Assembly (NCBI GenBank): GCA_964344855.1
Contig: CAYFOV010000009.1
Coordinates: forward strand, 28,235 to 92,234
Length of the DNA: 64,000 nucleotides
Reading direction: 5' to 3'
Origin: an uncultured Candidatus Nemicrothrix sp.
Lineage (GTDB): Bacteria > Actinomycetota > Acidimicrobiia > Acidimicrobiales > MedAcidi-G1
Notes under the pieces: model-generated
Database searches by the model: none
Told to the model about the DNA's origin: nothing
The model's input: only the letters and a program-made list of their open reading frames with translations
In this document: positions 1-64,000 of the stretch, one piece after another
Layout: each line of letters begins with the position of its first letter
Numbering within the stretch: the first letter of the stretch is position 1
Position numbers and translations under genes: made by a program

Positions 1-1
1 G

Positions 2-670
2 GGGCCGCTGGCGGTCCACGGGGTGCCGGGCACCGGTGCGGCCATCGCCATGGACTTCGGCGCAACCGCAGGGGGTGTGACCGGGGAACTCCTGCCGACG
101 GGAAGGGTGGCCAACCGGGTCGACACGCCATACGGACCCATCGAGGTGACGGTGATGGACCTGGCGAACGTGACGGCCTTCTTCAGCGCCGCCTCCGTCG
201 GCATGTCGGGCCACGAGGGTCCCGAGGGCTTCGGACCCGACCGGCTGGAGGCGGTGGCAGCGGTAAAGGCGGCGGCGGCGGCCCTGCTCGACATGGACCC
301 CGACGGCCTCGTTCCTGTGCCGGCGCTCGTCTCGGCCCCATCCCGCGACGCCCCCGTGCACCTGGTGGCGCGCGTGGTGGGCGGCCGGCCGCCCGTCCTG
401 CACAAGGCCTACCCCGGGACGCTGGCCGCCTGCACCGGGGTGGCGGCCCGCATCCCGGGGACCACGGTCCACTCTGTCGCCTCACCACCCGAGGGAGACG
501 AGGTGCGGATCGGCCATCCGGGCGGGGTCATGCCGGTCCGGGCCAGCGTGGTCGACGAGGGCGGCAGGTGGAGGGTCGAGCGCGCCGAGTTCGACCGCAC
601 CGCCCGCCGGATCGCCGAGGGAACGGCGTACGTGAGGCGGGGCTCGGCTCAGTTGGAAGATGTTGCCTGA
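2..670 (+). CDS. PrpF/GalD-family isomerase (2-methylaconitate isomerase / 4-oxalomesaconate tautomerase-like); 5' end lies outside the window
   Basis: The frame stays open to the window edge (..LAVHGVPGTGAAIAMDF..). The C-terminal half resembles PrpF-family proteins (VRIGHPGGVMPV.., ERAEFDRTARRIAEG). Its TGA overlaps the next ATG (ATGA at 668-672). Confidence 0.55.
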   Translation, partial: GPLAVHGVPGTGAAIAMDFGATAGGVTGELLPTGRVANRVDTPYGPIEVTVMDLANVTAFFSAASVGMSGHEGPEGFGPDRLEAVAAVKAAAAALLDMDPDGLVPVPALVSAPSRDAPVHLVARVVGGRPPVLHKAYPGTLAACTGVAARIPGTTVHSVASPPEGDEVRIGHPGGVMPVRASVVDEGGRWRVERAEFDRTARRIAEGTAYVRRGSAQLEDVA

Positions 671-1143
671 TGGCGTCGGGGGTGCTGTCCCTCAGGGTGA
701 ACGGCCGGGTCAGGCGGGTGCCCAGGTCCGACAACAGGACGCTGCTGGAGGTGCTGCGCCAGGACCTGGCCATGGTGGGCACCAAGCACGGCTGTGACCT
801 GGGGGAGTGCGGGGCCTGCACGGTCCTCCTGGACGGCAGGCCGGTGCTGGCCTGCCTGGTGCTGGCCGTCCAGGTGGGGGATCGCAGCGTCACGACCATC
901 GAGGGCATGGCCCGGGACGGCAGGCCCCACCCCCTCCAGGTGGCCTTCGCCGAGAATGGCGCGTCCCAGTGCGGCTACTGCACCCCGGCCATGCTGCTGG
1001 CATCCCTGGCCCTGCTGGACGAGGCCCCGGCCCCGGCCCCGGACGACATCAGGCGAGCCCTGGCAGGAAACCTCTGCCGCTGCACCGGCTACGGCAAGAT
1101 CATCGAGGCGATCGGGTCGGCCGCCGAAGGGGCCCGGGGCTGA
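670..1143 (+). CDS. hcrC: (2Fe-2S)-binding small subunit of a molybdenum hydroxylase; 4-hydroxybenzoyl-CoA reductase gamma-like
   Basis: Plant-type and second [2Fe-2S] motifs are present (CDLGECGACTVLLDG; QCGYCTPAML; CRCTGY). About 157 aa. ATGA overlap with the upstream gene and TGATG overlap with the large subunit. The small-large-medium order matches hcrCAB. Confidence 0.75.
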   Translation: MASGVLSLRVNGRVRRVPRSDNRTLLEVLRQDLAMVGTKHGCDLGECGACTVLLDGRPVLACLVLAVQVGDRSVTTIEGMARDGRPHPLQVAFAENGASQCGYCTPAMLLASLALLDEAPAPAPDDIRRALAGNLCRCTGYGKIIEAIGSAAEGARG

Positions 1144-3518
1144 TGGGGGTCGCCCACAGCGTCGTGGGGCGGGCCCTGCCGCGGGTCGACTCGATGGAGC
1201 AGGCCACAGGGGGGACCCGCTTCGCCGACGACCTGGTCCTTCCCGGGACGCTGGTCGGACGGCACCTCCTGAGCACCCACCCCCACGCCGCCATAGCGGG
1301 CATCGACACCAGCCGGGCCGAGGCCCTCGAGGGCGTCAGGGCGGTCATCACCGGCCCGGACCTGCCCACCACCTACGGCATCCTCCCCGTCAGCCAGGAG
1401 GAGCACGCCCTGGCCCTGGACCGGGTCCGCTACGTGGGGGAGCCCGTGGCGGCCGTTGCGGCCGACGACGACGCCACCGCCGACCGGGCGCTGGCGCTGA
1501 TCAGGGTGGACTACGAGCCCCTCGGGGAGGTGCTCGACCTGGAGCAGGGCCTGGCCCACGACCTTCCCCTGATCCACGGCGAGGGGACCGGCCCCAACGT
1601 GCACAGGTCGGTGGCGCTCGAGTTCGGCGACGTCGATGAGGGCTTCGGCCTGGCCGACCACGTCCGCGAGGACGTCTTCCACTACAGCGGCAGCACCCAC
1701 GCAGCTCTCGAGACCCACTGCGCCCTGGCCTCGTTCGACGCCACCGGGAAGCTCACGATCTGGTCGTCCACCCAGGTTCCCCACTACCTGCACCGTGCCC
1801 TCGAAAGGGTGCTCGGGCTCCCGGCCGGCCGCATCAGGGTGGTGGCCACGCCCAACGGCGGCGGGTTCGGCGGCAAGACCGAGCCCTTCTCGCACGAGTT
1901 CACCGCAGCCAGGCTGTCGATGCTCACGGGCCGTCCGGTCCGCATCAACCTCACCCGGGAGGAGGTCTTCTACGCCCACAGGGGACGCCACCCCGTGCTC
2001 ATGTGGGTGAGGACCGGCTTCGCGGCCGACGGCCGCATCACCGCCATGCACTTCCGGTCCTTCCTCGACGGCGGCGCCCACAGCAGCTACGGGATCGTGT
2101 CCCTCTACTACACGGGCGCCCTGCAGACCACCACCTACCGGATCCCCAACTACCGCTTCGAGGGGGTCCGGGTCTTCACCAACAAACCGGCGTGCGGTCC
2201 CAAGAGGGGCCACGGCACGCCCCAGCCCAGGTTCGCCGTCGAGTGCCAACTGGACCGGGCCGCCAAGGACCTGGGCCTGGACCCGGTCGGGATCAGGTTG
2301 GTGAACGCGGTGGAGCCCGACTCGAGGACCGTCAACCACCTGCGCATCACCAGCTGCGGCCTCCGCGACTGCATCGCCGAGGTGGTGGCGGCGTCGGACT
2401 ACACGGCGAAGCACGGTCGCATGCCACGCGGTGCAGGGGTGGGCCTGGCGGTCGGGGCCTACATGTCCGGGGCCGGCCTGCCCATCTACTGGAATGACAT
2501 GCCACAGTCCGAGGTCCAGGTGAGGGTGGACCGGGGCGGCGGGGTGACCGCCTACTCGATGGCCGCCGACGTCGGCCAGGGTTCGACGACGATGCTGGCC
2601 ACGGTGGTGGCCGAGACCCTCGGCCTGCAGCCGTCGGAGATCACCATGGTCACCGCCGACACCGACCTCACGCCGGTGGACCTCGGCAGCTACTCCAGCC
2701 GGGTGACGTTCATGGCCGGCAACGCCGCTCTGGAGGCGTCCCGGGAGGTTCGGGACCGTGTGGTCCAGGCGGTGGCCGAGCGGCTGGAGGCCAACCCAGG
2801 CGACCTGGTGCTGGAGGGCGGACGGGTGGCCGTGGCCGGCGACCCGGACGGAGGCGTGGGCTGGCCCGAGGCGGCCCGCATGGCCATCGCCGCGGGTGGC
2901 CCCCTGACGGGGTCAGGTAGCTACAGGGCCCCCGAACTGGCAGGTCCCTACCGGGGATCCGGCGTCGGCATCTCGCCCGCCTACAGCTACTCGGCTTGCG
3001 TGGCCCAGGTCCGGTGCGACGAGGAAACGGGAATGGTCACCGTGGAGAGGGTCTGGCTGGCGCACGACGTGGGGAAGGCGATCAACCGGCTGCTGGTCGA
3101 GGGGCAGATGGAGGGCGGCGTCTACATGGGCCTGGGAGAGGCGTTGTTCGAGGAGCAGGCCTTCCGAGGCGGCCTGCACAGGGGACCCAGCCTGCTCGAC
3201 TACAAGATCCCGACGGCGCTCGAGATGCCGCCGGTGGAGTCCATCGTCGTCGAGTCCATCGACCCCGAGGGTCCATTCGGTGCCAAGGAGGTGGGTCAGG
3301 GACCCCTCCTGGCGGTGGTGCCGGCCGTGGCCAACGCCGTCTACGACGCCCTGGGCGTGCGCGTCGACGAGGTCCCCATCACCCCCTACAAGGTCGTGTC
3401 GGCGCTGCGCGATCGACGTCGCGGCGGTGGGGGGAGGTTCGGCCCCGACACGGTGCCCGACTTCGACTTCGGTGAACCCGTGAGGGTGCGGCCACCTGAG
3501 GGGTCGGTGGTCCCGTGA
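1143..3518 (+). CDS. hcrA: Molybdopterin-binding large subunit of the xanthine dehydrogenase family; 4-hydroxybenzoyl-CoA reductase alpha-like
   Basis: About 791 aa. N-terminus is typical of the family (VGRALPRVDSMEQATGGTRFADD). Also has GGGFGGK and the aldehyde oxidase/XDH a/b-hammerhead and Mo-binding blocks. The start was chosen at the ATG that overlaps the hcrC stop. Confidence 0.75.
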   Translation: MGVAHSVVGRALPRVDSMEQATGGTRFADDLVLPGTLVGRHLLSTHPHAAIAGIDTSRAEALEGVRAVITGPDLPTTYGILPVSQEEHALALDRVRYVGEPVAAVAADDDATADRALALIRVDYEPLGEVLDLEQGLAHDLPLIHGEGTGPNVHRSVALEFGDVDEGFGLADHVREDVFHYSGSTHAALETHCALASFDATGKLTIWSSTQVPHYLHRALERVLGLPAGRIRVVATPNGGGFGGKTEPFSHEFTAARLSMLTGRPVRINLTREEVFYAHRGRHPVLMWVRTGFAADGRITAMHFRSFLDGGAHSSYGIVSLYYTGALQTTTYRIPNYRFEGVRVFTNKPACGPKRGHGTPQPRFAVECQLDRAAKDLGLDPVGIRLVNAVEPDSRTVNHLRITSCGLRDCIAEVVAASDYTAKHGRMPRGAGVGLAVGAYMSGAGLPIYWNDMPQSEVQVRVDRGGGVTAYSMAADVGQGSTTMLATVVAETLGLQPSEITMVTADTDLTPVDLGSYSSRVTFMAGNAALEASREVRDRVVQAVAERLEANPGDLVLEGGRVAVAGDPDGGVGWPEAARMAIAAGGPLTGSGSYRAPELAGPYRGSGVGISPAYSYSACVAQVRCDEETGMVTVERVWLAHDVGKAINRLLVEGQMEGGVYMGLGEALFEEQAFRGGLHRGPSLLDYKIPTALEMPPVESIVVESIDPEGPFGAKEVGQGPLLAVVPAVANAVYDALGVRVDEVPITPYKVVSALRDRRRGGGGRFGPDTVPDFDFGEPVRVRPPEGSVVP

Positions 3519-4579
3519 ACATGCGGCTCCCCGACTTCGAGTACGTGGTGCCCGGGACGGTCGCCGAGGCGGCCCTGCTGCTCTCCGAGCCCGGGCTGGC
3601 GTCGGCCGTGGTAGGCGGCGGGACCGACCTGTTCCCCAGGATGAAGCGCCGCCAGCAGGTCCCGACCACCCTCGTGTCGCTGTCGGGCATCGACGAGATG
3701 CGGGGAATCCGGCTGGCAGGCGACACCTGCGTTGTCGGGGCATCGACGACCCTCGCAGAACTGGAGCGCTCGCACCTGGTTCCCACGGCTCTGTCGGCGG
3801 CCGCCGGACAGGTCGCATCGCCGCAGGTGCGCAACACAGCCACGGTCGGCGGGAACCTGCGCCTCGAGACCCGGTGCAACTACGCCGACATGCCGCCCAC
3901 CTGGAGGGAGGCCTGCGGCCACTGCCTCAAGGAGGGCGGCGACGTCTGCTGGGTGGCCCCCAGGGGCGACAGGTGCTGGGCGGTCAACTCGTCCGACCTG
4001 GCGCCGGTGTCCATCGCTCTAGGGGCGTCGGTGCGGCTGGTCGGCCCGGGCGGCGAACGGGTGCTCCCCGTCGAGGACCTCTATCGGGACGACGGCATCG
4101 CCTACCACTCCATGGAACGCGGCGAGGTCATCGTCGGGCTGCTGGTCCCTGACGACCCACCGCGCGCCGCCTACCGGAAGCTCCGCCGTCGGGGCTCGAT
4201 CGACTTCCCGCTGCTCGGTGTGGCCGTCTCGGGCAGGTTCGACGCGTCAGGGACCTGCACGGAGGCGCGGGTGGTCATCGGCGCCGTCGCTCCTGCCCCC
4301 ATCCGGGCCGGGGAGGCCGAGGCCCTCCTCGTGGGGAGGCACCTCACCGACGACGTGGTCCGGGAGGCGGCCGATGCGGCGTCGCATCCGGTCAGGCCCC
4401 AGGACAACACCGACACCGGCTCCCGCTACCGGAAGTGGATGGCCTCGGTGCAGGCGGGCCGCGCTCTGGAGGACCTGGCACAGGACGGCGGGCGGGAGGT
4501 CGGCGGGGAAGGCGGCGCAGAAGCCGGCGCAGAAGCCGGCACAGAAGAAGCCGGAGACACGAGCGGACGGGAGGCCTGA
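3515..4579 (+). CDS. hcrB: FAD-binding medium subunit of a molybdenum hydroxylase with a Cys-rich insertion; 4-hydroxybenzoyl-CoA reductase beta-like
   Basis: CoxM-like FAD domain (VVGGGTDLFPRMK, TVGGNL). It carries an insertion with C-x15-C-x7-C-x8-C (Cys121/137/145/154). The C-terminus is an Ala/Gly/Glu-rich tail. Confidence 0.7.
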   Translation: MNMRLPDFEYVVPGTVAEAALLLSEPGLASAVVGGGTDLFPRMKRRQQVPTTLVSLSGIDEMRGIRLAGDTCVVGASTTLAELERSHLVPTALSAAAGQVASPQVRNTATVGGNLRLETRCNYADMPPTWREACGHCLKEGGDVCWVAPRGDRCWAVNSSDLAPVSIALGASVRLVGPGGERVLPVEDLYRDDGIAYHSMERGEVIVGLLVPDDPPRAAYRKLRRRGSIDFPLLGVAVSGRFDASGTCTEARVVIGAVAPAPIRAGEAEALLVGRHLTDDVVREAADAASHPVRPQDNTDTGSRYRKWMASVQAGRALEDLAQDGGREVGGEGGAEAGAEAGTEEAGDTSGREA

Positions 4580-4583
4580 GGCG

Positions 4584-5648
4584 GTGACGGGAGACCAGGG
4601 CAGGTACTCGTGGCGGATGGTCCAGCCGGGCCGGCCGCTGGAGCTCCACGGCTCCGCCGGCCGCCGCGCCGGCCCGGGCGAGGTGCTGGTCGAGGTGGCG
4701 GGCTGCGGGGTCTGCCACACCGACGTGGGCTTCTACGACGGCTCGGTCAGGACCCGCGCCGACCTCCCCCTGGTGCTGGGCCATGAGGTGAGCGGCACGG
4801 TCGTGGAGGCGGGAGAGGGTGCTGGCGAGTTGGTCGGGAGCGGTGTGCTGGTGGCCGCGGTCATCCCCTGCGGATGCTGCCAGATGTGCTCGGCGGGCAG
4901 GGGCAACGTGTGCGGCGACCAGCTGATGCCGGGCAACGACCTGGACGGTGGGTTCGCGACCCACCTCACGGTGCCGGCTACAGGCGTCTTCGCCTGCGGT
5001 GACCTGCCCGCGGGGTACGGCCTGGCCGACATGGCCGTGGTGGCCGACGCCCTCACCACCCCGCTCCAGGCCATCAGGCGGGCGGGGGTGGCCGAGGGCG
5101 ACACCGTGGTCGTCGTCGGCACGGGCGGCGTCGGCGGCTTCGCCGTCCAGGTGGCAGCGGCGTCCGGCGGAACCGTCGTGGCCCTCGACGTCGACGACGG
5201 GCGCCTGGCCGCCCTCGACGACCATGGGGCCGCCGCCTCCCTGAACGTTCGGGGAATGTCACCCCGCGGGGTCCGCGAGGCTGTGAGGGAGCTGGTCGCC
5301 TCCCTCGGAGCGTCGGAGGTCGGCTGGAAGGTCTTCGAGTGCTCGGGCACCGCATCCGGGCAGGAGACCGCCTTCGGCCTGGTCGGCACGGCGGCCACCC
5401 TGGCCGTGGTGGGCTTCACGAGGGACAAGGTGTCCATCAGGCTCTCCAACCTGATGGCCTTCGACGCCACGGCGTTCGGCAGCTGGGGCTGCCCGCCCGA
5501 GCGCTATCCGGAGGCCATCCACCTGGTCACGTCGGGACAGGTGGACCTGCTGCCCTTCATCCGCAGGGTGCCGATGGCCGACGTCATGTCGGTCCTGGCC
5601 CCCGGCGGCGGCCACGGCGACCCGCGGCGGCCGGTGCTGGTCCCGTGA
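4584..5648 (+). CDS. had: Zn-dependent alcohol dehydrogenase family; 6-hydroxycyclohex-1-ene-1-carbonyl-CoA dehydrogenase-like
   Basis: GCGVCHTDVGFYDGSVRT..LVLGHEVSG zinc-ADH signature and GTGGVGGFAVQ Rossmann motif. Sits between hcrB and oah. Start set at GTG 4584, 5 nt after the hcrB stop; ATG 4617 is an alternative. Confidence 0.65.
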   Translation: MTGDQGRYSWRMVQPGRPLELHGSAGRRAGPGEVLVEVAGCGVCHTDVGFYDGSVRTRADLPLVLGHEVSGTVVEAGEGAGELVGSGVLVAAVIPCGCCQMCSAGRGNVCGDQLMPGNDLDGGFATHLTVPATGVFACGDLPAGYGLADMAVVADALTTPLQAIRRAGVAEGDTVVVVGTGGVGGFAVQVAAASGGTVVALDVDDGRLAALDDHGAAASLNVRGMSPRGVREAVRELVASLGASEVGWKVFECSGTASGQETAFGLVGTAATLAVVGFTRDKVSIRLSNLMAFDATAFGSWGCPPERYPEAIHLVTSGQVDLLPFIRRVPMADVMSVLAPGGGHGDPRRPVLVP

Positions 5649-5769
5649 GTAGGTCCGCCGCGCCGCCAGGCGCCCCTACCCGGAGGTCCCGGTCAGGTAA
5701 CCCCGCTCCGGGGATCCAACCCCATGAATCCCAGCCCAGAGAGCCGAATCCACAGAAAGGCACGAAGCG

Positions 5770-6870
5770 ATGGAACAGGTGAGCCACGACCTCGACCCGG
5801 CAAGGGAGTTCACAGAGATCCTCTACGAGCACCGGCCGGTGTTCGACGCGGAGGGAACCGAGGTGGACGGCCTCCACGTCGTCTGGATCACCCTGGACAA
5901 CCCCCGCCAACTCAACTCGTACACGACGGAGTCGGTGAAGGACCTCATCCTGGCCTTCCGCCGGGCCTCCGTCGACCGGGCGGCGGTGGCCGTGGTGTTC
6001 ACCGGGGTGGGTGACCGGGCCTTCTGCACTGGGGGCAACACCGAGGAGTACTCGGAGTACTACGCCGGTCAGCCCGGTGAGTACCGCCAGTACATGCGGC
6101 TCTTCAACGACATGGTCTCGGCGATCCTGTCCTGCGACAAGCCCGTGATCAACCGGGTCAACGGTATGCGGATCGGCGGTGGCCAGGAGATCGGGATGGC
6201 CTGCGACTTCACCCTGGCTTCCGACCTGGCGCGCTTCGGACAGGCCGGCCCCAAGCACGGATCGGCTCCCGACGGAGGCTCCACCGACTTCCTGCACCTG
6301 TACGTCGGCTGGAGCGAGGCCGTTGCCAGCTGTGCCCTGTGCGAGCCGTGGAGCGCACACCAGGCGGCCCGCCTGGGCCTGGTCAACGAGATCTACCCGG
6401 TGCTCAGGGTGGACGGCCGGTTCGTTCCGAACCCGCTGGTCGTGACCGATCGCTACCTCGACGAGTGGGGCAGGATCATCCACGGCGAGGCCAAGACCGG
6501 TGAGGAGCTGGAGGCCGGCAAGGCGCTCCTGAAGTCAGGGACCGTCGACTTCGAGCTGCTCGACAGGGGAGTCGACGCGGTCGTAACCAAACTGCTCCAC
6601 ACGATGCCCGACTGCACACAGAAGACCATCGAGTCGCTCAGGAAGAAGAAGTTGGAGCACTGGGACCAGAACCGCGAGACCAACCGCGCCTGGCTGTCGC
6701 TGAACATGATGACCGAGGCCCGGGCCGGCTTCCAGGCCTTCCACCGGGGCGACCGGGAGGTGGGACGCGAGGTCGACTTCGTCGACCTCCGGCGGCGCCT
6801 TGCCGCGGGGGAGCGCTGGGGGGAGGACCTGGTGAGGGCGGTCTCGCCCCAGCACAGGCAGGACAAGTGA
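5770..6870 (+). CDS. oah: Long crotonase-family protein; 6-oxocyclohex-1-ene-1-carbonyl-CoA hydrolase-like (ring-cleaving Oah/BamA type)
   Basis: 366 aa crotonase fold (VVFTGVGDRAFCTGGN, INRVNGMRIGGGQEIGMACDF) with the long C-terminal extension typical of Oah. Flanked by had and dch. Confidence 0.7.
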   Translation: MEQVSHDLDPAREFTEILYEHRPVFDAEGTEVDGLHVVWITLDNPRQLNSYTTESVKDLILAFRRASVDRAAVAVVFTGVGDRAFCTGGNTEEYSEYYAGQPGEYRQYMRLFNDMVSAILSCDKPVINRVNGMRIGGGQEIGMACDFTLASDLARFGQAGPKHGSAPDGGSTDFLHLYVGWSEAVASCALCEPWSAHQAARLGLVNEIYPVLRVDGRFVPNPLVVTDRYLDEWGRIIHGEAKTGEELEAGKALLKSGTVDFELLDRGVDAVVTKLLHTMPDCTQKTIESLRKKKLEHWDQNRETNRAWLSLNMMTEARAGFQAFHRGDREVGREVDFVDLRRRLAAGERWGEDLVRAVSPQHRQDK

Positions 6871-7631
6871 GCGTGGGCCTCGTCCGCCACGAGGTCTCGC
6901 GGGGGGGTGCCGTCCACACGGTCACCCTCGACGCTCCGAGGGGGAACGTGGTCGACATCGCCATGTGCGGGCAGTTGCGGCCTGCGATCGCGGCTGCGGC
7001 GTCCTCGGAGGAGGCCAGGGTCCTGGTGCTCAGGGGGGCCGGGTCCGACTTCTGCTTCGGGGCCAGCGTCGCCGAGCACCTGCCGGAGGTGGCCCCACGG
7101 ATGCTGGAGGCCTTCGGCGGCGTCATCCGGGACCTCGTGGGCTTTCCCCTTCCGACTCTGGCCGCCGTGCAGGGCAGGTGCCTGGGGGGAGGCCTGGAGC
7201 TGGCGCTGGCGTGCGGGATCGTGGTCGCCGAGGAGGGGGCGGTGCTGGGGAGCCCCGAGATCCGGCTCGGGGTGCTGGCCCCCGCGGCTGCCGCCATGCT
7301 GCCGCGGAGGGCGGCCGAGGAGGTGCTCCTCACAGGGCGCGACCTCTCCGCGGCCGAGGCCGGGGCGCTCGGCATCGTCAGCCGGGTTGTCCCCGACGGT
7401 GGCCTGGACGCCGCCGTGGACGGGTACGTCGACGAGCACTTCGTACCCAGGTCGGCCAGCTCGCTGCGCCTGGCGACCGGCCTGGTGAGGAGGCTGAACG
7501 GGCGCAGCCTCGAGGAGAGGCTGGCCGAGGCCGAGCGCACCTACGTCGAGGACCTGCTCGCCACCCACGACGGCGTCGAGGGGATCCGGGCCTTCGTGGA
7601 GAAGCGGCCGCCGGAGTGGCGGAACCGCTGA
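6867..7631 (+). CDS. dch: Enoyl-CoA hydratase family; cyclohexa-1,5-diene-1-carbonyl-CoA hydratase-like
   Basis: 254 aa crotonase (LRGAGSDFCFGASV, GRCLGGGLELALAC, GIRAFVEKRPPEW). GTGA overlap with the oah stop. Confidence 0.65.
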   Translation: MSVGLVRHEVSRGGAVHTVTLDAPRGNVVDIAMCGQLRPAIAAAASSEEARVLVLRGAGSDFCFGASVAEHLPEVAPRMLEAFGGVIRDLVGFPLPTLAAVQGRCLGGGLELALACGIVVAEEGAVLGSPEIRLGVLAPAAAAMLPRRAAEEVLLTGRDLSAAEAGALGIVSRVVPDGGLDAAVDGYVDEHFVPRSASSLRLATGLVRRLNGRSLEERLAEAERTYVEDLLATHDGVEGIRAFVEKRPPEWRNR

Positions 7632-7658
7632 GCCGTTGCCGGCTCAGCCAGCCGGTGC

Positions 7659-7934
7659 TCAGGAACCCAGGCCCGACCCGCGGGTGAACAGGACCGTGCA
7701 CTCCGAGGTGGCCGAGACGGCGCAGGCGGTGCAGGCCCCACCGAACGTGGCGGGGTCCAGGTCGGCGACGGCGGTCTCGAACCCGAGCGACGAGTAGAGC
7801 TCCCGGAGCTCCTCCAGCCTCGACCTGTCGCCGACGGTGCGACGGACCCAGCCGTCGGCCTCGAGGTCGCCCCCTCCGCGCACGGCGATTCCGGCCGAGC
7901 AGTACAGGACCCCGGGGGCCGGGTCTGCGCCCAC
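7659..7934 (-). CDS. Hypothetical small Cys-containing protein (91 aa) immediately downstream of the reductase ATPase genes
   Basis: High GC3 ORF with a GTG start 5 nt after the upstream TAG stop. Four Cys (C12, CTAC, SEC). No canonical ferredoxin CxxCxxCxxxCP motif and no family recognised. Confidence 0.35.
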   Translation of the reverse strand: MGADPAPGVLYCSAGIAVRGGGDLEADGWVRRTVGDRSRLEELRELYSSLGFETAVADLDPATFGGACTACAVSATSECTVLFTRGSGLGS

Positions 7935-7938
7935 AGCC

Positions 7939-8763
7939 CTAGCCGACCGTGGCCGTGGCCGTCCCGCCGGCCCCGATCTTCTCCAGGCGCCGGCGCCCCA
8001 GGATCGCGCAGCCGAGGGCGTGGACGTGCTGGACCATCCCGGCGTCGGGGATGTTCACCTCCGAGTCCAGCATCTCGGCGACCAGCCTCCCCATGGTCTC
8101 GAACCGGAGGATCCCGCCGATGAGGGTGAACTCGGGCTCCGCCCGGACCCGCTTCATGAGCTGGACCGAACGGCCCGTCAGCGACTCGATGGCACCCTGC
8201 ATGATGTCGGCCGGGGCGGTTCCGAGGGAGAGGTGGTTGATCACCTCGGACTCGGCGAACACGGCGCACACCCCGGAGATGGGCACCGAGCCCCTGGAGG
8301 TCGTCATGAGTGGGCCGATCTCCCCGGTGGTGTACCCCATGTAGCGGGCGGTCTTCTCGAGGAACGCCCCCGTGCCGGCCGCGCACTTGTCGTTCAGCCT
8401 GAACGAGAGCACCCTGGCGGCGTCGTCCACCCGGCTGGCCTTCATGGTCTGGCCGCCCACGTCCAGGATGGTGCGTGTGCCCGGGAAGAGGTGCCTGGCA
8501 CCGTGGGCGCAGGCGGTCAGGTCCGTCACGTGCAGGTCCTTGAAGTCGACCTGGTGGCGGCCGGCACCCGTGGCTATCACGTACGAGACGTCACCCTCGT
8601 CGAGGGAGGCGTCGTCCAGGGCCATCTCGTAGACGGTCCGGGCCACCTCCCTGAGCCGGAAGCCCGTCGGGGCCATCGCCCTGCCCAGGACCGTCCCGTC
8701 CTCGGCCTGGATGACCGCCTTGGTGTAGGTGGATCCGACGTCCACCCCGGCGGTGCTGATCAC
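7939..8763 (-). CDS. bzdQ: BadF/BadG/BcrA/BcrD-type ATPase subunit of benzoyl-CoA reductase (bzd-type; Q assigned by gene order only)
   Basis: [16 protein letters not shown]-binding N-terminus. Cluster-bridging Cys motifs [11 protein letters not shown] and [11 protein letters not shown]. About 274 aa. The GTG start overlaps the upstream stop (GTGA at 8760-8763). Confidence 0.7.
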
Positions 8764-9587
8764 GACACCACCCCGACCCCGCCGGCGGCCGGCGCCCTCC
8801 CGGCCATCACGTTGTCGAGGGCGAACAGGGCGGCACCCAGGGCCCCCATGTAGTGGCAGTCGTCGCTGATGTTGAGCGGCCTGCCGAGCCTGTCGCCGAG
8901 GGCCCTGACCATGCCCACGTTCCGGGAGACGCCCCCCGTGAAGGTGACCTCGTCCTCGATCCCCACGCGGCGCATGAGGGCCACGGAACGTGAGGCGATG
9001 GAGGTGTGCACCCCCCAGAGGATGTCCTCGATCCGCTTGCCCTTGCCGATCCACGCCAGCACCTCGGACTCGGCGAAGACCGTGCACGTGGTGCTGATCT
9101 TGACGGGCTTGGTGCTCTCCAGGGAGACCGGTCCGAGCCGGTCGAGGGGGATGTCCAGGGCGGAGGCCGCAGCGCCGAGGAAGCGGCCGGTCCCGGCAGC
9201 GCACTTGTCGTTCATGCAGAAGTCCACGATCTCGCCGTCGGCGCTGACGGAGATGGCCTTGGTGTCCTGGCCCCCCATGTCCACGACGGTCCGGGTGCCG
9301 GGGAAGAGGTGGACGGCGCCGCGGCCGTGGCAGCTGATCTCGGTCACCTGGCTGTTGCCGAACGTGACCCGGAACCGCCCATACCCGGTCCCCACGACGT
9401 ACTCCACCTCCTCCTCGTCGATGCCGCCCTGCCTGAGGGCCTCGACGTAGGAGGCCTCGGCCGCCTGGATCACGTTCGCACCGGTGTCCATGAGCGAACG
9501 GCCGACGATCCGGCGCGCCTCGTCGACGACCACGGCCTTGGTCTGGGTCGAGCCGACGTCTACGCCTGCTGCGTACGCCATCGCCAC
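8760..9587 (-). CDS. bzdP: BadF/BadG/BcrA/BcrD-type ATPase subunit of benzoyl-CoA reductase (bzd-type; P assigned by gene order only)
   Basis: [25 protein letters not shown] and [10 protein letters not shown] motifs. 275 aa. Lies 5 nt downstream of the bzdO-like gene. Confidence 0.7.
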
Positions 9588-9591
9588 CTCC

Positions 9592-10896
9592 TCACCCGGG
9601 AGCCCCGGCGAGGGCCTGCTGGCGGCGCGAGGCCAGGCCCTCGAAGAAGGCGTCGATCCGGTTCTTCATCTGCGCCTCGGAGACGACCCGCCGGTCCATC
9701 ATGTCGGACTCGATGAACAGGCTGGGGATGCCGACCTTCTCCGTGAGGTGCCGCCTGCCGTCGGCCAGGCCGGTCGACACCGTGCGGCAGCTCTTGATCG
9801 GGTGGTAGATGACGCCGTCGGCGTCGAACTCGGCGATCATCTCCTCGAGGACGTCGCCCTGGTGGAACATGGAGTCCATGGCGTCGCGGACCGAGACCAG
9901 CATCCCCTCGGCCAGGCTCGCCAGCGGGTCTCCCAGGTCGTACTCGAAGCCCCGGTTGGTTCCGCCCGAGGCGAACCAGAGGTAGGTGGAGTTGACGAAG
10001 GTGGCGTCCCACTCGCTGAACAGCTCGTTGAACCGGCGGAAGATCGGGTAGCAGGGGACACCCACGAAGAGCAGCCGGTACACCTCCTCTGTGGTCTGGC
10101 CGATCCCGTTTCGGGCCTTGTACTCCATCTCCTCGACCAGCCGCTCGAAGTAGGCGGACCCCTCGGCGGTCCCCCTGAAGCCATTGGCGACGCCGAGGAA
10201 GATCGTCCCGTCGGTCACGGCGTTGAATGGCGAGGGCCTGGCGCAGTTCAACTCCAGCACCTGGTTCCAGCAGCGGCTCATGGTGTTGGCGTGCCCCAGC
10301 ACCTCGCGGAACCGGTCCACGTCGAAGGGGATGCCGGTGACCTCCTCGCAGAGCCCTATGAGCTCGCGCAGCTGCACCTCCACGTAGCGGCGGTCGGCCT
10401 CGAAGTCATCGTCCCCCCTCCAGGTCTGCCCTCCGCCCTGGCGCGTACCCGGCACGTCGATGGTGAAGACGGGCACCCCGTGCATTCGCTCCCAGATCTC
10501 GGCCCACTTGATGTAGGTGTTGCAGGCGTTCGTCAGCACCACGACTCCCGGTGGCGGGATCCGGCCCATCGGGTGCTGGCCGCCCCTGAGCTGGACGGCC
10601 ACGTCCGCTTTCACGTAGCCGCAGATGTCGGGGGAGTAGCCGTAGTCCTCAGCCTCCTCCAGGTACTCGTGGGCGACCCGGCGGACGGCCGTCTGCAGCG
10701 AGTTGATCTCGGGGAACACGACCGGGAGGTCGAAGGTCTTGAGGATCTCGTTGGTGCTGCCCATCACGAACACGTAGGCAGCGGGCCCGCCCTCGGCGGC
10801 GACCCGGTCCAGGTCCGTGAACCAGTCGCGGAACATGGCGGCGCCCTCGTGGTTGCCCCTGCCGACCAGGCTTCCGTCTCGGGCTTCAGTTGGCAT
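9592..10896 (-). CDS. bzdO: Benzoyl-CoA reductase / 2-hydroxyacyl-CoA dehydratase family catalytic subunit (BcrB/BzdO-like)
   Basis: 434 aa of the BcrB/HgdA-type family ([24 protein letters not shown].., [20 protein letters not shown]). AGGAGG lies 6 nt upstream of ATG 10896. Confidence 0.7.
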
Positions 10897-10993
10897 GGCA
10901 GCCTCCTGCCTGCTCGCGCCCGCCGGCTGCCCCGAGGCACTGCTGCGCCCTGGTAGCCGAACGGGAGGACGAACACGGCTCCCGCATGTAGGC

Positions 10994-11098
10994 CCCTGTG
11001 CGATGAGTCCCCGTGCGATGAGTCCCCGTTCGATGAGTCCCCGTGCGAACAGTCCTGGTTCGATGACTTCCCATGCGATGGGCCCTCATGCGAACAGC
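10994..11098. repeat. 15-bp tandem repeat, about 7 units (plus-strand consensus CCCCGTGCGATGAGT), in the bzdN-bzdO spacer
   Basis: Direct reading shows units at 10994, 11009, 11024, 11039, 11054, 11069 and 11084. The three central units are near-identical and the outer ones are degenerate. The last unit contains the bzdN stop codon. Confidence 0.85.
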
Positions 11099-12282
11099 AG
11101 GTGCTCGACGAAGGTCTCGACCTGGAGCTCCAGCTGGCTGAACGAGGTCATGTTCTCCTCGAACTCGCTCACGAAGTAGGCCACGCCCTCCTCGTCGAGG
11201 GCGTGGGTGTATGCCACCTGCTCCTCCAGGCCGGGTTCGCACATCTTGGCGGCGGCCAGGATTGCTGCGTCCGCCCTGGCCTCTCTGATCCGGTCCAGGA
11301 GCATCTTCTCCTTGGGCTTGCGCAGGTCGTGTTGCACCGGGCTGTAGGACGAGCGCTCGATGTAGGCCTCGGCCAGGTTGGTGAGGGGGTCGCCGGCCGT
11401 GGGGACGTCCTCGGTCAGCCACCTCAGGCCGATCAGGAGGTCGTCGTCCACGACGTAGGAGGCCCGTCCGAGCATGCGTACCAGGTCGAACGGCGGCTGC
11501 TCGCAGAACCCGCCCTCGAACACGATCCGGATGCGGTCCTCGGGCCTCCGCCGGCGCCGGCGGACCTGGGGCAGCAGCGTGGCAAGGAGCTGGTTGTGCT
11601 CCTCCCGGGGGATCATCCCGGCCAGGGCCACCAGCGCGAAGGCGTCCTCGGCGTCGATCAGCCATGGGGTCTCGCGCTTGATGTCGTAGAGCTCCCGGAG
11701 GAGCCGCCTGTTCTCGTTGAACACGCGGATCGAGGAGCGCAGGTCGTCGTCGCCGACCTCCGTACCGGCCACCTCCTCGACGACCCTGCGCATCCGGTCG
11801 TACTCGTGTCGCAGGTACTCGAGGCTGCCCGCCGAGTTGGGGTTCTGTGGCAGGTAGAGGATCTGGCACGGGTAGTCGAAGTTGCGGCCCCAGATGGCGG
11901 CCAGGTTCCGGGCCGCGTCACAGATCGGGTGGGAGACGAACAGGTCCAGGCGGACCTGTTCGCTGAGCGCCAACTCCAGGGAGGTCTTGAGGATCGAGCA
12001 GAGGTAGGAGCCGAAGTGCGAGTCGGCCACGTTGGGCTCGACGGGCGCTCCCCTCACCTTGAACGGGAGCATCCCGGCTGCGTGGACGATCTCCTCCGGG
12101 AAGGCCACCTGGAAGTGGCCGGCGACCTTCCCGCCGGCGTCCCGCCAGCGCGCCACGGTCTCGAACTCGGGGGACTCGACCATTTCCCGGCACTCGAGCA
12201 GGGCGTCGTCGAGGGGCTTGTCGCGCCATTCGGGGAAGACCAGGGTGGTGGGGGCCGCTGCGGGGGCGGTCGCGGTGCTCAT
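11086..12282 (-). CDS. bzdN: Benzoyl-CoA reductase / 2-hydroxyacyl-CoA dehydratase family subunit (BcrC/BadD/BzdN-like)
   Basis: 398 aa (GHFQVAFPEEIVHAAGMLPFKV, ICDAARN, AKMCEPG). ATG 12282 overlaps the TetR stop (ATGA). First gene of the four-gene reductase operon. Confidence 0.7.
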   Translation of the reverse strand: MSTATAPAAAPTTLVFPEWRDKPLDDALLECREMVESPEFETVARWRDAGGKVAGHFQVAFPEEIVHAAGMLPFKVRGAPVEPNVADSHFGSYLCSILKTSLELALSEQVRLDLFVSHPICDAARNLAAIWGRNFDYPCQILYLPQNPNSAGSLEYLRHEYDRMRRVVEEVAGTEVGDDDLRSSIRVFNENRRLLRELYDIKRETPWLIDAEDAFALVALAGMIPREEHNQLLATLLPQVRRRRRRPEDRIRIVFEGGFCEQPPFDLVRMLGRASYVVDDDLLIGLRWLTEDVPTAGDPLTNLAEAYIERSSYSPVQHDLRKPKEKMLLDRIREARADAAILAAAKMCEPGLEEQVAYTHALDEEGVAYFVSEFEENMTSFSQLELQVETFVEHLLFA

Positions 12283-12923
12283 CGGGAGGCCACACCGTCG
12301 GAGCCGGCCCCGTCGAAGAAGAGGTCCATGACCTGTTCCAGTTGGGCGTCGGTCCCCTGGAGGGTGTCGGCGGCATAGCGCCCTATCACCACCTCGACCA
12401 GCGCCACGAACGACCACGAGAGGATCCGGGGGTCCCGGTCCACGACCTCTCCTGCGGCTATCCCGTCACGGAGGATCTCCTCGATGAGCTCGGGCAGCGC
12501 ATGCTGGTATGCGCTGATGAGGTTCTCGCGTTCCTCTCCCCTGAAGGTGTTGATGTCCCGGCGCACCAGGTGGGTCAGCTCGCGCTCCTCGAAGGGAAGT
12601 TCCAGGTAGTCCCTCGTCAGTTGGGCCAGGCGCTCCCTGGCCGTTCCCTCCATGGCCACGGCCCGGCTGAAGAGCTCGTGCTTGTTCTGGAAGTCGGCGA
12701 GCATCATGGAGGTGTAGAGGTCCTCCTTGCTGGCGAAGTGGTGGTAGAGGCCCCCCTTGGTGACCTCGGCCGCCCGGGCGATCATGTCGGTGGTGACGTC
12801 GGCGTAGCTGCGGGTGACGAAGAGGCCCCTGGCAGCCTCCAGGATCCTGGCCGATGTGGCCTCGGACCTGCTCGGAGGATCGGCTGGCATGTTGGCCCTC
12901 GTGTCTCTTGTTGGTGACGTCAT
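12279..12923 (-). CDS. TetR/AcrR family transcriptional regulator
   Basis: N-terminal HTH (ILEAARGLFVTRSYADVTTDMIARAAEVTKGGLYHHFASKEDLY). Its stop overlaps the bzdN start. ATG 12890 is an alternative start. Confidence 0.8.
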   Translation of the reverse strand: MTSPTRDTRANMPADPPSRSEATSARILEAARGLFVTRSYADVTTDMIARAAEVTKGGLYHHFASKEDLYTSMMLADFQNKHELFSRAVAMEGTARERLAQLTRDYLELPFEERELTHLVRRDINTFRGEERENLISAYQHALPELIEEILRDGIAAGEVVDRDPRILSWSFVALVEVVIGRYAADTLQGTDAQLEQVMDLFFDGAGSDGVASR

Positions 12924-12945
12924 GGCGACCTTGGCAGCCTTGCAA

Positions 12946-12959
12946 ACCGACCGGTCGGT
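12946..12959. promoter_or_regulatory. Perfect 14-bp palindrome ACCGACCGGTCGGT; candidate TetR operator in a divergent promoter region
   Basis: Self-complementary when read on both strands. Lies 23 nt upstream of the tetR ATG (12923) and 77 nt upstream of the hemerythrin GTG (13036). Confidence 0.45.
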
Positions 12960-13035
12960 ATGTATGGTAGGCGTCCATGCGGGCGGCGTCAAGCACGAAC
13001 TCGGGTGACGGGCCGGGTGGCGTGCCGGGTGACGG

Positions 13036-13587
13036 GTGAGCGCCACCTCGGTGCTCAGGGAGGAGCACCAGGTGATCCTGGGCGTGGCCGGGTCGCTGGA
13101 GCGGCTGGTGGCAGGGGACCCCGACAAGGCCGACCTGGAAGCCCTGTCGGCATGCGTGACCTTCATCCGGCTGTACGCCGACGCCTGCCACCACGCCAAG
13201 GAGGAGGACCTTCTCTTCCCGGCCCTGGCCGACCGCGGCCTCCCGTCCGGGGCCGGCCCCGTTGCGGTGATGCTGGCCGAGCACGAACAGGGTCGGGCCC
13301 TCACGCGTGGGATGGCGGGAGCGCTGGAGCGACTCGGGGCGGGAGATGGTGGGGCGTACGCGGACCTGAGGGCCGCCGCCGTGGCCTTCGTGGACCTGAT
13401 TACGGGTCACATAGCCAAGGAGGACGGGATCCTGTTCAACATGGCCGACAGGCTGATCGGGGAGGCGGCCTGCCAATCCCTCACCGACAGCTACGCGGCC
13501 CTGGCGGGCGCCAGGTTCGAGGGCTACTCGAAGCAGGACCTGGAGGCCCTGGCAGGCGAGATCGCGGCGGCGGCAGCAGCCTGCTAG
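13036..13587 (+). CDS. Hemerythrin domain-containing protein
   Basis: Hemerythrin-like His/Glu pattern (LREEHQVI, ADACHHAKEEDLLFP, MLAEHEQG, HIAKEDGILF). 183 aa. Confidence 0.7.
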   Translation: MSATSVLREEHQVILGVAGSLERLVAGDPDKADLEALSACVTFIRLYADACHHAKEEDLLFPALADRGLPSGAGPVAVMLAEHEQGRALTRGMAGALERLGAGDGGAYADLRAAAVAFVDLITGHIAKEDGILFNMADRLIGEAACQSLTDSYAALAGARFEGYSKQDLEALAGEIAAAAAAC

Positions 13588-13646
13588 GATCTCGGTCGGA
13601 TGGCAGTCCGGGCCCACATCGCCCGGGGTGAAGGGAGGCGCCGGCA

Positions 13647-14204
13647 GTGACCGACTTTGAACCGGCCCCGCCGCCGGAGAGCATTACAGGCGCCGGGACG
13701 GGCGCGGGAGCAGACGCCGACCCCATGGATGTCTCGGGGGCCCCCGTCCCCGCCGGCTGGTGGCGGCGCGGCAAGGCGCTGATCATCGATGTCCTCATCT
13801 GGTTCGCGGCCGAGCTGATCCCCGCTGCCATGGCCGTCGTGGGCCTGGCCTTCGCCCTTGACGCCGGGTCCGACGACTCGGTTGTGGCGGTGGGCTGGGT
13901 GCTCTTCGGCATCGGCGCCCTGGCCTCCCTGGCCGTCGCCGTCTGGGCCGGCTGGAAGTTCGGCTGGCGTCAGGGCGTCACCGGGACGACCCCCGGCAAG
14001 CGCAGGCTGGGAATCCGCCTCATCGACATCGGCACCGGCCAGGCCCCGGGGGGTGCGAGGGGGCTGGGCCGCTGGCTGGTGCCCGGGCTGATCGACAGCG
14101 TGGCCAACGTCTACTCCCTGATCGACCTGCTCTGGCCCATCTGGGACGACCGCAACCAGCGCGTCACCGACAAGATGTTCAAGACCCAGGTGGTCGAGGC
14201 CTGA
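13647..14204 (+). CDS. RDD family membrane protein
   Basis: WWRRGKALIIDVLI.., two or three hydrophobic segments, and the RLGIRLID.. and WDDRNQRVTDK blocks typical of the RDD domain. GAAGGGAGG lies upstream of the GTG start. Confidence 0.65.
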   Translation: MTDFEPAPPPESITGAGTGAGADADPMDVSGAPVPAGWWRRGKALIIDVLIWFAAELIPAAMAVVGLAFALDAGSDDSVVAVGWVLFGIGALASLAVAVWAGWKFGWRQGVTGTTPGKRRLGIRLIDIGTGQAPGGARGLGRWLVPGLIDSVANVYSLIDLLWPIWDDRNQRVTDKMFKTQVVEA

Positions 14205-14291
14205 GCCGCCTGGACCCTGGGGCCTGACTCCCGGGAAGGCGTGTCCAGGACCCAGGTGGTCGGGGCCTGATCTGGCTGGTCCCTGGGCCGG

Positions 14292-15251
14292 TCAGCCGGC
14301 CGTAGCCATGCAGGCGTCGTGCAGGTCGGCGCTGTCCATGTCCTGGGCCAGCCGGTCGACCACCGCCACCGCCTCCTCCCCGGTCAGGTCCTCTCGCTCT
14401 GCGAGGGCGCGGACGGCCTCCCTGAGCTCCCGCGGTGCGAGGCCCGGGACGAAGCTGAGGTACACCCAGGCGAAGGCGGGACCCACCCCCGGGACGCTTC
14501 CCTTCTTCTCCCTCACGGCCACCTCCCACATGAAGGTGTCGGGCCAGCCCTCGTCTGGCATTCCCCGGTAGTCCTCCCGGACCTTGAGGTAGGCACCCTC
14601 CTCGATCCGTTCCCTGTTCTGGGCCACTGAGCACCTGATGCTGCACGTGAGGAACCGGTCGGGCCTCTTCACCCACGATCCGCATTGACAGCAGCGGCCG
14701 GCCACGTCGTTCCCGGGTAGGCCGGCCGCCTCTCGGAGCCAGCCGACGGGCTCCTCGCACGCCATCCTGTCGCGCGTCGCCTCGTCCAGGGCGGCGTTGC
14801 GCAGGGCGGCCTGGCGTACCTCGACCCACGGATCGTCGGCCAGGCGGTCCAAGAGGTCGGGCGGGCAGGTCTCGTGGAGGGCCAGGATGCGGCGGGCGGT
14901 CGGGTTGGGATGGCCTGTCCACCACGGAAGCTCCCTCCGGTCGGTCGTCCACAGCCGCTCCTCGAGGTCGAGAAGGCCGCCGAAGGGCCTGAACGGGTCG
15001 CGCCTCTGGCGTTCCGGGCGTCCGCGGGTGGCCATCGAGTTGGACCACATGTCACGGACGATCGAGCGGGCCACCTCAACGGTGCGCAGGTACTCCTCGA
15101 CCTCGGGGACCGGGTGCGGGCGGGGCGGCCCCGGTGGGCCGTCGGGGCCGTGGAATGGGAGGGGGTACGAGGTGGTCTCGTCTTCCTCCACGAGGTCGTC
15201 GTCGCCGGCCGCGTCTGGCCCGTGGAAGGGGTCGGTGTTGGTGGTTGCCAT
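14292..15251 (-). CDS. Hypothetical protein with LRV/HEAT-like repeats and a Cys-rich zinc-ribbon-like segment
   Basis: 319 aa high-GC3 ORF. Has HPNPTARRILALHETCPPDLLDRLADDPWVEVRQAALRN repeats and CCQCGSW..CSIRC. No confident family assignment. Confidence 0.45.
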   Translation of the reverse strand: MATTNTDPFHGPDAAGDDDLVEEDETTSYPLPFHGPDGPPGPPRPHPVPEVEEYLRTVEVARSIVRDMWSNSMATRGRPERQRRDPFRPFGGLLDLEERLWTTDRRELPWWTGHPNPTARRILALHETCPPDLLDRLADDPWVEVRQAALRNAALDEATRDRMACEEPVGWLREAAGLPGNDVAGRCCQCGSWVKRPDRFLTCSIRCSVAQNRERIEEGAYLKVREDYRGMPDEGWPDTFMWEVAVREKKGSVPGVGPAFAWVYLSFVPGLAPRELREAVRALAEREDLTGEEAVAVVDRLAQDMDSADLHDACMATAG

Positions 15252-15376
15252 GGTGTGCTCCTCATCGAACCTGGCGGAACCACCGTGCCCTTCTCGGGTC
15301 GGTTGGCGGATCGTCGCAGGGCCAGGTCCCTCGGATCCTCTTGATGAGACACCCCGAACGTACCACCGGGCTGTGA

Positions 15377-15394
15377 CAGCCGCCCGGGCGGCTG
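15377..15394 (-). terminator. 18-nt perfect palindrome CAGCCGCCCGGGCGGCTG just downstream of the clpB stop; candidate terminator hairpin
   Basis: Begins about 11 nt after the clpB stop codon. No U-tract follows it. Confidence 0.35.
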
Positions 15395-15404
15395 GCGCCG
15401 GGGA

Positions 15405-17882
<2,478 letters not shown>

Positions 17883-17931
17883 GCTCGCCACCTCCGCTGG
17901 TGCTGGTCAAGCGCTATACGCTCATAAATGC

Positions 17932-17948
17932 TGATACGTAGTATATCA
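17932..17948. promoter_or_regulatory. Inverted repeat TGATA-N7-TATCA inside an AT-rich patch upstream of clpB
   Basis: Read directly. It sits in the only AT-rich stretch (about 17905-17955) of the 135-nt clpB upstream region. On the clpB strand there is TTGATA, a 17-nt spacer, then TATGAG. Confidence 0.3.
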
Positions 17949-18026
17949 ACTTATGGGAGGGCGTGGAAGGCCGCGGAGTGGTTGTGGGATGCCGGTCGGG
18001 TTGGTCGCCCGGTTGTACCGGTGGTG

Positions 18027-19340
18027 CTACCCGTTCACGGAGAACGAGGAATCAGGGTTGATCTCCCGGTTGCGCCGGTAGAAGCCCATGTCCATCTCCA
18101 GTCCGGTGTACACGCCGGTCACGACGACCGGGTCTGCGTCGTGGTCGTGGCCGTTCTCGACGGCGTGGATCAGCTCGGCCATGCAGTGGCCGGCCACCGG
18201 GGCGTTCTTGAACTGGTTGCCGCTGGATCCGATCGCCACGTAGAAGCCGTCCAGGTCGGTGCGGTCGTAGATCGGGATCCAGTCGTCCGACACGTCGTAG
18301 AGGTCCACGATGCCCTTCTTCTCGTTCGGCACCCCGAGGCTCGGCATCCGCCGGGCCAGGCGGAGCACCTGGGCGTTCCACTGCTCGTCTGACACGACGT
18401 TGTCGTAGTCGTCGGGGTCGTCCACCCAGACCTGCGGATCGCACGGTGGGTCCTCTGAACCGATCAGGATGTTGTTTCCCGACTCGGGCCTCACGTAGAT
18501 GGCAAGGTCCGAGTCCGATGTGTGGAGGCCCTCGCGCTCGAAGTCGATGCCGGCCGGTGACGGAACATGGTGCACCTCGTGCCGCAGTGCCTTCGTCTTG
18601 ATGTTCATCGAGTCGTAGACGCCCGCCATCTTGTTGATGACGAACGAGTGCGGTCCGGCCACGTTCACGACTACGGGGGTGTCGACCTCGGTGCCGTCGG
18701 CGAGCGTGATTCCGGCGACCCTTCCGCCGGCCTGGCGCACTGCGGTCACCTCGGCGCTGAACATGAACGTCCCGCCCTTGGCCTCGGCTGCCCGCTGAAG
18801 GTTGTGGGTGGCCAGCTGCGGGTCGCTCACGTAGCCCGAGTCGGGGGTGAAGAGGCCACCGACCAGTTCCCCCTCGGGATCGGCCCAGAAGCGGTCGTCC
18901 TCGGGCCGGGTCGGTTCACCGTGTGTCCCGTGCTCGAAGAACGGAACGCGCTCGGCCATCGTGGCGTTGCCCCAGACCTCATACGGCACGCCTACCTGGT
19001 CGAAGAGGGGGAGGACCTTCTCGTGGTGGCCTCCCTCCAGCATGAACAGCACGGTGCCGGACTGCATGTAGAGGGCGTGGCCGCGTTCGTCGTCGGCGTC
19101 CAGGTAGCCGGCCCAGTCCTTCCAGTAGCCGAAGCCCTCGTAGGCCATGGCCACGCCGTCATAGGTCGAGTAGTGGGCCCTCACGATGGCGCACGAGTTG
19201 CTGGTCGAGCCGTAGCCAGAGGCCGGCAGCTTGTCCACGTTGAGCGTCCGGTAGCCGCGCTTCGAGAGCTCGAAGGCGATGGCAGCGCCGATGATCCCGG
19301 CACCGACGACGATTGCGTCGTAGCGTCGACGCTCCTCCAT
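18027..19340 (-). CDS. FAD-dependent oxidoreductase (DAO / sarcosine oxidase beta-like family)
   Basis: YDAIVVGAGIIGAAIAFELSKRG dinucleotide fold at the N-terminus. 437 aa. Start set at ATG 19340. Confidence 0.7.
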   Translation of the reverse strand: MEERRRYDAIVVGAGIIGAAIAFELSKRGYRTLNVDKLPASGYGSTSNSCAIVRAHYSTYDGVAMAYEGFGYWKDWAGYLDADDERGHALYMQSGTVLFMLEGGHHEKVLPLFDQVGVPYEVWGNATMAERVPFFEHGTHGEPTRPEDDRFWADPEGELVGGLFTPDSGYVSDPQLATHNLQRAAEAKGGTFMFSAEVTAVRQAGGRVAGITLADGTEVDTPVVVNVAGPHSFVINKMAGVYDSMNIKTKALRHEVHHVPSPAGIDFEREGLHTSDSDLAIYVRPESGNNILIGSEDPPCDPQVWVDDPDDYDNVVSDEQWNAQVLRLARRMPSLGVPNEKKGIVDLYDVSDDWIPIYDRTDLDGFYVAIGSSGNQFKNAPVAGHCMAELIHAVENGHDHDADPVVVTGVYTGLEMDMGFYRRNREINPDSSFSVNG

Positions 19341-19476
19341 GGCCACCACCCCCGTCCGGGTCCCGTGTCCTGCACCGGGTTCCTGGGTAGGGGGCCCGGT
19401 AGTTCGCGGCGGGACGCTATCCAAGGGCGTCGCCCTCCGCCACGGGCATCCGCCATGCGGTACAGGCCACAGGTCG

Positions 19477-19495
19477 GCCGCAGGGGGCCTGCGGC
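19477..19495 (-). terminator. Hairpin GCCGCAGG-GGG-CCTGCGGC immediately after the lhgO stop; candidate terminator
   Basis: Perfect 8-bp stem located 2 nt downstream of the stop codon on the minus strand. No U-tract. Confidence 0.35.
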
Positions 19496-19497
19496 GG

Positions 19498-20709
19498 TCA
19501 GTCCCGGGTGATGCGCCCGGCCACCCTGTCGGCCACCAGCCCGCCGATCTCGAGTGAGGCGGTGGCCGCCGGGGAGGGGGCGTTGACCACGTGCAGGGAG
19601 CGCTCTCCCTCCACCAGGTGGAAGTCGTCCAGCAGGTTGCCGTGTACGTCGACGGCCTGTGCACGCACCCCTGCTCCCGACCTACTGAGGTCGGCCGGGT
19701 CGAGGTCGGGCACGAGGACCCTGGCTGAGTCGGCGAACCTGCTGGTGCTGACAGACCTCAGGGCCTCGTCGAGGCCGGCCCTCCACCAGCGCCGGGCCAT
19801 CCTTAGCGTGCCGGGCCATGCCACGGTCGACGCAAGGTCCCGCAGGGAGGCGTCACTCCACCTGTAGCCCTCGCGGGCGAGGGCCAGCACGGCGTTGGGG
19901 CCGGCGTGGACGCGGCCGTCCAGCCCCCGGGTCAGGTGCACGCCCAGGAACGGGAGGGCCGGGTCGGGCACCGGGTACACGAGCCCCCTGACCAGGTCGG
20001 CGGAGGGCCCAACCACGTCCAGGTACTCGCCCCGGAAGGGCAGGATCCTGGCCCCCGGGTCGGCGCCGGAACCGAGCGCCACCCTGTCGCTGTGCAGACC
20101 GGCGCAGCCGACGAGGAAGCCGGCCGACATGGGCCCGTCTTCGGTCCGGACACTCCATCCCGAAGCCGTGGCCCTGGCCGAGGCGAAGGACACCCCGGTC
20201 CTCACCGTGCCGCCGGCGCCCTCCACCCTGTCAGCCAGCACCCTGGCCACCGCACCGAAGTCGGCTCTACCCGTGGAGGGAACGTGCAGGGCCGCAACAC
20301 ACGAGACGTGCGGCTCCAGCTCGGCGGCGGCGGCCGGCTCCAGCTCGGCCACCTCAACCCCGTTGGCGGCGGCCCGGGCTCCCAGGTCGGAAAGGCGCCT
20401 CCGTCCGTCCTCGTCGGTGGCCACGACCAGCTTGCCGCAGCGGTCGTGGGCGACGCCGTGGTCGGCGCAGAAGGCTGCCATGCTGGCGGCTCCCAGCACA
20501 GCCAGCCGGGCCTTCAGGGAACCCGGTTGGTAGTAGATGCCGGCGTGGATGACCCCGCTGTTGTGGCCCGTCTGGTGGGTTCCCACCTCGGACTCCTTTT
20601 CCAGCACGACCACGCTGGCGCCGTCGAGGCGCCCCTGGAGTGCGTGGGCGGTGGCCAGGCCGATGATGCCGCCCCCGACCACCACTACGTCGGCGCGCCG
20701 GCCTTCCAT
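19498..20709 (-). CDS. lhgO: L-2-hydroxyglutarate oxidase/dehydrogenase
   Basis: DVVVVGGGIIGLATA.., GTHQTGHNSGVIHAGIYYQPGSLKA and VNAPSPAATASL are characteristic LhgO blocks. 403 aa. Confidence 0.75.
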   Translation of the reverse strand: MEGRRADVVVVGGGIIGLATAHALQGRLDGASVVVLEKESEVGTHQTGHNSGVIHAGIYYQPGSLKARLAVLGAASMAAFCADHGVAHDRCGKLVVATDEDGRRRLSDLGARAAANGVEVAELEPAAAAELEPHVSCVAALHVPSTGRADFGAVARVLADRVEGAGGTVRTGVSFASARATASGWSVRTEDGPMSAGFLVGCAGLHSDRVALGSGADPGARILPFRGEYLDVVGPSADLVRGLVYPVPDPALPFLGVHLTRGLDGRVHAGPNAVLALAREGYRWSDASLRDLASTVAWPGTLRMARRWWRAGLDEALRSVSTSRFADSARVLVPDLDPADLSRSGAGVRAQAVDVHGNLLDDFHLVEGERSLHVVNAPSPAATASLEIGGLVADRVAGRITRD

Positions 20710-20758
20710 GGGCCGACGGTACCGGTGGCGGATCCGGTCGGGCGACCGGAGGGTGGGC

Positions 20759-21880
20759 TCAGCGGCGGTCCAGCGCCAGCAGGGGCTCGACGTACTCGAG
20801 GTCGAAGGTCCCGGCCACGGCCCGGTCGGTGATCGCGCCGGCGCACACGTTCAGGCCGTTGAGCAGGTGCGGGTCGCTGCGGAGGGCGGCGTCGGTGCCC
20901 TGGTCGGCCAGGGCCAGGGCGAAGGGAAGGGTGGCGTTGGAGAGCGCCAGCGTGGAGGTGCGGGGCACCCCCCCGGGCATGTTGGCCACGCAGTAGTGGA
21001 CGACCCCGTCGACCACGAAGGTGGGGTCGGTGTGGGTCGTGGGCCGGGTGGTCTCGAAGCATCCGCCCTGGTCGACCGCCACGTCCACGAGGACCGAGCC
21101 GTCGCGCATCTGGGAGAGCATCTCGCGCGTGACCAGCCGGGGCGCCCTGGCTCCCTTCACCAGGACCGCTCCGATCACCAGGTCGGCGTCCAGCACGGAG
21201 GCCTCCAGGTCTGCCCTGGTCGAGTAGACGGTGCGGATCCTGTTGCCGAAGCGCTTGGCCAGCGCCTCCAGGACTGCCGGGTTGCGGTCCAGCACGGTCA
21301 CGTCGGCCCCCAGGCCGACCGCCATCTCCGCGGCGTTCTCGCCGACCACGCCCCCGCCGATCACGACCACCCTGCCGGGGCGTACCCCGGGGACGCCGCC
21401 GAGCAGCAGGCCGGCTCCCCCCTGTGTGGACTCGAGGGCGTGGGCCCCGGCCTGTATGGACATGCGCCCGGCGATGGCCGACATGGGCGCCAGCAGCGGG
21501 AGCCGTCCGGCGTCGTCGGTGACGGTCTCGTAGGCGATGCAGGTGGCCCCGCCGGCCATCAACTCCTCGGTCTGGGGCCTGTCGGCTGCCAGGTGCAGGT
21601 AGGTGAAGAGCGTGTGGTGGGGGCGCAGCAGGGCCCGCTCCACGGCCTGGGGCTCCTTCACCTTCACGATCAGCTCGGCCGAGCCGAACACCTCGTCGGC
21701 CGTGCCGGCCATGGCGGCGCCGGCCTCCTTGTACTCGGTGTCGGGGAAGCCGGCACCCAGCCCGGCGTCGCTCTGGACGACCACGCTGTGGCCCCTGGCG
21801 GTCAGCTCGCCCACGACGGCCGGGGTCACGCTCACCCTGCGCTCTGCGGTCTTGATCTCGGTCGGAACCCCGATGTCCAT
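20759..21880 (-). CDS. ald: Alanine dehydrogenase
   Basis: [20 protein letters not shown].., [14 protein letters not shown] and HYCVANMPG are canonical Ald blocks. Start at ATG 21880. Confidence 0.9.
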
Positions 21881-22030
21881 GGTCCGCGCTCCTCGGTGCT
21901 CGTGGCGGGGCGGCATCCCTGTCCCCCTGTTGGAGCGACGGTAGGGGAGGAGCCGCGCTCGGCGATTGTGGAGGAAGGCCGGAAGGGGGCTTCATGCACA
22001 ATCCGATTGCGCCGAACTAGTATATAGAGG

Positions 22031-22516
22031 ATGGAAAGTGCAGAGAATCAACTCGACAGGGTGGATCATGCCATCCTGGACCTCCTGCAGCGCGACGGCA
22101 GGATCGCCAACGTGGACCTGGCCGAGGCCGTCCACCTGTCGCCCTCGGCCTGCCTGCGCAGGGTCCGCCGCCTCGAGGAGGGCGGCTTCATAGACCGCTA
22201 CGTGGCGCTCGTGGATCCCGGCTCGGTGGGCCTCGGAACCGACGTGTTCGTGGAGATCACCCTGGTGGGCCAGGCCGAGGCCACCCTCGATGCCTTCGAG
22301 GCGGCCGTGGCCGACAGGCCCGAGGTCATGAGCTGCCACCTCATGGCCGGGGACTTCGACTACCTGGTCCACGTGGTGGTCAGGGACGTGGCCGACTACG
22401 AGGTGCTCCACAGGACCCACCTTGCCCAGCTGCCCGGCGTGGCACGGATGGTCTCCAACTTCGCCCTGCGGCCGATCTGCGACCGCACCGCCTACCCGGT
22501 GGGCCCGAGGAGCTGA
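22031..22516 (+). CDS. Lrp/AsnC family transcriptional regulator (AldR-like by its divergent position to ald)
   Basis: LDRVDHAILDLLQRDGRIANVDLAEAVHLSPSACLRRVRRLEEGGFI HTH plus an RAM/ACT-like C-terminus. Divergent from ald. Confidence 0.85.
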   Translation: MESAENQLDRVDHAILDLLQRDGRIANVDLAEAVHLSPSACLRRVRRLEEGGFIDRYVALVDPGSVGLGTDVFVEITLVGQAEATLDAFEAAVADRPEVMSCHLMAGDFDYLVHVVVRDVADYEVLHRTHLAQLPGVARMVSNFALRPICDRTAYPVGPRS

Positions 22517-22619
22517 GCGACCCCGCCGGACGGGATGGCTGAGCAGGCAGGTGGTGGCCGGGGTTGGGCCCGAGGCGCTGAGCGGTCCCGTCGGCCCGGC
22601 CGACGCCCCGGCCGGTCAA

Positions 22620-23951
22620 ATGCCCCGCCCGGCGGCGACCCGACCGCCCTATCGTCGCCTCGTGGCAACAGCGCAGACGCCCGACCAGGCGAGCGACCAG
22701 GCGGGCGGTAGGGCCAGCGGGAAGGCGAGCGGGAGGGTGAGCGACCCGGCCCCCGACCGGACGCCGTCGGAGCGCCGCGAGTCCGTGCTGGTCCAGGTGA
22801 CCGGGCGCGACCACCCGGGAATCACCTCAGGCCTCCTGAGGGTGCTCAACGAGGCCGGCGCCGACGTGGAGGACGTGGAGCAGGTGGTCATCCGGGGGCG
22901 CCTCTCGCTGGGCCTGGCTGTGACCGTCCCCGCCGGCCGCGACCTCCTCAGGGAGCTGCTGCTGTACGGCTGGGAGAGTGGGGTCATCATCGACTTCGAG
23001 GTCGTCGAGGAGGCGTCCCCGAGGCCCAAGCCCAGCGGACACGTGGTGACCATCCTGGGAGAGAGCCTCGGCCCAGGGGACCTGGGCGTGGTGGCCGAGG
23101 CCATCGCGACGGCCGGCGGCAACATCGAGCGGATCGTGCGGCTCTCCCGCTACCCGGTGTGGAGCTATGAGCTGCTCGTCCGGGGTGGCGACACGGCAGG
23201 CCTGCGCTCCGACCTGCTGGCCGCCTGCTCGAACCACCCGGGCTTCGAGGTGGCGGTGGCCAGGGAGGGCCTGGCCAGGCGGTCGCAGCGCCTGGTCGTG
23301 ATCGACGTCGACTCGACCCTCATCACCGACGAGGTGATCGACCTTGTGGCCGCCGAGGCGGGGGTCGGGGAGGAGGTGGCCGAGGCCACCAGGCGGGCCA
23401 TGGAGGGGGAGCTGGACTTCGAGGAGTCGCTGCGCCAGCGGGTCTCGCTGCTGGCCGGTACCGACGCCTCCGTGCTGGACCGGGTCGCCGAGGCGGTGAG
23501 CCTCACCCCAGGGGCCCGCACCTTCTTCCGCACCCTCCACAGGCTGGGTTACAGGACAGCGGTCGTCAGCGGCGGCATCTCCCAGGTGGTCGACCGCCTG
23601 GTCGAGCGGCTGGAGATCGACCACGCCCACGCCAACCTGCTCGAGGTCGAGGACGGCGTCCTGACCGGGCGCATCGTCGGCGACGTGGTCGACAGGGAGG
23701 GCAAGGCCGCCCTCCTGCGCAGGATCGCCGACTCCGAGGGCGTGCCGCTGGAACAGGTGGTGGCTGTCGGCGACGGCGCCAACGACCTCGACATGCTGGA
23801 CGCAGCCGGCCTCGGGATCGCCTTCAACGCCAAGCCGGTCGTGAGAGCCTCGGCCGACGCCTCGCTGAGCCTTCCCTACCTCGACGCCATCCTCTTCCTG
23901 CTGGGCGTCAGCAGGGAGGAGATCGAGGAGGCCGACCGCCTGGACACATGA
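22620..23951 (+). CDS. serB: Phosphoserine phosphatase SerB with N-terminal ACT domains
   Basis: ACT region (VLVQVTGRDHPGITSGLLRVL). HAD motifs (VVIDVDSTLI, VVSGG, GDGANDLDML). The start is uncertain: ATG 22620 was chosen, and later GTG codons are possible. Confidence 0.8.
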   Translation: MPRPAATRPPYRRLVATAQTPDQASDQAGGRASGKASGRVSDPAPDRTPSERRESVLVQVTGRDHPGITSGLLRVLNEAGADVEDVEQVVIRGRLSLGLAVTVPAGRDLLRELLLYGWESGVIIDFEVVEEASPRPKPSGHVVTILGESLGPGDLGVVAEAIATAGGNIERIVRLSRYPVWSYELLVRGGDTAGLRSDLLAACSNHPGFEVAVAREGLARRSQRLVVIDVDSTLITDEVIDLVAAEAGVGEEVAEATRRAMEGELDFEESLRQRVSLLAGTDASVLDRVAEAVSLTPGARTFFRTLHRLGYRTAVVSGGISQVVDRLVERLEIDHAHANLLEVEDGVLTGRIVGDVVDREGKAALLRRIADSEGVPLEQVVAVGDGANDLDMLDAAGLGIAFNAKPVVRASADASLSLPYLDAILFLLGVSREEIEEADRLDT

Positions 23952-23973
23952 ACCGGGCGGCCTGTCGGCCGGC

Positions 23974-24885
23974 TCAGAGCAGGGACCTCAGGAACTCCCT
24001 CGTCCTGGCCAGCTCCTCCTCCGACCGGCCGAACTCCAGCGCAGCGAAGTCGGTCGCTCCCGCCTCCGCCAGGGCCGCGACCTGCTCCGCCACGGCGGCC
24101 TCGTCGCCGACGACCGACACGTCGCCGGGGCCGGCCGCCCCCTCCAGGTCCAGCATCGACCGGTATGACGGCAACCCGCCGTAGAGGGCGAACACCTGGT
24201 CGGCAGCCTCCCGCACCGCGTCCGGTTCGTCGGTCACGCAGACCGGGAGGCTGCAGACGATCCTGGGTTCAGGCCTGCCTGCCTCTGCGGCCGCGGCCGT
24301 CAGCCTCGGCCGGATGTGGTCGGCAATGGTCCGGGGCCCGACCATCCACAGGATCGTTCCGTCGGTGCGGTGGCCGGCAACCCGCAGCGCCTGCTCTCCG
24401 AGGGCGGCGACCATGACCGACGGCGGCCGGTCCGTCGGACGCTGTGAGGCCACGTGGGCCGTGAATGTCTCACCCTCGTGGTCGGCGCTGCCGGTCTCGA
24501 GGAGGGAGACCAGGACCTCCAGGTAGTCGACCAGGTGCCTGATCGGCCTCTCGAAGGACATTCCCAGCATCCCCTCGATGACCGGCCGATGCGACAGGCC
24601 GATTCCCAGCACCAGGTCCCGGTCACCCAGGGCCGCTGCGGTCGTCAGGGCCTGGCCGGCCAGCATGGTTGGGTGCCTCTGGAACGTCGGAACCACGGCC
24701 GTACCCAACTCGATCCCCGGCGCCGAGGCAGCCACCGCCGGGAACACGGTCAGGGCGTCGACCAGGCCCGTCTGGGCCAGCCACCACCCTGAGAAGCCGT
24801 CGGCCGCCGCGGCGGCGGCGTGCTCCCGCAGCCGTCCCAGGTCGGCGTGCACCAACTCGGCCGAGGCGTTGATGGCTATGCGCAT
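23974..24885 (-). CDS. LLM-class (luciferase-like) F420-dependent oxidoreductase
   Basis: Luciferase-like monooxygenase pattern (MRIAIN.., GIELGTAVVPTFQRHP, LGIGLSH). GAGGAGG lies upstream of ATG 24885. Confidence 0.7.
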   Translation of the reverse strand: MRIAINASAELVHADLGRLREHAAAAAADGFSGWWLAQTGLVDALTVFPAVAASAPGIELGTAVVPTFQRHPTMLAGQALTTAAALGDRDLVLGIGLSHRPVIEGMLGMSFERPIRHLVDYLEVLVSLLETGSADHEGETFTAHVASQRPTDRPPSVMVAALGEQALRVAGHRTDGTILWMVGPRTIADHIRPRLTAAAAEAGRPEPRIVCSLPVCVTDEPDAVREAADQVFALYGGLPSYRSMLDLEGAAGPGDVSVVGDEAAVAEQVAALAEAGATDFAALEFGRSEEELARTREFLRSLL

Positions 24886-24935
24886 GGAGACCCTCCTCTC
24901 TCCCCGGCCCGATGGTCCGTAGGCCGGACGATCCG

Positions 24936-25391
24936 TCAACCCGACGATTCGACCACGGCTGCGAGGGACCCGACCAACCGGGCCACCAGGTCCTCGAGGG
25001 ACCCAATGAAGCCCTCACCGCTGCCGTCGGCGGGAGGGTCCAGCACCAGCGACCACGACACGAGACAGGAGGGCCCGCGGTCCACGAAGGCGGTCGTTCC
25101 CTCGCAGAGCGCGAGGGGCGTTCCCGCCAACCCGTATACCCGACGCCACGGAGGCTCGTGGGAGATGACCGTTTCGGTCAGGGCCAGCCCGCCCACCTCC
25201 AGCTCCCGCACGGCCCCGAGGCCGTGCGGCGGGGGGTCCCCCTCCGTGCGGTAGCCGCCCGACTCCCCGACCAGCACCTCGTGGAGGAGGTCCCATGCCG
25301 ACCGGCGGTCGGTGGACAGCTCCCGCTCGACGGCGAAGGTCCGGTATGCCTTCCTCTCCTGGCTCACGTCTGTCCGTCCACCCCGAGACAC
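24936..25391 (-). CDS. SRPBCC (START/polyketide cyclase-like) family protein
   Basis: About 150 aa (..FAVERELSTDRRSAWDLL.. ..CLVSWSLVLDPP..). The start is uncertain. Confidence 0.5.
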   Translation of the reverse strand: MSRGGRTDVSQERKAYRTFAVERELSTDRRSAWDLLHEVLVGESGGYRTEGDPPPHGLGAVRELEVGGLALTETVISHEPPWRRVYGLAGTPLALCEGTTAFVDRGPSCLVSWSLVLDPPADGSGEGFIGSLEDLVARLVGSLAAVVESSG

Positions 25392-25394
25392 CGC

Positions 25395-26960
25395 TCAGAA
25401 CCCTGCCGCCTCGCCCACCACGGAGCGCGGGTCCGCGGCTCCCCTGAGGCCGCCGTCGACCACCTCGATGCAGTGGGCGTGGCCGAAGTTGGCATTCCCG
25501 ACCCGGGCCGCGTGGCCGCGCTCCACCAGGCCCGGCACCCACGCCTGTGGTGCGTGCTCCTCCACGACCACCTCGACGGCCCCGCCCGCCTCCCACGTGC
25601 GAAAGGCGCTTCCTCCCCCGGCCAGGATCCAGCGCCCCCCGCCGACAACGTGCCCGGGGTCGGAGCCGTCGACCAGCAGCCTCACCAGCATCTGCAGCAC
25701 GACCTGCGGCTGGGCGTCCGCGCCCATGGTCCCCAGCACCGCCCGCAGGCCGCCGTCGGGCCGGGTCACCAACGCCGGGGCGAGGGTGTGGGGCGGCCTC
25801 CTGCCGGGTCCGTAGCGGGCAGGGTGCCCCGGCTCGACGCTGAAACCCGTGCCCCTGTTGTGGAGGAACACGCCCAGCCCGGGAAGGGTCAGGTGGCTAC
25901 CGAAGCCGTCGGCGTTGGACTGGATAAGCGAGACCCCCATGCCCTCGCCGTCCACCACGCACATGTAGATGGTGTCGCCCTCGTGCCAGGAATCGCCGAG
26001 TAGCGCCGCCGAGTCGGGGTTGACGGCGGCCCGGCGTGGGCCCAGCCTGGCCTCGTCCAGCAGGGCCGGGCCGTCGGCCCCCTCGTGCAGCACCGTCGGC
26101 CTGTCGTGGCCGGCCCGTCGGGCCGCCTCGACCAGCAGGTGGGCGCGCAGTGGGTCCTCCTCGGGGGGCAGGTCCAGTCCCTCTGCTATCAGGGCGGCCG
26201 AGAGGGACAGGTAGCCCTGTGAGTTGGGCGGTACTGTCCAGACCCGGTGCCCCCAGAGGTCGGCAGCCAGCGGCTCCACCCAGTTGGTCCCGGGCCGTGA
26301 CAGGTCCCCGGGCGTGTACTCCCCGGCGCCCACCTCCAGCAGGGCCTCACCGAACCGGCCGGCATACACCGCGTCGCGGCCGCCCCGACCGAAGTCGGTG
26401 AGGACCGAAGCCACCCCAGGCCGCCTGACCAGGTCGCCCGCCTTCGCCACGGTGGCGAAGTCCTCGGCTCCCTGGACGCCGGTCACCGCCCCTACGGCGT
26501 CGGCCAGCAGCGGTGACGCAGCGAAGCCGTCGTGCGCGATACGCGCGGCCGGCTCCATCAGGTCGGCCAGCGGGACCGAGCCGAAGCGCCGGTGCAGGGC
26601 CCACCACCCGTCGATGCACCCAGGAACCGGCACCGACCTCACGTCGCCACGGTGGGGCATGTCCGCCAGCCCGTCCGCGGCCAGGCTCTCCGGGTCGGCG
26701 CCCGAGCCGGCCCTGCCCGAGGCGTTCAGGCAGGCCGGTGCCCCTGTTCCGTCGTGTACCAGGGCGAAGAGGTCGCCACCGATGCCGCACATGTGCTGGG
26801 CCGTGACCGCCAGCACGGCATTGGCGGCGATGGCGGCATCGACGGCGTTGCCGCCGTCGGCCAGGACGGCCACCCCTGCCCGGGTGGCCAGGGCGTCCAC
26901 GGTGCACACCATCGCCTCGCCCGCCAGCCGCAGCTGGTCTCCCCAGGGAGCCATGTCCAC
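25395..26960 (-). CDS. ggt: Gamma-glutamyltransferase family protein
   Basis: GGNAVDAAIAANAVLAV..CGIGGD, and GDTIYMCVVD, which holds the autoprocessing Thr region. About 520 aa. ATG 26954 is an alternative to GTG 26960. Confidence 0.8.
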   Translation of the reverse strand: MDMAPWGDQLRLAGEAMVCTVDALATRAGVAVLADGGNAVDAAIAANAVLAVTAQHMCGIGGDLFALVHDGTGAPACLNASGRAGSGADPESLAADGLADMPHRGDVRSVPVPGCIDGWWALHRRFGSVPLADLMEPAARIAHDGFAASPLLADAVGAVTGVQGAEDFATVAKAGDLVRRPGVASVLTDFGRGGRDAVYAGRFGEALLEVGAGEYTPGDLSRPGTNWVEPLAADLWGHRVWTVPPNSQGYLSLSAALIAEGLDLPPEEDPLRAHLLVEAARRAGHDRPTVLHEGADGPALLDEARLGPRRAAVNPDSAALLGDSWHEGDTIYMCVVDGEGMGVSLIQSNADGFGSHLTLPGLGVFLHNRGTGFSVEPGHPARYGPGRRPPHTLAPALVTRPDGGLRAVLGTMGADAQPQVVLQMLVRLLVDGSDPGHVVGGGRWILAGGGSAFRTWEAGGAVEVVVEEHAPQAWVPGLVERGHAARVGNANFGHAHCIEVVDGGLRGAADPRSVVGEAAGF

Positions 26961-27118
26961 CGGGGCAGCATCGCACAGCCCGCCGCCGGCCGGTGGCCCG
27001 TCCCTGCTGCCCGGCCTCGCCGTCGTGGTCGCCTCCCTGTGATACTCGGTGGAGACGGGGGGGCGGTGCCGGCGACAGGGACCGGCGTTGACGACAGGGA
27101 GCAGCGGGGGAGGCAGCC

Positions 27119-28291
27119 ATGGGCGACGAACAGGTACGGGAGGCCGTGGCCGGCCTGGAGGGGTACGCCTTCGACGAGATGCCCTGGACGGTCCCGCCTC
27201 CCCTCTCCCAGAGCAGGGTGGCCGTGGTCACGACCGCAGGGCTGAGGCCCGACGGGGGCGCCGACTGGAACCCCGGCGACCAGTCCTTCACCCTCCTGCC
27301 CGCCGACCGGCGCGACCTGGTCCTGGCCCACTTCAGCCCCAACTTCGACAGGACCGGATGGCTCGTGGACCCCAACGTGGTCTTCCCACTCGACCGCCTG
27401 GACGAGCTGGCCGCCGAGGGGGTGATCGGGTCGGTGGCCGACGTGCACGTCTCGTTCATGGGGGCCCAGATCGACCACACCCTCGAGACCATCCGGTTGG
27501 ACACGGGTCCGGCCGCCGCAAGGGCGCTGCTCGACGACGGGGTCGACGTGGCCCTGCTTACCCCCGTCTGACCGCTGTGCACGCGTACCGTGGGTACGCT
27601 CGCATCGGTCCTGGAGGAGGCCGGGATCGCCACCGTGGCGCTGTCCCTGATCCGCCAGCAGGTGGAGACGACGAGGCCGCCGCGGGCACTCCACTGCCAT
27701 TTCCCGCTGGGCCGTCCGCTGGGGAGGCCCGCCGACCCGGCCTTCCAGACGAGGGTGCTGCGGAGCGCCCTGGACCTGCTCGGCGAACAGGGCGGGCCGG
27801 TGCTGGTCGACTTCGACGAGGTGGTGGAGGACGACTCGGCCGCCCCGCTGGCCTGTGCCATCCCTCCTGCCGATGCGGGCGACGTCCACCCCGCCGAGGC
27901 AGAGGCCGGCGGCCTCCTGCCGGCCTGGCGGCGCAGCCTCGAGGAGCACGGCCGTACAACGGTTGGAAAGGTGGTGCCGGCCGAGGAGGTTCCTGCGGTG
28001 GTCGGGCTCTTCGCCCGGATCGCCGACGGGGAGGACTGGAAGGAGGTGGGCCTCCCCGGAGACCCCACCAAGGTGGCCGCGGACGTGCGCAACTTCTACG
28101 AGGAGGCAGCCCTGTCCCTATCCGACGGGGTCCCCGGAGCGCGCCAGGCCGAGTCCTGGTTCGTGGACCACACCGCCGCCGGTGACGTCGTGCAGAGGGC
28201 CCGCCTCGAGATGAAGGACCAGGGGGCGGGCTTCTACTTCTGGTACTACCTGCTGCCCCTCAGCCAGCACCACGACCCGCGGGAAGGCTGA
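27119..28291 (+). CDS. Glycine/sarcosine/betaine/D-proline reductase selenoprotein B (GrdB/PrdB) family protein, with in-frame TGA 27569-27571 read as selenocysteine (U-x-x-C)
   Basis: ORFs 27119..27571 and 27590..28291 are in the same frame and only this TGA separates them. The junction reads LLTPV-U-PLCTRTVGTLASVLEEAGIATV. GRDB-like blocks lie upstream (VAVVTTAGL, DPNVVFPLDRLDELAAEG). A hairpin starts 11 nt downstream of the TGA. Confidence 0.7.
27583..27599 (+). promoter_or_regulatory. SECIS-like hairpin GCGUACC-GUG-GGUACGC downstream of UGA 27569
   Basis: Perfect 7-bp stem starting 11 nt after the UGA, with a GU-containing apical loop. A further GUGC/GCAU lower stem is possible across an internal loop. 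Confidence 0.5.
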
Positions 28292-28401
28292 GGCGGGGAC
28301 AACCCTGCACCAGCCGAAGCGGCTGCCGTAGGGGCCGGCCGCGGTGCAGAGCGGGCGCGGGGTGACCGGTACCCTTGCCTGACCCCAGGCAGGAGGAGCG
28401 C

Positions 28402-29559
28402 ATGGCCACCGACCCGGAACTGGCCGACCAGATAGTCGGCACCGTACGCAGCTGGGTTGAGCGCGACGTCATCCCCAACGTGGCCCGCTTCGAGGCTGCC
28501 GACGAGTTCCCGCAGGCCATGTTCGCCCAGATGTGCGGCTTCGGGCTGTTCGGGGCGACCATCCACGAGGAGTACGGGGGCCTGGGCCTGGACGTGACCA
28601 CCTACACGCGGATCATCGAGGAGCTCTCCCGCGGCTACATGTCCCTGGCCGGAATCCTCAACACCCACAAGATCGCGGCCACCATGATCGCCCGCTTCGG
28701 CACTGACGAACAGCGCAGCAGCCTCCTGCCGCGTATGTGTGACGGCTCCTTCCGGGCTGCCTTCTCGCTCTCGGAGCCCGACGCTGGAAGCGACACCGGC
28801 GCCCTCCGCTGCCGGGCCGTCCGCGACGGCGATGAGTGGGTGGTCAACGGCACCAAGATGTGGGTCACCAACGGCATGAGGGCCTCGCTGGTCATGCTGC
28901 TGGCCCGCACCCCCGATGACCGGATCACCTGCTTCCTCGTGGAGAAGGAGCCGGGCGAGGAGTACGGCGGCATCACCGTGTCGAAGAAGATCGACAAGCT
29001 GGGCTACCGGGGCCTCGAGACCGTGGAGATGTCCTACGTGGACCACCGGATCCCTGCCGACAGCGTGCTCGGCGGCGAGGAGGGCATCGGACACGGGAGG
29101 GGCTACGCCCTCTCGGCCCTGGAGCTGGGGCGGATCAACGTGGCGGCCAGGGCAGTGGGCGTGGCCCAGGCCGCCTTCGAGGCGGCCATGGCGTACGCCC
29201 AGCAGCGTGAGGCCTTCGGCCGGCCGATCGTGCAGCACCAGGCGGTCTCCTTCCGGCTGGCTGAGATGGCCACCAGGCTGCAGGCCGCCAGGCTCATGAC
29301 CTACGACGCCGCCCGCCTGGCGGACCTGGGCGAGCGCGTCGACCTGGAGGCGGGCATGGCCAAGCTGTTCGCCTCGGAGGCCGCGTTCGAGATTGCCGCC
29401 GACGCAATGCGGATCCACGGTGGCAACGGCTATACAACCGAGTACCCGGTGGAGCGCTACCTTCGGGACGCCCCCCTCATGATCATCGGCGAGGGCACCA
29501 GCGAGATCCAGAAGATGGTGATCGCACGCAAGCTGGTGGAGCGCCACCCGGTGGAGTGA
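28402..29559 (+). CDS. Acyl-CoA dehydrogenase
   Basis: ACAD blocks ([50 protein letters not shown]). AGGAGGAG lies upstream of ATG 28402. Confidence 0.85.
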
Positions 29560-29578
29560 ACAGGGGAGCGGAGCGGGA

Positions 29579-31873
29579 GTGAACACGGGAGCGGACATGC
29601 CACAGAACGTGACGGTCCCCGGCCAGGGGGGCACATCCATACTCGGCAACGCCGTCCTGCGGCGCGAGGACGACGGCCTCCTGCGGGGCCGGGGCCGCTA
29701 CGTGGGCAACGTCGAGCTGCCCGGGGCCCTGCACGCCCACTTCGTGCGCTCGACCGTCGCCCACGGCGAGGTCCTCGGCGTCGACGTAGACGAGGCACGG
29801 ACCATGCCGGGGGTGGTGGCCGTCTACACCGCAGCCGACCTCGGCCTCGGGGACCGCCCGCCCCCCATGGGCTTCTACCCCGGCGAGATGGCCAGGCCGT
29901 ACCTGGCCCGCGACCGGGTCCGCTTCGTGGGTGAGCCGGTCGCCGTGGTCGTGGCCGAGACCGCCTACCAGGCCGCCGACGCCGCCGAGGCCGTGTGGGC
30001 CGACATCGACCCCCTGCCCGCCGTGGTCGACCTGGACGACGCCCTCGCCGGTGGGACCCTCCTCTTCCCGGACCTGGGCCACAACCTGAGCTGGGAGCTG
30101 CCGGCCGGCGACCGGGTCGACTTCTCCGGGTGCGAGGCGGTCATCCAGGCCGAGATCGTGAACACCAGGGTGGCCCCGGTCTCCATAGAGCCCCGCGTCG
30201 CCGCAGCCAGGTTCGAGGACGGCCGGCTGACGTGTTGGGCCAGTTCCCAGGGCGGCCACGACTTCAGGAACGACGTCGCCAAGGCCCTGGAGTTGGATGC
30301 GTCAGACGTGCGCGTCCTGGTCGGTGACATAGGCGGGGGCTTCGGCGCCAAGGGCATGGTCTCCGAGGAGGAGATCGTCGTCGCCCAGCTGGCGCGGCTG
30401 CTGGAGCGTCCTGTCAGGTGGGCCGAGAGCCGGACCGAGAACCTGACCGGCTACGTGCACGGCCGTGCCCAGCGGCAGAGGGTGACCATGGGCGGCACCC
30501 GCGACGGCCGGATCACCGCCTACCGGCTGGAGGTGGACCAGGACTGCGGTGCCTACCCCAAGTGGGGCCCGTTCCTGCCCGAGTTCACGAGGCAACTGGC
30601 CTGCGGGGTCTACGACATTGCCGAGGTGGAGTTCTCGTCCCGGTCCGTCGCCACCACCACCGCCCCCACCTGCGCCTACCGGGGGGCCGGGCGCCCCGAG
30701 GCCACGGCGGCCATCGAGAGGGCGGTCGACATGTTCGCCGCCGAGATCGGCATGGACCCGGTGGAGGTGCGGCGCCGGAACCTGATCCCGCCGGAGGCCT
30801 TCCCCTTCACCACCCGCACGGGAACCTCCTACGACTCCGGCGAGTACGAGGCGGCCCTCGACGCCGCCCTGGAGGCCGCCGACTACCCGGCCCTGCGGGC
30901 CGAGCAGCAGGGTCGCCGGGATGCCGCTGAGCGCGTCCAGACGGGCATAGGCGTGAGCACCTACGTCGAGATAACCGGCTTCGGGGGCAGCGAGTACGGC
31001 GAGGTCAGGCTGCGGCCCGACGGCACGGTGCTGGCCACGACCGGGTCGACCCCGATCGGCACGGGCCACGTCACCACCTGGGCGATGCTCGTGGCCGACC
31101 GCCTGGGGATGCCCATGGAGCGGGTCGAGGTGCTCCACGGTGACACCGACGCCGTGCCGTCCGGCGAGACGACCGGCGGATCCCGGTCGGTGCAGCTGGC
31201 CGGCTCGGCCATGGCCGACGCATCCGAGAAGCTGGTCGAGGTAGCCCGCCAGGCAGCTGCCGACCAGCTGGAGGCCGCCGTGGCCGACGTGGTGCTGGAC
31301 CGCGGTGCCGGCGCCTTCCACGTGGCCGGAACGCCGGCCCTGTCGCGCTCGTGGGCGGACCTGGCCACCACAGCCGACGAGCCGCTGACGGGGCTCTCCG
31401 ACTTCGAACAGGTCGGGGCAACCTTCCCCTTCGGCACCCACATAGCCGTGGTCGACGTCGACACCGAGACGGGCCAAGTGGCCATCAGGCGGATCGTGGC
31501 GGTTGATGACGCCGGCACCCTCGTGAACCCCCTGCTGGCCGCCGGCCAGATCCACGGCGGCCTGGCCCAGGGGGTGGCCCAGGCCCTCATGGAGGAGTTC
31601 CGCTACGACGAGGACGGCAACCCCCAGACCACCAACCTGGCCGACTACACGGCGGTGTCGGCCATGGAGGTGCCCAGCTACGAGAGGTCCTTCACCCAGA
31701 CCCCGTCCCCACGCAACCCCCTGGGGGCCAAGGGCATAGGCGAGTCGGGCAGCATCGGTTCCACCGCGGCCGTGCAGAGTGCGGTGGTCGACGCCGTCTC
31801 GCACCTGGGAATCGGGCACATTGACATGCCGCTGACCCCTGAGAGGGTCTGGCAGGCCATCAGGTCCGCCTGA
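29579..31873 (+). CDS. Xanthine dehydrogenase family molybdopterin-binding large subunit, form II CoxL-like (AYRGAGR), with no adjacent small or medium subunit
   Basis: 764 aa ([19 protein letters not shown].., [20 protein letters not shown] at 30674-30694). ATG 29597 is an alternative start. Confidence 0.75.
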
Positions 31874-31915
31874 CCCCGCCGCCTGCCGTCGTGGCCTCCC
31901 GGGACTCCTGAGCCG

Positions 31916-33847
<1,932 letters not shown>

Positions 33848-33855
<8 letters not shown>

Positions 33856-34876
33856 GCCGCCCGAGGCGTCCGGCCCCGGGGTCCTGGAGCGGGCCCGGCG
33901 GCTGGTGGAGCCGGCCATGCTGGAGGCGGTGGGGGGCCTCTGCCCCGAGTTGGGCCTGCCGGCCATGTACCACATGGGCTGGGTCGAGGCCGACGGTTCG
34001 GCCTCCGCCGCAGGGGCGGGCAAGGGCCTGCGGCCGGCCCTGGCGGTGCTCTCGGCCGAGGCCGTGGGGGCCGGTGCCGGGGTGGCAGTTCCCGGAGCGG
34101 TGGCGGTCGAGCTGGTGCACAACTTCTCGCTGGTCCACGACGACATCATCGACGGCGACACCGAGCGGAGGCACAGGCCGACGGTCTGGGCGACCTTCGG
34201 CTTGGATGACGCAGTCATAGCCGGCGACGCCCTGCACAACCTGGCCTTCCAGGTGCTGCTGGCCGCGCCCACCCCTGAACGGGTCGCGGCCACGCAGCGG
34301 CTGGTGGCCACCACGTCGGCGATGCTGGCCGGCCAGGCGGCCGACATGGCCTTCGACGACATGGACTCGGTGAGCGTGGGCGACTGCCTTGCCATGGAGG
34401 CCGACAAGACCGGAGCGCTGCTCGGCTGTGCCGCCTCCATCGGAGCGGAGCTGGCTGGGGCGGACCCCGGGACCGTCGGGGCCCTGGACCGCTTCGGCAG
34501 CGAGCTGGGCCTGGCCTTCCAGGCCGTCGACGACGTGCTCGGCATCTGGGGTGATCCCGCCGTCACCGGAAAGGCCGCCGGCAACGACCTGAGGGAGCGC
34601 AAGAAGTCGATGCCGGTGACCATGGTGCTGGCGGGCGATCCGGGACCGGCGGCGGAGTTGAGGGCCATCTACGAGGGGCCCGACGACCTCACAGAGGCCG
34701 AGGTGGCCCGTGCAGCCGACCTGGTGCTGGAGGCCGGCGGGCGTGAGCGCACCGAAGCGGAGGCGGCGGCCCGGTTGGAGGCGGCCCTGGCGGCACTGGC
34801 ACCGCTGGACCTGGCGCCGGGGCCGGCCGGGGAGCTGGTTGAGCTGGCGCGCTACGTGGTCGAGCGGAAGGCCTGA
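33848..34876 (+). CDS. Polyprenyl diphosphate synthase (geranylgeranyl/farnesyl-PP synthase family)
   Basis: First and second Asp-rich motifs (LVHDDIIDGD; FQAVDDVLGIWGD). Overlaps the upstream gene by 8 nt. Confidence 0.8.
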
Positions 34877-34949
34877 CCGGCGGGCCGCAGGGGCGGGTCC
34901 GGCCGTCGCGGTCGAACACGCCCCCCGCATCCCCGGCCGGGTGTTCCTG

Positions 34950-37496
34950 CTAGAGCCGGTGGATCGACCCCAGGCGGACTACCGCCCTGCCCTCCTCGCG
35001 TGACGCAGCCAGGTCCACCAGGCCCTCCAGCACCCACTCGTTGAAGCCCTCCGGGTCGGCGATGGTCTGGGTGACCGGCCAGGCCTCGTCCCCGGAATCG
35101 TCCAGCACGAAGAAGCCGCCGCCCCGGGCGTGGGTGTCGGTGGGCATCGTGGCGTGGTCGGCCCAGTAGGGGTCGATGGCCTCCCTTATGGCCTCGGGCG
35201 TCCACCGGCCCTCGACGGCGGGAACGCCGGCCAGGTCCTCGGTGGCCTCCCCACTGCGCCTTGCCAGGAGTTGCACCCACCGGAACACCTCGTTGCGCAC
35301 CATTACGCGGAACGCCCTGGTCGAGGTGGTCACGTCGGGCCGCCCGGGCGGCTCCTCCCCGGCGGCTTCGGCCCCGGTGGCGTCGGGCTGGAGGAGCCTC
35401 TCCCACTCGTCTATGAGGCTGGAGTCCACCTGCCTGACCGTCTCGCCCAGCCACGCCTCCAGGTCCAGCAGCGCATCGGTCTTGTGGTCCCCCGGCACGT
35501 TCTGGACAAGCGCCCTGTAGGCCTGGGTCAGGTACCGCAGCACCACGCCCTCTGAGCGCTTCAGGCCGTGGTGCTCGACGTACTGCCTGAAGTCGTAGCC
35601 CAACTCGTGCATCTCGCGTGCCACCGACTTGGGTCGGACGTTCTCCGTACCGACCCACGGGTGGTGGGCCCTGAACACGTCGAAGGTGCCGTAGAGGAAG
35701 TCGGCCAGCGGACGCGGCGGTCGTACCTCGGCCAGGCGCTCCATGCGCTCCTCGTACTCGACACCCTCCATCTTGAGCCGGTTCACCAGCTCGCCCCTCA
35801 GCCGGTTCACCTGGGCGGCCAGGATCACGCCGGGATTCTCCAGGACCGACTCCACGACCGACAGCACGTCCAGGGCGTGCTCCTCGGGGGAACGGTCGGA
35901 TGAATCGTCGGCCAGTTCCGGGATGACCTCCACGGCGAACAGGGACAGCGGCTGGTGCAGGGCGAAGTCGTCCTGTAGGTCCACCCCCACGCGCACGAGG
36001 CGCCCGTCCCCGTCGGGCTGGTCCAGCTCCTCGACAATCCCGGCGTCGCGCAGCGACCGGTAGACGGCGACCGCCCTGCGCACGTGGCGCCGCTGGCGCC
36101 TACGGGGCTCGTGGTTGTCGAGCAGCAGCCGCTTGAGGTCGGCCCCTCCGTTGCCGGGCCGGGAGAGCACATTGAGGACCATCTGGTGGGTCACGTCGAA
36201 GCTGGAGTCGAGTGGCTCGGCCGCTCCGGCGACCATCCTGTCGAAGGTCTCCTCGTTCCAGTGGGCGTAACCCCGCTCGGGTGGCTTCCTCCTGACCAGC
36301 TTCTTCCTCCTGGAGGGGTCGGCTGCCGCCTTGGCCTCCGCCCTCCGGTTCTCGATCCAGTGGGCCGGGGCCTGGGCCCAGACGTGGCCCTCCTCGTCGA
36401 AGCCCCGCCGGCCCGCCCTGCCGGCGACCTGCTGGAACTCGCGGTTGGAGAGCAGCCGGGTGTCGGAGCCGTCGAACTTGCAGAGCTGTGTGAGCAGCAC
36501 CGTGCGGATGGGGACGTTCACACCCACCCCGAGGGTGTCCGTTCCGCAGATCAGCCTCAGCAGGCCGGCCTGGGCCAGCTTCTCGACTAGCAGCCGGTAG
36601 CGGGGGAGCAGGCCGGCGTGGTGCAGGCCGATCCCGTGCCCTATGAAGCGGCGCAGGTCCTTCCCGATCGGGGTGTCGAACCTGAAGCCGCCCACGGCCT
36701 CGCGGATGGCTGCCTTCTCATCCCTCGTGACCACGTCCAGGCTGCACAGGTCCTGGGCCTTCTCAGCCGCCTCCTTCTGGGTGAAGTGGACGATGTAGAC
36801 GGGGGCCCTGTCGGTGTCGACCAGCTCGGTGATGGACTCGTGCAGGGGGGTCTCCCGGTACTCGAACGTGAGGGGGACGGGCCGTTCGGAGCCGGCCACG
36901 GTGACCGCCGGCCGCCCGGTTCGGCGGGCCAGGTCCTCCTCGAAGCGTGCGGTCGGGCCGAGCGTGGCCGACATCAGGAGGAACTGTGCCCGGGGCAGCT
37001 CCAGCAGGGGCACCTGCCATGCCCAGCCGCGCTGTGGGTCGGCGTAGTAGTGGAACTCGTCGGCGACGACCAGGCCCACGTCGCAGGCGGCGCCCTCCCG
37101 CAGTGCCCTGTGGGCCAGGATCTCGGCGGTGCAGGCGATGATGGGAGCGCCGGGGTTGACCGACGCGTCCCCGGTGACCATGCCCACGTTCTGCGAGCCG
37201 AAGTCGGCCGCCAGGGCGAAGAACTTCTCGCTGACCAGGGCCTTGATGGGGGCCGTGTACACGCTGCGCAGGCCCTGGGAGAGAGCCGAGGCGTGGGCCG
37301 CGGTGGCGACCAGGGACTTGCCCGAGCCGGTGGGGGTGGCCAGGATCACGTGGTTGCCGGCCAGCAGCTCCAGGATGGCCTCCTCCTGGGCCGGGTAGAG
37401 GTCAAGGCCCCGGCCGGCCGCCCACCCCACGAAGCCGTCGAGCAGCTCGTCGGGACCGGTGGCGGCCTGCAGCAGCCCCGCCAGGTCGCCGCTCAT
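34950..37496 (-). CDS. DEAD/DEAH-box helicase with a long C-terminal domain (actinobacterial DUF3516-type)
   Basis: ATPTGSGKS (motif I), VVADEFHY (motif II), MSATLG (motif III) and HHAGLLP. About 848 aa. ATG 37496 overlaps the tag stop (ATGA). Confidence 0.75.
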   Translation of the reverse strand: MSGDLAGLLQAATGPDELLDGFVGWAAGRGLDLYPAQEEAILELLAGNHVILATPTGSGKSLVATAAHASALSQGLRSVYTAPIKALVSEKFFALAADFGSQNVGMVTGDASVNPGAPIIACTAEILAHRALREGAACDVGLVVADEFHYYADPQRGWAWQVPLLELPRAQFLLMSATLGPTARFEEDLARRTGRPAVTVAGSERPVPLTFEYRETPLHESITELVDTDRAPVYIVHFTQKEAAEKAQDLCSLDVVTRDEKAAIREAVGGFRFDTPIGKDLRRFIGHGIGLHHAGLLPRYRLLVEKLAQAGLLRLICGTDTLGVGVNVPIRTVLLTQLCKFDGSDTRLLSNREFQQVAGRAGRRGFDEEGHVWAQAPAHWIENRRAEAKAAADPSRRKKLVRRKPPERGYAHWNEETFDRMVAGAAEPLDSSFDVTHQMVLNVLSRPGNGGADLKRLLLDNHEPRRRQRRHVRRAVAVYRSLRDAGIVEELDQPDGDGRLVRVGVDLQDDFALHQPLSLFAVEVIPELADDSSDRSPEEHALDVLSVVESVLENPGVILAAQVNRLRGELVNRLKMEGVEYEERMERLAEVRPPRPLADFLYGTFDVFRAHHPWVGTENVRPKSVAREMHELGYDFRQYVEHHGLKRSEGVVLRYLTQAYRALVQNVPGDHKTDALLDLEAWLGETVRQVDSSLIDEWERLLQPDATGAEAAGEEPPGRPDVTTSTRAFRVMVRNEVFRWVQLLARRSGEATEDLAGVPAVEGRWTPEAIREAIDPYWADHATMPTDTHARGGGFFVLDDSGDEAWPVTQTIADPEGFNEWVLEGLVDLAASREEGRAVVRLGSIHRL

Positions 37497-38110
37497 CGGC
37501 CGGGGCGGACCAGCTCCGCCCGCTCGGCCTCCACTACTCCATGGAATGCACACCCCGGCAGGTGGTCGTTGACCATGCCCATGGCCTGCATGAGGGCGTA
37601 CACGGTCGTGGGACCCACGAAGGTCCAGCCGCGCCGCTTCATGTCGCGGCTGAGGGCCGTCGACTCCGGGGTGTGGGCCGGGATGGGCTCGTCGGCCCGG
37701 CGGCCGGACCCGGTCGGCTCCCACGACCAGAGGTAGGAGGCCAGCGAGCCGAACTCGTCGGCCACCTCCCCGGCCCTGGCAGCGTTGTTGACGACGGACC
37801 GGATCTTGCCGGCGTGGCGCACGATCCGGGCATCGCCCAGCAGCCCCTCCACGTCGTCGGGGCCGAAGCCGGCCACCGCCACCGGGTCGAAGCCGGCGAA
37901 GGCCTCCCTGAACGCCTCCCGCTTGCGCAGGATGGTCAGCCAGGAGAGGCCCGCCTGGAACCCCTCCAGGCAGACCTTCTCGAAGAGCCGCCTGTCGTCA
38001 ACGACCGGACGCCCCCACTCATGGTCGTGGTAGGCGGTGTAGTCGGCGTGCCCACCCGGCCACCAGCACCGCGACACGCCGTCGGCGCCGGTGGTGACGC
38101 CACCGGTCAT
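37493..38110 (-). CDS. tag: DNA-3-methyladenine glycosylase I
   Basis: RCWWPG..YHDHEWGRPV.DDR.LFE..CLEGFQAGLSWLTILRKREAFR and the C-terminal ..CAFH zinc site. Start at ATG 38110. Confidence 0.85.
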   Translation of the reverse strand: MTGGVTTGADGVSRCWWPGGHADYTAYHDHEWGRPVVDDRRLFEKVCLEGFQAGLSWLTILRKREAFREAFAGFDPVAVAGFGPDDVEGLLGDARIVRHAGKIRSVVNNAARAGEVADEFGSLASYLWSWEPTGSGRRADEPIPAHTPESTALSRDMKRRGWTFVGPTTVYALMQAMGMVNDHLPGCAFHGVVEAERAELVRPGR

Positions 38111-38194
38111 GGCGCGCTCTGCCGGGTTCGGGCCTCCACGGGGGGTGACGTTACGCTCCGTCGGCCCACACGCAGAGCCCGGGAGGACACCCCC

Positions 38195-38497
38195 ATGATC
38201 GTCATCGCAGGCAGGGTCACGATCGACCCCGACAAGGCTGGGGAGGCGGTGGAGGCCATGGTGCCCATGGTCGAGGCCACCCTCGAAGAGGACGGCTGCA
38301 TCGACTACGTGCTGAGCATGGATCCGGTACAGCCGGGCCTCATCCGGATCTTCGAGAAGTGGGAGGACGACGACTCCCTCACGGCCCACATCAGGTCGGA
38401 GCACATGGCCGAGTACCTGGGGAGGATGGCCGGGTTCGGCGTGACCGAGCGGCTGGTCGAACGCTTCGACGGCGCCACGGTGTCGAGGCTGATGTGA
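38195..38497 (+). CDS. Antibiotic-biosynthesis-monooxygenase (ABM) domain protein / putative quinol monooxygenase
   Basis: 100 aa (IVIAGRVTIDPDK.., C.DY.LS.D......IRIFEKWEDDDSLTAHIRSEHM). GGGAGGA lies upstream of ATG 38195. Confidence 0.65.
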   Translation: MIVIAGRVTIDPDKAGEAVEAMVPMVEATLEEDGCIDYVLSMDPVQPGLIRIFEKWEDDDSLTAHIRSEHMAEYLGRMAGFGVTERLVERFDGATVSRLM

Positions 38498-38534
38498 GCG
38501 GGCTGGTGTGAGCGGGCTGGTGTGAGCCGGGCGG
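38493..38534. repeat. 14-bp tandem repeat x3 (TGTGAGCGGGCTGG) starting at the ABM gene stop
   Basis: Units at 38493, 38507 and 38521. Each contains TGA, and the 14-nt period places a stop in all three plus-strand frames. Confidence 0.8.
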
Positions 38535-38560
38535 CCTGAACTGGCTGGTGTGGCCTGTAC

Positions 38561-39592
38561 TCAGGCCAGGGTGCCCTGGGGCAGGCCGTCCACGACCTGG
38601 TCCAGGTACTCGGACAGGCCCCAGCCGACGTGGCCGTCGCAGGTGAACCTGGTCAGGCCCTCGGTTATGCGTGTCAGCAGGTCGTCCCCCTCGGGTGTGG
38701 TGCGCCGGTTCCGCAGCGGTATGAGCGACCTGACCTCGCCCGACACCTCGTAGGTGCGCTCGTCGGTGGTCACGGTGGCCACCAGGCCCGTCTGGTACCA
38801 GGCGTCGTCCCAGGCGGTGTCGATCGAGACCCCGGTTATCTCGTGGTACCGGTCGCCGTGCAGCACCATGCCGCCCGGTCGGGCGTTCACGCCGTCGCGG
38901 CTGACCAGCGAGACGACCATGGCGAAGTCCTCGTCGAACACCAGCGGCAGCCACCTGTACCAGGCCACCGCCTGCCAGTACCGGGGCCCCCACGACTTGT
39001 CCCGCAGGCCCAGGCCCTCCACCTCGAAGCGCTTCCCGTCGACCTGGATGTGCCCCGTGGCCGCCATGTGCTGCTCGTAGTGGGCCTTGGCGAACGACCG
39101 GGCCGCCTCCTGGCGGGGCTCCTCGCCTGTCACTGCGTCGACCGGGCGGCCCCCCAGCATCGGCGAGATGCCCCTGTAGGCCAGGTCCACGCTGCACGGG
39201 ACGATCGGGTTGGTGCTGAAGGCCAGCTTCGGCTCGGCCATGTCCGCCGGCCTTTCCATCAGGCACAGCGACCCGTCGTAGCGCACCCGGAGGTGCCTGA
39301 AGGGCTCCTCCACGTCGAAGCGCATCCCGCCGGCGTCGAACGCCTCGTTGGTCGAGATGGTTGGCCGCTGGAACATGAATCCGACCCGGCCGTCGGGCAG
39401 GTAGACGCAGCACGACATCTCGGCGTAGCCCTCGTTCACCCGGTTTCCGAGGCGGAACCAACCCGCCACCAGGGAGTCGTGGTCCACGACGTTGAAGTAC
39501 ATGGACTCGTTGAAGTTCACTGCGGCGTCGGGCTCGTGGTTGTACTCGTCGCCGGGTTCGAGCACGAGCCGGATGCCTTCCTCACCTGCCAT
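38561..39592 (-). CDS. Conserved hypothetical protein (beta-rich; no confident family)
   Basis: 343 aa high-GC3 ORF from ATG 39592 (MAGEEGIRLVLEPGDEYNHEPDAAVNFNESMYFNVVD..). The upstream part of the 510-aa track ORF is Pro/Arg-rich and looks non-coding. Confidence 0.55.
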   Translation of the reverse strand: MAGEEGIRLVLEPGDEYNHEPDAAVNFNESMYFNVVDHDSLVAGWFRLGNRVNEGYAEMSCCVYLPDGRVGFMFQRPTISTNEAFDAGGMRFDVEEPFRHLRVRYDGSLCLMERPADMAEPKLAFSTNPIVPCSVDLAYRGISPMLGGRPVDAVTGEEPRQEAARSFAKAHYEQHMAATGHIQVDGKRFEVEGLGLRDKSWGPRYWQAVAWYRWLPLVFDEDFAMVVSLVSRDGVNARPGGMVLHGDRYHEITGVSIDTAWDDAWYQTGLVATVTTDERTYEVSGEVRSLIPLRNRRTTPEGDDLLTRITEGLTRFTCDGHVGWGLSEYLDQVVDGLPQGTLA

Positions 39593-39611
39593 GGGCCTCA
39601 CCTGCCATGGG
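39580..39611. repeat. Perfect 16-bp tandem duplication CCTCACCTGCCATGGG x2 spanning the start codon of the 38561..39592 gene
   Basis: Read directly. The second copy creates an out-of-frame upstream ATG (39608, minus strand). That ATG opens an 8-codon uORF, MAGEAHGR*, which overlaps the main ATG. Confidence 0.85.
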
Positions 39612-39666
39612 GGCGAGTGTGGCACGCCGCTGGCGGCGGTGGCGGGCCGGGTGGGAGGCTGGGTCC

Positions 39667-41040
39667 ATGCGCAGGGTCGCGGTGCTGGTCGTCCCGCTCC
39701 TCCTGTGGGGCTGTGCGGGAGGGGATGCTCCAACTGCCGGCGGGGCACCGACCACCGCGCCGCCCGCCACGTCGGGCACACCGTCCGGGGATGCTCCGAC
39801 TGTGGGCGGGGCACCGACCACCGCGCCGCCCGCCACGGCGGGCACGCCGTCCGGGGATGCTCCGACCGCGGGCGAGGCCCCGGCCAGCGCCCAGACGGCC
39901 GCGGGCACGCCGTTCGACGCCGGAGCGGAGGCCCCTGCCACCACGGCAGCAACCGCGGTGGCCCCGGCTGCAGCCGCGGAGCCGCCGCCCACCGCCCCCA
40001 CGGTGCCGGCCGCCACGACGGAATCCCAGCCGGCCGCCACGACGGTCCCGGTCCCGGTTCCGACAACCGACCCCACGACCACCACGGCGCCACTGGTGAC
40101 GGGGGCCGCTGCCGCCTTCTCGCCGGACCACCTGATGGTGGGCCCCGGCTCCTTCTTCGAGTCGGCCGACGACCCCCGCCTCGTGGCGGCCCCGGAGGCG
40201 ACCTGGCTGGAACCCGACGACGTGGTGCTGGGGGTCCTCCAGGGCGGTGAGGCGGTGGCGTTCCCCGTCGACCAGATGGCCTACCACCACATCGCCAACA
40301 CCAGCGTCGCCGGCGAGCCCTGGCTGGTCACCTACTGAGTGGTCTGCTCCAGCGGGGTCGGTTTCGACCCCGTCATCGACGGCACCAGGTACACCTTCGA
40401 CGTGGCCGGCCTCTACAACGGCCTGTTCGTGATGAGCGACCGCCAGACCGGCTCTGTGTGGACCCACTACGACGGCACGATCCTGACCGGGCCGCTGGCA
40501 GGGACGGGGGCGGCCCTCACGGTCAGGCCGCTCCACCACCGGCGCTGGTCAGGCTGGCTGGCCGACCACCCGGAGACCAGCGTGCTGGCCCGGGAGGAGC
40601 GCTACGAGGACCGCTACTGGGAGACGACTCCGGGCCAGCCGGGCCTGGGCCGTGAGTTCCTGGACACGCTCGTCTCGCTCGACACCCGCCTGCCCGAGAA
40701 CGAGCTGGTGCTCGGCGTCGACACCGGCACGGGCTCCAGGGCCTACCGCCTTGCGGGTGCCGACGGGCCCACCGTGGTGGCCGACGTACTGGGCGGCCTC
40801 CCGGTCATAGCCGTTCTGGACCCCGACTCTGTGTTCGGGATCGCCTTCGAGGCGACCGTCGACGGCGAGGTGCGGTCCTTCCAGCCGACCGAGGGCGGCC
40901 TCGTGGACGACCTGGGCGGCAGCTGGGGCCTGGACGGATCCGGAACCGGCGGCCGCAGCCTAAGGTTCGTGACCAGCTTCGTGACCGAGTGGTACGGCTG
41001 GGCCGCCTACCACCCCGACACCGGGATCTGGCCTGGCTGA
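39667..41040 (+). CDS. Lipoprotein with a Pro/Thr/Ala-rich linker and a DUF3179 domain; in-frame TGA 40336-40338 read as selenocysteine (U-V-V-C in place of the family CxxC)
   Basis: ORFs 39607..40338 and 40339..41040 are contiguous in one frame. The junction reads GEPWLVTY-U-VVCSSGVGFDP. DUF3179-like blocks lie on both sides of the TGA. Signal peptide and lipobox MRRVAVLVVPLLLWGC. A hairpin with a GUUU loop starts 15 nt downstream. Confidence 0.7.
39721..39880 (+). repeat. 66-bp in-frame tandem repeat (about 2.4 copies) encoding GDAPT.GGAPTTAPPAT.GTPS in the lipoprotein linker
   Basis: Units at 39721-39786 and 39787-39852 differ at only a few positions. A partial third copy follows. Confidence 0.85.
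40353..40372 (+). promoter_or_regulatory. SECIS-like hairpin C-GGGGUCG-GUUU-CGACCCC-G downstream of UGA 40336
   Basis: Perfect 8-bp GC-rich stem with a GUUU apical loop. The loop lies 23 nt after the UGA. Confidence 0.5.
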
Positions 41041-41138
41041 GGGTCGCCGGCAGGCTCGTTGGTCCAGGTCGGGCACCGGTGCGTCGCGTGCCCGTCCCGG
41101 GGCTGACGGCGGAATGGGCGGGGTGTAGGTTCCGGTGC

Positions 41139-42698
41139 ATGGAGATACGCGAACTCTCGGGCATAGCCGAGATCGTCCTGAACGGCGCTGCGGAGAAGCC
41201 CGACGCCGACATGATCATCTACGAGGGCCGGCACATCACCTGGTCCGAGATGAGGGGCGACTCGTGCAGGGTGGCCAACGCCCTGCGGGCCGACGGCGTC
41301 GGGCCGGCCGACCGCATCGCCTACATAGACAAGAACGGGCCCGAGTACTTCGAGCTGGCCTTCGGATGCTCCTTCCTGAAGGCCGTGACCGTGGCCGTCA
41401 ACTGGCGCCTGGCACCGCCTGAGATGGCCTACATCGTCAACGACGCAGAGGCCGCCGTGCTGGTCGTCCACGAGGAGTTCGCCGAGCACCTGGCGGCGAT
41501 CGAGGAGGACCTGACCAGCGTGAGGCGCATCGTCGTCATCGGCTCGCACCCCGCCCATGTCTCATACGACGAGTGGCGCGACGCCCACGAGCCCGAATGC
41601 GAGGTCGCCGAGGCCGAACCGGGCGACGTCTCCATGCAGCTCTACACGTCGGGCACGACGGGGATGCCCAAGGGGGCCCAGCTCACCAACGCCAACTTCC
41701 GTGCGGCCTTCAACAACATTGACTGGGCCATGGACGGTGACAGCCGCTCCATGGTGGTCATGCCGCTGTTCCACATCGGCGGTAGCGGTTGGGCGTTCTT
41801 CGGAATGGGCAGCGGTGCCACCTCGATCATGGTCAGGGAGTTCGACCCGGTCGGGGCACTGAAGCTGATCGAGTCGGAGCGGATCACGCACGCCTTCTTC
41901 GTGCCGGCCGTGCTGGCCTTCTTCCTGCTGGTCCCCAACGACGGGATCGACCTCTCCTCCATGCAGCTCATCGCCTACGGGGCCTCCCCGATAACCGAGG
42001 ACGTGCTGGTCAAGTCCATGGAGTTGATCGGTTGCGAGTTCTCCCAGGTCTACGGGCTGACCGAGACCACCGGGGTCGTCACCCAGCTCCTTCCCGAGGA
42101 CCACGACCCCGGCGGCCCCCGGCAGGACCTGCTGCGCTCGGCGGGAAGGCCGATCGCGGGGACCGAGATACGGATCGTCGACCCCGACACCGGTGAGACG
42201 CTTCCCGACGGTGAGGTGGGCGAGGTCTGGATGCGCACCGAGCAGAACATGCTGGGCTACTGGCAGCTGCCGGAGGAGACGGCCGAGGCCCTTCCGGGCG
42301 ACGGTTGGTTCAGGTCGGGCGACGCCGCCTACCTGGACGACGGCTACCTGTTCATCTACGACCGTGTAAAGGACATGATCATCTCGGGCGGGGAGAACGT
42401 CTACCCGGCCGAGGTGGAGAACGCCCTCATGGCCCATGAGGGCGTGGCCGACGTGGCCGTGATCGGCGTACCCGACGAGAAGTGGGGCGAGGTAGGCAAG
42501 GCCCTGGTCGTGCCGGTCGCCGAGGGTGGCGTGACCGGCGAGGAGATCTTGGCCTTCGGCCGGGAGCGCCTCGCCGGGTTCAAGTGCCCCAAGTCCGTGG
42601 ACTTCGTGGAGGCGATACCGCGGAACCCCTCGGGCAAGATCCTCAAGAGGGAGCTCCGGGACCCGTACTGGGAGGGCCAGGAGCGCAGGGTCCACTGA
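41139..42698 (+). CDS. AMP-dependent acyl-CoA synthetase/ligase (FadD-like)
   Basis: MQLYTSGTTGMPKGA (AMP motif I), YGLTETTG, GWFRSGD and SGKILKRELR. Start at ATG 41139. Confidence 0.85.
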   Translation: MEIRELSGIAEIVLNGAAEKPDADMIIYEGRHITWSEMRGDSCRVANALRADGVGPADRIAYIDKNGPEYFELAFGCSFLKAVTVAVNWRLAPPEMAYIVNDAEAAVLVVHEEFAEHLAAIEEDLTSVRRIVVIGSHPAHVSYDEWRDAHEPECEVAEAEPGDVSMQLYTSGTTGMPKGAQLTNANFRAAFNNIDWAMDGDSRSMVVMPLFHIGGSGWAFFGMGSGATSIMVREFDPVGALKLIESERITHAFFVPAVLAFFLLVPNDGIDLSSMQLIAYGASPITEDVLVKSMELIGCEFSQVYGLTETTGVVTQLLPEDHDPGGPRQDLLRSAGRPIAGTEIRIVDPDTGETLPDGEVGEVWMRTEQNMLGYWQLPEETAEALPGDGWFRSGDAAYLDDGYLFIYDRVKDMIISGGENVYPAEVENALMAHEGVADVAVIGVPDEKWGEVGKALVVPVAEGGVTGEEILAFGRERLAGFKCPKSVDFVEAIPRNPSGKILKRELRDPYWEGQERRVH

Positions 42699-42759
42699 GC
42701 CCCGACGGCACCCGGCCGGGTTCAGGCCCGGCGCCGGCTGCTGGCTAGGGTCGCCGCCC

Positions 42760-43530
42760 ATGGACATGAGGGTGGACGGGAAGGTGGCACTGGTCACCGG
42801 CGGGTCGCGCGGGATCGGCCGTTCGATTGCCGGGACCCTGGCAGCGGCCGGCGCCAGGGTCATGGTCACCAGCCGAAAGGCCGAGGCCTGCGAGGCGGCG
42901 GTGGCCGAGTTGACCGACGAGACCGGCGGCGAGCTGGCCTTCGAGGCCGGGAACGTTGGCCGGGCCGAGGACGCGGAGCGGGTGGTTGGGGCGACCCTCG
43001 AGGCCTTCGGCGCCGTCGACATCCTCGTCAACAACGCCGCCACCAACCCCTACGCCGGTCCGGTCATCGACGCCGACATCCCCCGCTGGGAGAAGACCTT
43101 CCAGGTGAACGTGACGGCGCCCCTGGTGTGGACCCAGCTCTGCTGGAACGCCTGGATGAGGGAGCACGGGGGCGGGGTGGTCAACGTCTCGTCCGTGGGG
43201 GCCTTCTCGACCAGCCCGATCCTGGGCACCTACGACATCACCAAGTTGGCCCTCGTGCAGCTGACCCGCCAACTGGCCGCCGAGATGGCACCGGGCGTGC
43301 GGGTGAACGCAGTCTGCCCGGGCCTCATCAAGACCGACTTCGCCAGGGCCCTCTGGGACGAGGGCAGGGGGGAGCAGGTCGCCCAGGCCTACCCGCTGGA
43401 GCGCCTGGGTGAGCCCGAGGACATCGCCAACGCGGCCCTCTACCTGGCCTCCGAGGCGTCCGGCTGGATGACCGGACAGGCCCTGGTCGTGGACGGCGGC
43501 GGCCTGGTCGGCTTCACCAAGGTGGGCTGA
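42760..43530 (+). CDS. SDR family oxidoreductase
   Basis: VTGGSRGIGRS, NNAA, and the Y-x3-K region (YDITKLAL). 256 aa. Confidence 0.8.
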   Translation: MDMRVDGKVALVTGGSRGIGRSIAGTLAAAGARVMVTSRKAEACEAAVAELTDETGGELAFEAGNVGRAEDAERVVGATLEAFGAVDILVNNAATNPYAGPVIDADIPRWEKTFQVNVTAPLVWTQLCWNAWMREHGGGVVNVSSVGAFSTSPILGTYDITKLALVQLTRQLAAEMAPGVRVNAVCPGLIKTDFARALWDEGRGEQVAQAYPLERLGEPEDIANAALYLASEASGWMTGQALVVDGGGLVGFTKVG

Positions 43531-43555
43531 GCACGACAGCCCGCCCGGCAGCGGC

Positions 43556-44692
43556 TCAGACCTCCAGCTGTCGGGCGAGCGACTCCGTGGCCTCGATGAA
43601 CTCCTCTATCATTTCTATGACCACCTGGCCGGCGGGACGGGAGCGGTCCATGGAGCCGACCACCTGGCCCACGAAGTAGGTCGCCAGCTTCTCGGCCCCC
43701 GAGCCCTCGACGTGGGCCGCCCTGTTGATGCGCTGCTGGGCCTCGTTGGTCAGGATCGGCTGCAGCGGCATGCCCAGCGGATCGGGGGTGTCCCCCCTGT
43801 CCCACTCGTCGCTCCATGCGGTGCGCAGCATCCTGGCCGGCTTGCCCGTCAGCGAGCGGGACCTGAGGGTGTCGCCGGAACCGGCCGCCAGCATCTTCTC
43901 CTTCACGGTCGGTTCCGTCTCGGCCTCGTCGGTGGTCAGCCAGACTGAGCCGCACCAGACGCCGGCGGCGCCCAGGGCCATTGCTGCCGCCATCTGCCTG
44001 CCCCGTCCGATTCCGCCGGCTCCCAGCACCGGCACCGGGGCCACGGCGTCCACCACCTCGGGTACGAGCACCATGGTGCCGATCTCGCCGGTGTGGCCGC
44101 CGGCCTCAGCGCCCTGGGCGATGATCACGTCGGCACCCGCGTTCACGTTGCGCTCGGCGTGGGCCCTCGTGCCTGCCAGGGCGGCGACCCTCACCCCGGC
44201 CTCGTGGCAGGCCCCGATCATGTCCGGTGGCGGGGGTCCAAGTGCGTTGGCCATGAGGGCGGGGCGGTGGGCCAGGGCTATCTCGACCTGCCTGGCTGCC
44301 CGGTTGGCCGAGAAGGGGGCGTCACCTGACCGGCCGGTCCAGCCGGCGGGCTGGCCGTCGAGGCCTTCGGGAACGCCGTACCTGTCCAGCAGTTCGTCCA
44401 GGAACTCCCTGTGGCCCTGAGGGATCAGGGCGGCCACGTCGTCCATGCTGAGGCCGCCGTCGCCGTCGCCGGCGTAGCGGGCCGGCACTATCAGGTCCAC
44501 GCCGTAGGGCAGGTCACCCACCTCGTCATCGATCCAGGCCAGGTCCACCTCCAGCCCCTCGTCGCTGTGGCCGACGGCGCCCAACACCCCCATGCCACCC
44601 GCCCTCGTCACCGCAGCCACCACGTCGCGGCAGTGGCTGAAGGCCAGGATCGGGAACTCGACGCCGAACATCTCGGTTATGGCGGTCTGCAT
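43556..44692 (-). CDS. Nitronate monooxygenase / NAD(P)H-dependent flavin oxidoreductase family
   Basis: FGVEFPILAFSH.., IIAQGAEAGGHTG and VLGAGGIGRGRQ. 378 aa. Confidence 0.7.
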   Translation of the reverse strand: MQTAITEMFGVEFPILAFSHCRDVVAAVTRAGGMGVLGAVGHSDEGLEVDLAWIDDEVGDLPYGVDLIVPARYAGDGDGGLSMDDVAALIPQGHREFLDELLDRYGVPEGLDGQPAGWTGRSGDAPFSANRAARQVEIALAHRPALMANALGPPPPDMIGACHEAGVRVAALAGTRAHAERNVNAGADVIIAQGAEAGGHTGEIGTMVLVPEVVDAVAPVPVLGAGGIGRGRQMAAAMALGAAGVWCGSVWLTTDEAETEPTVKEKMLAAGSGDTLRSRSLTGKPARMLRTAWSDEWDRGDTPDPLGMPLQPILTNEAQQRINRAAHVEGSGAEKLATYFVGQVVGSMDRSRPAGQVVIEMIEEFIEATESLARQLEV

Positions 44693-44749
44693 CGGCCGGC
44701 CTCCTCGTCCCGGACGGTTCTGGGATCAGGTCTGTGATCAGGTCTCGGT

Positions 44750-46222
44750 TCAGGTCGCCACGACGCCCTCGGGCGAGAGTTCGGCGACCCTGCCGACATG
44801 TTCGTCCACGAGCATGGCATCCAGGCTCGCCGAATGGCGTGTCGTGCCCCAGACTCTGGCATCGGCGCCGGTGCGGAGGGCCACGAGGGCGTGGGTGGGC
44901 CGGCCGGACCTGTCGTGCATGACCGAGTAGGCCTCGATCGTGGCCTGGCCCGAGTAGCCGGGGTCCGGCCTCCGCCTGGGCGTCCCGGTTGCCTCGTCGG
45001 TGACGTCGGCGCAGCGGTAGGGCCCTGTGGGCGGGTCCGGCGAGTACACGCCGAAGGCGTGCTTGGTGGCGTAGCCGCCGTTGGCGTGGACCAGCCCCAG
45101 CCCCGGTGCCTCCCTGAGCAGGTGCACCATGGCCGCTACGGCCTGGCCGGCGTAGTTGTTGTAGGGGGCGCCGGCGAAGGTGAGGCCGCCGGTAACGGTG
45201 AGGGGCCGGTCCTGGGAGATGCCCAGTTCCGTGGCCGAGATCTGCACGGCCGAGGGGAAGCACGAGTAGAGGTCCACGTGGGCCAGGTCGTCCACGCCGG
45301 CTCCAGCCGTCCGGAGGGCCCGTTCCCCGGCCAGGCGCAGCGCCGGCGCCCGGTGCAGTTCCCACCTCTCGCTGATCCAGGTCGTGTCGAGGCCGCTGCT
45401 CCCGGCCAGCGGGAAGACCCAGCGGTCCCTCGGGACCCCCGCGGCATCGGCCCGCTCCGCCGACATGAGCAGCACGGCCGAGGCCTGGTCGACGTTGTTG
45501 TTGGCGTTCATGGCCACCGTGTAGGGGGCTCCAACCAGGCGGTTCCCGCCGGTGGGGGTGGTGATCTGGTCGGCGCTCATCGGGGTCCGCACGGCGGCAT
45601 GGGGGTTCTCCACTGCCACCCGGTTGAAGCCCTCCCAGAGACGTCCCAGCCTCGAGCGGTGCTCGGAGAGGCTCTCGCCCATGGAGTGGCGGATGGCCGA
45701 GTCCAGCAGCGGGTAGACGGTCACGGGGGCGTCCACGCCGCGTGACACCTCGTGTTCTGTGGCCATGACCAGCTGTTCTCCGAAGGCCTCGGCTGCGGGC
45801 AGGGACATGTCGTAATCCCTGCGCAGGTCGATCCCCATGGCGCGGGCCCTGCGCCGGCTGCGGTTGGTCTCACCGCCCAGCACCGCTGCCGCCCCGACCT
45901 CGCCGTCCCTGATGGCTCCGGCGGCGCTGTTCACCAGCAGTTGTGGGCTGTGGCCGGACCAGGTGGTCAGGAGGGTGCGTGCCGGGTCGGCTCCGACGCG
46001 GTCGGCCAGCTGTCTGCCCGGGTCCGGGTAGCGCCAGAGCCCCCCGACCACGCCTACCAGGTCCAGGCCGGCCACAGCGGCCGGTGCCCCTGCGTCCCCG
46101 GCCGCCGTGAGCAGGGCGTCCTCCATGAGGTCCATGGCGGTGCGGGCCACAGTCGGGTCGTCGACCGTGTCGGTGACCTGGGCGGCGCCGACGATGACCG
46201 GCGTGCGCGGGTCCAGTTCCAC
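44750..46222 (-). CDS. Thiolase-fold protein with a C-terminal OB-fold (DUF35-like) extension; usually annotated acetyl-CoA acetyltransferase, but the catalytic residues appear to be absent
   Basis: Thiolase-like blocks (PVIVGAAQ.., AAGAIRDGEVGAAAVLGGE, DLYSCFPSAVQ). T-W-S-G sits where C-x-S-G is expected and GAP where GHP is expected. GTG 46222 was chosen as the start and is uncertain. Confidence 0.55.
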   Translation of the reverse strand: MELDPRTPVIVGAAQVTDTVDDPTVARTAMDLMEDALLTAAGDAGAPAAVAGLDLVGVVGGLWRYPDPGRQLADRVGADPARTLLTTWSGHSPQLLVNSAAGAIRDGEVGAAAVLGGETNRSRRRARAMGIDLRRDYDMSLPAAEAFGEQLVMATEHEVSRGVDAPVTVYPLLDSAIRHSMGESLSEHRSRLGRLWEGFNRVAVENPHAAVRTPMSADQITTPTGGNRLVGAPYTVAMNANNNVDQASAVLLMSAERADAAGVPRDRWVFPLAGSSGLDTTWISERWELHRAPALRLAGERALRTAGAGVDDLAHVDLYSCFPSAVQISATELGISQDRPLTVTGGLTFAGAPYNNYAGQAVAAMVHLLREAPGLGLVHANGGYATKHAFGVYSPDPPTGPYRCADVTDEATGTPRRRPDPGYSGQATIEAYSVMHDRSGRPTHALVALRTGADARVWGTTRHSASLDAMLVDEHVGRVAELSPEGVVAT

Positions 46223-46310
46223 GCCCCGCAGTGTGTACCAGCGCCCCTGTCTGCGGCGAGGTGGGGCGGTACCGGCCTCTCCAGTTAGGCATTCCTCACA
46301 TCCGCCTACA

Positions 46311-46988
46311 ATGGCCACCATGGCCTACACCACCCCGGAGTACCACCCGGCCTTCGAGGAGTACTGCGAGACCATCTACGAGTTGGCCGAGGACGACTTC
46401 GAGGTGATACAGGCGCGTATCGCCGAGCGCCTCGAGATCAGCCGGCCGGCAGTGTCGGAGATGATCAGGCGGATGGAGAAGGAGGGCCTGGTGTCCACGG
46501 CGGGATCGGCCATAGCCCTGACGGCTGACGGCCAGGAGTTGGCCATCTCCGTGGTCCGCAGGCACCGGCTGGCCGAGCGCTTCCTGACCGACGTGCTGGG
46601 CCTCTCGTGGACCGACGCCCACCACGAGGCCGGCAAGTGGGAGCACGTCATCTCACCGCTGGTGGAGGGCGCCCTGAACCGGATGCTGGGTGAACCGACC
46701 ACCTGTCCGCACGGAAACCCCATCCCGGGCAGCTCATACGAGGCCCCCGACGCCTGCCACCTGGTGGAGATCGACGTGGGCGATGAGTTCACGGTGAGCC
46801 GCATCACCGAGGAACTGGAGTTCACCGAGGGGATGCTGGACTTCCTCGAGGGGTCGGCCCTGGTCCCGGGCAACCGGGGCACGGTCACCGCGGCATCACC
46901 CGACGGCACGGTCACCGTCGAGATCGACGGAAACCGGTTCGGCGTGGGTTCCTACGCCGCCGAGCGCATCCTCGTCACCAACGGCTGA
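46311..46988 (+). CDS. DtxR/IdeR/MntR family metal-dependent transcriptional regulator with a C-terminal FeoA/SH3-like domain
   Basis: YCETIYELAE.., ARIAERLEISRPAVSEMIRRMEKEGLV HTH, RRHRLAERFL, EAGKWEHVIS and CPHGNPIP. ATG 46320 is an alternative start. Confidence 0.85.
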   Translation: MATMAYTTPEYHPAFEEYCETIYELAEDDFEVIQARIAERLEISRPAVSEMIRRMEKEGLVSTAGSAIALTADGQELAISVVRRHRLAERFLTDVLGLSWTDAHHEAGKWEHVISPLVEGALNRMLGEPTTCPHGNPIPGSSYEAPDACHLVEIDVGDEFTVSRITEELEFTEGMLDFLEGSALVPGNRGTVTAASPDGTVTVEIDGNRFGVGSYAAERILVTNG

Positions 46989-47036
46989 GACGGGGCGGCT
47001 GCCACAGCCCGCCGACCCGGCTGGCCGGGTGGTCGG

Positions 47037-48689
47037 TCATGCCAGGTAGGTGGCGCGGCGCACGACCAGCAGCCAGGTCATCACGGCGCTGATCCCGACA
47101 AGGGCCAGGGCCAGCAGTGCCGCCTCCGGGATGTAGGAGGCCTCGTAGGTGTCCCAGATCTCGACGGCCAGTGTCCTGAACCCGATGGGCGAGACGAGCA
47201 GGGTGGCCGGCAGCTCCTTCATTGTGGAGAGCATCACGAGGCCCCCGCCGGCAGCCAGGCTGGGGGCCATGAGGGGCAACTCGACGGTCGTGAGGCGCCT
47301 GAACCGTCCCGCCCCCAGCAAGCGGGCGGCGTCCTCCATGCGCCTCGGCACGGTCGACACGGCCACCTGCGCCGTCCGGACGGCCTGCGCGCCGAAGTGG
47401 ACCACGTACGCGAACACCAGCACCGGGAGGGTCCCCACGAGGAACCCGAACGGCGAGGCGTGCAGGGTCCAGAAGATGAGCGAGAGGGCCACGACCAGGC
47501 CCGGGATGGCGAAGCCGGCCACGACGACGCCGTTGATGGCGGCACCCAGCCTGGTGCGGTGGCGGGCCAGAAGGTAGGCCACCGGCAGAACGGCCGCCAC
47601 CGCCAGCAGGGCGGTCACGACGCTGATCCACACCGTGTTCCAGGCCGGACCCGCCAGGTCGACGGGTTCCAGCCGCAGGCCGCCGCCCCTTTCCCCCAGC
47701 CAGCCGGAGAGGCCCCAGTCTGCCAGCGACACGGCCGGTGAGACGAGGGCCAGGCCCAGCACAGCGGCGCAGGCGGCGACGGACGGCGCCGTCCACCTGC
47801 CCAGGGAGACCCGCAGGGCCGGCCGGTCGCCCACAACCTGGTTCCGGGCGCCCCTCCTGGCAACCGTGCGCTCGGCGGACACGACCAGCAGCGCCAGGAC
47901 CAGCAGCACCAGGGCCATGGCGAACGACCGCTCCTGGTCGAACAGCCTCGTCCGGAAGATCGTCTGGGTGAGGGTCTCGAAGCGCATGAGGTGCACGGCG
48001 CCGAAGTCGCTGACGGTGTAGAGGAAGACCAGCAGCGAGCCGGCGGCTATGGCCGACCCGGCCTGGGGGAGCACGATCCGCCTGAACACCTGCACCGGGC
48101 GGTCGCCCAGCAGGCGGGCGTTCTCCTCCAGCGACGTCGGCAGCGTCGAGAGCCGGGCCGCCACCGGGAGGTAGACGTAGGGGTAGGTGAACAGCGTCAG
48201 CACCAGCCAGGCGCCGAAGAGCCCGTGCAGCCGCAGGTCCAGGTCCAGGCCGACCAGGCCGGCCAGGTCGTGCACGATGCCGCCGGGGGTGAGGCCCGAC
48301 TGGAGTGCGCTGGCCCCCACGAAGCTCGGGTAGACGAGGGGGAGGGGGGTGGCTATCCGCCAGAAGCCGGCTGCCGGCAGGTCCGTGCGCGTCGTCAGCC
48401 ATGCCAGGACCGTGCCTACGACCGCGGCAGCCCCCGAGACCAGCACCGCCAACTGGACGGTCCGCCACAGGGGCTCGAGGGTGCGGGCCGAGGCAAGGAG
48501 TCCCACCTGGTCGGTGCCGGCGGCCAGGACCCGCCAGACGACGTAGCCGCCGGGGATGGCGAACAGCGTCGCCACCACCACAGCGGCCACGACGAGCGCC
48601 CGCGGGGGGCGCCCGGGACCCGCCCGGTCCCGAGCGCCCCCGTCCGCGGACTGTGGAGGCCCCCCGGCAGCGACCGCCGGCCTCACCAC
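47037..48689 (-). CDS. Iron(III)/thiamine-type ABC transporter permease (fused double permease, FbpB-like)
   Basis: 550 aa with about 12 hydrophobic segments and two permease EAA-like loops (LEENARLLG; MEDAARLLGAG). Confidence 0.75.
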   Translation of the reverse strand: MVRPAVAAGGPPQSADGGARDRAGPGRPPRALVVAAVVVATLFAIPGGYVVWRVLAAGTDQVGLLASARTLEPLWRTVQLAVLVSGAAAVVGTVLAWLTTRTDLPAAGFWRIATPLPLVYPSFVGASALQSGLTPGGIVHDLAGLVGLDLDLRLHGLFGAWLVLTLFTYPYVYLPVAARLSTLPTSLEENARLLGDRPVQVFRRIVLPQAGSAIAAGSLLVFLYTVSDFGAVHLMRFETLTQTIFRTRLFDQERSFAMALVLLVLALLVVSAERTVARRGARNQVVGDRPALRVSLGRWTAPSVAACAAVLGLALVSPAVSLADWGLSGWLGERGGGLRLEPVDLAGPAWNTVWISVVTALLAVAAVLPVAYLLARHRTRLGAAINGVVVAGFAIPGLVVALSLIFWTLHASPFGFLVGTLPVLVFAYVVHFGAQAVRTAQVAVSTVPRRMEDAARLLGAGRFRRLTTVELPLMAPSLAAGGGLVMLSTMKELPATLLVSPIGFRTLAVEIWDTYEASYIPEAALLALALVGISAVMTWLLVVRRATYLA

Positions 48690-48699
48690 TTGCCGTCAG

Positions 48700-49761
48700 T
48701 CACTGGTCCAGGATTCCGCTGGCCTCGATGATCTCGATGGTCCTCGTGAACTCGGCCGCCACGTCGTCGATCTCCACAGCTCCGACCGTGTCGGCCGGCG
48801 CCGGGGGCAGGGAACCGGCGGGATCCACCCCCGGGACCAGCGGGTACTCGAACACGGAGTCGGTCAGGTAGCGCTGCTGGGAGTTGCTCAGCAGGTGGGC
48901 CAGCAGGCGGTTGGCCAGGTCCTTGTCGTCGCTCTGCTCCAGGATGGCTGCCGTGGCGATGATCATCAGGCCTCCGTCGTCGCCCTCGTCGAAGCCGTGG
49001 TTGGCCGACCGCTGGGCGTCGCCGTTGGCGGCCACCTCCTGGTGGTTGTAGTAGTGGTTGACCAGGCCGAAGTGGACCTCGCCGCGCCCGACGGCCTCCA
49101 CGATCGCCCGGTTCTTGGGGTAGAAGCGGGCCCCGTTGGCGACCATCCCGTCAAGCCACGCCACGGCAGCGTCGTCGCCGTTGCGCAGGCGGAACACCGT
49201 GAACCAGTCCTGGAACGAGGAGTTGCTGCCGGGGACCGCCACCTTGTCCCTGTACTCGGGCCCGGTCAGGTCGAACACCGAACCGGGCAGGTCGGCTTCG
49301 GCCACCTCGTCGATGTTGTACACGAGGACGCGTGCACGGCCGGCGAAACCGACCCAGGACCCGGTCGGGGAGCGGTCGCCGGGGGTGACCCTGTCCAGCA
49401 CCTCAGCGTCGATGGTGGCGAGCATCCCGAGGTCGTCCAGGTAGCCGGCCGGCCCGGGGCTCCTCGACAGGTAGACGTCGGCCGGGGTCTTGTCCCCCTC
49501 GGCCGAGATGGCCAGGGCCAGGTCGTTGGAGGACCCGTACCTGACCTCGAGGTCCACTCCCGTGACGGCCTCGAACTCCTCGAACATCGGGCCCACCAGC
49601 TTCTCGCTGCGTCCCGAGTAGACGGTGAGGGTGGGCTCCTCATCGCTGCCGCACGCCGCGGCGGTGGCCGCAACGGTTACGGCCAGGAGCGCGGCCAGGA
49701 CGGTCCGGAGGGACCGGCCTGCGTTCCGGGGTGCGGGTGGCGTGGTGGGTAGGTCGGGCAT
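48700..49761 (-). CDS. ABC transporter periplasmic-type solute-binding lipoprotein (Fe3+ FbpA/AfuA-like)
   Basis: Signal peptide plus lipobox (LLAVTVAATAAACGSD). Family-1 SBP of about 350 aa. Lies between the ATPase and permease genes. Confidence 0.7.
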   Translation of the reverse strand: MPDLPTTPPAPRNAGRSLRTVLAALLAVTVAATAAACGSDEEPTLTVYSGRSEKLVGPMFEEFEAVTGVDLEVRYGSSNDLALAISAEGDKTPADVYLSRSPGPAGYLDDLGMLATIDAEVLDRVTPGDRSPTGSWVGFAGRARVLVYNIDEVAEADLPGSVFDLTGPEYRDKVAVPGSNSSFQDWFTVFRLRNGDDAAVAWLDGMVANGARFYPKNRAIVEAVGRGEVHFGLVNHYYNHQEVAANGDAQRSANHGFDEGDDGGLMIIATAAILEQSDDKDLANRLLAHLLSNSQQRYLTDSVFEYPLVPGVDPAGSLPPAPADTVGAVEIDDVAAEFTRTIEIIEASGILDQ

Positions 49762-49794
49762 TGGGCTGGTCCTTACCGGTCGGTTCCATCAGTG

Positions 49795-49825
49795 TAAGGG
49801 AAACCTAACAATCGATATAAGGGAA
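49795..49825. promoter_or_regulatory. AT-rich 64-nt spacer inside the ABC operon carrying the direct repeat TAAGGGAA-N15-TAAGGGAA and an AACCTAA half-site
   Basis: Read directly at 49795-49802 and 49818-49825. It is the most AT-rich intergenic stretch in this part of the window. It is only a 12/19 match to the IdeR/DtxR box consensus as I remember it. Confidence 0.3.
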
Positions 49826-50905
49826 TCAAACACCAACGGCGAAGACGCCGGGTCCGACATATGTCACAGCGACCCTGTCGCCGCGGGCGAACGAGACGTC
49901 GGCGGCGGTGCGGGCCCTGACCGGTGTGCCGTCACCCAGTCGGATGAGGACAACGGCGTCGTGGCCGTAGTACTCGACCAGCTCGACCACGCCGTCGTCG
50001 CCGGGCCCCACCGCCAGGTCCTCGGGGCGCATGAGCAACTCGACCCGACCCTCCGTTCCGGCCTCGATTCCAGGCGCCAGCGGCACCTCGCCCAGCGGCG
50101 TCGAGCAGGTTCCCCCGGCCCCGTTGCCGCACGGGCCGTCGACCGGGAACAGGTTCGCCTCGCCCACGAACGTGGCGATCCAGCGGTCGGCGGGCCGCCT
50201 GTACACCTCGTCGGGGCTGCCGACCTGTGCCAGCAGCCCGTCGTGGAGTACTGCGACCCTGTCACCCAGCACGAAGGCCTCGTCCTGGTCATGTGTCACG
50301 AAGACCGTTGTCACGCCCAACTCGACCAGGAGGTGGTGGATCTCGGTTCGGACCTGGGAGCGGAGGGAGGTGTCCAGGTTGGAGAAGGGTTCGTCCAGCA
50401 GCAGCACGCCGGGCCGCGGCGCCAGGGCCCTCGCCAGGGCCACACGCTGCTGCTGTCCCCCCGAGAGCGTCCCCGGCATGCGGCCGGCGACGTCCGCCAA
50501 CCCGACCATGGCGAGCGACTCCGCCACCCGCCCAGAACCGGCCTCCCGCCTCGGTAGCCCGTAGCCGACGTTCCTGGCCACGTCCAGGTGGGGGAAGAGG
50601 GCGGAGTCCTGGAAGACCATGCCGATCCTGCGCCGTTCAGGCGGAACGAATGTGCCCGGTCCGCTGACGACGCGGTCGCCGATGGAGACCCTGCCGCCCT
50701 CGGGCCTCTCCAGGCCGGCTATGGCCCTCAACAGGGTCGTCTTGCCGCAGCCGCTGGGGCCGAGCAGGGCGATGATCTCGCCGGGTTCGACCGCCAGCGA
50801 GATGTCGGACAGCACGGTCCGGCCCTCGTAGCCGACCGAAACGCCCTCTATGGCGAGGCCCACGGGCGTCGGGTCCCGCGGCACCTCCCGTCCTATGTTC
50901 ACCAT
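49826..50905 (-). CDS. ABC transporter ATP-binding protein (FbpC/PotA-like)
   Basis: GPSGCGKTT (Walker A), LSGGQQQRVALARAL (signature), LLLDEPFS (Walker B) and a C-terminal TOBE-like domain. Confidence 0.85.
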   Translation of the reverse strand: MVNIGREVPRDPTPVGLAIEGVSVGYEGRTVLSDISLAVEPGEIIALLGPSGCGKTTLLRAIAGLERPEGGRVSIGDRVVSGPGTFVPPERRRIGMVFQDSALFPHLDVARNVGYGLPRREAGSGRVAESLAMVGLADVAGRMPGTLSGGQQQRVALARALAPRPGVLLLDEPFSNLDTSLRSQVRTEIHHLLVELGVTTVFVTHDQDEAFVLGDRVAVLHDGLLAQVGSPDEVYRRPADRWIATFVGEANLFPVDGPCGNGAGGTCSTPLGEVPLAPGIEAGTEGRVELLMRPEDLAVGPGDDGVVELVEYYGHDAVVLIRLGDGTPVRARTAADVSFARGDRVAVTYVGPGVFAVGV

Positions 50906-50994
50906 GCCTAACAGGCTAGAGGTGGGCTACCTCTCGCAACAAGGCGCGGGGTGCCGGCCCCCGGCGAGAGCCCGACCGGGCCACGCTGGCTACG

Positions 50995-51786
50995 GTGCGC
51001 GGCATGGGCGACGTCGACATCGGCTGGCTGGGCCTGTGTGCCTCGCTCCTCCTGGTGCTGCTGGTGGCGGGCATCTCCCTGGCCAGGAACCTGGGGCTGG
51101 AGCGCGACCTGTCGGTGGCGGTGCTGCGCTCGATCGTGCAACTGCTGCTGGCCGGCTGGGCGCTGCGGCTGGTCCTCGACCCGGACACCCACATGGCCTG
51201 GTCCTGGGCCTGGTCCTGTGCCCTCGTGCCCTTCGCCGCGGCCAGTGCCAGGCGCCGGGAGGGACGCCTTCCGGGCCTGGCGTGGATGACGGCCTCAGGC
51301 TACGTACTGGGCCTCGGGGTGACCCTGGCGGTGGTGTTCGGCCTCGGGGTGATGCCGCTCCAGCCCAGGGTCCTGGTGCCCGTCGCCGGAATGGTCGTGG
51401 GCAACTCGCTGAAGGTGGTCGTGGTGGCTGCCACCAGGCTGGTCGACGGGATCAGGGACCGGGCCGGCGAGATCGAGGCCATGCTGGCCCTGGGCTTCGG
51501 CGGCCGGCGTGCGACGAGGGATGTGGCCGCCGACTCGCTCCGCCTGGCCCTGCTGCCACAGGTGGAGACGACCCGGTCGGTCGGGATGGTCTTCATCCCC
51601 GGTGCGCTCACCGGCCTCATCCTGGCCGGGGTGGACCCCCTGGACGCCGCCATGGTCCAGGCCGCCCTGCTGTTCCTGATCCTGGGCTCGGCAGCCGTGA
51701 CCGGCCTCGTCGTGGTGGTGATGGGGGCAGGGCGCTTCGTGACGGCCGACCAGCGGCTGGTGCCGCCTGCGCGCCAGGTGTTGTAG
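50995..51786 (+). CDS. UPF0014/FetB (YbbM)-family ABC permease-like membrane protein (putative iron export)
   Basis: About 260 aa with 7-8 hydrophobic segments (RSIVQLLLAGW.., GMVVGNSLK, EIEAMLALG, TRSVGMVFIPGALTG). Start is GTG 50995 or ATG 51004. Confidence 0.6.
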   Translation: MRGMGDVDIGWLGLCASLLLVLLVAGISLARNLGLERDLSVAVLRSIVQLLLAGWALRLVLDPDTHMAWSWAWSCALVPFAAASARRREGRLPGLAWMTASGYVLGLGVTLAVVFGLGVMPLQPRVLVPVAGMVVGNSLKVVVVAATRLVDGIRDRAGEIEAMLALGFGGRRATRDVAADSLRLALLPQVETTRSVGMVFIPGALTGLILAGVDPLDAAMVQAALLFLILGSAAVTGLVVVVMGAGRFVTADQRLVPPARQVL

Positions 51787-52353
51787 CTAGGGGAGTCGGG
51801 CCCCCAGGACCGAGAGCAGCTCCAGGACGGCTCCGACCGACAGCCCGACCACATTGTCCCTGCACCCGTCCAGCGAGCTCACGAACCCGGCGGCATCGCC
51901 CTGGATGGCGTAGCCGCCGGCCTTGTCGAGGGGCTCCCCGGTGGCCACGTAGGCCCTGATCTCCTCGTCGGTGAGCTCCCTGAAGGTGACCCTCGTCGTG
52001 ACGATTCCCGAGGCGTCGTGGCCGCCGTGCCGGGCGGCGATGCCGCCGAGGACCTCGTGGGTCCGGCCCGAGAGCAGCCGCAGCATCTGGACGGCCCGTT
52101 CGTCCGTGTGGGGCTTGCCGAGCACCTCCCCGTCCACCACGACGGCCGTGTCGGCTGCCAGGCCGGTCTCCCCGCGGACGACCACCGAGTGCAGCTTGGC
52201 CAGGGCCAGGCGCTGGACCATGGCCCGTGGCTCCTCCCCCGGGAGCGGCGTCTCGTCGACGGGTGGGATCCTGACCTCAGGGTCGAAGCCAGCCCCCACG
52301 AGCAGGTCAAGGCGCCTGGGGGAGCCCGACGCCAGCACCAGCCGCCCCGACAC
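51787..52353 (-). CDS. maf: Maf family nucleoside-triphosphate pyrophosphatase
   Basis: LVLASGSPRRLDLL.., AADTAVVVDGEVLGKP and DKAGGYAIQG. Confidence 0.85.
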   Translation of the reverse strand: MSGRLVLASGSPRRLDLLVGAGFDPEVRIPPVDETPLPGEEPRAMVQRLALAKLHSVVVRGETGLAADTAVVVDGEVLGKPHTDERAVQMLRLLSGRTHEVLGGIAARHGGHDASGIVTTRVTFRELTDEEIRAYVATGEPLDKAGGYAIQGDAAGFVSSLDGCRDNVVGLSVGAVLELLSVLGARLP

Positions 52354-52356
52354 CGG

Positions 52357-53556
52357 TCAGCCTCCCGAGACCAGGGCCTCGGCCTCGGCCGGCGGCGGTG
52401 TCAGGTCGCCGGGATCCTCCAGCCAGCCCTCCGGCAGCACCACCCGCCTTGGGCCGCTGCGGTGGCTCCTAGGCGTGCGCAGCGAGGCCGGGTCGAGGGC
52501 CAGCCCCGCTCCCAGCTCCCCGACCAGGGACGCCAGCAGTGAGTCCAGGTGGTCGGGCGACACGATCCCCTGCAGGTCCCGGCGCGCCGCGGGCCCGGTC
52601 GGATACCCCTTCAGGTACCAGGAGGTGTGCTTCCTGAAGTCGCGGATTCCCTGCGGTCCCGCCCAGGCGACCAGCAGGCGGCCGTGCCTGGACATGGTCG
52701 CCGCCACCTGGCCCAGGTCCGGCGGGTCGTCGGTCTCCCGGCCGCCGCTGCCCGGCGTGGTACCGAACACGCTGGCCAGGTCCCCGAACAGCCAGGGTCG
52801 GCCCAGGCAGCCCCTGCCCACGACCACCCCGTCACACCCCGTCTCACGCATCATCCGCAGGGCGTCCCACGGCTCCCACACGTCGCCGTTCCCCAGCACC
52901 GGCACGTCCAGGGCCTGCTTCAGGGCGGCCACGGCGGACCAGTCCGCCCGGCCCGAGTAGAGCTGCTCTGCGGTGCGGGCGTGCAGGGCGACCGCCGCCA
53001 CCCCGGCCTCCTCGGCTATCCGACCGGCATCGAGGTAGGTGAGGTGTCCGTCGTCGGTGCCCTTGCGGAACTTGACCGTCACGGGCGTGTCGCCCGCCGC
53101 CCCCACCGCCGCACCCACGATGGCTGCGAACAGGCGGGGCTTCAGCGGAATGGCGGCGCCACCGCCCCTGCGTGTGACCTTGGGCATCGGACAGCCGAAG
53201 TTGAGGTCCACGTGGTCCACCCGGTCCTCGTCGACCAGGAGGCGCACGGCCCGGCCCACCGACTCCGGTTCGGTGCCGTAGAGCTGGATGCTCCGAGGCG
53301 ACTCGTCGGGGGCGAAGCGGCTGTTGTGGAGCGTCCGGGCGTGGCCGTCCACGAGGCCCCGTGCCGTGATCATCTCGCTCACGAACAGGGCGGCGCCGAA
53401 CTCCCTGCACAGAGTCCGGAAGGGCGAGTTCGTGACCCCCGCCATCGGCGCCAGCACGACCGGAGGCCAGACGTCCATCGGGCCGATCCGGGCCGGCTGG
53501 AACTCACCGGGGAGGGCCGGCTGGACGCCCAGGTTCACGTCGCTGCGCAGGCCCAT
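52357..53556 (-). CDS. dus: tRNA-dihydrouridine synthase
   Basis: VVLAPMAGVTNSPFR, IQLYG, VDLNFGCPMPKVTRRGGGAA and PVTVKFRKG. Confidence 0.85.
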   Translation of the reverse strand: MGLRSDVNLGVQPALPGEFQPARIGPMDVWPPVVLAPMAGVTNSPFRTLCREFGAALFVSEMITARGLVDGHARTLHNSRFAPDESPRSIQLYGTEPESVGRAVRLLVDEDRVDHVDLNFGCPMPKVTRRGGGAAIPLKPRLFAAIVGAAVGAAGDTPVTVKFRKGTDDGHLTYLDAGRIAEEAGVAAVALHARTAEQLYSGRADWSAVAALKQALDVPVLGNGDVWEPWDALRMMRETGCDGVVVGRGCLGRPWLFGDLASVFGTTPGSGGRETDDPPDLGQVAATMSRHGRLLVAWAGPQGIRDFRKHTSWYLKGYPTGPAARRDLQGIVSPDHLDSLLASLVGELGAGLALDPASLRTPRSHRSGPRRVVLPEGWLEDPGDLTPPPAEAEALVSGG

Positions 53557-53622
53557 GCGGACAAGCGTAGGACCCGGGAGCGGTCGGCTGGTCGGGGTGC
53601 CGGGCCGTCCGCCGGGGCCCGG

Positions 53623-54477
53623 TCATAGCGCCAGGCGGAATCCCTGGTGGGCCGTCGAGCTCTCGGGGGTGTTGCCCAGCCTGGCGCCCAGCCGGTAGCG
53701 GTTGCAGTAGCTGTCGTGGCAGAGGAACGAACCCCCCTTGGCGACCCTGTCCACGCCCATCGCCGGTCCGGACGGGTCGACGAGGGGCCGCTCCTGCGGG
53801 TGCCTCGAGCTGAACCAGTCGGAGCACCACTCCCACACGTTCCCCGAGCAGTTGTGCAGGCCGTAGCCGTTCGGGTCGAAGGCGTCCACCGGGCAGGTTC
53901 CGGCGAAGCCGTCCTCGGCCGTGTCCTCCACCGGGAAGGTGCCCGTCCACACGTTGCACACGTGGCGCCCCCCCGGTCGCAGGGCGTCTCCCCAGGGGAG
54001 CCTGGCCTGGACCAGGCCGCCGCGGGCCGCGAACTCCCACTCAGCCTCAGTGGGGAGCCTCCCCCCGGCCCAGGCGGCGAAGGCGGCGGCATCGTGCCAG
54101 GAGGCGTGCACCACGGGGTGGTCCCCACGGTCTCCGATCCCGGACCCCGGACCCTCCGGGTGCGCCCAGTCGGCGCCGAACACCTGCCGCCACCAGGGGG
54201 CGCTGGCCACCCCCCGGGTGTCCGGGAAGTCGTCGGGCAGGTGGCCGGCGAACACGAACGACCAGCCCTCCACCTCTGCAGTTGTCCGGTGCCCGGTGGC
54301 CGCCACGAAGGCGGCGAACTCGTCGTTGGTGGCCGCCGTCGCCGAGATGGCGAAGGGTGACAGCTGGACCTCCCTTACCGGGCCCTCGCCGTCGCCCGGG
54401 TAGGCGAGGTCCTCGCTGCCCATCAGGAATGCCCCCCCGGGGAGCGGGACCATCCGCGACAGCGGGTCGGCGGCCAC
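53623..54477 (-). CDS. Formylglycine-generating enzyme (SUMF1/FGE family)
   Basis: MVPLPGGAFLMGS.., LPTEAEWEFAARGG, NVWEW, and C-terminal GGSFLCHDSYCNRYR containing the two catalytic Cys. Confidence 0.8.
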   Translation of the reverse strand: MAADPLSRMVPLPGGAFLMGSEDLAYPGDGEGPVREVQLSPFAISATAATNDEFAAFVAATGHRTTAEVEGWSFVFAGHLPDDFPDTRGVASAPWWRQVFGADWAHPEGPGSGIGDRGDHPVVHASWHDAAAFAAWAGGRLPTEAEWEFAARGGLVQARLPWGDALRPGGRHVCNVWTGTFPVEDTAEDGFAGTCPVDAFDPNGYGLHNCSGNVWEWCSDWFSSRHPQERPLVDPSGPAMGVDRVAKGGSFLCHDSYCNRYRLGARLGNTPESSTAHQGFRLAL

Positions 54478-54483
54478 GGTGGT

Positions 54484-55191
54484 TCAGTTGGTCCCTGCAG
54501 CAGCGACGATGTCTGCAACGAAGGACCGGATGGCCGATGCGCAGGCCTCCGCCGCCTTCAGGTGGACCATGTGGCCGTGGTCGGGGACGATGAGGGTCCG
54601 GTGCACGTCGAGGTCCCGCTCGAACAGGCCGGCTGCCGCCGCGAAGCGCCTGTCCCTCTCGCCCAGGACAATGAGCACGGGTGCCCCGATCTCGGTGAGG
54701 CGGTCTATGACCTCCGAGTCGACGTGCAACGAGAGCTCCTCCACCCCTGGCGCCAGGCCCAGCCTGGCGGCGTTCTCCCTGACCGAGGCGTTCCACTGCT
54801 CCCTGGCCTCGGCCTTCCTGAAGCCCGGTCCGGAGGCGACCAGGACCAGGCCGGTCACGTCCTCGGGGTGCTCAAGGGCGTGTGCCAGGCAGAGGTAGCC
54901 GCCGAGGCTGTGGCCGGCCAGGACGGCCGGGCGTCCGGCGGTGTCCAGGACCCGGCGGAGGTCTCCGAGGGCGTGGTCACGCGTGTAGGAACCGGGTGGC
55001 GGGGTGTCGCTGCCGCCGTGTCCCCTGAGGTCCCAGGTGGTGATTGCGTGGTCCGACTCCAGCTCCGAGGCGATGGGCTCCCACACCGACCTGTCGTTGG
55101 CCCAGCCGTGGGTGAACACCAACCCGGGCCCCGAGCCTCTGTGCTCGACGGCGATGTGGACCTCCCTGGCAGGACCCTCGCCGGCGCTCAC
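54484..55191 (-). CDS. Alpha/beta hydrolase fold protein
   Basis: GLVFTHGW.., nucleophile elbow GHSLGG, and a C-terminal DHGH His region. 235 aa. Confidence 0.75.
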   Translation of the reverse strand: MSAGEGPAREVHIAVEHRGSGPGLVFTHGWANDRSVWEPIASELESDHAITTWDLRGHGGSDTPPPGSYTRDHALGDLRRVLDTAGRPAVLAGHSLGGYLCLAHALEHPEDVTGLVLVASGPGFRKAEAREQWNASVRENAARLGLAPGVEELSLHVDSEVIDRLTEIGAPVLIVLGERDRRFAAAAGLFERDLDVHRTLIVPDHGHMVHLKAAEACASAIRSFVADIVAAAGTN

Positions 55192-56351
55192 CGCAGGCCC
55201 CTGAAGAAGCTTCGGATGTCGTCCACCAGGACGTCGGGCGCCTCCATGGCCGCGAAGTGACCGCCGGAGTCGTGTTCTGCCCAGAAGGTCACGTTGTGGG
55301 AGGCCTCAACCCAGCGCCGGCGTGCCACGAACAACTCCTTGGGGAAGGCCGACACGCCCAGGGGCACGTCGCCCGTCGCCCCCAGGCCGGGTACCGGCGA
55401 CCTCATCGTCTCGTAGTACATGCGGGTCGAGGAGTTGATCGTGCCCGTGAACCAGTAGACGGAGGCGTTGGCCAGCACGGCGTCCCGGTCGACGACGGCG
55501 AAGGGGTCGCCGTCGTGGTCGGTCCAGCCGTGGAACTTCTCGCCGATCCACGAGAGCAGGCCGGCCGGGGAGTCGTTCAGGCCCGTGGCGAGCGTCTGGG
55601 GCCGGGTCTCCTGGATCCTGAAGTAGCCGTTGTCCTCGGCCAGGTACCAGGCGCCGCGGTCCAGGTGCCGCTGCTCGGCCTGTGTGATGTCGGCCATGTC
55701 GTCGTCCCGGCCGGGTGGGCTGGCCGTGATCATGTTCACATGGCAGCCGACCACCCGGTCAGGGTCCACATGGGCCATCTGGCGTGCGACCAGGGAGCCC
55801 CAGTCGCCCCCCTGCACCCCGTAGGAGCCGTAGCCGAGGCGGGCGGCCAGGTGGGCGAACCCCCTGGCCGTGCGGTCCACGCCCCAGCCCCTCTCGGTGG
55901 TCGGTCCCGACCAGGCGTACCCGGGCAGGGAGGGGGCCAGCACGTGGAAGGCGTCGGCGGCGTCACCACCGTGGGCGGTCGGGTCTGTCAGCGGGCCGAT
56001 GACCTCGAGGAACTCCACGACCGAGCCCGGCCAGCCGTGGCTGATGACCAGCGGCAGGGCGTCGTCGTGGGGGGAGCGCTGGTTGATGAAGTGGAGGCGC
56101 TGCCCGTCGACCACGGTCGTGTAGTTGTCGAGGGCGTTGAGGCGGGCCTCCTGGGCCCGCCAGTCGAACCCCTCGGCCCAGTAGGCGGCCAGGTCCTGCA
56201 GCCAGCCCAGGTCGCAGCCGTACTCCCAGCCGGTCCCGGGGATCTGGTCGGGCCAGCGGGTGCGCCTGAGGCGGTCCCGCAGGTCGTGGATCTGGGCATC
56301 GTCGACCGCGACGGTGAACCCCGACACGGCGTCAGGCGTGGTCCCGGACAT
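55188..56351 (-). CDS. Epoxide hydrolase (microsomal type with N-terminal EHN domain)
   Basis: FTVAVDDAQIHDLRDRLRRTRWPDQ (EHN domain), HGWPGS and GGDWGS (nucleophile Asp). Its stop overlaps the next gene's start. Confidence 0.8.
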   Translation of the reverse strand: MSGTTPDAVSGFTVAVDDAQIHDLRDRLRRTRWPDQIPGTGWEYGCDLGWLQDLAAYWAEGFDWRAQEARLNALDNYTTVVDGQRLHFINQRSPHDDALPLVISHGWPGSVVEFLEVIGPLTDPTAHGGDAADAFHVLAPSLPGYAWSGPTTERGWGVDRTARGFAHLAARLGYGSYGVQGGDWGSLVARQMAHVDPDRVVGCHVNMITASPPGRDDDMADITQAEQRHLDRGAWYLAEDNGYFRIQETRPQTLATGLNDSPAGLLSWIGEKFHGWTDHDGDPFAVVDRDAVLANASVYWFTGTINSSTRMYYETMRSPVPGLGATGDVPLGVSAFPKELFVARRRWVEASHNVTFWAEHDSGGHFAAMEAPDVLVDDIRSFFRGLR

Positions 56352-56438
56352 GGCCGGACCGTATCCGGCACTGGGGCCGGTGGCCCCGCCGGCCGGGCCC
56401 GTCCGGCACCCCGGGAGCGGCTGTTACCTTGGTCTCCC

Positions 56439-57248
56439 ATGGAGCTGGGGGACGCACGCGTGCTGGTGACCGGCGGCTCCCGGGGGATAGGGGCGGCCCT
56501 GGCGGAGGCCTTCGCGGCCGTCGGGGCGGACGTGGTCGTGGTGGCACGGTCCGCCGACGACCTGGCGGCCGTGGCAGCCCGCACGGGAGGGGCCGCCCAC
56601 GTGGCCGACCTCACCGACCCGGCCGTGGTCGACGGCCTGGTCGACCTGGTCGAGGACCGGTACGGCCCGGTCGACGTGCTGGTCAACAACGCCGGGGTGG
56701 AGACGGTCGACCCCGTGGCGACGGTGGATCCCGACGCCGTTCGGACGGCGGCACGGTTGAACCTGGAGGCCCCCATGGTCCTCACGAGGCGCGTCCTCCC
56801 GGGGATGCTCCAGCGTGGCCGGGGGGCCGTCGTGTTCATGTCCTCGCTGGCCGGCACGGCCGGCTTCCCCGGGATGGGCCCCTACTGCGCCACCAAGGCC
56901 GGCCTCAACAACTTCGCCTCGGCACTGCGGATCGAGCTGAAGGGCACGCCGGTGACGACGACCCTCGTAGCCCCGGGCCCCGTCGACACCCGCATGTGGG
57001 ACGCCGTCGAGGCAGCCTCACCCAGCGTGCAGCGCACCGCCGGGCGCTTCCGGAAGCTGCAGCTGATCCCCAAGACCACCCCCGATCGCCTGGCCCGGCG
57101 GGTGGTGGCGGCCACGGCAGCAGGCCGCAGGCACGTTCGCCACCCGAGGCGCCTCACCCTCAACTTCTGGCTGGGCGAGTCGCCGAGGCGCCTGACCGAG
57201 GTGATGCTGGCCGGGGTCAGGATCGATCCGCTGGACAGGGCCGGCTGA
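56439..57248 (+). CDS. SDR family oxidoreductase
   Basis: VTGGSRGIGAAL, NNAG, and Y-x3-K (YCATKAG). Divergent from the epoxide hydrolase gene. Confidence 0.8.
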   Translation: MELGDARVLVTGGSRGIGAALAEAFAAVGADVVVVARSADDLAAVAARTGGAAHVADLTDPAVVDGLVDLVEDRYGPVDVLVNNAGVETVDPVATVDPDAVRTAARLNLEAPMVLTRRVLPGMLQRGRGAVVFMSSLAGTAGFPGMGPYCATKAGLNNFASALRIELKGTPVTTTLVAPGPVDTRMWDAVEAASPSVQRTAGRFRKLQLIPKTTPDRLARRVVAATAAGRRHVRHPRRLTLNFWLGESPRRLTEVMLAGVRIDPLDRAG

Positions 57249-57328
57249 GCTTCAGGGCCGGGGTGACGCCTGTGGGCACCGGTTGCGACCCACTGGACCG
57301 GGCCTGGTCAGGCCCTCCCTGGCCGGCC

Positions 57329-58366
57329 TCAGGCGTGCTCGGCCAGCTCGCGGAGCCTTCCCAGCACGGCGGCAGGATCGCCGCCTACGGGGTTCACGTT
57401 CAGCGACGTCACGCCGGCCTCCCGGTAGGCGGCCAGCCGGTCGCTGATGTAGGCCTCGTCCCCGCAGAGCGTGGTGTTCTCGACCAGCTCGGCCGGAAGG
57501 GCTGCAGCGGCGTCATCGCGGCGGCCGTCCAGGTAGGCGTCCTGCACCGCCCTGGCCTCGTCGGGGAAGCCGTAGTCGCGGCACACGTCGTTGTAGAAGT
57601 TCTTCTCCCTCGCCCCCATCCCCCCGATGTAGAGGGCGGCCATGGGCCGGGCCAGGTCCCGGTACTGGGCGGCGTCATCGCCGATGGCGACCAGGCCGCC
57701 CGCCACCACGTCCAACGGGCCGAGGTCGGGGTCGCGGCGGGCCAGCCCGGCCCTGACGGCCTCGCCCCAGACCCGGTCCATGCGCTCCGGGTAGACGAGG
57801 AACGGCAGCCAGCCGTCCGTGGTGGCAGCGGTCTCCTCGACGCTCCTCTGGCCCAGGGCGGCTATGTAGATCGGGATGCGGTCCCGCACGGGGTGGTTGA
57901 TGATCTTGAGGGCCTTGCCAAGGCCGGTTCCCCGGTCGGGGGGCAGGGGCAGGGTGAAGGCCCTGCCCTCGTGGACCAGCGGCTCCCGGCGCCACGCCAT
58001 CCGGCAGATTGAGATGATCTCCCTCATCCTGGTGAGCGGCATGTCGTAGGGCACCCCGTGGAAGCCCTCGATCACCTGAGGTCCAGATGCGCCCAGGCCC
58101 AGCGAGAAGCGGCCTCCCGACAGCGAGTCCAGGCCTGCCGCGGTCTGGGCCAGCAGGGCCGGTGTGCGGCTGTAGGTGTTCAGGATCCCGCTGGCCAGCT
58201 GCACCGTCCCGGTGCTGGCCGCCAGGTAGCCCAGCAGGCTCACGGCGTCGAACCCGTACGCCTCGGGAACCCAGATGCAGTCCACCCCGGCCGCCTCCAG
58301 GCGCCGGGCCTGCTCGGCTGCCGCAGGCGGGTCGGTGGAGTAGTTGAGCGAGGTGGTTATCCGCAT
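57329..58366 (-). CDS. LLM-class F420-dependent oxidoreductase
   Basis: Luciferase-like pattern (GVDCIWVPEAYGFDA, RFSLGLGASGPQV). 345 aa. Confidence 0.7.
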   Translation of the reverse strand: MRITTSLNYSTDPPAAAEQARRLEAAGVDCIWVPEAYGFDAVSLLGYLAASTGTVQLASGILNTYSRTPALLAQTAAGLDSLSGGRFSLGLGASGPQVIEGFHGVPYDMPLTRMREIISICRMAWRREPLVHEGRAFTLPLPPDRGTGLGKALKIINHPVRDRIPIYIAALGQRSVEETAATTDGWLPFLVYPERMDRVWGEAVRAGLARRDPDLGPLDVVAGGLVAIGDDAAQYRDLARPMAALYIGGMGAREKNFYNDVCRDYGFPDEARAVQDAYLDGRRDDAAAALPAELVENTTLCGDEAYISDRLAAYREAGVTSLNVNPVGGDPAAVLGRLRELAEHA

Positions 58367-58393
58367 GGGCGGATCATCGCAGCAGCCGACCCG

Positions 58394-59938
58394 TCACCGG
58401 GAATCCGGGAACCGGGCCACCAGGACCGCTGCCACAACGGCCAGCATCGCCGCTCCAACGAGCATCGACAGGGAGTAGCCGCCGGCGAACGCCGACCTGG
58501 CTGCCGTTGCAACCGTGTCGGCCGCGCCGGCCGGCGCCCTGGCGGCCACCTGCAGTGCCGCTCCCACCGAGTCCCTGGCGGCCTCGAGGGCCTCGCCCGG
58601 CACCGGCAGGGCGTCGAGGGAGTCACCCAGCCGGCTCCGGTAGCCCGTCGAGAGGAGCGTGCCCAGCAGTGCGATCCCGACCGCGGCTCCGACCTCGCGT
58701 GTCGTGTCGTTGACCGCCGAGGCGACCCCGGCCTTGTCCAGGGGCAGCGACGACACGATCGCCGTCGTCGCCGTGGGGAAGGTGAGGGCCATGCCCGACG
58801 AGAGCAGCAGGATCCCGGCCAGCAGGTGCACATAGGGCGACTCCGGCGAGAGCCGCGACATCACCAGGCAGCCGACTGCCGCGGTGGCCAGCCCCACCCC
58901 CATGGCCCGGCCGGCTCCGATGCGCTGCACGAGCAGGGGCCCGCGGGGTGCCACGGCAACCATGCCCACGGCGAACGGCAGGGTCCGAAGGGCCGTGCCC
59001 AGCGGGCTGTGGCCCATGACGAACTGCAGGAACTGGGCCAGGCCGAAGAACATCCCGAACATGACGGCGAACGAGGTCGTGATTGTGAGGCTGGCCAGGC
59101 CGAAGCTCCGGATGCGGAACAGGCCCGGGTCCAGCATCGGGTGTCGGCTCCTCCCCGCGGTCAGGGTCCACGTGGTCAGGAGGAGCATGGCTGCCGCGAG
59201 GCCGCCGACCACGAGCGGGTGTGTCCAACCGTACTCCGGTCCCTGGATCAGCCCGAACACCAGCCCCGCCAGGCCCGAGGCCGTCAGCAGCGCCCCCCGG
59301 GGGTCCAGGGGCGCCTGCCGCGTGTCGCGCGATGTCGGCACCATGAGGGTCACCAGCACCAGGGCGATGGTGGCCGTGGGAACGTTCACGAGGAACACCG
59401 ATCCCCACCAGAAGTACTCCAGCAGCAGGCCCGCCGAGAGGATCCCGATGGCCCCTCCTGCGCCGGCGAAGCCCGCCCAGACGGCGATGGCCCGGCTGCG
59501 CTCCCCGGGTGGGAACACGGCGGTCAGGATGGAGAGGGTGGCGGGCATGGTCAGGGCGGCACCCACGCCCATGACGCAGCGCCAGATGATGATCTCGCCG
59601 GCGCTGTCGCTCCCCGTTGCAACCAGGGCGCCGGCCAGGAACACCGCCAGGCCCAACTGCAGCGCACCACGACGGCCGAAGCGGTCGCCCAGGGCGCCTG
59701 CCGGCAGCAGGAACGAGGCGAACACCAGGGCGTACGCGGCGTTGATCCAGACCAACTGGGAGCCGGTGGCCGAGAGGGCCCGCTGGATGGATGGCAGCGC
59801 CAGGTTGAGGGAGCTGACCCCGGCGACGACCAGGACCAGTGACAGGTTCAGGATGGACAGGATGAACCACCGGCGTGGGTGTCCGGCCTCGTCGTGGAGC
59901 CCTCCCGCCCGGTCGCCCATGGTGGTGCAGTCTCCCAC
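58394..59938 (-). CDS. MFS transporter, DHA2 (EmrB/QacA, 14-TMS) family
   Basis: About 14 hydrophobic segments and the motif GALGDRFGRR after TMS2. ATG 59920 is an alternative start. Confidence 0.8.
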   Translation of the reverse strand: MGDCTTMGDRAGGLHDEAGHPRRWFILSILNLSLVLVVAGVSSLNLALPSIQRALSATGSQLVWINAAYALVFASFLLPAGALGDRFGRRGALQLGLAVFLAGALVATGSDSAGEIIIWRCVMGVGAALTMPATLSILTAVFPPGERSRAIAVWAGFAGAGGAIGILSAGLLLEYFWWGSVFLVNVPTATIALVLVTLMVPTSRDTRQAPLDPRGALLTASGLAGLVFGLIQGPEYGWTHPLVVGGLAAAMLLLTTWTLTAGRSRHPMLDPGLFRIRSFGLASLTITTSFAVMFGMFFGLAQFLQFVMGHSPLGTALRTLPFAVGMVAVAPRGPLLVQRIGAGRAMGVGLATAAVGCLVMSRLSPESPYVHLLAGILLLSSGMALTFPTATTAIVSSLPLDKAGVASAVNDTTREVGAAVGIALLGTLLSTGYRSRLGDSLDALPVPGEALEAARDSVGAALQVAARAPAGAADTVATAARSAFAGGYSLSMLVGAAMLAVVAAVLVARFPDSR

Positions 59939-60031
59939 TGGGTGGATGGCGGCGACGAGTCCGGTGGTGGTCCCGCCCGGTCATGGGTCACAGGCCCCCC
60001 CGGCCCGCGGGTGCTCACCTACCATCTGCGC

Positions 60032-61495
60032 ATGTCGGATGGGGAGGCGCCCGCACGGGGCGTGGGGCCGGTGGCATCGGAGGCGGCTGGTCCCGGGGGC
60101 TGGACGGACCTCGCCGAGGCTTCCATCGGTGGTCGCCCCCTGGGTTCGCTGGACACCGCCGTCGAGGGGCTCGGGGTCAGGGTCCTCTACCGGGCCGACG
60201 ACCCCGACAGGCCCTCGGCCCCGACAGGCCTGCCAGGGGGCAGCCCCCACACCCGCGGTGGTACGGCGTCGGCCGGCCTGCTCGGCGGTTGGGATCTCCG
60301 CTCTCTGGTGCTCGACCGGGGCCCCGAGGCCGCCAACGCCGCCCTCCTGGAGGAACTGGAGGGTGGGGCCCGGTCGGTCCTGTTGGACCCGGTCGCCATC
60401 GGCATCGAGGATCGTGGCTGTCTCGAGTGTGTCCTGGACGGGGTTCACCTGGAAATTGCGGGTGTGGGGCTGGTCCCCGGTCCCGGGTGGCACGAGGCGG
60501 CCGGCTGGCTTGCTGGCGTCTGGGAGGACCGCGGCGTCCCGGTCACCGACAGGACCGGCGACCTCGGCGCCGACCCGCTGGGGGTGGCCGCCCGGCATGG
60601 TACCCCCGCCGAGGTGGGCGGGTCGCTGGCCCAGCTCGTGGAACGCACATCCGGATCGCCGGGGGTCAGGGCCGTCTGCGTGGACTCCACCCCGTACTCG
60701 GACGCCGGCCTCGGAGCAGCCTGGGAGCTGGCCTGCTCGATGGCAACCGGCGTCGAGTACCTGCGTCGCCTCACCGAGGGCGGGGTTTCCCTCGAGGACG
60801 CCCTCGCCTCGATGTCATTCACCTACTCGGCCACAGCCGACCAGTTCCTCACGATCGCCAGGTTCAGGGCTGCTCGCCGCTGCTGGGACCGGGTTGCCGG
60901 GGCATGCGGGGCCCCCGAGCCCGCCAGGGCCCAGACCCAGCGGGCCATCACCTCAGCCGCGATGCTGAGCCGGCAGGACCCCTGGGTGAACGTGTTGCGC
61001 GCCACCACGGCGGGCTTTGCGGCAGGGGTGGCCGGCGCCGACTCGGTGACCCTCCACCCGTTTGACGCAGCGGCGGGCGTGCCCGACGCCTTCGGCCGGC
61101 GCCTGGCACGCAACACCCAGTTGCTCCTGATGGACGAGAGCGGCCTGGCCCGGGTGCTGGACCCCGCAGGCGGGTCGTGGTACGTGGAGGACCTGACCGA
61201 GCGCCTGGCGGCCGAGGCCTGGGACCTGTTCACCTCGTTGGAGGCCGCCGGCGGGATGGTGGCCGCCCTTGCCGGGGGGCGGCTGGCCGCCGTGGCGGGG
61301 GAGGCATGGGCGGTCCGGCAGGCCCGGCTGGAATCGGGTGAGGAGGTCGTGACGGGTGTGACCCGGTTCCAGGACCCCGAGGAGGAGCCCCTCGTGCGCC
61401 CGGACCTGCCGCCGGCGCCGGACGGCCCGTTCCCGCTGCGCCGGCCGGAGCCCGCAGCGCCTCCAGCAACCGCAGCCGCGGAGGTGCCCCGGTGA
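60032..61495 (+). CDS. mutA: Methylmalonyl-CoA mutase small (beta) subunit
   Basis: Mutase-like fold lacking the B12-binding C-terminus ([39 protein letters not shown]). Its stop overlaps the mutB GTG (GTGA). Confidence 0.75.
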
Positions 61496-63663
61496 CGATC
61501 CCCGACTTCTCGCGGGTGGACCTGGTCGACCCGGCGGTGGACGGTTCCACCGACCGGCGGAGCACGTGGGAGGTGCGGCTCGGGAGCGAGACGGGCCTGA
61601 GCACCGCCGACCTCACCTGGGACACCCCCGAGGGGATACCGGTGGCGCCCCTCGCCACCGCTGCCGACGTGGACGGCCTGGGGTTCCCCCACACCTGGCC
61701 GGGGCTGCCTCCCTTCGTCAGGGGCCCCTACCCGACCATGTACGCCAGCCGTCCCTGGACCGTCCGCCAGTACGCCGGCTTCTCCACCGCAGAGGAGAGC
61801 AACGCCTTCTACCGCAGGAACCTGGCCGCGGGCCAGAAGGGCCTGTCCGTGGCGTTCGACCTCCCCACCCACCGGGGCTACGACAGCGACCATCCCCGGG
61901 TGGCCGGCGACGTGGGCATGGCCGGGGTGGCCATCGACTCGATCCTCGACATGCGGACCCTCTTCGACGGCATCCCGCTGGACGAGATGAGCGTGTCGAT
62001 GACCATGAACGGGGCGGTCCTGCCCGTGCTGGCCCTGTTCGTGGTGGCGGCCGAGGAGCAGGGCGTGCCGCAGCGGCTCCTGTCGGGGACCATCCAGAAC
62101 GACATCCTCAAGGAGTTCATGGTCCGCAACACCTACATCTACCCGCCGGGCCCCTCCATGCGGATCGTCTCCGACATCCTGGCCCACACCAGCGCCGAGA
62201 TGCCCCGCTTCAACGGCATCTCCATCTCCGGCTACCACATGCAGGAGGCCGGGGCCACAGCCGACCTGGAGCTGGCCTACACGCTCGCTGACGGCGTCGA
62301 GTACGTCAGGGCCGCCCTGGACGCCGGCCTTGGTGTGGACGGCTTCGCCCCCCGGCTCAGCTTCTTCTGGGGGACAGGCATGAACTTCTTCATGGAGGTG
62401 GCCAAGATGAGGGCGGCCCGGCTGCTCTGGTCGGAGCTCATGGAGCAGTTCTCGCCATCGGACCCGCGGTCCATGGCCCTTCGCACCCACTGCCAGACGT
62501 CCGGCTGGAGCCTGACCGCCAGCGACGTCCACAACAACGTGGTCCGTACCTGCCTCGAGGCCATGGCGGCCACCCAGGGAGGCACCCAGTCGTTACACAC
62601 CAACGCCCTCGACGAGGCCCTGGCCCTGCCCACCGACGCATCGGCCCGCATCGCACGCAACACCCAGTTGTTCCTGCAGCACGAGAGCGGCACCTGCCGC
62701 GTCATCGACCCCTGGGGGGGCAGCTACCACGTCGAGCGCCTGACCGCCGACCTGGCCGACCGGGCACGCCAGCACATCGCCGAGGTGGAGCAGACCGGCG
62801 GAATGCGCAGGGCCATCGAGGCCGGAATCCCCAAGCTGCGCATAGAGGAGGCCTCCGCCCGCACGCAGGCGCGCATCGACTCAGGTCGCCAGGTGGTTGT
62901 CGGCGTCAACCGGTTCCGCCCCGAGGCGGAGCCTGAGGTGGAGGTGCGCCGGGTCGACAACGCACGTGTCAGGGCCGACCAGGTGGCCAAGCTGGAACGC
63001 CTACGCGCCGAGCGCGATGGGCAGGCGTGCGCGTCCGCCCTGGACGCCCTGACCGCCTGCGCCGAGCGCGGGCGCGGGAACCTGCTGGCCGCAGCCATCG
63101 AAGCCGCCCGCGCCCGGGCTACCGTCGGCGAGATCAGCGGCGCCCTCGAGAAGGCCTTCGGGCGCCACGTAGCGGAGGTGCACACCGTCTCAGGCGTCTT
63201 CAGCAGCGAGATGGGCGACGGCGGATCCGTGGCCGAGGCGCGCTCGCTGGTGGAGGCCTTCGAGGCCGACCACGGACGCAGGCCCCGCATCCTCGTCGCC
63301 AAGGTTGGACAGGACGGCCACGACCGGGGCCAGAAGGTGATAGCGACGGCCTTCGCGGACCTGGGCTTCGACGTGGACATCGGCCCCCTGTTCGCAACCC
63401 CCGAGGAGGCTGCCAGGCAGGCCGTCGAGAACGACGTGCACGTGGTCGGCGTCAGCTCGCTGGCCGCGGGCCACCTGACCCTCGTCCCGGAGTTGAGGAG
63501 CCACCTGTCCTCGCTGGGGCGCGATGACATCGTCGTGGTGGTGGGTGGCGTGGTCCCACCGCAGGACCACGAGGCCCTGGTAGAGGCCGGGGCTGCCGCC
63601 ATCTTCCCGCCCGGGACCGTCGTTGCCGAGGCCGCCGTGGAGCTGCTCGGGAAGTTGGCATGA
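61492..63663 (+). CDS. mutB: Methylmalonyl-CoA mutase large (alpha) subunit
   Basis: [24 protein letters not shown], and the C-terminal B12-binding DGHDRG motif ([12 protein letters not shown]). 723 aa. Confidence 0.9.
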
Positions 63664-64000
63664 CCGGCGATCCGGTCGCCGAGCCCTCACCGACCAGCGC
63701 AGCCCTCGTCGACGGGGTCCGCAGCGGTGACAGGGCGGCCCTGGGCCGTGCCATCACCCTCCTCGAGTCCAGCCGCGGGGACCACCGCCAGGAGGCCCGC
63801 GAGCTGCTGGCCGCCCTGGCCCCCCACGCGGGCGGCGCCCACAGGGTGGGCGTTACAGGTGTGCCCGGCGTCGGCAAGAGCACGTTCATCGAGGCCCTGG
63901 GCTGCCACCTGACCGCCTCGGGACACCGGGTGGCGGTGCTGGCCGTGGACCCGACCAGTTCGCTGACCGGTGGCAGCATCCTCGGGGACAAGACCCGGAT
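63660..64000 (+). CDS. meaB: Methylmalonyl-CoA mutase-associated GTPase MeaB (ArgK family); 3' end lies outside the window
   Basis: I translated this myself because it is absent from the ORF track (no stop codon in the window): [51 protein letters not shown]. The ATG overlaps the mutB stop (ATGA). Confidence 0.85.

Follow-up and report, generated by a model that had tools for sequence, protein, structure and literature searches.

Within the window, the 64-kb stretch of DNA that was analyzed, a 12-kb block (positions 670–12923) was confirmed as a predicted gene set for the oxygen-independent breakdown of benzoate-type aromatic rings. The plus strand carries, in order, the genes of a three-subunit enzyme resembling 4-hydroxybenzoyl-CoA reductase (HCR), had, oah, and dch; the minus-strand operon runs TetR-N-O-Q-P-orf91. 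A previous reading, made from the sequence alone (the sequence-only reading), had proposed an ATP-dependent class I aryl-CoA reductase together with Dch/Had/Oah-type enzymes and an HCR-like enzyme, all of which were recovered here, and its gene positions have the same coordinates in the gene calls of the public contig. The block genes match their specific families with E-values of 1e-54 to 1e-260, and GC3 is 0.87–0.96 across all twelve of them, which excludes a chance pattern of open reading frames.

The HcrC-like small subunit (670–1143, plus strand; 157 aa) has two [2Fe-2S] domains (Pfam Fer2 and Fer2_2), and its top NCBIfam match is TIGR03193 (4-hydroxybenzoyl-CoA reductase gamma; 183.7 bits, cut-off 257.8). 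The HcrA-like molybdopterin subunit (1143–3518, plus strand; 791 aa) scores 863.6 bits with TIGR03194 (cut-off 994.55; next family 503) and aligns end to end with Thauera HcrA (PDB 1rm6_A; 631 bits; runner-up CoxL, 290). The HcrB-like FAD subunit (3515/3521–4579, plus strand; 352–354 aa; TIGR03195, 250 bits, cut-off 404) gives one continuous alignment to 1rm6_B (165 bits) that spans the HCR-specific [4Fe-4S] insertion and keeps the cysteines at HcrB C122, C138, C146, and C155. The gene order C-A-B, the three cofactor subunits, and this family-specific loop of the beta subunit with all four [4Fe-4S] cysteines are shared with HcrCAB of Thauera aromatica (PDB 1rm6/1sb3); the window enzyme differs in a low-complexity Ala/Glu/Gly C-terminal tail on the beta subunit, and in that all three subunits fall below their NCBIfam equivalog cut-offs.

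Downstream, had encodes a 6-hydroxycyclohex-1-ene-1-carbonyl-CoA dehydrogenase (Zn-ADH; 4584–5648, plus strand; 354 aa) and oah a BamA-type 6-oxocyclohex-1-ene-1-carbonyl-CoA ring-opening hydrolase (long crotonase; 5770–6870, plus strand; 366 aa). Both exceed their equivalog cut-offs (TIGR03201, 404.7 bits > 338.65; TIGR03200, 566.9 bits > 464.45). For the dch-like dienoyl-CoA hydratase gene (short crotonase; 6867/6873–7631, plus strand; 252–254 aa), TIGR03189 is the best match but remains below its cut-off (209.5 bits < 292.5; next family 136). Every Acidimicrobiia locus keeps the dch-like gene in synteny with oah and had.

Type of the aryl-CoA reductase

Three types, BCR, MBR, and BZD, are recognized among class I benzoyl-CoA reductases (PMC11971306), and comparison of the predicted proteins places the window reductase in the MBR (MbdONQP) type, described for Thauera chlorobenzoica (PMC11971306; PDB 9g87/9gai). 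The HGD-D protein N (11086–12282, minus strand; 398 aa) resembles the electron-transfer subunit MbdN (9g87_B; 525 bits, 58% identity), and the HGD-D protein O (9592–10896, minus strand; 434 aa) the substrate-binding subunit MbdO (9g87_A; 522 bits, 53% identity). The ATPases resemble MbdQ (alpha subunit; 8760–9581/9587, minus strand; 273–275 aa; 9gai_D, 412 bits, 68% identity) and MbdP (delta subunit; 7939–8763, minus strand; 274 aa; Pfam BcrAD_BadFG; 9gai_C, 288 bits, 53% identity). As described in the sequence-only reading, both ATPases are about 275 aa long and carry the cluster-bridging motifs NDKCAAGTG and C(T/A)VFAESEV; the bridging cysteines are C129 (in NDKCAAGTG) and C168 (in CTVFAESEV) of the MbdQ-like protein, and C127 and C166 of the MbdP-like protein. 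The window and Mbd enzymes thus share a four-subunit make-up with identical pairing (N and O plus two ~270-aa ATPases), 53–68% full-length identity, all six cysteines of N, the three cluster cysteines of O, and the bridging cysteines of the ATPases.

The two short ATPases had been taken to indicate the Bzd type, an assignment that proved wrong: MBR enzymes have the same architecture (MbdQ, 269 aa; MbdP, 273 aa), so ATPase length cannot separate the two types, and the window subunits score 288–525 bits against MbdN/O/Q/P, as opposed to ~91 bits against BzdN and BzdO (91 bits each for N and O). BzdNOPQ of Aromatoleum sp. CIB (BZD type; PDB 8s02; PMC11971306) is likewise a class I enzyme with two short ATPases, and the window O subunit retains the three cysteine ligands of the catalytic [4Fe-4S] cluster (C92, C125, and C370, aligned to BzdO C95, C128, and C380) as well as BzdO Tyr97. 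However, the Bzd scores are below those against the dehydratase HadBC, N lacks three of the cysteines common to BzdN and the double-cubane protein, and the catalytic His131 of BzdO is replaced by Tyr. This residue, position 128 of O, is Tyr throughout the clade and Phe in MbdO; positions 44–47 also distinguish the clade from MbdO (VMGS versus IAGN), and 74 relatives all retain the cluster ligands, Glu63, and Tyr94. From BcrCBAD (Thauera aromatica) and BadDEFG (Rhodopseudomonas palustris), which share membership of the class I family and its ATP-coupled logic, the window enzyme is set apart by ATPase length (~274 aa for both, versus ~430–440 aa for BcrA) and by O and N scores that are only about half of the BcrB and BcrC equivalog cut-offs.

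Pfam recognizes only HGD-D and BcrAD_BadFG in the reductase proteins, and close homologues carry NCBI names such as “2-hydroxyacyl-CoA dehydratase” and “(R)-2-hydroxyisocaproyl-CoA dehydratase subunit beta,” which would accord with a 2-hydroxyacyl-CoA dehydratase and its activator on the minus strand, next to crotonase and ADH genes of ordinary beta-oxidation. HadBC and its activator HadI (2-hydroxyisocaproyl-CoA dehydratase; PDB 3o3m, 4eht) indeed belong to the same BCR/HAD radical-enzyme superfamily and have the same two domains. No reductase subunit reaches a BCR equivalog cut-off; the best NCBIfam match of N is the BcrC model (243 bits, cut-off 421) and that of O the BcrB model (211 bits, cut-off 487), but authentic MbdNOQP fails the same models (230 bits for MbdN with the BcrC model; 221 bits with the BcrB model). 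Furthermore, the catalytic subunits score only 127 bits (O versus HadB) and 129 bits (N versus HadC) at roughly 25–30% identity, against 522–525 bits and 53–58% for MbdO/N; the two distinct ATPase genes match MbdQ and MbdP, which form a heterodimer, rather than the single homodimeric activator; and the pathway context differs, with Had and Oah passing the equivalogs of the dearomatization pathway. The catalytic subunits do not group with 2-hydroxyacyl-CoA dehydratases. In a neighbor-joining tree, window N belongs to an Acidimicrobiia subclade, and the multi-phylum clade around it has Thauera MbdN as its sister, with HadC and BzdN well removed; Thauera BcrBC and BadDE entered the comparison as HMMs, the tree being built from the other references. 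On these comparisons, a dehydratase appears close to excluded, and we consider it very improbable.

Distribution and native status of the cluster

The nearest relatives are Acidimicrobiales/Acidimicrobiia MAGs (80–86% identity), in agreement with the actinobacterial host proposed earlier; Mbd, in contrast, has a betaproteobacterial host. The taxonomic surprise in that proposal is diminished, since the cluster is common to ~20 Acidimicrobiia species genomes and at least 561 species genomes from many phyla have relatives of the reductase core. TetR-NOQP-orf91 and dch-oah-had are kept together in ~12 Acidimicrobiia loci. The HCR-like enzyme is found in only four of these related loci and so appears to be an optional module. 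In Gemmatimonadota the same gene set occurs in another order (had, oah, thiolase, DUF35, an HMGL-like gene, and IorAB), and in many loci of the wider clade (e.g., Pyrinomonadaceae, Blastocatellia) NOQP has no had, oah, or dch gene less than 10 kb away, so that reductase and pathway do not always go together. With the same cluster in many uncultured Acidimicrobiia and in other phyla, it is an uncharacterized member of a recognized type rather than a one-off oddity; JGI data already carry such proteins under the automatic label “benzoyl-CoA reductase subunit C,” and a reductase of this kind receives a passing mention for UBA5794 Acidimicrobiia (PMC12008989).

If the cluster stemmed from a chimeric assembly, a wrong bin, or a very recent horizontal transfer from Proteobacteria, the actinobacterial context would be meaningless, and two observations are compatible with such an origin: GC is slightly lower at 9–13 kb (0.67–0.69 versus ~0.71 for the window), and some related contigs are in unlikely bins (e.g., “Kiloniellaceae” for L009). 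The lower GC, however, arises at the first and second codon positions of genes for highly conserved proteins, and none of the twelve genes departs in GC3 or codon usage from the range spanned by 40 other genes of the window. Four sequencing runs, each assembled independently, gave the same cluster junctions, and the gene order is unchanged across both borders in six contigs of 50–200 kb. The Acidimicrobiia members make up a subclade of their own, and Thauera MbdN branches outside the entire environmental clade, with 56–63% identity to all 80 loci. Together with the ~20 Acidimicrobiia species genomes and the relatives in many phyla noted above, this argues that the cluster is neither chimeric nor unique, and a foreign origin seems highly unlikely.

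Proposed pathway, electron supply, and substrate

We consider it likely that the block is the in-window portion of a ~23-kb catabolic cluster through which an uncultured Acidimicrobiia-like actinobacterium would degrade benzoyl-CoA-type aromatics with an MBR-type class I reductase. The Q/P heterodimer would hold a bridging [4Fe-4S] cluster (C129/C168 and C127/C166), and ATP hydrolysis there would drive ferredoxin-derived electrons to very low potential. N would relay the electrons through its FeS cluster to the [4Fe-4S] cluster of O (ligands C92, C125, and C370, with one open site), where the aromatic ring of the CoA thioester would be reduced to a cyclic dienoyl-CoA. Hydration of the diene by Dch, oxidation of the alcohol by Had, and ring opening by Oah would yield 3-hydroxypimeloyl-CoA, with beta-oxidation falling to the upstream thiolase/DUF35 pair. 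Where present, the HCR-like Mo/FAD/FeS enzyme would use ferredoxin electrons to remove the para-hydroxyl group of 4-hydroxybenzoyl-CoA, providing benzoyl-CoA for the reductase.

The sequence-only reading found neither a low-potential ferredoxin nor a ferredoxin-reducing system. The former holds: the whole 64-kb window is devoid of the dicluster ferredoxin motif CxxCxxCxxxC, and no free-standing ferredoxin was found in the window or 10 kb upstream, a difference from Mbd. The latter was a window-edge effect, as two 2-oxoacid:ferredoxin oxidoreductase sets are encoded just upstream (0.5–10 kb from the window, same contig); these most likely would supply reduced ferredoxin. The alpha subunit of an upstream OFOR scores 554.6 bits (cut-off 411), and one set is an IOR-type pair, comprising an IorA-like protein (655.4 versus cut-off 650.9) and an IorB-like beta subunit with a fused 2x[4Fe-4S] ferredoxin domain. 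At the junction with this upstream half, the last visible gene of which it represents, lies the 3' part of a PrpF/4-oxalomesaconate-tautomerase-like gene (23–670, plus strand; NF033377, 278 bits, cut-off 440; 381 aa when complete on the contig). In three loci without hcr (L011, L014, and L016) it adjoins had, together with thiolase, DUF35, and the HMGL-like gene.

An aromatic acid-CoA ligase, also reported missing beside the cluster, was not found in the window plus 10 kb upstream (74 kb); the only AMP-binding ligase of the window (~41.1–42.7 kb) was rejected as a candidate, as the subfamily model that it passes is for long-chain fatty-acid-CoA ligases, not aromatic ones. This absence would be explained if the reductase, though of the MBR family, acted on another substrate, either 3-methyl-, 3-hydroxy-, or halo-benzoyl-CoA, or a CoA ester derived from aromatic amino acids by the adjacent IOR-type oxidoreductase, because 2-oxoacid:ferredoxin oxidoreductases give CoA thioester and reduced ferredoxin in one step. 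The IorA equivalog and the ferredoxin-domain IorB adjoin the cluster and recur beside NOQP in the Gemmatimonadota locus, the nearest characterized enzyme is a 3-methylbenzoyl-CoA reductase, and the identity of only 53–68% and the clade's own active-site signature, unlike that of MbdO, mean that the substrate could differ. However, the IOR product would be an arylacetyl-CoA, for which alpha-oxidation enzymes would still be needed and none were seen here; the equivalog models that Had and Oah pass were built on the pathway for unsubstituted benzoyl-CoA; and the HCR-like enzyme, the product of which is benzoyl-CoA, is in the same operon. MBR enzymes also reduce benzoyl-CoA. A different substrate is therefore a minority possibility, albeit one to be taken seriously, and we infer benzoyl-CoA, rather than a substituted analogue, to be the substrate of the MBR-type reductase.

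The pathway would presumably be used under anoxia. The flanking genes listed in the sequence-only reading are present (luciferase-like monooxygenase, DtxR, Ald/Lrp, FGE-sulfatase, DAO-type flavoproteins, and epoxide hydrolase), and the “oxygen-oriented” context drawn from them is no more than suggestive; among the ORFs scanned in the window, none was identified as a terminal oxidase or respiratory gene, and thus physiology is not readable from it. Class I benzoyl-CoA reductases are typical of facultative anaerobes (PMC11971306).

Regulator, candidate operator, and accessory genes

The reductase operon begins with a TetR-family regulator gene (12279–12890/12923, minus strand; Pfam TetR_N and TetR_C_24), with its start at 12923 or 12890. 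A TetR-family gene heading the reductase genes, with dienoyl-CoA hydratase, dehydrogenase, and hydrolase genes nearby, is also the layout of the mbd cluster in Aromatoleum/Azoarcus sp. CIB. The window regulator nevertheless is no orthologue of MbdR (4uds), which it matches at 26.8 bits over the HTH only. TetR is upstream of N in 31 related loci, those with enough upstream sequence for the operator test, and in 31/31 of these a 14-bp palindrome, ACCGACCGGTCGGT (12946–12959 in the window, unstranded), is conserved upstream of the TetR gene (≤3 mismatches, mostly 0–1; background rate 0.05 per window). The same contig has a second copy of the palindrome core in its upstream divergent promoter region (L002 6803–6816). 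TetR probably represses both promoter regions via this candidate operator until an aryl-CoA effector appears.

The last gene of the operon, orf91 (7659–7934, minus strand; 91 aa), between the second ATPase gene and dch, was overlooked by the sequence-only reading. It encodes a small CxxC protein conserved across loci, with the invariant residues GW..R...D..R..E....Y...G and C..C...TR, for which a Pfam search gave no match and the Protein Data Bank has no matching chain, hence none in the solved MBR entries. In 42 of 58 related loci, drawn from many phyla, the P gene is followed by a homologue, and in two other organisms (P0292 and L061) the orf91 domain is fused to a hemerythrin domain. Divergent from TetR in the window is a hemerythrin-domain protein gene (13036–13587, plus strand; Pfam Hemerythrin, 73.9 bits), also found in six of the Acidimicrobiia species genomes; it has the same position in loci L006, L007, L010, L013, and L014, and in L015 a homologue lies elsewhere, ~6.5 kb beyond the N gene. 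The hemerythrin-domain protein is likely accessory to the cluster. Conserved orf91 and the linked hemerythrin set the window cluster apart from MbdONQP, and these two proteins and the conserved TetR operator are new leads.

The N-O spacer is unusually long and contains a 15-nt tandem repeat of 5.8 copies (10994–11080, minus strand; Tandem Repeats Finder score 104); in relatives this spacer is ~30 nt.

A predicted methylbenzoyl-CoA reductase-type enzyme

The window has a G+C content of ~71%, which fills ORF lists with spurious frames; the gene map was built from high-GC3 frames together with the genes called on the public contig. The map is clean across 670-12923 and bears out the gene block recognized in the sequence-only reading, which had taken this region to encode a Bzd-type benzoyl-CoA reductase pathway with 4-hydroxybenzoyl-CoA reductase (HCR). 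The minus-strand genes converge on a plus-strand set and encode TetR (12923/12890-12279), two HGD-D proteins that represent the catalytic subunits N (12282-11086) and O (10896-9592), two BcrAD_BadFG ATPase subunits, Q (9587/9581-8760) and P (8763-7939), and a protein of 91 aa (orf91; 7934-7659) that was absent from the earlier gene list. Thus, two HGD-D and two distinct ATPase subunits are encoded together (Pfam), and N-O-Q-P are contiguous on one strand, with the Q stop codon overlapping the P start (GTGA).

Class I benzoyl-CoA reductases are recognized as three types: BCR, MBR (methylbenzoyl-CoA reductase, MbdONQP), and BZD (PMC11971306). N and O match MbdN and MbdO with 525 bits (58% identity) and 522 bits (53% identity), and Q and P match MbdQ and MbdP with 412 bits (68% identity) and 288 bits (53% identity), the assignment of the two ATPases being reciprocal and clear. 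The structure references were 3-methylbenzoyl-CoA reductase (PDB 9g87, 9gai) and BzdNO (PDB 8s02); against BzdN and BzdO in the PDB, the window N and O score only ~91 bits. Based on these comparisons, we identify the window enzyme as a predicted class I benzoyl-CoA reductase of the MBR type. A 2-hydroxyacyl-CoA dehydratase with its activator is very unlikely, given the scores of N and O against the dehydratase HadBC (127-129 bits, vs 522-525 bits against Mbd); the catalytic subunits do not cluster with the dehydratases, and the two distinct ATPase genes do not fit the single homodimeric activator that is a dehydratase trait.

The earlier assignment to the Bzd type fails in the NCBIfam, PDB, and residue comparisons. 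It had been argued from the presence of two short ATPases; MbdQ (269 aa) and MbdP (273 aa) are equally short, so this trait cannot separate BZD from MBR. The window proteins score 89.9, 92.9, and 180 bits against the Bzd models TIGR03190, TIGR03191, and TIGR03192 (cut-offs 454, 449, and 380), and the NCBIfam cut-offs for BcrA/B/C/D and BzdN/O/Q are all missed; the best models for the catalytic subunits are Thauera-type BcrB (211 bits) and BcrC (243 bits), again below cut-off. Authentic MbdN, MbdO, MbdQ, and MbdP give the same below-cut-off profile with nearly identical scores; NCBIfam has no model for the MBR type, and the missed cut-offs may therefore reflect this gap rather than non-membership. 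Thauera BcrBC entered this comparison by HMMs only. A search of plasmid proteins with the N subunit returned distant matches only (≤31% identity; Bzd-, HAD-, or YjiM-like), none of which could serve as a Bcr or Mbd reference.

In the O subunit, C92, C125, and C370 align with the ligands of the BzdO catalytic [4Fe-4S] cluster (C95, C128, and C380), and Y94 aligns with the thioester-binding Tyr97 of BzdO. O E63 is common to MbdO and HadB, and is likely the equivalent of BzdO E65, as judged from spacing in a region outside the HMMER alignment. All five residues are invariant across 74 relatives, and these features fit a predicted catalytic [4Fe-4S] cluster that is ligated by three Cys and has an open site, together with a conserved Glu and a thioester-binding Tyr. 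The motifs NDKCAAGTG and C.VFAESEV, to which the sequence-only reading had drawn attention, are both found in the window ATPases and are common to MbdQ and MbdP; they contain C129/C168 of Q and C127/C166 of P, and each ATPase would thereby contribute two Cys to a subunit-bridging [4Fe-4S] cluster.

The N subunit departs from the BZD type, in that only three canonical Cys of BzdN align with window N, whereas three further Cys, common to BzdN and the double-cubane protein 7yyl, have given way to other residues in both window N and MbdN; the six-Cys double-cubane [8Fe-9S] site of the BZD N subunit is therefore not matched. By contrast, C31, C139, and C260 of window N are also present in MbdN. In the O subunit, the catalytic His131 of BzdO is replaced by Tyr128, a position occupied by Phe in MbdO. 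All 74 environmental O sequences (74/74) have Tyr at the BzdO His131 position, and residues 44-47 are V-M-G-S in the environmental clade vs I-A-G-N in Thauera MbdO; Tyr128 and V-M-G-S together make up a putative active-site signature that is specific to the environmental O subunits. The spacer between the N and O genes is unusually long (190 nt, vs ~30 nt in relatives) and holds a 15-nt tandem repeat (10994-11080; 5.8 copies of a unit of approximately GGGACTCATCGCACG on the coding strand).

HCR-like enzyme, lower pathway, and upstream genes

The plus-strand set begins with genes for the 2Fe-2S (670-1143), molybdopterin (1143-3518), and FAD (3515-4579) subunits of an HCR-like enzyme, in the order C-A-B, with domains assigned by Pfam (2x[2Fe-2S], Mo-pterin, and FAD). 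The Mo subunit aligns end-to-end with Thauera HcrA (631 bits; next family 290). The FAD subunit gives one continuous alignment to HcrB (1rm6_B) that spans the hallmark loop of the enzyme: an HCR-type insertion of ~40 residues with four Cys for an extra [4Fe-4S] cluster. The Cys aligned with HcrB C122, C138, C146, and C155 are all kept (4/4); these HcrB residues are the ligands of the extra [4Fe-4S] cluster. The three HCR models are by far the top family for each of the Mo, FAD, and FeS proteins, yet scores are below the NCBIfam cut-offs (TIGR03193, 183.7 vs 257.8; TIGR03194, 863.6 vs 994.55; TIGR03195, 250.4 vs 404.55), which is why the enzyme is filed as HCR-like, and probably a true HCR. The HcrB-like subunit has a low-complexity C-terminal tail rich in Ala, Glu, and Gly, which is encoded by a 12-nt tandem repeat (4501-4547) and lies beyond the part that aligns with Thauera HcrB.

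For the three lower-pathway enzymes proposed in the sequence-only reading, two of the identities were confirmed at equivalog level and the third was not. The Zn-dependent dehydrogenase (Had; 4584-5648, plus strand) passes the model for 6-hydroxycyclohex-1-ene-1-carbonyl-CoA dehydrogenase (TIGR03201; 404.7 vs cut-off 338.65), and a crotonase of 366 aa (Oah; 5770-6870, plus strand) passes the model for the ring-opening 6-oxocyclohex-1-ene-1-carbonyl-CoA hydrolase (TIGR03200; 566.9 vs cut-off 464.45). A crotonase of 254 aa (Dch-like; 6867-7631, plus strand) falls below the cut-off for cyclohexa-1,5-dienecarbonyl-CoA hydratase (TIGR03189; 209.5 vs 292.5), although this model is its clear best match and the gene is syntenic.

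Immediately upstream of the window, the contig carries further genes (region L002). Genes for HMGL-like (homocitrate/isopropylmalate-synthase-like), DUF35/BbsA-like, BbsB-like thiolase, and PrpF-like (oxalomesaconate-tautomerase-like) proteins occupy L002 5466-10001 and window positions 23-670. Two sets of 2-oxoacid:ferredoxin oxidoreductase genes (L002 26-5469) are located 4.5-10 kb upstream of window position 1; the apparent lack of any ferredoxin-reducing system in the sequence-only reading was therefore an effect of the window edge. The first set includes an IorA equivalog (655.4 vs cut-off 650.9) and an IorB-like protein with an extra C-terminal 2x[4Fe-4S] ferredoxin domain, and the second is a three-subunit alpha/beta/gamma 2-oxoacid:acceptor oxidoreductase (alpha, 554.6 vs cut-off 411). 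The earlier observation that an aromatic acid-CoA ligase is missing holds for the window, in which the only ligase (at 41 kb) passes a long-chain fatty-acid-CoA ligase subfamily model instead.

The N-O-Q-P order is kept in all loci compared, and the arrangement in Acidimicrobiia is hemerythrin / TetR-N-O-Q-P-orf91 / dch-oah-had. Genes for hcr are present in four loci only; in three other Acidimicrobiia loci, the PrpF-like, thiolase, DUF35, and HMGL-like genes come directly after had. These genes adjoin had in Acidimicrobiia, and partly in Gemmatimonadota. In one Gemmatimonadota locus (L068), had, oah, and thiolase genes occur in a different order with N-O-Q-P, the HMGL-like gene, and IorAB, the IOR pair being beside N-O-Q-P, and the recurrence of the same genes in another order argues for a functional linkage between them.

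Family membership, ligands, synteny, and the operator motif are demonstrated by the comparisons, and the gene content suggests a substrate, an electron donor, and a physiology for the pathway. The upstream oxidoreductases would generate reduced ferredoxin, or reduce the IorB-like ferredoxin domain, and either of these would feed the Q/P ATPase dimer; driven by ATP hydrolysis, electrons would pass through N to the cluster of the O subunit, which would reduce the aryl-CoA ring. Ring opening would then be performed by Dch, Had, and Oah, and HCR would allow entry of 4-hydroxybenzoyl-CoA by its conversion to benzoyl-CoA.

Elsewhere in the window, a second xanthine-dehydrogenase-family molybdopterin large subunit gene (29579-31873, plus strand) is located beside an acyl-CoA dehydrogenase gene (28375-29559). 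The product of the latter reaches no equivalog cut-off (glutaryl-CoA dehydrogenase model, 246 vs 470), and none of the scanned genes that flank the molybdopterin gene has an FeS- or FAD-subunit domain by Pfam.

Candidate operator, orf91, and the hemerythrin-domain protein

The longer TetR start is preceded, at a distance of 23 nt, by a perfect 14-bp palindrome, ACCGACCGGTCGGT (12946-12959). Its conserved form across loci is ACCGACCGGTC(G/A)GT, and the motif is upstream of the TetR gene in every locus that has TetR (31/31), mostly with 0-1 mismatch; the 31 loci are drawn from several phyla, and the motif has a background rate of 0.05 per window. The core recurs as a second copy, TCCGACCGGTCGGA, at L002 6803-6816, in the divergent promoter region between the HMGL-like and DUF35 genes. 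Given its presence at both the TetR gene and this upstream promoter, we infer the palindrome to be a candidate operator that defines one TetR regulon of ~23 kb. The TetR protein is not an orthologue of MbdR, with which the HTH alone matches (26.8 bits).

The orf91 gene directly follows the MbdP-like ATPase gene, and homologs occupy this position in 42 of 58 related loci, across phyla. A homolog search with the single sequence recovered 2 proteins only; a profile search was required to delineate the family, which is widespread and comprises proteins of 75-130 aa (940 representatives at 50% clustering) with an invariant CxxC and the motif GWxRR...ELY..LG.E...YTR. No Pfam domain matches these proteins, PDB sequences searched with the profile yielded nothing above noise, and a Foldseek search of the PDB with the AlphaFold2 model (pLDDT 73.7) returned nothing with E <1. 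A ferredoxin is ruled out, as only two Cys are invariant. The orf91 domain is fused to a hemerythrin domain in two unrelated organisms, and to a RidA/L-PSP domain in one organism.

In the window, a hemerythrin-domain gene (13036-13587, plus strand) adjoins the TetR gene, from which it is divergently oriented, and is kept at the same position in Acidimicrobiia relatives; by eye, its product closely resembles the hemerythrin domain that is fused to orf91. This protein may be an O2/NO-sensing or FeS-repair partner of the oxygen-labile reductase, and a joint role of orf91 and hemerythrin in O2/NO sensing, or in the protection or repair of the reductase FeS clusters, is an attractive idea. Together with the conserved operator, orf91 and this hemerythrin-domain protein offer concrete starting points for experiments.

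A bolder reading, which we regard as rather unlikely, is that the environmental MBR-like clade is a separate functional version of the ATP-dependent Birch reductase, equipped with components absent from the proteobacterial model enzymes. Under such a reading, orf91 may be a fifth component that acts with the di-iron hemerythrin-domain protein; together they could sense or scavenge O2/NO or repair FeS clusters, which, if true, would let largely aerobic bacteria retain a reductase that is oxygen-labile. Both a free ferredoxin and an aromatic acid-CoA ligase could be replaced by an IOR-type oxidoreductase with a built-in ferredoxin domain. If true, anaerobic aromatic degradation would be an overlooked process in abundant "aerobic" lineages (Acidimicrobiia, Gemmatimonadota, Acidobacteriota, and Planctomycetota).

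Host and distribution of the environmental clade

The window belongs to a metagenomic contig of 127 kb (ERZ930065), and independent assemblies from three further runs of the same project recovered the same region. No publication was found for the sample accession PRJEB17505. Codon usage and GC3 of all twelve cluster genes are within the range of 40 other window genes, which, with the independent assemblies, rules out a chimeric contig or recent transfer. The N subunit has >120 clusters at 79-86% identity, and those that are named are from Acidimicrobiales or Acidimicrobiia MAGs; the placement of the host is based on these nearest relatives. The window contains an MBR-type reductase pathway that is complete, natively embedded in Acidimicrobiia, and apparently under TetR control.

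Relatives are encoded in at least 561 species-representative genomes. The best 80 hits (68-86% identity) include ~20 Acidimicrobiia as well as Gemmatimonadota, Planctomycetota, Acidobacteriota, Chloroflexota, Zixibacteria, Eisenbacteria, and Acidiferrobacteraceae, and Thauera MbdN is 56-63% identical to all 80. A neighbor-joining tree of N took in MbdN, BzdN, and HadC fragments from PDB alignments, and Thauera BcrBC and Rhodopseudomonas BadDE were represented by HMM scores only. In the tree, Thauera MbdN is sister to the whole environmental clade, window N belongs to a subclade of Acidimicrobiia, and HadC and BzdN branch far away. The window cluster is an uncharacterized member of this large, overlooked clade.

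The biochemistry of class I benzoyl-CoA reductases comes almost only from denitrifying Proteobacteria (PMC11971306), and class I reductases in Acidimicrobiia have so far had an annotation-level mention only (PMC12008989); in the literature searched, the reductase clade in Actinobacteria or other phyla has only passing mentions of this kind. Automatic annotation is inconsistent, with the same protein named "2-hydroxyacyl-CoA dehydratase" or "benzoyl-CoA reductase subunit C" depending on the source, because there is no curated MBR model. The nearest relatives of the characterized MBR are spread over many phyla, mostly uncultured, and many belong to lineages usually deemed aerobes. In sediments, oxygen-minimum zones, and soils, the capacity to reduce aromatic rings without oxygen may therefore far exceed what is assumed from surveys with Bcr, Bzd, or BamB markers. 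These findings extend a known enzyme family to new hosts and do not overturn current understanding.

The reductase also occurs in other gene settings. Loci from Blastocatellia/Pyrinomonadaceae MAGs (L036, L038-L042, L044, L048, L053, L055, L064, L072, and L080) encode N-O-Q-P with 65-75% identity, but orf91, TetR, had, oah, and dch are all absent from the surrounding 10 kb; because of this, the reductase in these loci may serve another pathway.

Follow-up and report, generated by a model that had tools for sequence, protein, structure and literature searches.

At positions 27119..28291 of the plus strand of the 64-kb stretch of DNA analysed here (the window) lies a coding sequence of 390 codons plus a stop, which reads from an ATG at 27119 to a TGA at 28289-28291 and contains one internal stop codon. 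The gene is presently called as two open reading frames (ORFs), 27119-27571 and 27590-28291, of 150 and 233 amino acids respectively, and it is as this pair of 'hypothetical proteins' that gene callers and public annotations present it. As a preliminary description of the locus had pointed out, and as can be read directly from the letters, both ORFs lie in a common frame that is interrupted solely by the TGA at 27569-27571. The sequence GGGGGAGG is found at 27106-27113, 5 nt 5′ of the ATG, and a search for a Shine-Dalgarno sequence before the GTG at 27590, the nominal start of the 233-aa ORF, found none. A scan for promoters and terminators over 26800-28500 gave no match. The neighbouring genes, located where they had been claimed to be, encode a divergent gamma-glutamyltransferase (ggt; 25395-26960, minus strand), an acyl-CoA dehydrogenase (ACAD; 28375-29559) and the large subunit of a Mo-hydroxylase (29579-31873).

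When the internal UGA is read through, the peptide runs GVDVALLTPV-U-PLCTRTVGTLASVLEEAGIATVAL, and the UGA (27569..27571, plus strand) becomes residue 151, the first of a U151-P-L-C154 motif. The comparison drawn earlier between this U-x-x-C motif, with the E..G..T segment that follows it, and the protein B family of reductases is borne out, as motif and segment occupy matching columns in PrdB. Of 39 full-length homologues, 32 have Cys in the column of the TGA, as the opening residue of a CPxC motif, and seven have Gly or Ala, so that at least those seven cannot use the catalytic cycle proposed below. In the alignment with named PrdB proteins the TGA falls on the column that holds Sec or Cys in genuine PrdB, there the first Cys of G-C-G-T-C-H-R (W or R in two mistranslated entries). 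TGA is present at the Sec codon in 79 of the 80 best GTDB species-level relatives, and both halves of the protein are conserved. An in-frame UGA that aligns with Cys, with coding conservation continuing on both sides of it, is one of the two signs by which a selenoprotein gene was recognized here. Recoding of this UGA is local, since TGA serves as the ordinary stop in 40 of 45 genes of the window, including the gene's own stop, and a global reassignment of UGA is thereby ruled out.

The second sign is a downstream stem-loop that is conserved beyond coding needs and gone in Cys forms. A spacer of 11 nt (27572..27582, plus strand), which encodes P152, L153, C154 and the start of T155, separates the UGA from a SECIS-like hairpin at 27583..27599 of the same strand. 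The 7-bp stem with a GUG loop that had been reported to begin 11 nt after the UGA is present exactly so, with GCGUACC at 27583-27589, GGUACGC at 27593-27599 and the loop at 27590-27592. The stability of the fold is not significant by itself (z = −1.46 versus shuffles for the 101-nt stretch 27560-27660, which is not exceptional in a sequence of 71% GC), and the significance of the hairpin therefore comes from comparison with related genes. Across a gap-free alignment of 83 such genes the spacer is constant in length and its synonymous sites are free to vary, with a third-position entropy of 1.9-2.0 bits at P152 and L153. The stem is paired in 93% of cells (80 distinct sequences among the 83 genes aligned), compensatory changes occur in four of its seven pairs, and the observed covariation was reached by none of 500 shuffles; controls in which the register was slid gave pairing of only 21-64%. 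The loop opens with an invariant G, which is followed by U in at least 90% of the 83 sequences. Third-position entropy falls to 0.29 bits over the hairpin versus 1.72 elsewhere, the second lowest value of 358 windows. In all four Cys-type homologues examined the hairpin is missing, with two to four of the seven positions pairable, even in one that encodes the same RTVGT peptide. The SECIS prediction advised for this segment thus ended in a conserved and covarying element, and no SECIS model in Rfam matched the hairpin at gathering or permissive thresholds.

The 11-nt spacing and a requirement for G and U in the loop are established features of the SECIS elements of E. coli. Like the fdhF element of that organism, the present hairpin is situated within the coding sequence, starts 11 nt after the UGA and carries G-U at the 5′ side of its loop; it is unlike the fdhF element in having a stem of 6-7 bp with a loop of 3 or 5 nt (GUG or CGUGA) and in that no bulged U is evident. 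By analogy with fdhF, the hairpin would recruit SelB with Sec-tRNA(Sec), and the UGA would be read as selenocysteine during translation.

The division of the locus into pieces of 150 and 233 aa by gene callers and public annotations implies that the TGA is a true stop. The locus would then be a pseudogene, would contain a sequencing error, or would consist of two genes, the second of them re-initiated at GTG 27590, and it agrees with this that the sequence examined showed no Sec machinery. The comparative data are opposed to it on several counts. The same codon is TGA in 79 independent species-level assemblies and, at the identical position, in several assemblies of the same organism, and protein-level conservation extends over both halves. 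The putative GTG start, which is without a ribosome-binding site, is itself the loop of the hairpin (27590-27592), and the hairpin codons are frozen at synonymous sites, a constraint for which an ordinary stop would have no need. Full-length Cys homologues (380-420 aa) are single polypeptides that align end to end with the read-through protein. The AlphaFold2 model of the whole chain (pLDDT 94.7, pTM 0.93) continues at high confidence straight across the junction, and these scores suggest one compact protein. Sequencing error, pseudogene and re-initiation are thus effectively refuted, and the chance that the TGA terminates translation is negligible. The two adjacent 'hypothetical' ORFs are confirmed to be one gene of 390 codons whose internal UGA very probably specifies selenocysteine.

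The machinery for decoding this codon was sought in the surrounding DNA. Genes for selA, selB, selD and tRNA-Sec were not found in the 64-kb window, in the 10 kb past its end or in the related loci (1.3 Mb), so that Sec decoding has to be argued from other features, and a general tRNA search of the window likewise returned none. A second gene of the window, at 40336, encodes a DUF3179 protein, a family that has been catalogued as a predicted selenoprotein. It too has an in-frame TGA with a UxxC motif, the family match extends across the TGA (161.8 bits), and a hairpin of 9 bp with a GUUU loop begins 13 nt after the TGA in the predicted fold. The occurrence of this second in-frame-TGA gene in the same window suggests that the organism decodes Sec.

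The read-through protein comprises a PrdB-like catalytic domain (aa 25-222; 27191..27784, plus strand) and a C-terminal domain that is specific to the family. As a profile search proposed in the preliminary description was meant to establish, the catalytic domain belongs to the GRDB/PrdB superfamily. Pfam PF07355 (GRDB) gives 27.6 bits against a gathering cut-off of 22, with aa 29-148 aligned to positions 223-345 of a profile of 347, and NCBIfam TIGR04483 (PrdB) gives 109.8 bits (E = 1.4e-31), with aa 25-222 aligned to positions 23-219 of 238, a score that does not reach the equivalog cut-off of 300 bits. The selenoprotein B model TIGR01918 is matched only over profile positions 273-409, at 39.3 bits versus a cut-off of 65.45. 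The domain is 29-33% identical to named PrdB proteins, with which it has 30 invariant columns in common. Fifteen residues from T38 to T172 are invariant together with genuine PrdB (T38, G41, D84, N86, P90, D92, R93, L94, E96, G101, C154, R156, E166, G169 and T172), in keeping with the family-like blocks that had been noted in the N-terminal part, and H71, D77, R189 and Q210 are further non-Cys invariants held in common with PrdB.

Four Cys or Sec positions (U151, C154, C193 and C246) show no variation among the 80 Sec-type genes compared. Cys154 (27578..27580), the presumed resolving Cys of the UxxC motif, is invariant in the PrdB-like family and in genuine PrdB alike. Cys193 (27695..27697) is replaced by Ala or Pro in genuine PrdB. 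Cys246 (27854..27856; these three codons are all on the plus strand) is invariant in a further set of 40 out of 40 sequences and stands just before the C-terminal domain, near the end of PrdB; genuine PrdB stops a few residues past this column.

The C-terminal domain (aa 235-390; 27821..28288, plus strand) has no match in Pfam or NCBIfam and is mostly helical, with helices at 258-376 in the AlphaFold2 model. A phmmer search with this domain alone against 1.84 billion cluster representatives returned only 164 matches, and those among the matches listed that could be interpreted have the same architecture or are fragments thereof; two odd long matches (P0256 and P0350) were considered as other architectures and rejected as junk gene models. 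From these searches, the helical domain of about 150 aa appears to occur only within the architecture of the PrdB-like family. In the model the UxxC motif directly follows a beta-strand, and C154 marks the start of a helix. Searches of the PDB by phmmer and by profile yielded no relevant solved structure, and a Foldseek comparison of the model with the PDB produced no match at E < 0.001 (best E = 0.015, TM at most 0.23); the model consequently offered no functional lead, and no GrdB or PrdB structure surfaced with which to compare it. Literature searches for 'PrdB-like' and for a cryo-EM structure of PrdB returned nothing.

Resemblance is closest to PrdB of D-proline reductase (Clostridium sticklandii, C. 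difficile and C. sporogenes), with which the protein shares a homologous domain, a Sec/Cys-x-x-Cys motif in the same columns and, after the motif, the E..G..T segment followed by a P-R...P.G...G.P block. A cycle of Sec nucleophile and resolving Cys thiol is presumably common to both; the Sec/Cys background of PrdB is reportedly owed to Kabisch et al. 1999. PrdB, in contrast, is a single-domain protein of about 240 aa, whereas the present protein has 390 aa, with some 150 extra residues at the C-terminus and two added invariant cysteines (C193 and C246), and neither the pyruvoyl subunit PrdA nor PrdC nor proline racemase was found encoded close by. GrdB, GrdF and GrdH (PF07355, TIGR01918) likewise share the UxxC motif, and the C-terminal half of the GRDB profile is the part that is matched here; however, GrdB has a two-half architecture of about 430 aa, the N-terminal 220 or so residues of which are absent from the PrdB-like protein.

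The absence of partners was surveyed both in the window and beyond it. Among about 54 ORFs of the 64-kb window annotated with Pfam there was neither a Grd or Prd partner nor any gene for thioredoxin, for its reductase or of the sel group. The window thus differs from a Grd operon (grdA, grdE or grdG/I, grdC, grdD and a thioredoxin system), none of whose parts it holds, with grdA, grdC, grdD, grdE and trxA/trxB each absent. A genuine prd locus (L096) has prdC, prdA, a small ORF, prdB and a proline racemase gene contiguously, and phmmer queries with PrdA, PrdC, the small ORF and proline racemase from this operon found none of them in the window or within 7-10 kb in 95 related loci (1.30 Mb). The adjacency of PrdA (PF09338), together with PrdC and proline racemase, that marks PrdB is therefore lacking, and the claim that the gene has no reductase-complex partners extends from the window to its relatives. 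The suggestion that ggt or ACAD neighbours might recur among homologues fared less well. The order ggt, PrdB-like gene, ACAD, Mo-hydroxylase, aminotransferase and CN-hydrolase is kept only at about 77-81% identity and is gone at 63% identity and in Cys forms, so that its recurrence reflects mere close kinship within one marine clade and is no feature of the family. Clustering of neighbours showed that the most frequent neighbour gene occurs in at most 23 of 84 loci, and in at most 9 of 57 outside the marine clade; ggt and ACAD were accordingly rejected as functional partners, their order being clade-limited and the 84 loci having no family-wide partner.

It could still be supposed that the protein serves a canonical D-proline (or glycine/betaine) reductase as its B subunit, the PrdA/GrdE, PrdC or GrdA/C/D partners being encoded elsewhere, given that the visible genome amounts to 64 kb plus 10 kb. 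The top NCBIfam match is indeed PrdB, the JGI label on Cys homologues is 'D-proline reductase (dithiol) PrdB', and selenoproteome surveys class the family as PrdB. Both model scores nevertheless fall well short of their cut-offs (109.8 versus 300 bits for the equivalog, 39.3 versus 65.45 for selenoprotein B), the added domain of 150 aa and the two invariant cysteines are not in PrdB, and the prd genes, contiguous in the genuine locus, are found within 7-10 kb in none of the 95 loci, which come from many phyla. The hosts, moreover, belong mostly to lineages that to our knowledge are not known for Stickland fermentation. Membership in a canonical reductase is on these grounds very improbable.

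Taken as a whole, the locus is very probably best explained as encoding a functional selenoprotein of 390 residues, a stand-alone relative of Stickland selenoprotein B with PrdB/GrdB-like chemistry. By analogy with those enzymes, the selenolate of Sec151 would attack a small substrate and a C-N or similar C-X bond beside a carboxyl or carbonyl group would be cleaved, after which Cys154 would resolve the Se-adduct to give a selenenylsulfide. Re-reduction would fall to a dithiol of the cell, for instance thioredoxin, perhaps by way of C193 and C246, and the C-terminal domain probably provides a substrate-binding or partner function. As a PrdA/GrdE-type pyruvoyl subunit accompanies the gene in none of the loci searched, D-proline is probably not the substrate. 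A speculative variant is that the selenolate directly displaces a good leaving group from an onium compound, for example betaine or a sulfonium osmolyte, which would account for the enzyme needing no Schiff-base-forming subunit.

The same residues have also to be weighed against a general thiol/selenol redox role, in which a genuine selenoprotein would act as a disulfide, peroxide, sulfoxide or metalloid reductase or as a redox sensor, the UxxC working like a CxxC of thioredoxin type and C193/C246 forming a second redox pair. The placing of UxxC at a beta-strand/helix junction in the model would recall thioredoxin-fold centres; four Cys/Sec residues are invariant, no substrate-activating partner subunit was found, and the hosts, sampled from oceans, lakes and soils and apparently for the most part aerobic heterotrophs, come from habitats where oxidative-stress selenoproteins are common. 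The 2005 survey described below also counts the family with the redox selenoproteins that depend on thiols and carry a UXXC motif. The fold, however, is that of PrdB/GrdB and not thioredoxin-like, and the non-Cys invariants common to PrdB (H71, D77, D84, N86, D92, R93, R156, E166, R189 and Q210) suggest a conserved small-molecule site rather than a bare redox motif. The great excess of Sec over Cys in the nearest relatives (79 of 80) resembles that of the nucleophile-dependent GrdB/PrdB chemistry, a likeness that is suggestive only. A general redox role thus seems unlikely, yet it is clearly a stronger contender than membership in a canonical reductase, and PrdB/GrdB-like chemistry is retained as the preferred reading.

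The PrdB-like family is widespread, with matches in 295 GTDB species, and the 79 TGA-bearing loci among the 80 best come from at least seven phyla, with Acidimicrobiia, Chloroflexota, Myxococcota and Acidobacteriota among the lineages. Marine and freshwater Actinomycetota carry it in abundance, and its preference for Sec over Cys is strong. The gene had been called an orphan, which is apt as regards the lack of reductase partners nearby; it is not rare, being one of a large family that was published in 2005. The marine surveys list this family as the predicted selenoprotein 'Proline reductase PrdB' in the Sargasso Sea (Zhang, Fomenko and Gladyshev 2005) and file it likewise under PrdB in the GOS data (Zhang and Gladyshev 2008), with Sec and Cys forms numbering 42 versus 1 and 235 versus 110, respectively. 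The Sargasso sequence AACY01584242, named 'Proline reductase PrdB' in 2005, is 71% identical over 171 aa, the C-terminal domain included, and its element, TGA-CCGCTTTGCAC-GCGTACC-GTG-GGTACGC, has a stem-loop identical in DNA and a spacer of equal length. The present gene is thus a further member of an already catalogued family, real and not new: the surveys report for the family the UxxC motif found here and a similarly strong predominance of Sec forms, and the gene differs in nothing essential, apart from its high GC content (71%) and its origin in another metagenome.

The family is catalogued under the name of an enzyme, but searches around the gene did not turn up the partners that define that enzyme, and the label is probably wrong. 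The surveys, in the parts that are accessible, treat the family as a proline reductase and are silent there on the added domain, the lack of PrdA and the additional cysteines. There is about an even chance that their 'proline reductase PrdB' is a self-contained selenoenzyme, with a helical domain of its own, no pyruvoyl partner and a second Cys pair, rather than a subunit of proline reductase. Were it a stand-alone selenoenzyme, some twenty years of survey counts would carry the wrong name for one of the commonest selenoproteins that they record. That the family exists was known before, and its chemistry is not revealed by the present sequence comparisons; identifying the substrate would close a genuine gap in the biology of selenium. 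The family is matched by no dedicated model in NCBIfam, and its members appear to be split routinely in public annotations, with at least dozens of clusters of 233-aa fragments among the database matches. In the window itself, the annotation is to be amended such that the two 'hypothetical proteins' become one selenoprotein, and the DUF3179 gene at 40336 is similarly affected.

The PrdB-like locus at 27119-28291 (+ strand) is a genuine selenoprotein gene. The + strand frame that runs from ATG 27119, with GGGGGAGG 5 nt upstream, to TGA 28289-28291 (390 codons plus stop) is interrupted only once, by TGA 27569-27571. Read-through yields a product of 390 residues in which the UGA specifies residue 151 of the motif U151-P-L-C154. 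No ribosome-binding site was found ahead of GTG 27590, the start of the downstream '233-aa ORF', and this GTG is also the loop of a hairpin. TGA is otherwise a normal stop, terminating 40 of the 45 window genes (the PrdB-like gene included), and recoding of the UGA is therefore local. The selenoprotein gene proposed in the preliminary description is thus borne out by the UGA lying at a Sec/Cys column and by a conserved, covarying hairpin downstream of it.

The hairpin is present as first described: after an 11-nt spacer (27572-27582, +) the 5′ arm GCGUACC (27583-27589, +) pairs with the 3′ arm GGUACGC (27593-27599, +) in a perfect 7-bp stem that closes a GUG loop (27590-27592, +). Folded alone, the 101-nt stretch around it has a z of -1.46, a stability unexceptional for a sequence of 71% GC, and the significance of the hairpin must therefore rest on comparison with other genes. 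When 83 genes are aligned without gaps, 93% of the cells of the 7-bp stem are paired, and compensatory double changes occur at four of its seven pairs (G-C to U-A; U-A to C-G, found in 34 sequences; A-U to G-C; C-G to G-U). The observed covariation was reached in 0 of 500 column shuffles, and with the 3′ arm shifted by 1-3 columns as a control, pairing was down to 21-64%. In the loop, G is invariant at the first position and U occupies the second in at least 90% of sequences. Among four Cys-type homologues, which encode Cys at codon 151, just 2-4 of the 7 stem positions are able to pair, even though one of the four, the Cys-type gene at locus L095, encodes the same R-T-V-G-T peptide. Across 26 marine-clade genes, the third positions of conserved four-fold codons have an entropy of 0.29 bits over codons +4 to +11 versus 1.72 bits at 134 such codons elsewhere, the hairpin stretch having the second-lowest entropy among 358 eight-codon windows. 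Since the Cys-type genes pair poorly and synonymous sites are nearly frozen, the stem is not forced by the coding sequence. The SECIS assignment, for which a check had been suggested at the outset, is thereby favoured: judged from sequence comparison, the hairpin is a SECIS element and the UGA is decoded as Sec.

A search among 5.8 billion proteins returned two kinds of relatives. The first consists of 233-aa fragments, the part after the TGA, with 60-81% identity, most of them encoded in MAGs and single-cell genomes of marine Acidimicrobiia; the second comprises full-length proteins of 380-420 aa with ~50% identity. When 39 full-length relatives are aligned, 32 have Cys at the TGA position (motif CPxC), 7 have Gly or Ala there, and C154 is invariant. 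Position 151 is Gly in P0059, P0069, P0085, P0099 and P0115 and Ala in P0118 and P0119; these homologues still keep C154 and the remaining conserved residues, and have either lost activity or use another mechanism. A scan of GTDB with one genome per species found 295 loci encoding relatives, and among the best 80 of these codon 151 is TGA in 79 and TGT in one. These 80 loci represent Acidimicrobiia, Dehalococcoidia/Chloroflexota, Myxococcota, Acidobacteriota, Candidatus Dormiibacter, Vulcanimicrobiaceae, Hydrogenedentota and one Burkholderiales MAG. In some genomes a second GRDB-like paralogue is located near the Cys-type member: L095 has a 320-aa gene with a faint GRDB match (6126-7088, +) ~0.9 kb upstream, and L058, a Solirubrobacterales contig, carries two full-length CPxC paralogues ~8 kb apart near 16369 (+).

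The window protein passes the Pfam GRDB profile PF07355 (residues 29-148, 27.6 bits against a cut-off of 22), as the preliminary description had anticipated. No NCBIfam model reaches its own cut-off; PrdB TIGR04483 scores 109.8 bits against 300 (residues 25-222) and TIGR01918 39.3 against 65.45 (residues 75-215). Neither Pfam nor NCBIfam profiles match the final ~170 residues. Genuine PrdB proteins (from C. sporogenes, C. botulinum, Caldicellulosiruptor, Sporolactobacillus and others) are 29-33% identical to it over the first ~250 residues, and the window TGA aligns with the first Cys of their G-C-G-T-C-H-R motif, so that the Sec site is homologous to the catalytic Sec of PrdB. Thirty columns are invariant in both groups, among them the family-like blocks recognized at first reading. 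PrdB stops where the extra C-terminal domain of the PrdB-like family starts, and it lacks equivalents of C193 and C246; U151, C154, C193 and C246 are invariant in all 80 TGA-type genes.

An AlphaFold2 model based on a 40-sequence alignment predicts a single compact chain (pLDDT 94.7, pTM 0.93). In its alternating beta/alpha domain, strand 144-148 precedes U151 and helix 154-167 begins with C154; a helical domain covers residues 258-376. Sequence and profile searches of the PDB were empty, and Foldseek of the model against the PDB found nothing similar (best E = 0.015, TM ≤0.23). Searched alone, the C-terminal domain matched 164 cluster representatives among 1.84 billion, and the interpretable matches among those listed are the same architecture or its fragments. 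Two apparent fusions, P0256 (1019 aa) and P0350 (405 aa), were rejected, as the domain piece lies inside long Arg/Pro/Ala-rich nonsense; by their sequence both evidently result from out-of-frame or chimeric gene calling.

The family has been published before, though it is uncharacterised. In the 2005 Sargasso Sea selenoproteome (PMC1088965), 'Proline reductase (PrdB)' ranks third in abundance among the selenoproteins, represented by 42 genes and described with a UXXC motif; the GOS study counts 235 genes of the PrdB family, and a 2021 global marine survey assigns it 6.4% of selenoprotein genes. The Sargasso entry AACY01584242 (VVLLTPVuPLCTRTVGTLASVLEQSG...) shares 71% identity with the window protein across a 171-residue stretch that takes in the C-terminal domain, and its DNA has the same element, TGA-CCGCTTTGCAC-GCGTACC-GTG-GGTACGC. 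Sister sequences place the hairpin 11 or 12 nt past the TGA with other stems, such as GCGCGCC/GGCGCGC and CAGAC/GUCUG. The Sargasso set is heterogeneous (PMC1088965 supplement file 1, part 8; e.g. AACY01307988, AACY01464622, AACY01087932): a short form marked by u-PVC-HQTVS and FPLGNPCGKP makes up one group, a low-GC sister group has a related C-terminal domain (RTTVG..., FY.E..., WFW.ET..G), and both have the hairpin at 11 or 12 nt. The survey passages covered are silent on the missing PrdA, the extra domain and the extra cysteines. With the NCBIfam cut-offs missed, the name 'proline reductase' is probably a misnomer.

In the genuine prd locus of Caldicellulosiruptor (L096), prdC, prdA (PF09338), a small ORF, prdB and proline racemase are contiguous. 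The absence of nearby reductase partners noted at first reading holds: phmmer with the L096 prd proteins against six-frame ORFs of the window and 95 loci (1.30 Mb) matched only PrdB-like genes, and Pfam annotation of ~54 window ORFs found no Grd/Prd protein, thioredoxin or thioredoxin reductase. Clustering of neighbouring ORFs across 84 loci revealed no family-wide neighbour; the largest cluster, an acyl-CoA dehydrogenase (ACAD), covers 23 loci, all in a single marine clade, and among the 57 loci outside it recurrence reaches at most 9. In the synteny comparison that had been proposed for ggt and ACAD, the ggt/ACAD/Mo-hydroxylase context does not extend across the family, being retained at ~77-81% identity and gone at 63% and in Cys forms. 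The window has two Mo-hydroxylase large-subunit genes (807-4579 and 29579-31873, both +); a FAD-binding medium subunit follows the first, and the second, beside the PrdB-like gene, is indeed an orphan with no medium or small subunit adjoining.

The lack of a pyruvoyl subunit, together with the private C-terminal domain, speaks for a substrate other than D-proline. By analogy with fdhF-type SECIS elements, SelB with Sec-tRNA(Sec) would bind the hairpin loop and Sec151 would be inserted. Following PrdB/GrdB chemistry, the Sec151 selenolate would attack a bound small substrate and cleave a C-N or similar bond, C154 would resolve the adduct to a selenenylsulfide, and a dithiol reductant would regenerate the enzyme, possibly through C193/C246. 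The main rival, in which the UxxC centre would have a plain redox role, is rather unlikely beside this reductive cleavage.

The window, the 10 kb beyond its end and all the related loci yielded neither selA, selB, selD nor tRNA-Sec, and the Sec machinery is therefore presumed rather than seen in the sequence covered; a 2026 preprint describes complete machinery in Actinomarinales, another order of the same class. A DUF3179 gene at 39664-41040 (+) looks, from its sequence, like a second selenoprotein gene. Its in-frame TGA (40336-40338) stands where a CxxC-type motif has its first Cys (...PWLVTY-U-VVC-SSG...), and the Pfam match of the read-through product, which covers profile positions 7-292 of 292 with 161.8 bits, spans the TGA. 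In the fold, a 9-bp hairpin (40352-40373; CGGGGUCGG/UCGACCCCG, loop GUUU) begins 13 nt past the TGA. Gene callers report only the 233-aa portion after the TGA. A 2026 review (PMC13188914) includes DUF3179 (UxxC/T) among predicted selenoprotein families. Where the protein begins is uncertain; MRRVAVLVVPLLLWGC, near 39664, is a candidate start of lipoprotein type, and a gene beginning there would overlap the minus-strand ORF 38561-40093, in which DUF7064/DUF7065 Pfam matches are confined to the C-terminal part.

Elsewhere in the window, a SAM riboswitch (RF00162, 54.7 bits; 15259-15350, -) lies upstream of ORF 14292-15251 (-), whose 319-aa product has no Pfam match at E ≤ 1e-5. A cluster typical of 2-hydroxyacyl-CoA dehydratases, which are oxygen-sensitive radical enzymes, is located at 8760-12417 (-) with a BcrAD_BadFG activator ATPase and two HGD-D subunits. 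It adjoins a TetR regulator and a hemerythrin gene, and its host otherwise looks like an aerobic heterotroph.

Follow-up and report, generated by a model that had tools for sequence, protein, structure and literature searches.

Organization of the locus

The window, i.e. the whole 64-kb stretch of DNA analysed here, has a GC content of 71% and its positions 39667-41040 on the forward strand form one single DUF3179 gene. The gene comprises 457 codons, and codon 224 is an in-frame TGA. In terms of open reading frames it consists of two pieces, 39607/39667..40338 and 40339..41040, which share one frame and are separated solely by the TGA at 40336-40338. The same had been maintained in an earlier, sequence-only reading of this DNA, and the observation of one gene interrupted by a TGA is confirmed. 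The junction across the TGA reads ..VAGEPWLVTY-TGA-VVCSSGVGFDP.. (also ..VAGEPWLVTY-TGA-VVCSSGVGFDPVIDG), and the corresponding read-through peptide is ..EPWLVTY-U-VVCSSGVGFDPVIDGTR. In the frame of the gene, third-position GC is 0.96 on the upstream side of the TGA and 0.93 on the downstream side; the other frames have values of 0.46-0.74. Public gene callers cut the gene into products of 223 and 233 residues. In the gene calls on public assemblies the N-terminal piece starts at ATG 39667, and this start codon is favoured both by the gene callers and by the Shine-Dalgarno-like sequence ahead of it (Table 1).

TGA is the ordinary stop codon of the window, as the sequence-only reading had also stated, and terminates 43 of the 52 ORFs that have GC3 support. 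An alternative genetic code can be ruled out on this ground.

Table 1. Coordinates of features in and around the DUF3179 gene (window positions)
Feature	Position	Strand	Remarks
Shine-Dalgarno-like GGGAGG	39653..39658	+	8 nt upstream of ATG 39667; read from sequence
Complete gene of the putative DUF3179 selenoprotein	39667..41040	+	predicted UGA-Sec codon 224; true stop TGA 41038-41040
Predicted signal peptide ending in lipobox-like LLWG-C (Cys16)	39667..39714	+	based on the N-terminus and homologues
Pro/Thr/Ala-rich low-complexity linker	39715..40164	+	contains a tandem repeat
DUF3179 (PF11376) domain, internally duplicated two-module fold	40165..41022	+	profile match
His207-His208, H-[E/H] pair of the family	40285..40290	+	15 residues ahead of UxxC
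UGA, predicted to be read as selenocysteine (U224)	40336..40338	+	column of the first CxxC cysteine; TGC/TGT in Cys forms
Cys227, second residue of the U-V-V-C motif	40345..40347	+	C in 34/34 aligned Sec forms
Putative bacterial SECIS hairpin	40352..40373	+	stem 40352-40360 with 40365-40373; apical loop GUUU 40361-40364

The TGA and the conserved cysteine of the DUF3179 domain

A single alignment to the PF11376 profile runs across the TGA in one stretch (E 3.9e-45; 155 bits versus a cutoff of 27). It extends from residue 167 to residue 452 of the protein and from position 7 to position 292 of the 292-position profile, which bears out the earlier claim of family homology on both sides of the stop. 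The consensus of the family was derived from an alignment of 94 sequences, the first of them being that of the window with its U entered as C. It reads WHEIVND..GG.PVA.TYCPLC..G.AF; the hallmark VTYCPLC..G..F, which the sequence-only reading had given, was right. The TGA column is that of the first cysteine of the CxxC motif, which is present in 92 of the 94 sequences, while the second is present in 90. At this column the full-length Cys-form homologues P0050, P0060 and P0070 read VTYCVVCSS.

Upstream of the CxxC motif lies a nearly universal H-[E/H] pair, with His at alignment position 61 in 87 of the 94 sequences and Glu or His at position 62 in all 94. The family motif, in which T-Y-C-x-x-C follows H-[E/H]-[IV]-x-N, is represented in the window by YHHIAN, 11 residues and TY-U-VVC. 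A few members of the family are without both cysteines and keep the other conserved residues. A few others are CxxT proteins that retain the first cysteine alone, in agreement with the UxxC/T motif published for this family. The closest proteins in the databases are mostly fragments of about 207-245 residues that start right after the TGA column, the pattern expected when gene callers stop at a TGA that is common to the homologues.

Conservation and reproducibility of the TGA

In a scan limited to a single genome for each species, 48 DUF3179 loci were found. The aligned codon is TGA in 39 of these (32 + 7), from 39 genomes, which gives 40 loci of the Sec form when the window is counted. The TGA-bearing genomes belong to Acidimicrobiia/Microthrixaceae, Anaerolineales, Dehalococcoidia (Chloroflexota), Acidobacteriota and Proteobacteria, i.e. 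to at least four phyla. TGC or TGT was found at the aligned codon in only two loci of the scan, both of them distant. Moreover, the TGA itself is reproducible, as the 300 nt around it are identical in five assemblies made from four sequencing runs of the organism. A TGA that is shared across phyla and identical in independent assemblies can be neither a sequencing error nor a private pseudogene.

A hairpin with the properties of a bacterial SECIS element

According to the bacterial SECIS (bSECIS) model, the element has an apical loop of 3-9 nt, an upper stem of 4-16 bp and a distance of 16-37 nt between the UGA and the loop, with a G in the first two loop positions (usually G[G/U]) and a minimum free energy of -7.5 kcal/mol or lower (PMC13188914). 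The hairpin downstream of the TGA falls within all of these limits, with its GUUU loop, a stem of 9 bp, a loop that begins 22 nt past the UGA and a folding energy of about -17 kcal/mol. The sequence-only reading had described a perfect 8-bp GC stem, 15 nt after the TGA, capped by a GUUU loop. Its loop and its SECIS geometry stand, as do the eight Watson-Crick pairs, but one of these is U-A, an additional G-U pair closes the stem, and the distance from the TGA to the stem is 13-14 nt.

The fold z-score of the 71-nt hairpin region is -1.0, which is unremarkable for DNA of 71% GC. Since this score is uninformative at such a GC content, comparative tests were used instead, namely covariation and synonymous recoding. 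In 34 Sec-form genes, 87.6% of the cells of the hairpin are paired, versus 31-58% when the partner is slid along the sequence. Pair 22-33 is GC in 14 sequences, GU in 10 and AU in 9, and pair 24-31 is CG in 24 and UA in 9; each of these two pairs (GC/GU/AU and CG/UA) displays nine double compensatory changes. The covariation score was reached by none of 500 shuffles. Some of the compensations join a synonymous change on one side of the stem to an amino-acid change on the other, as in GUC/GAC to GUU/AAC (Asp to Asn) and GGG/CCC to GGA/UCC (Pro to Ser).

In the recoding test, the same peptide was re-encoded with the codon usage of each gene itself. The window hairpin has an energy of -17.9 kcal/mol versus a mean of -9.4 kcal/mol for its recoded versions (z -3.4). 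Among 40 Sec forms the mean z was -2.1, with 23 of the 40 in the lowest 5%, whereas the six Cys forms had a mean z of -0.5 and none in the lowest 5% (Mann-Whitney p = 1e-4). Taken as comparative evidence, these results indicate that the hairpin is a SECIS element under selection and that it is specific to the TGA forms.

The element also appears to leave its mark on the protein. Position +8 is Gly or Ser in 33 of 34 Sec forms, providing the invariant G of the loop, and mostly Ala or Val in the Cys forms; likewise, position +11 is Pro in 33 of 34 Sec forms and mostly Arg in the Cys forms. This pattern indicates that the SECIS constrains the peptide sequence of the Sec forms. No SECIS family of Rfam matched the window at the gathering threshold, or the region around the TGA at E up to 10, as expected since bacterial SECIS elements are barely represented in Rfam.

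Export and the N-terminal region

The sequence-only reading had proposed an exported lipoprotein with a Pro/Thr/Ala linker. The export and the linker hold up, whereas the lipobox of the window protein itself turned out to be atypical. Its N-terminus, MRRVAVLVVPLLLWGC, aligns with ..VVVLSVGC of a homologue that is 78% identical (locus L023). Canonical lipoboxes (LVAC, LAGC, TAAC and similar) are found in about 30 of the 40 Sec-form homologues, and AxA-type signal peptides characterize a proteobacterial and acidobacterial clade of Sec forms. With these homologues, export of the DUF3179 protein is well supported. Compared to the pattern [LVI][ASTVI][GAS]C, the window protein has L-W-G-C, with an atypical Trp at position -2 where the homologues are mostly canonical, and because of this Trp the lipidation at Cys16 is probable but uncertain. 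The linker contains a tandem repeat with a unit of 66 nt in 2.6 copies (39721-39890).

Capacity of the genome to decode selenocysteine

No genes for tRNA-Sec, SelA, SelB or SelD were found in the 64-kb window, which was searched with Pfam, or in the 10 kb that follow it. Nevertheless, the Sec-decoding trait is very likely present in this genome, as suggested indirectly by three lines of evidence.

The first is a second TGA-interrupted gene in the window (27119-28291, forward strand), with its TGA at 27569-27571 and a junction that reads ..LLTPV-U-PLCTRT... This gene resembles PrdB/GrdB: a match to Pfam GRDB extends up to the TGA, and NCBIfam TIGR04483 aligns with residues 25-222 across it. The latter match scores 109.8 bits, against an equivalog cutoff of 300, by which the gene is to be taken as a relative and not as a PrdB ortholog. 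Cysteine occupies the TGA column in 22 of the 29 full-length relatives that match the motif, and 80 database fragments start just downstream of that column. A 7-bp hairpin with a GUG loop is present from 18 nt after the UGA.

The second line of evidence is a gammaproteobacterial metagenome-assembled genome (locus L038), in which no more than 6 kb separates the Sec-form DUF3179 gene from the genes for tRNA-SeC(UCA), SelB and SelA. The stretch that holds the DUF3179 and sel genes also includes a gene of the UGSC family with an in-frame TGA of its own. Finally, a 2026 preprint describes universal Sec machinery in Actinomarina, which is another lineage of the Acidimicrobiia.

Proposed explanation

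The UGA at 40336-40338 almost certainly encodes selenocysteine in one gene for an exported DUF3179 protein, as judged from the single reading frame, the homology that continues beyond the TGA, the Sec/Cys pair, the conserved TGA, the selected and covarying hairpin and the export signals found across the family, all of which are directly observed. The selenoprotein interpretation of the sequence-only reading is in this respect supported. From these features we infer the incorporation of selenium, the lipidation, the redox chemistry and the thioredoxin partner.

During translation the UGA would be decoded as selenocysteine, with the mRNA hairpin 40352-40373 acting as a bacterial SECIS that recruits SelB with Sec-tRNA(Sec). 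The product would be a precursor of 457 residues that passes through the Sec translocon and is probably anchored to lipid at Cys16, and the Pro/Thr/Ala tether would keep the DUF3179 domain outside the cytoplasm. The CxxC motif of the family would there be U-V-V-C. Sec224 would make the nucleophilic attack in a redox centre whose cycle includes a selenenylsulfide bond to Cys227. Extracytoplasmic thioredoxins of the TlpA/ResA type may re-reduce this centre. For the explanation as a whole, i.e. Sec read-through by means of a SECIS, an exported DUF3179 protein and a redox centre, we estimate a probability of about 0.85.

Fold, partners and possible function

A profile search of the sequences in the PDB revealed no relative of DUF3179. 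Two Cys-form homologues, P0070 and P0231, were modelled with AlphaFold, and both models are confident, with pLDDT values of 83.5 (above 90 in the domain) and 94.4. The domain is internally duplicated, the N and C modules of P0070 being 31% identical (E 2e-15), and the arrangement of H-[E/H], 15 residues and CxxC occurs in the N module only. The models consist of beta-rich duplicated modules, and neither a thioredoxin Pfam match on the domain nor a PDB match with a thioredoxin fold was found. Judged from these models, DUF3179 may act like a CxxC oxidoreductase of the thioredoxin fold, but it is no member of that group.

The gene context is not conserved: no shared neighbour emerged from 42 loci, nor from three Cys-form loci on long contigs. 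Two kinds of association with thioredoxin-like proteins were encountered. In P0149 and P0222, DUF3179 is fused to Trx/Redoxin domains of the TlpA/AhpC type with WCPPC or CPIC motifs. In the gammaproteobacterial locus with the sel genes, a gene for a secreted WCAPC redoxin starts 7 nt after the DUF3179 stop codon, and a TrxR-like gene is found nearby; such a redoxin neighbour occurs in 1 of the 42 loci. On the basis of these thioredoxin-like fusions and neighbours, together with the CxxT variants, we favour a catalytic selenol or thiol that is recycled by thioredoxin-like partners. As a separate observation, DUF3179 is also found fused to SAM methyltransferases in proteins without signal peptides (P0110, P0140).

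A metal site would agree equally well with the nearly universal His-[Glu/His] pair and with a weak structural resemblance to Rieske domains. In this alternative, U/C-x-x-C and His-[Glu/His] would hold a mononuclear Fe, Cu or Zn, or a Rieske-like cluster, with Sec as a ligand, and the UGA would still be recoded. A Foldseek comparison of the two homologue models with the PDB gave no significant match (none at E 0.001 or below), and Rieske [2Fe-2S] domains are the sole matches of high probability. For the first model these are 5bok, 2qpz and 3gce (probability about 1, target TM 0.53-0.56), and for the second model 8hn2_A (probability 0.94, rmsd 3.1 A). The spacing of H-[E/H], 15 residues and CxxC also resembles that of the Rieske ligands, CxH, 15-17 residues and CxxH. 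Thioredoxin partners do not discriminate, as they also serve the assembly of metal sites, an example being TlpA with Sco1/CoxB. In addition, the 2007 screen to which DUF3179 is credited reported Sec in metal-binding CxxC motifs as well. However, the Rieske matches are weak, with E-values of 0.02-0.2 over 77-116 aligned columns, and the top-ranked matches of the second model are noise. At the sequence level there is no Rieske Pfam signal in the domain at E up to 10, the Rieske ligand motifs CxH and CxxH are themselves absent from it, and the CxxT variants would drop one of the ligands. We consider a metal site unlikely. The more specific possibility that DUF3179 is an extracytoplasmic metalloprotein module derived from the Rieske fold, in which His-[His/Glu] together with U/C-x-x-C would coordinate a metal or an Fe-S-type centre, and in which the Sec of the Sec forms would be a direct ligand within an exported lipoprotein, is quite improbable. 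If true, it would define a new class of Se-ligated metal sites, beyond those of formate dehydrogenases and [NiFeSe] hydrogenases.

Two other alternatives concern the decoding of the UGA. The same hairpin could direct the insertion of Cys or another residue, either by a variant tRNA or by mis-insertion of Cys when selenium is scarce. The inserted amino acid is not readable from sequence data, and other systems have been reported to show ambiguity between Sec and Cys at UGA-SECIS sites. Against such recoding, TGA is the ordinary stop of the window, a canonical tRNA-SeC(UCA) adjoins the Sec-form homologue in L038 together with SelA and SelB, and a need for Cys can be met by a plain TGC, as in the Cys-form relatives, all of which makes this reading very improbable. 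Finally, that the TGA is a true stop, in a pseudogene, an assembly error or a split gene (a 223-residue lipoprotein plus a 233-residue piece from GTG 40339), is what all public gene calls assume and what the formally usable GTG would permit, but it is scarcely credible in view of a TGA that is identical in five assemblies and kept in 40 loci from several phyla, where the sequence before and after it is under coding constraint, a following codon that in the homologues is mostly ATC, ATA, ATT, AGC or ACG and thus no start codon, a second piece that has no signal peptide, starts in the middle of a beta-module and cuts the CxxC motif in two, and a hairpin that is selected in the TGA forms only.

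Significance

The Sec/Cys pair shows where the functional centre of this widespread domain lies, namely at the first residue of the CxxC motif, which could already be inferred from the literature. A further consequence concerns annotation. Public databases contain the window gene and dozens of its relatives in the form of two truncated proteins, described as 'DUF3179 domain-containing' or hypothetical, and the PrdB-like gene of the window is likewise stored in truncated pieces; reading UGA as Sec repairs both annotations and identifies this Acidimicrobiia-like lineage as a user of Sec. Possible incremental additions to existing knowledge are the breadth of the Sec-form clade, the export signals, the quantitative evidence for the SECIS, the description of the fold and the link with thioredoxins. 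Lipoprotein export, a covarying SECIS, a duplicated fold that is without a solved relative and thioredoxin-like partners narrow the range of experiments on function.

Comparison with known systems

Few papers in the literature searched mention the DUF3179 family. DUF3179 (pfam11376) is listed in tables of prokaryotic selenoprotein families with the motif UxxC/T (2022 review, PMC9312934; 2026 review, PMC13188914). The 2022 review (PMC9312934) credits the Sec-containing form to Zhang and Gladyshev 2007 (PMC1976440), who gave new selenoprotein families provisional names; the first report of this family concerned the metagenome of a deltaproteobacterial worm symbiont. That Sec can replace the first CxxC cysteine of DUF3179 is thus already known, and the window gene is a well-supported new example together with a correction of its annotation. 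This answers the question left by the sequence-only reading, whether Sec-containing DUF3179 proteins had been described before; the functional hint that it saw in the Sec/Cys pair was likewise available from the literature already.

The window gene shares with the listed Sec-DUF3179 proteins the Pfam family, the position of U-x-x-C, a single Sec, a downstream hairpin and the existence of Cys homologues. It differs from the first-reported member in its origin, a high-GC Acidimicrobiia-like genome as opposed to the deltaproteobacterial symbiont metagenome. Like the fdhF-type bSECIS of E. coli, the window hairpin lies in the coding sequence right after the UGA, has a loop that begins with G-U, keeps within 16-37 nt and has a stable upper stem. 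Unlike the fdhF type, it has no sequence similarity to that element and no Rfam match, and its stem derives from the codons of the conserved SSG[VI]GF[DN]P. The PrdB/GrdB-like gene of the window resembles the DUF3179 gene in its U-x-x-C Sec/Cys pair and in a hairpin 18 nt downstream, but it belongs to an unrelated family and is cytoplasmic.

Among redox proteins, the closest functional parallel would be with extracytoplasmic UxxC/CxxC oxidoreductases (Sec-containing DsbA-like and thioredoxin-like proteins, and TlpA/ResA clients), with which DUF3179 shares export and a Sec in place of the N-terminal Cys of the CxxC. As with these enzymes, DUF3179 is tied genetically to thioredoxin-like reductants, through the fusions and the L038 operon. 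Unlike thioredoxin-like oxidoreductases, it is a duplicated beta-rich domain without a significant relative in the PDB, and its redox activity is a prediction. With Rieske [2Fe-2S] domains DUF3179 has in common a weak, recurring match to one beta-module and a similar spacing of candidate ligands; it differs from them in lacking CxH/CxxH and any similarity in sequence, and its fold scores fall short of significance. The published tables of Sec-DUF3179 proteins do not include export, SECIS covariation, fold or partners, and these are added by the present analysis of the window.

DUF3179 domain architecture and SECIS imprint

The DUF3179 domain, which spans residues 105-405 in the Cys-form homologue P0070, is internally duplicated: it is built of two tandem copies of a roughly 135-residue module, which share 31% identity (E 2e-15), and only the first copy carries the His pair and the CxxC motif. 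A search of the PDB for structural relatives of the domain returned none that was significant. In the linker of the probable lipoprotein, a 66-nt tandem repeat encodes a recurring GDAPTxGGAPTTAPPATxGTPS segment.

Comparison of Sec and Cys forms in the DUF3179 alignment (A1) indicates that the protein sequence of the Sec forms is constrained by the SECIS hairpin. At position +8 after the Sec residue Sec forms have Gly or Ser, whereas Cys forms mostly have Ala or Val, and at +11 Pro is found in Sec forms versus mostly Arg in Cys forms. Certain compensatory changes in the SECIS stem are synonymous on one side and alter an amino acid on the other.

Among the other features of the window, the gene for a DtxR/IdeR-type iron-dependent repressor adjoins those for the permease, binding protein and ATPase of an Fe(III)-type ABC transporter, some 5 kb downstream of DUF3179.

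Features of the window
Feature	Position	Strand	Details
BcrAD/BadFG-type and HGD-D cluster	8760-12465	-
ORF downstream of SAM riboswitch	within 14292-15250		no Pfam match
SAM riboswitch (RF00162)	15259-15350	-	54.7 bits
PrdB/GrdB-like gene (candidate)	27119-28291	+	in-frame TGA 27569-27571
Linker tandem repeat	39721-39890		unit 66 nt, 2.6 copies, 89% matches
DUF3179 domain	40165-41022
SECIS-constrained segment	40339-40374
Repressor and Fe(III)-type transporter	46311-50905

A second candidate selenoprotein gene

A PrdB/GrdB-like gene, annotated as two pieces in public records, is a candidate second selenoprotein gene of the window. Its read-through junction is ..LLTPV-U-PLCTRT.., and a hairpin with a 7-bp stem and a GUG loop lies 18 nt past the UGA. 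The TGA column is Cys in full-length homologues, and about 80 database entries are fragments beginning right after it.

Elsewhere in the window, a BcrAD/BadFG-type activator ATPase is clustered with two homologues of the 2-hydroxyglutaryl-CoA dehydratase D component (HGD-D). Radical enzymes of these types are sensitive to oxygen, so their position beside many aerobic-type oxidoreductases is noteworthy.

Domain fusions and a selenium island

DUF3179 is joined to TlpA/AhpC-type thioredoxin domains in two database proteins (P0149 and P0222), and to class I SAM methyltransferase domains in two others (P0110 and P0140), both without a signal peptide. The homologous Sec-form locus in a Gammaproteobacteria MAG (L038, 1-7744; DATCIQ010000267.1) is a 'selenium island' containing tRNA-SeC, SelB, SelA and a TrxR-like flavoprotein, along with a UGSC-family gene that has its own in-frame TGA (..GVGL-U-STCSP..), the DUF3179 gene and a redoxin gene. 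The latter encodes a secreted redoxin with a WCAPC motif, and starts 7 nt after the DUF3179 stop.
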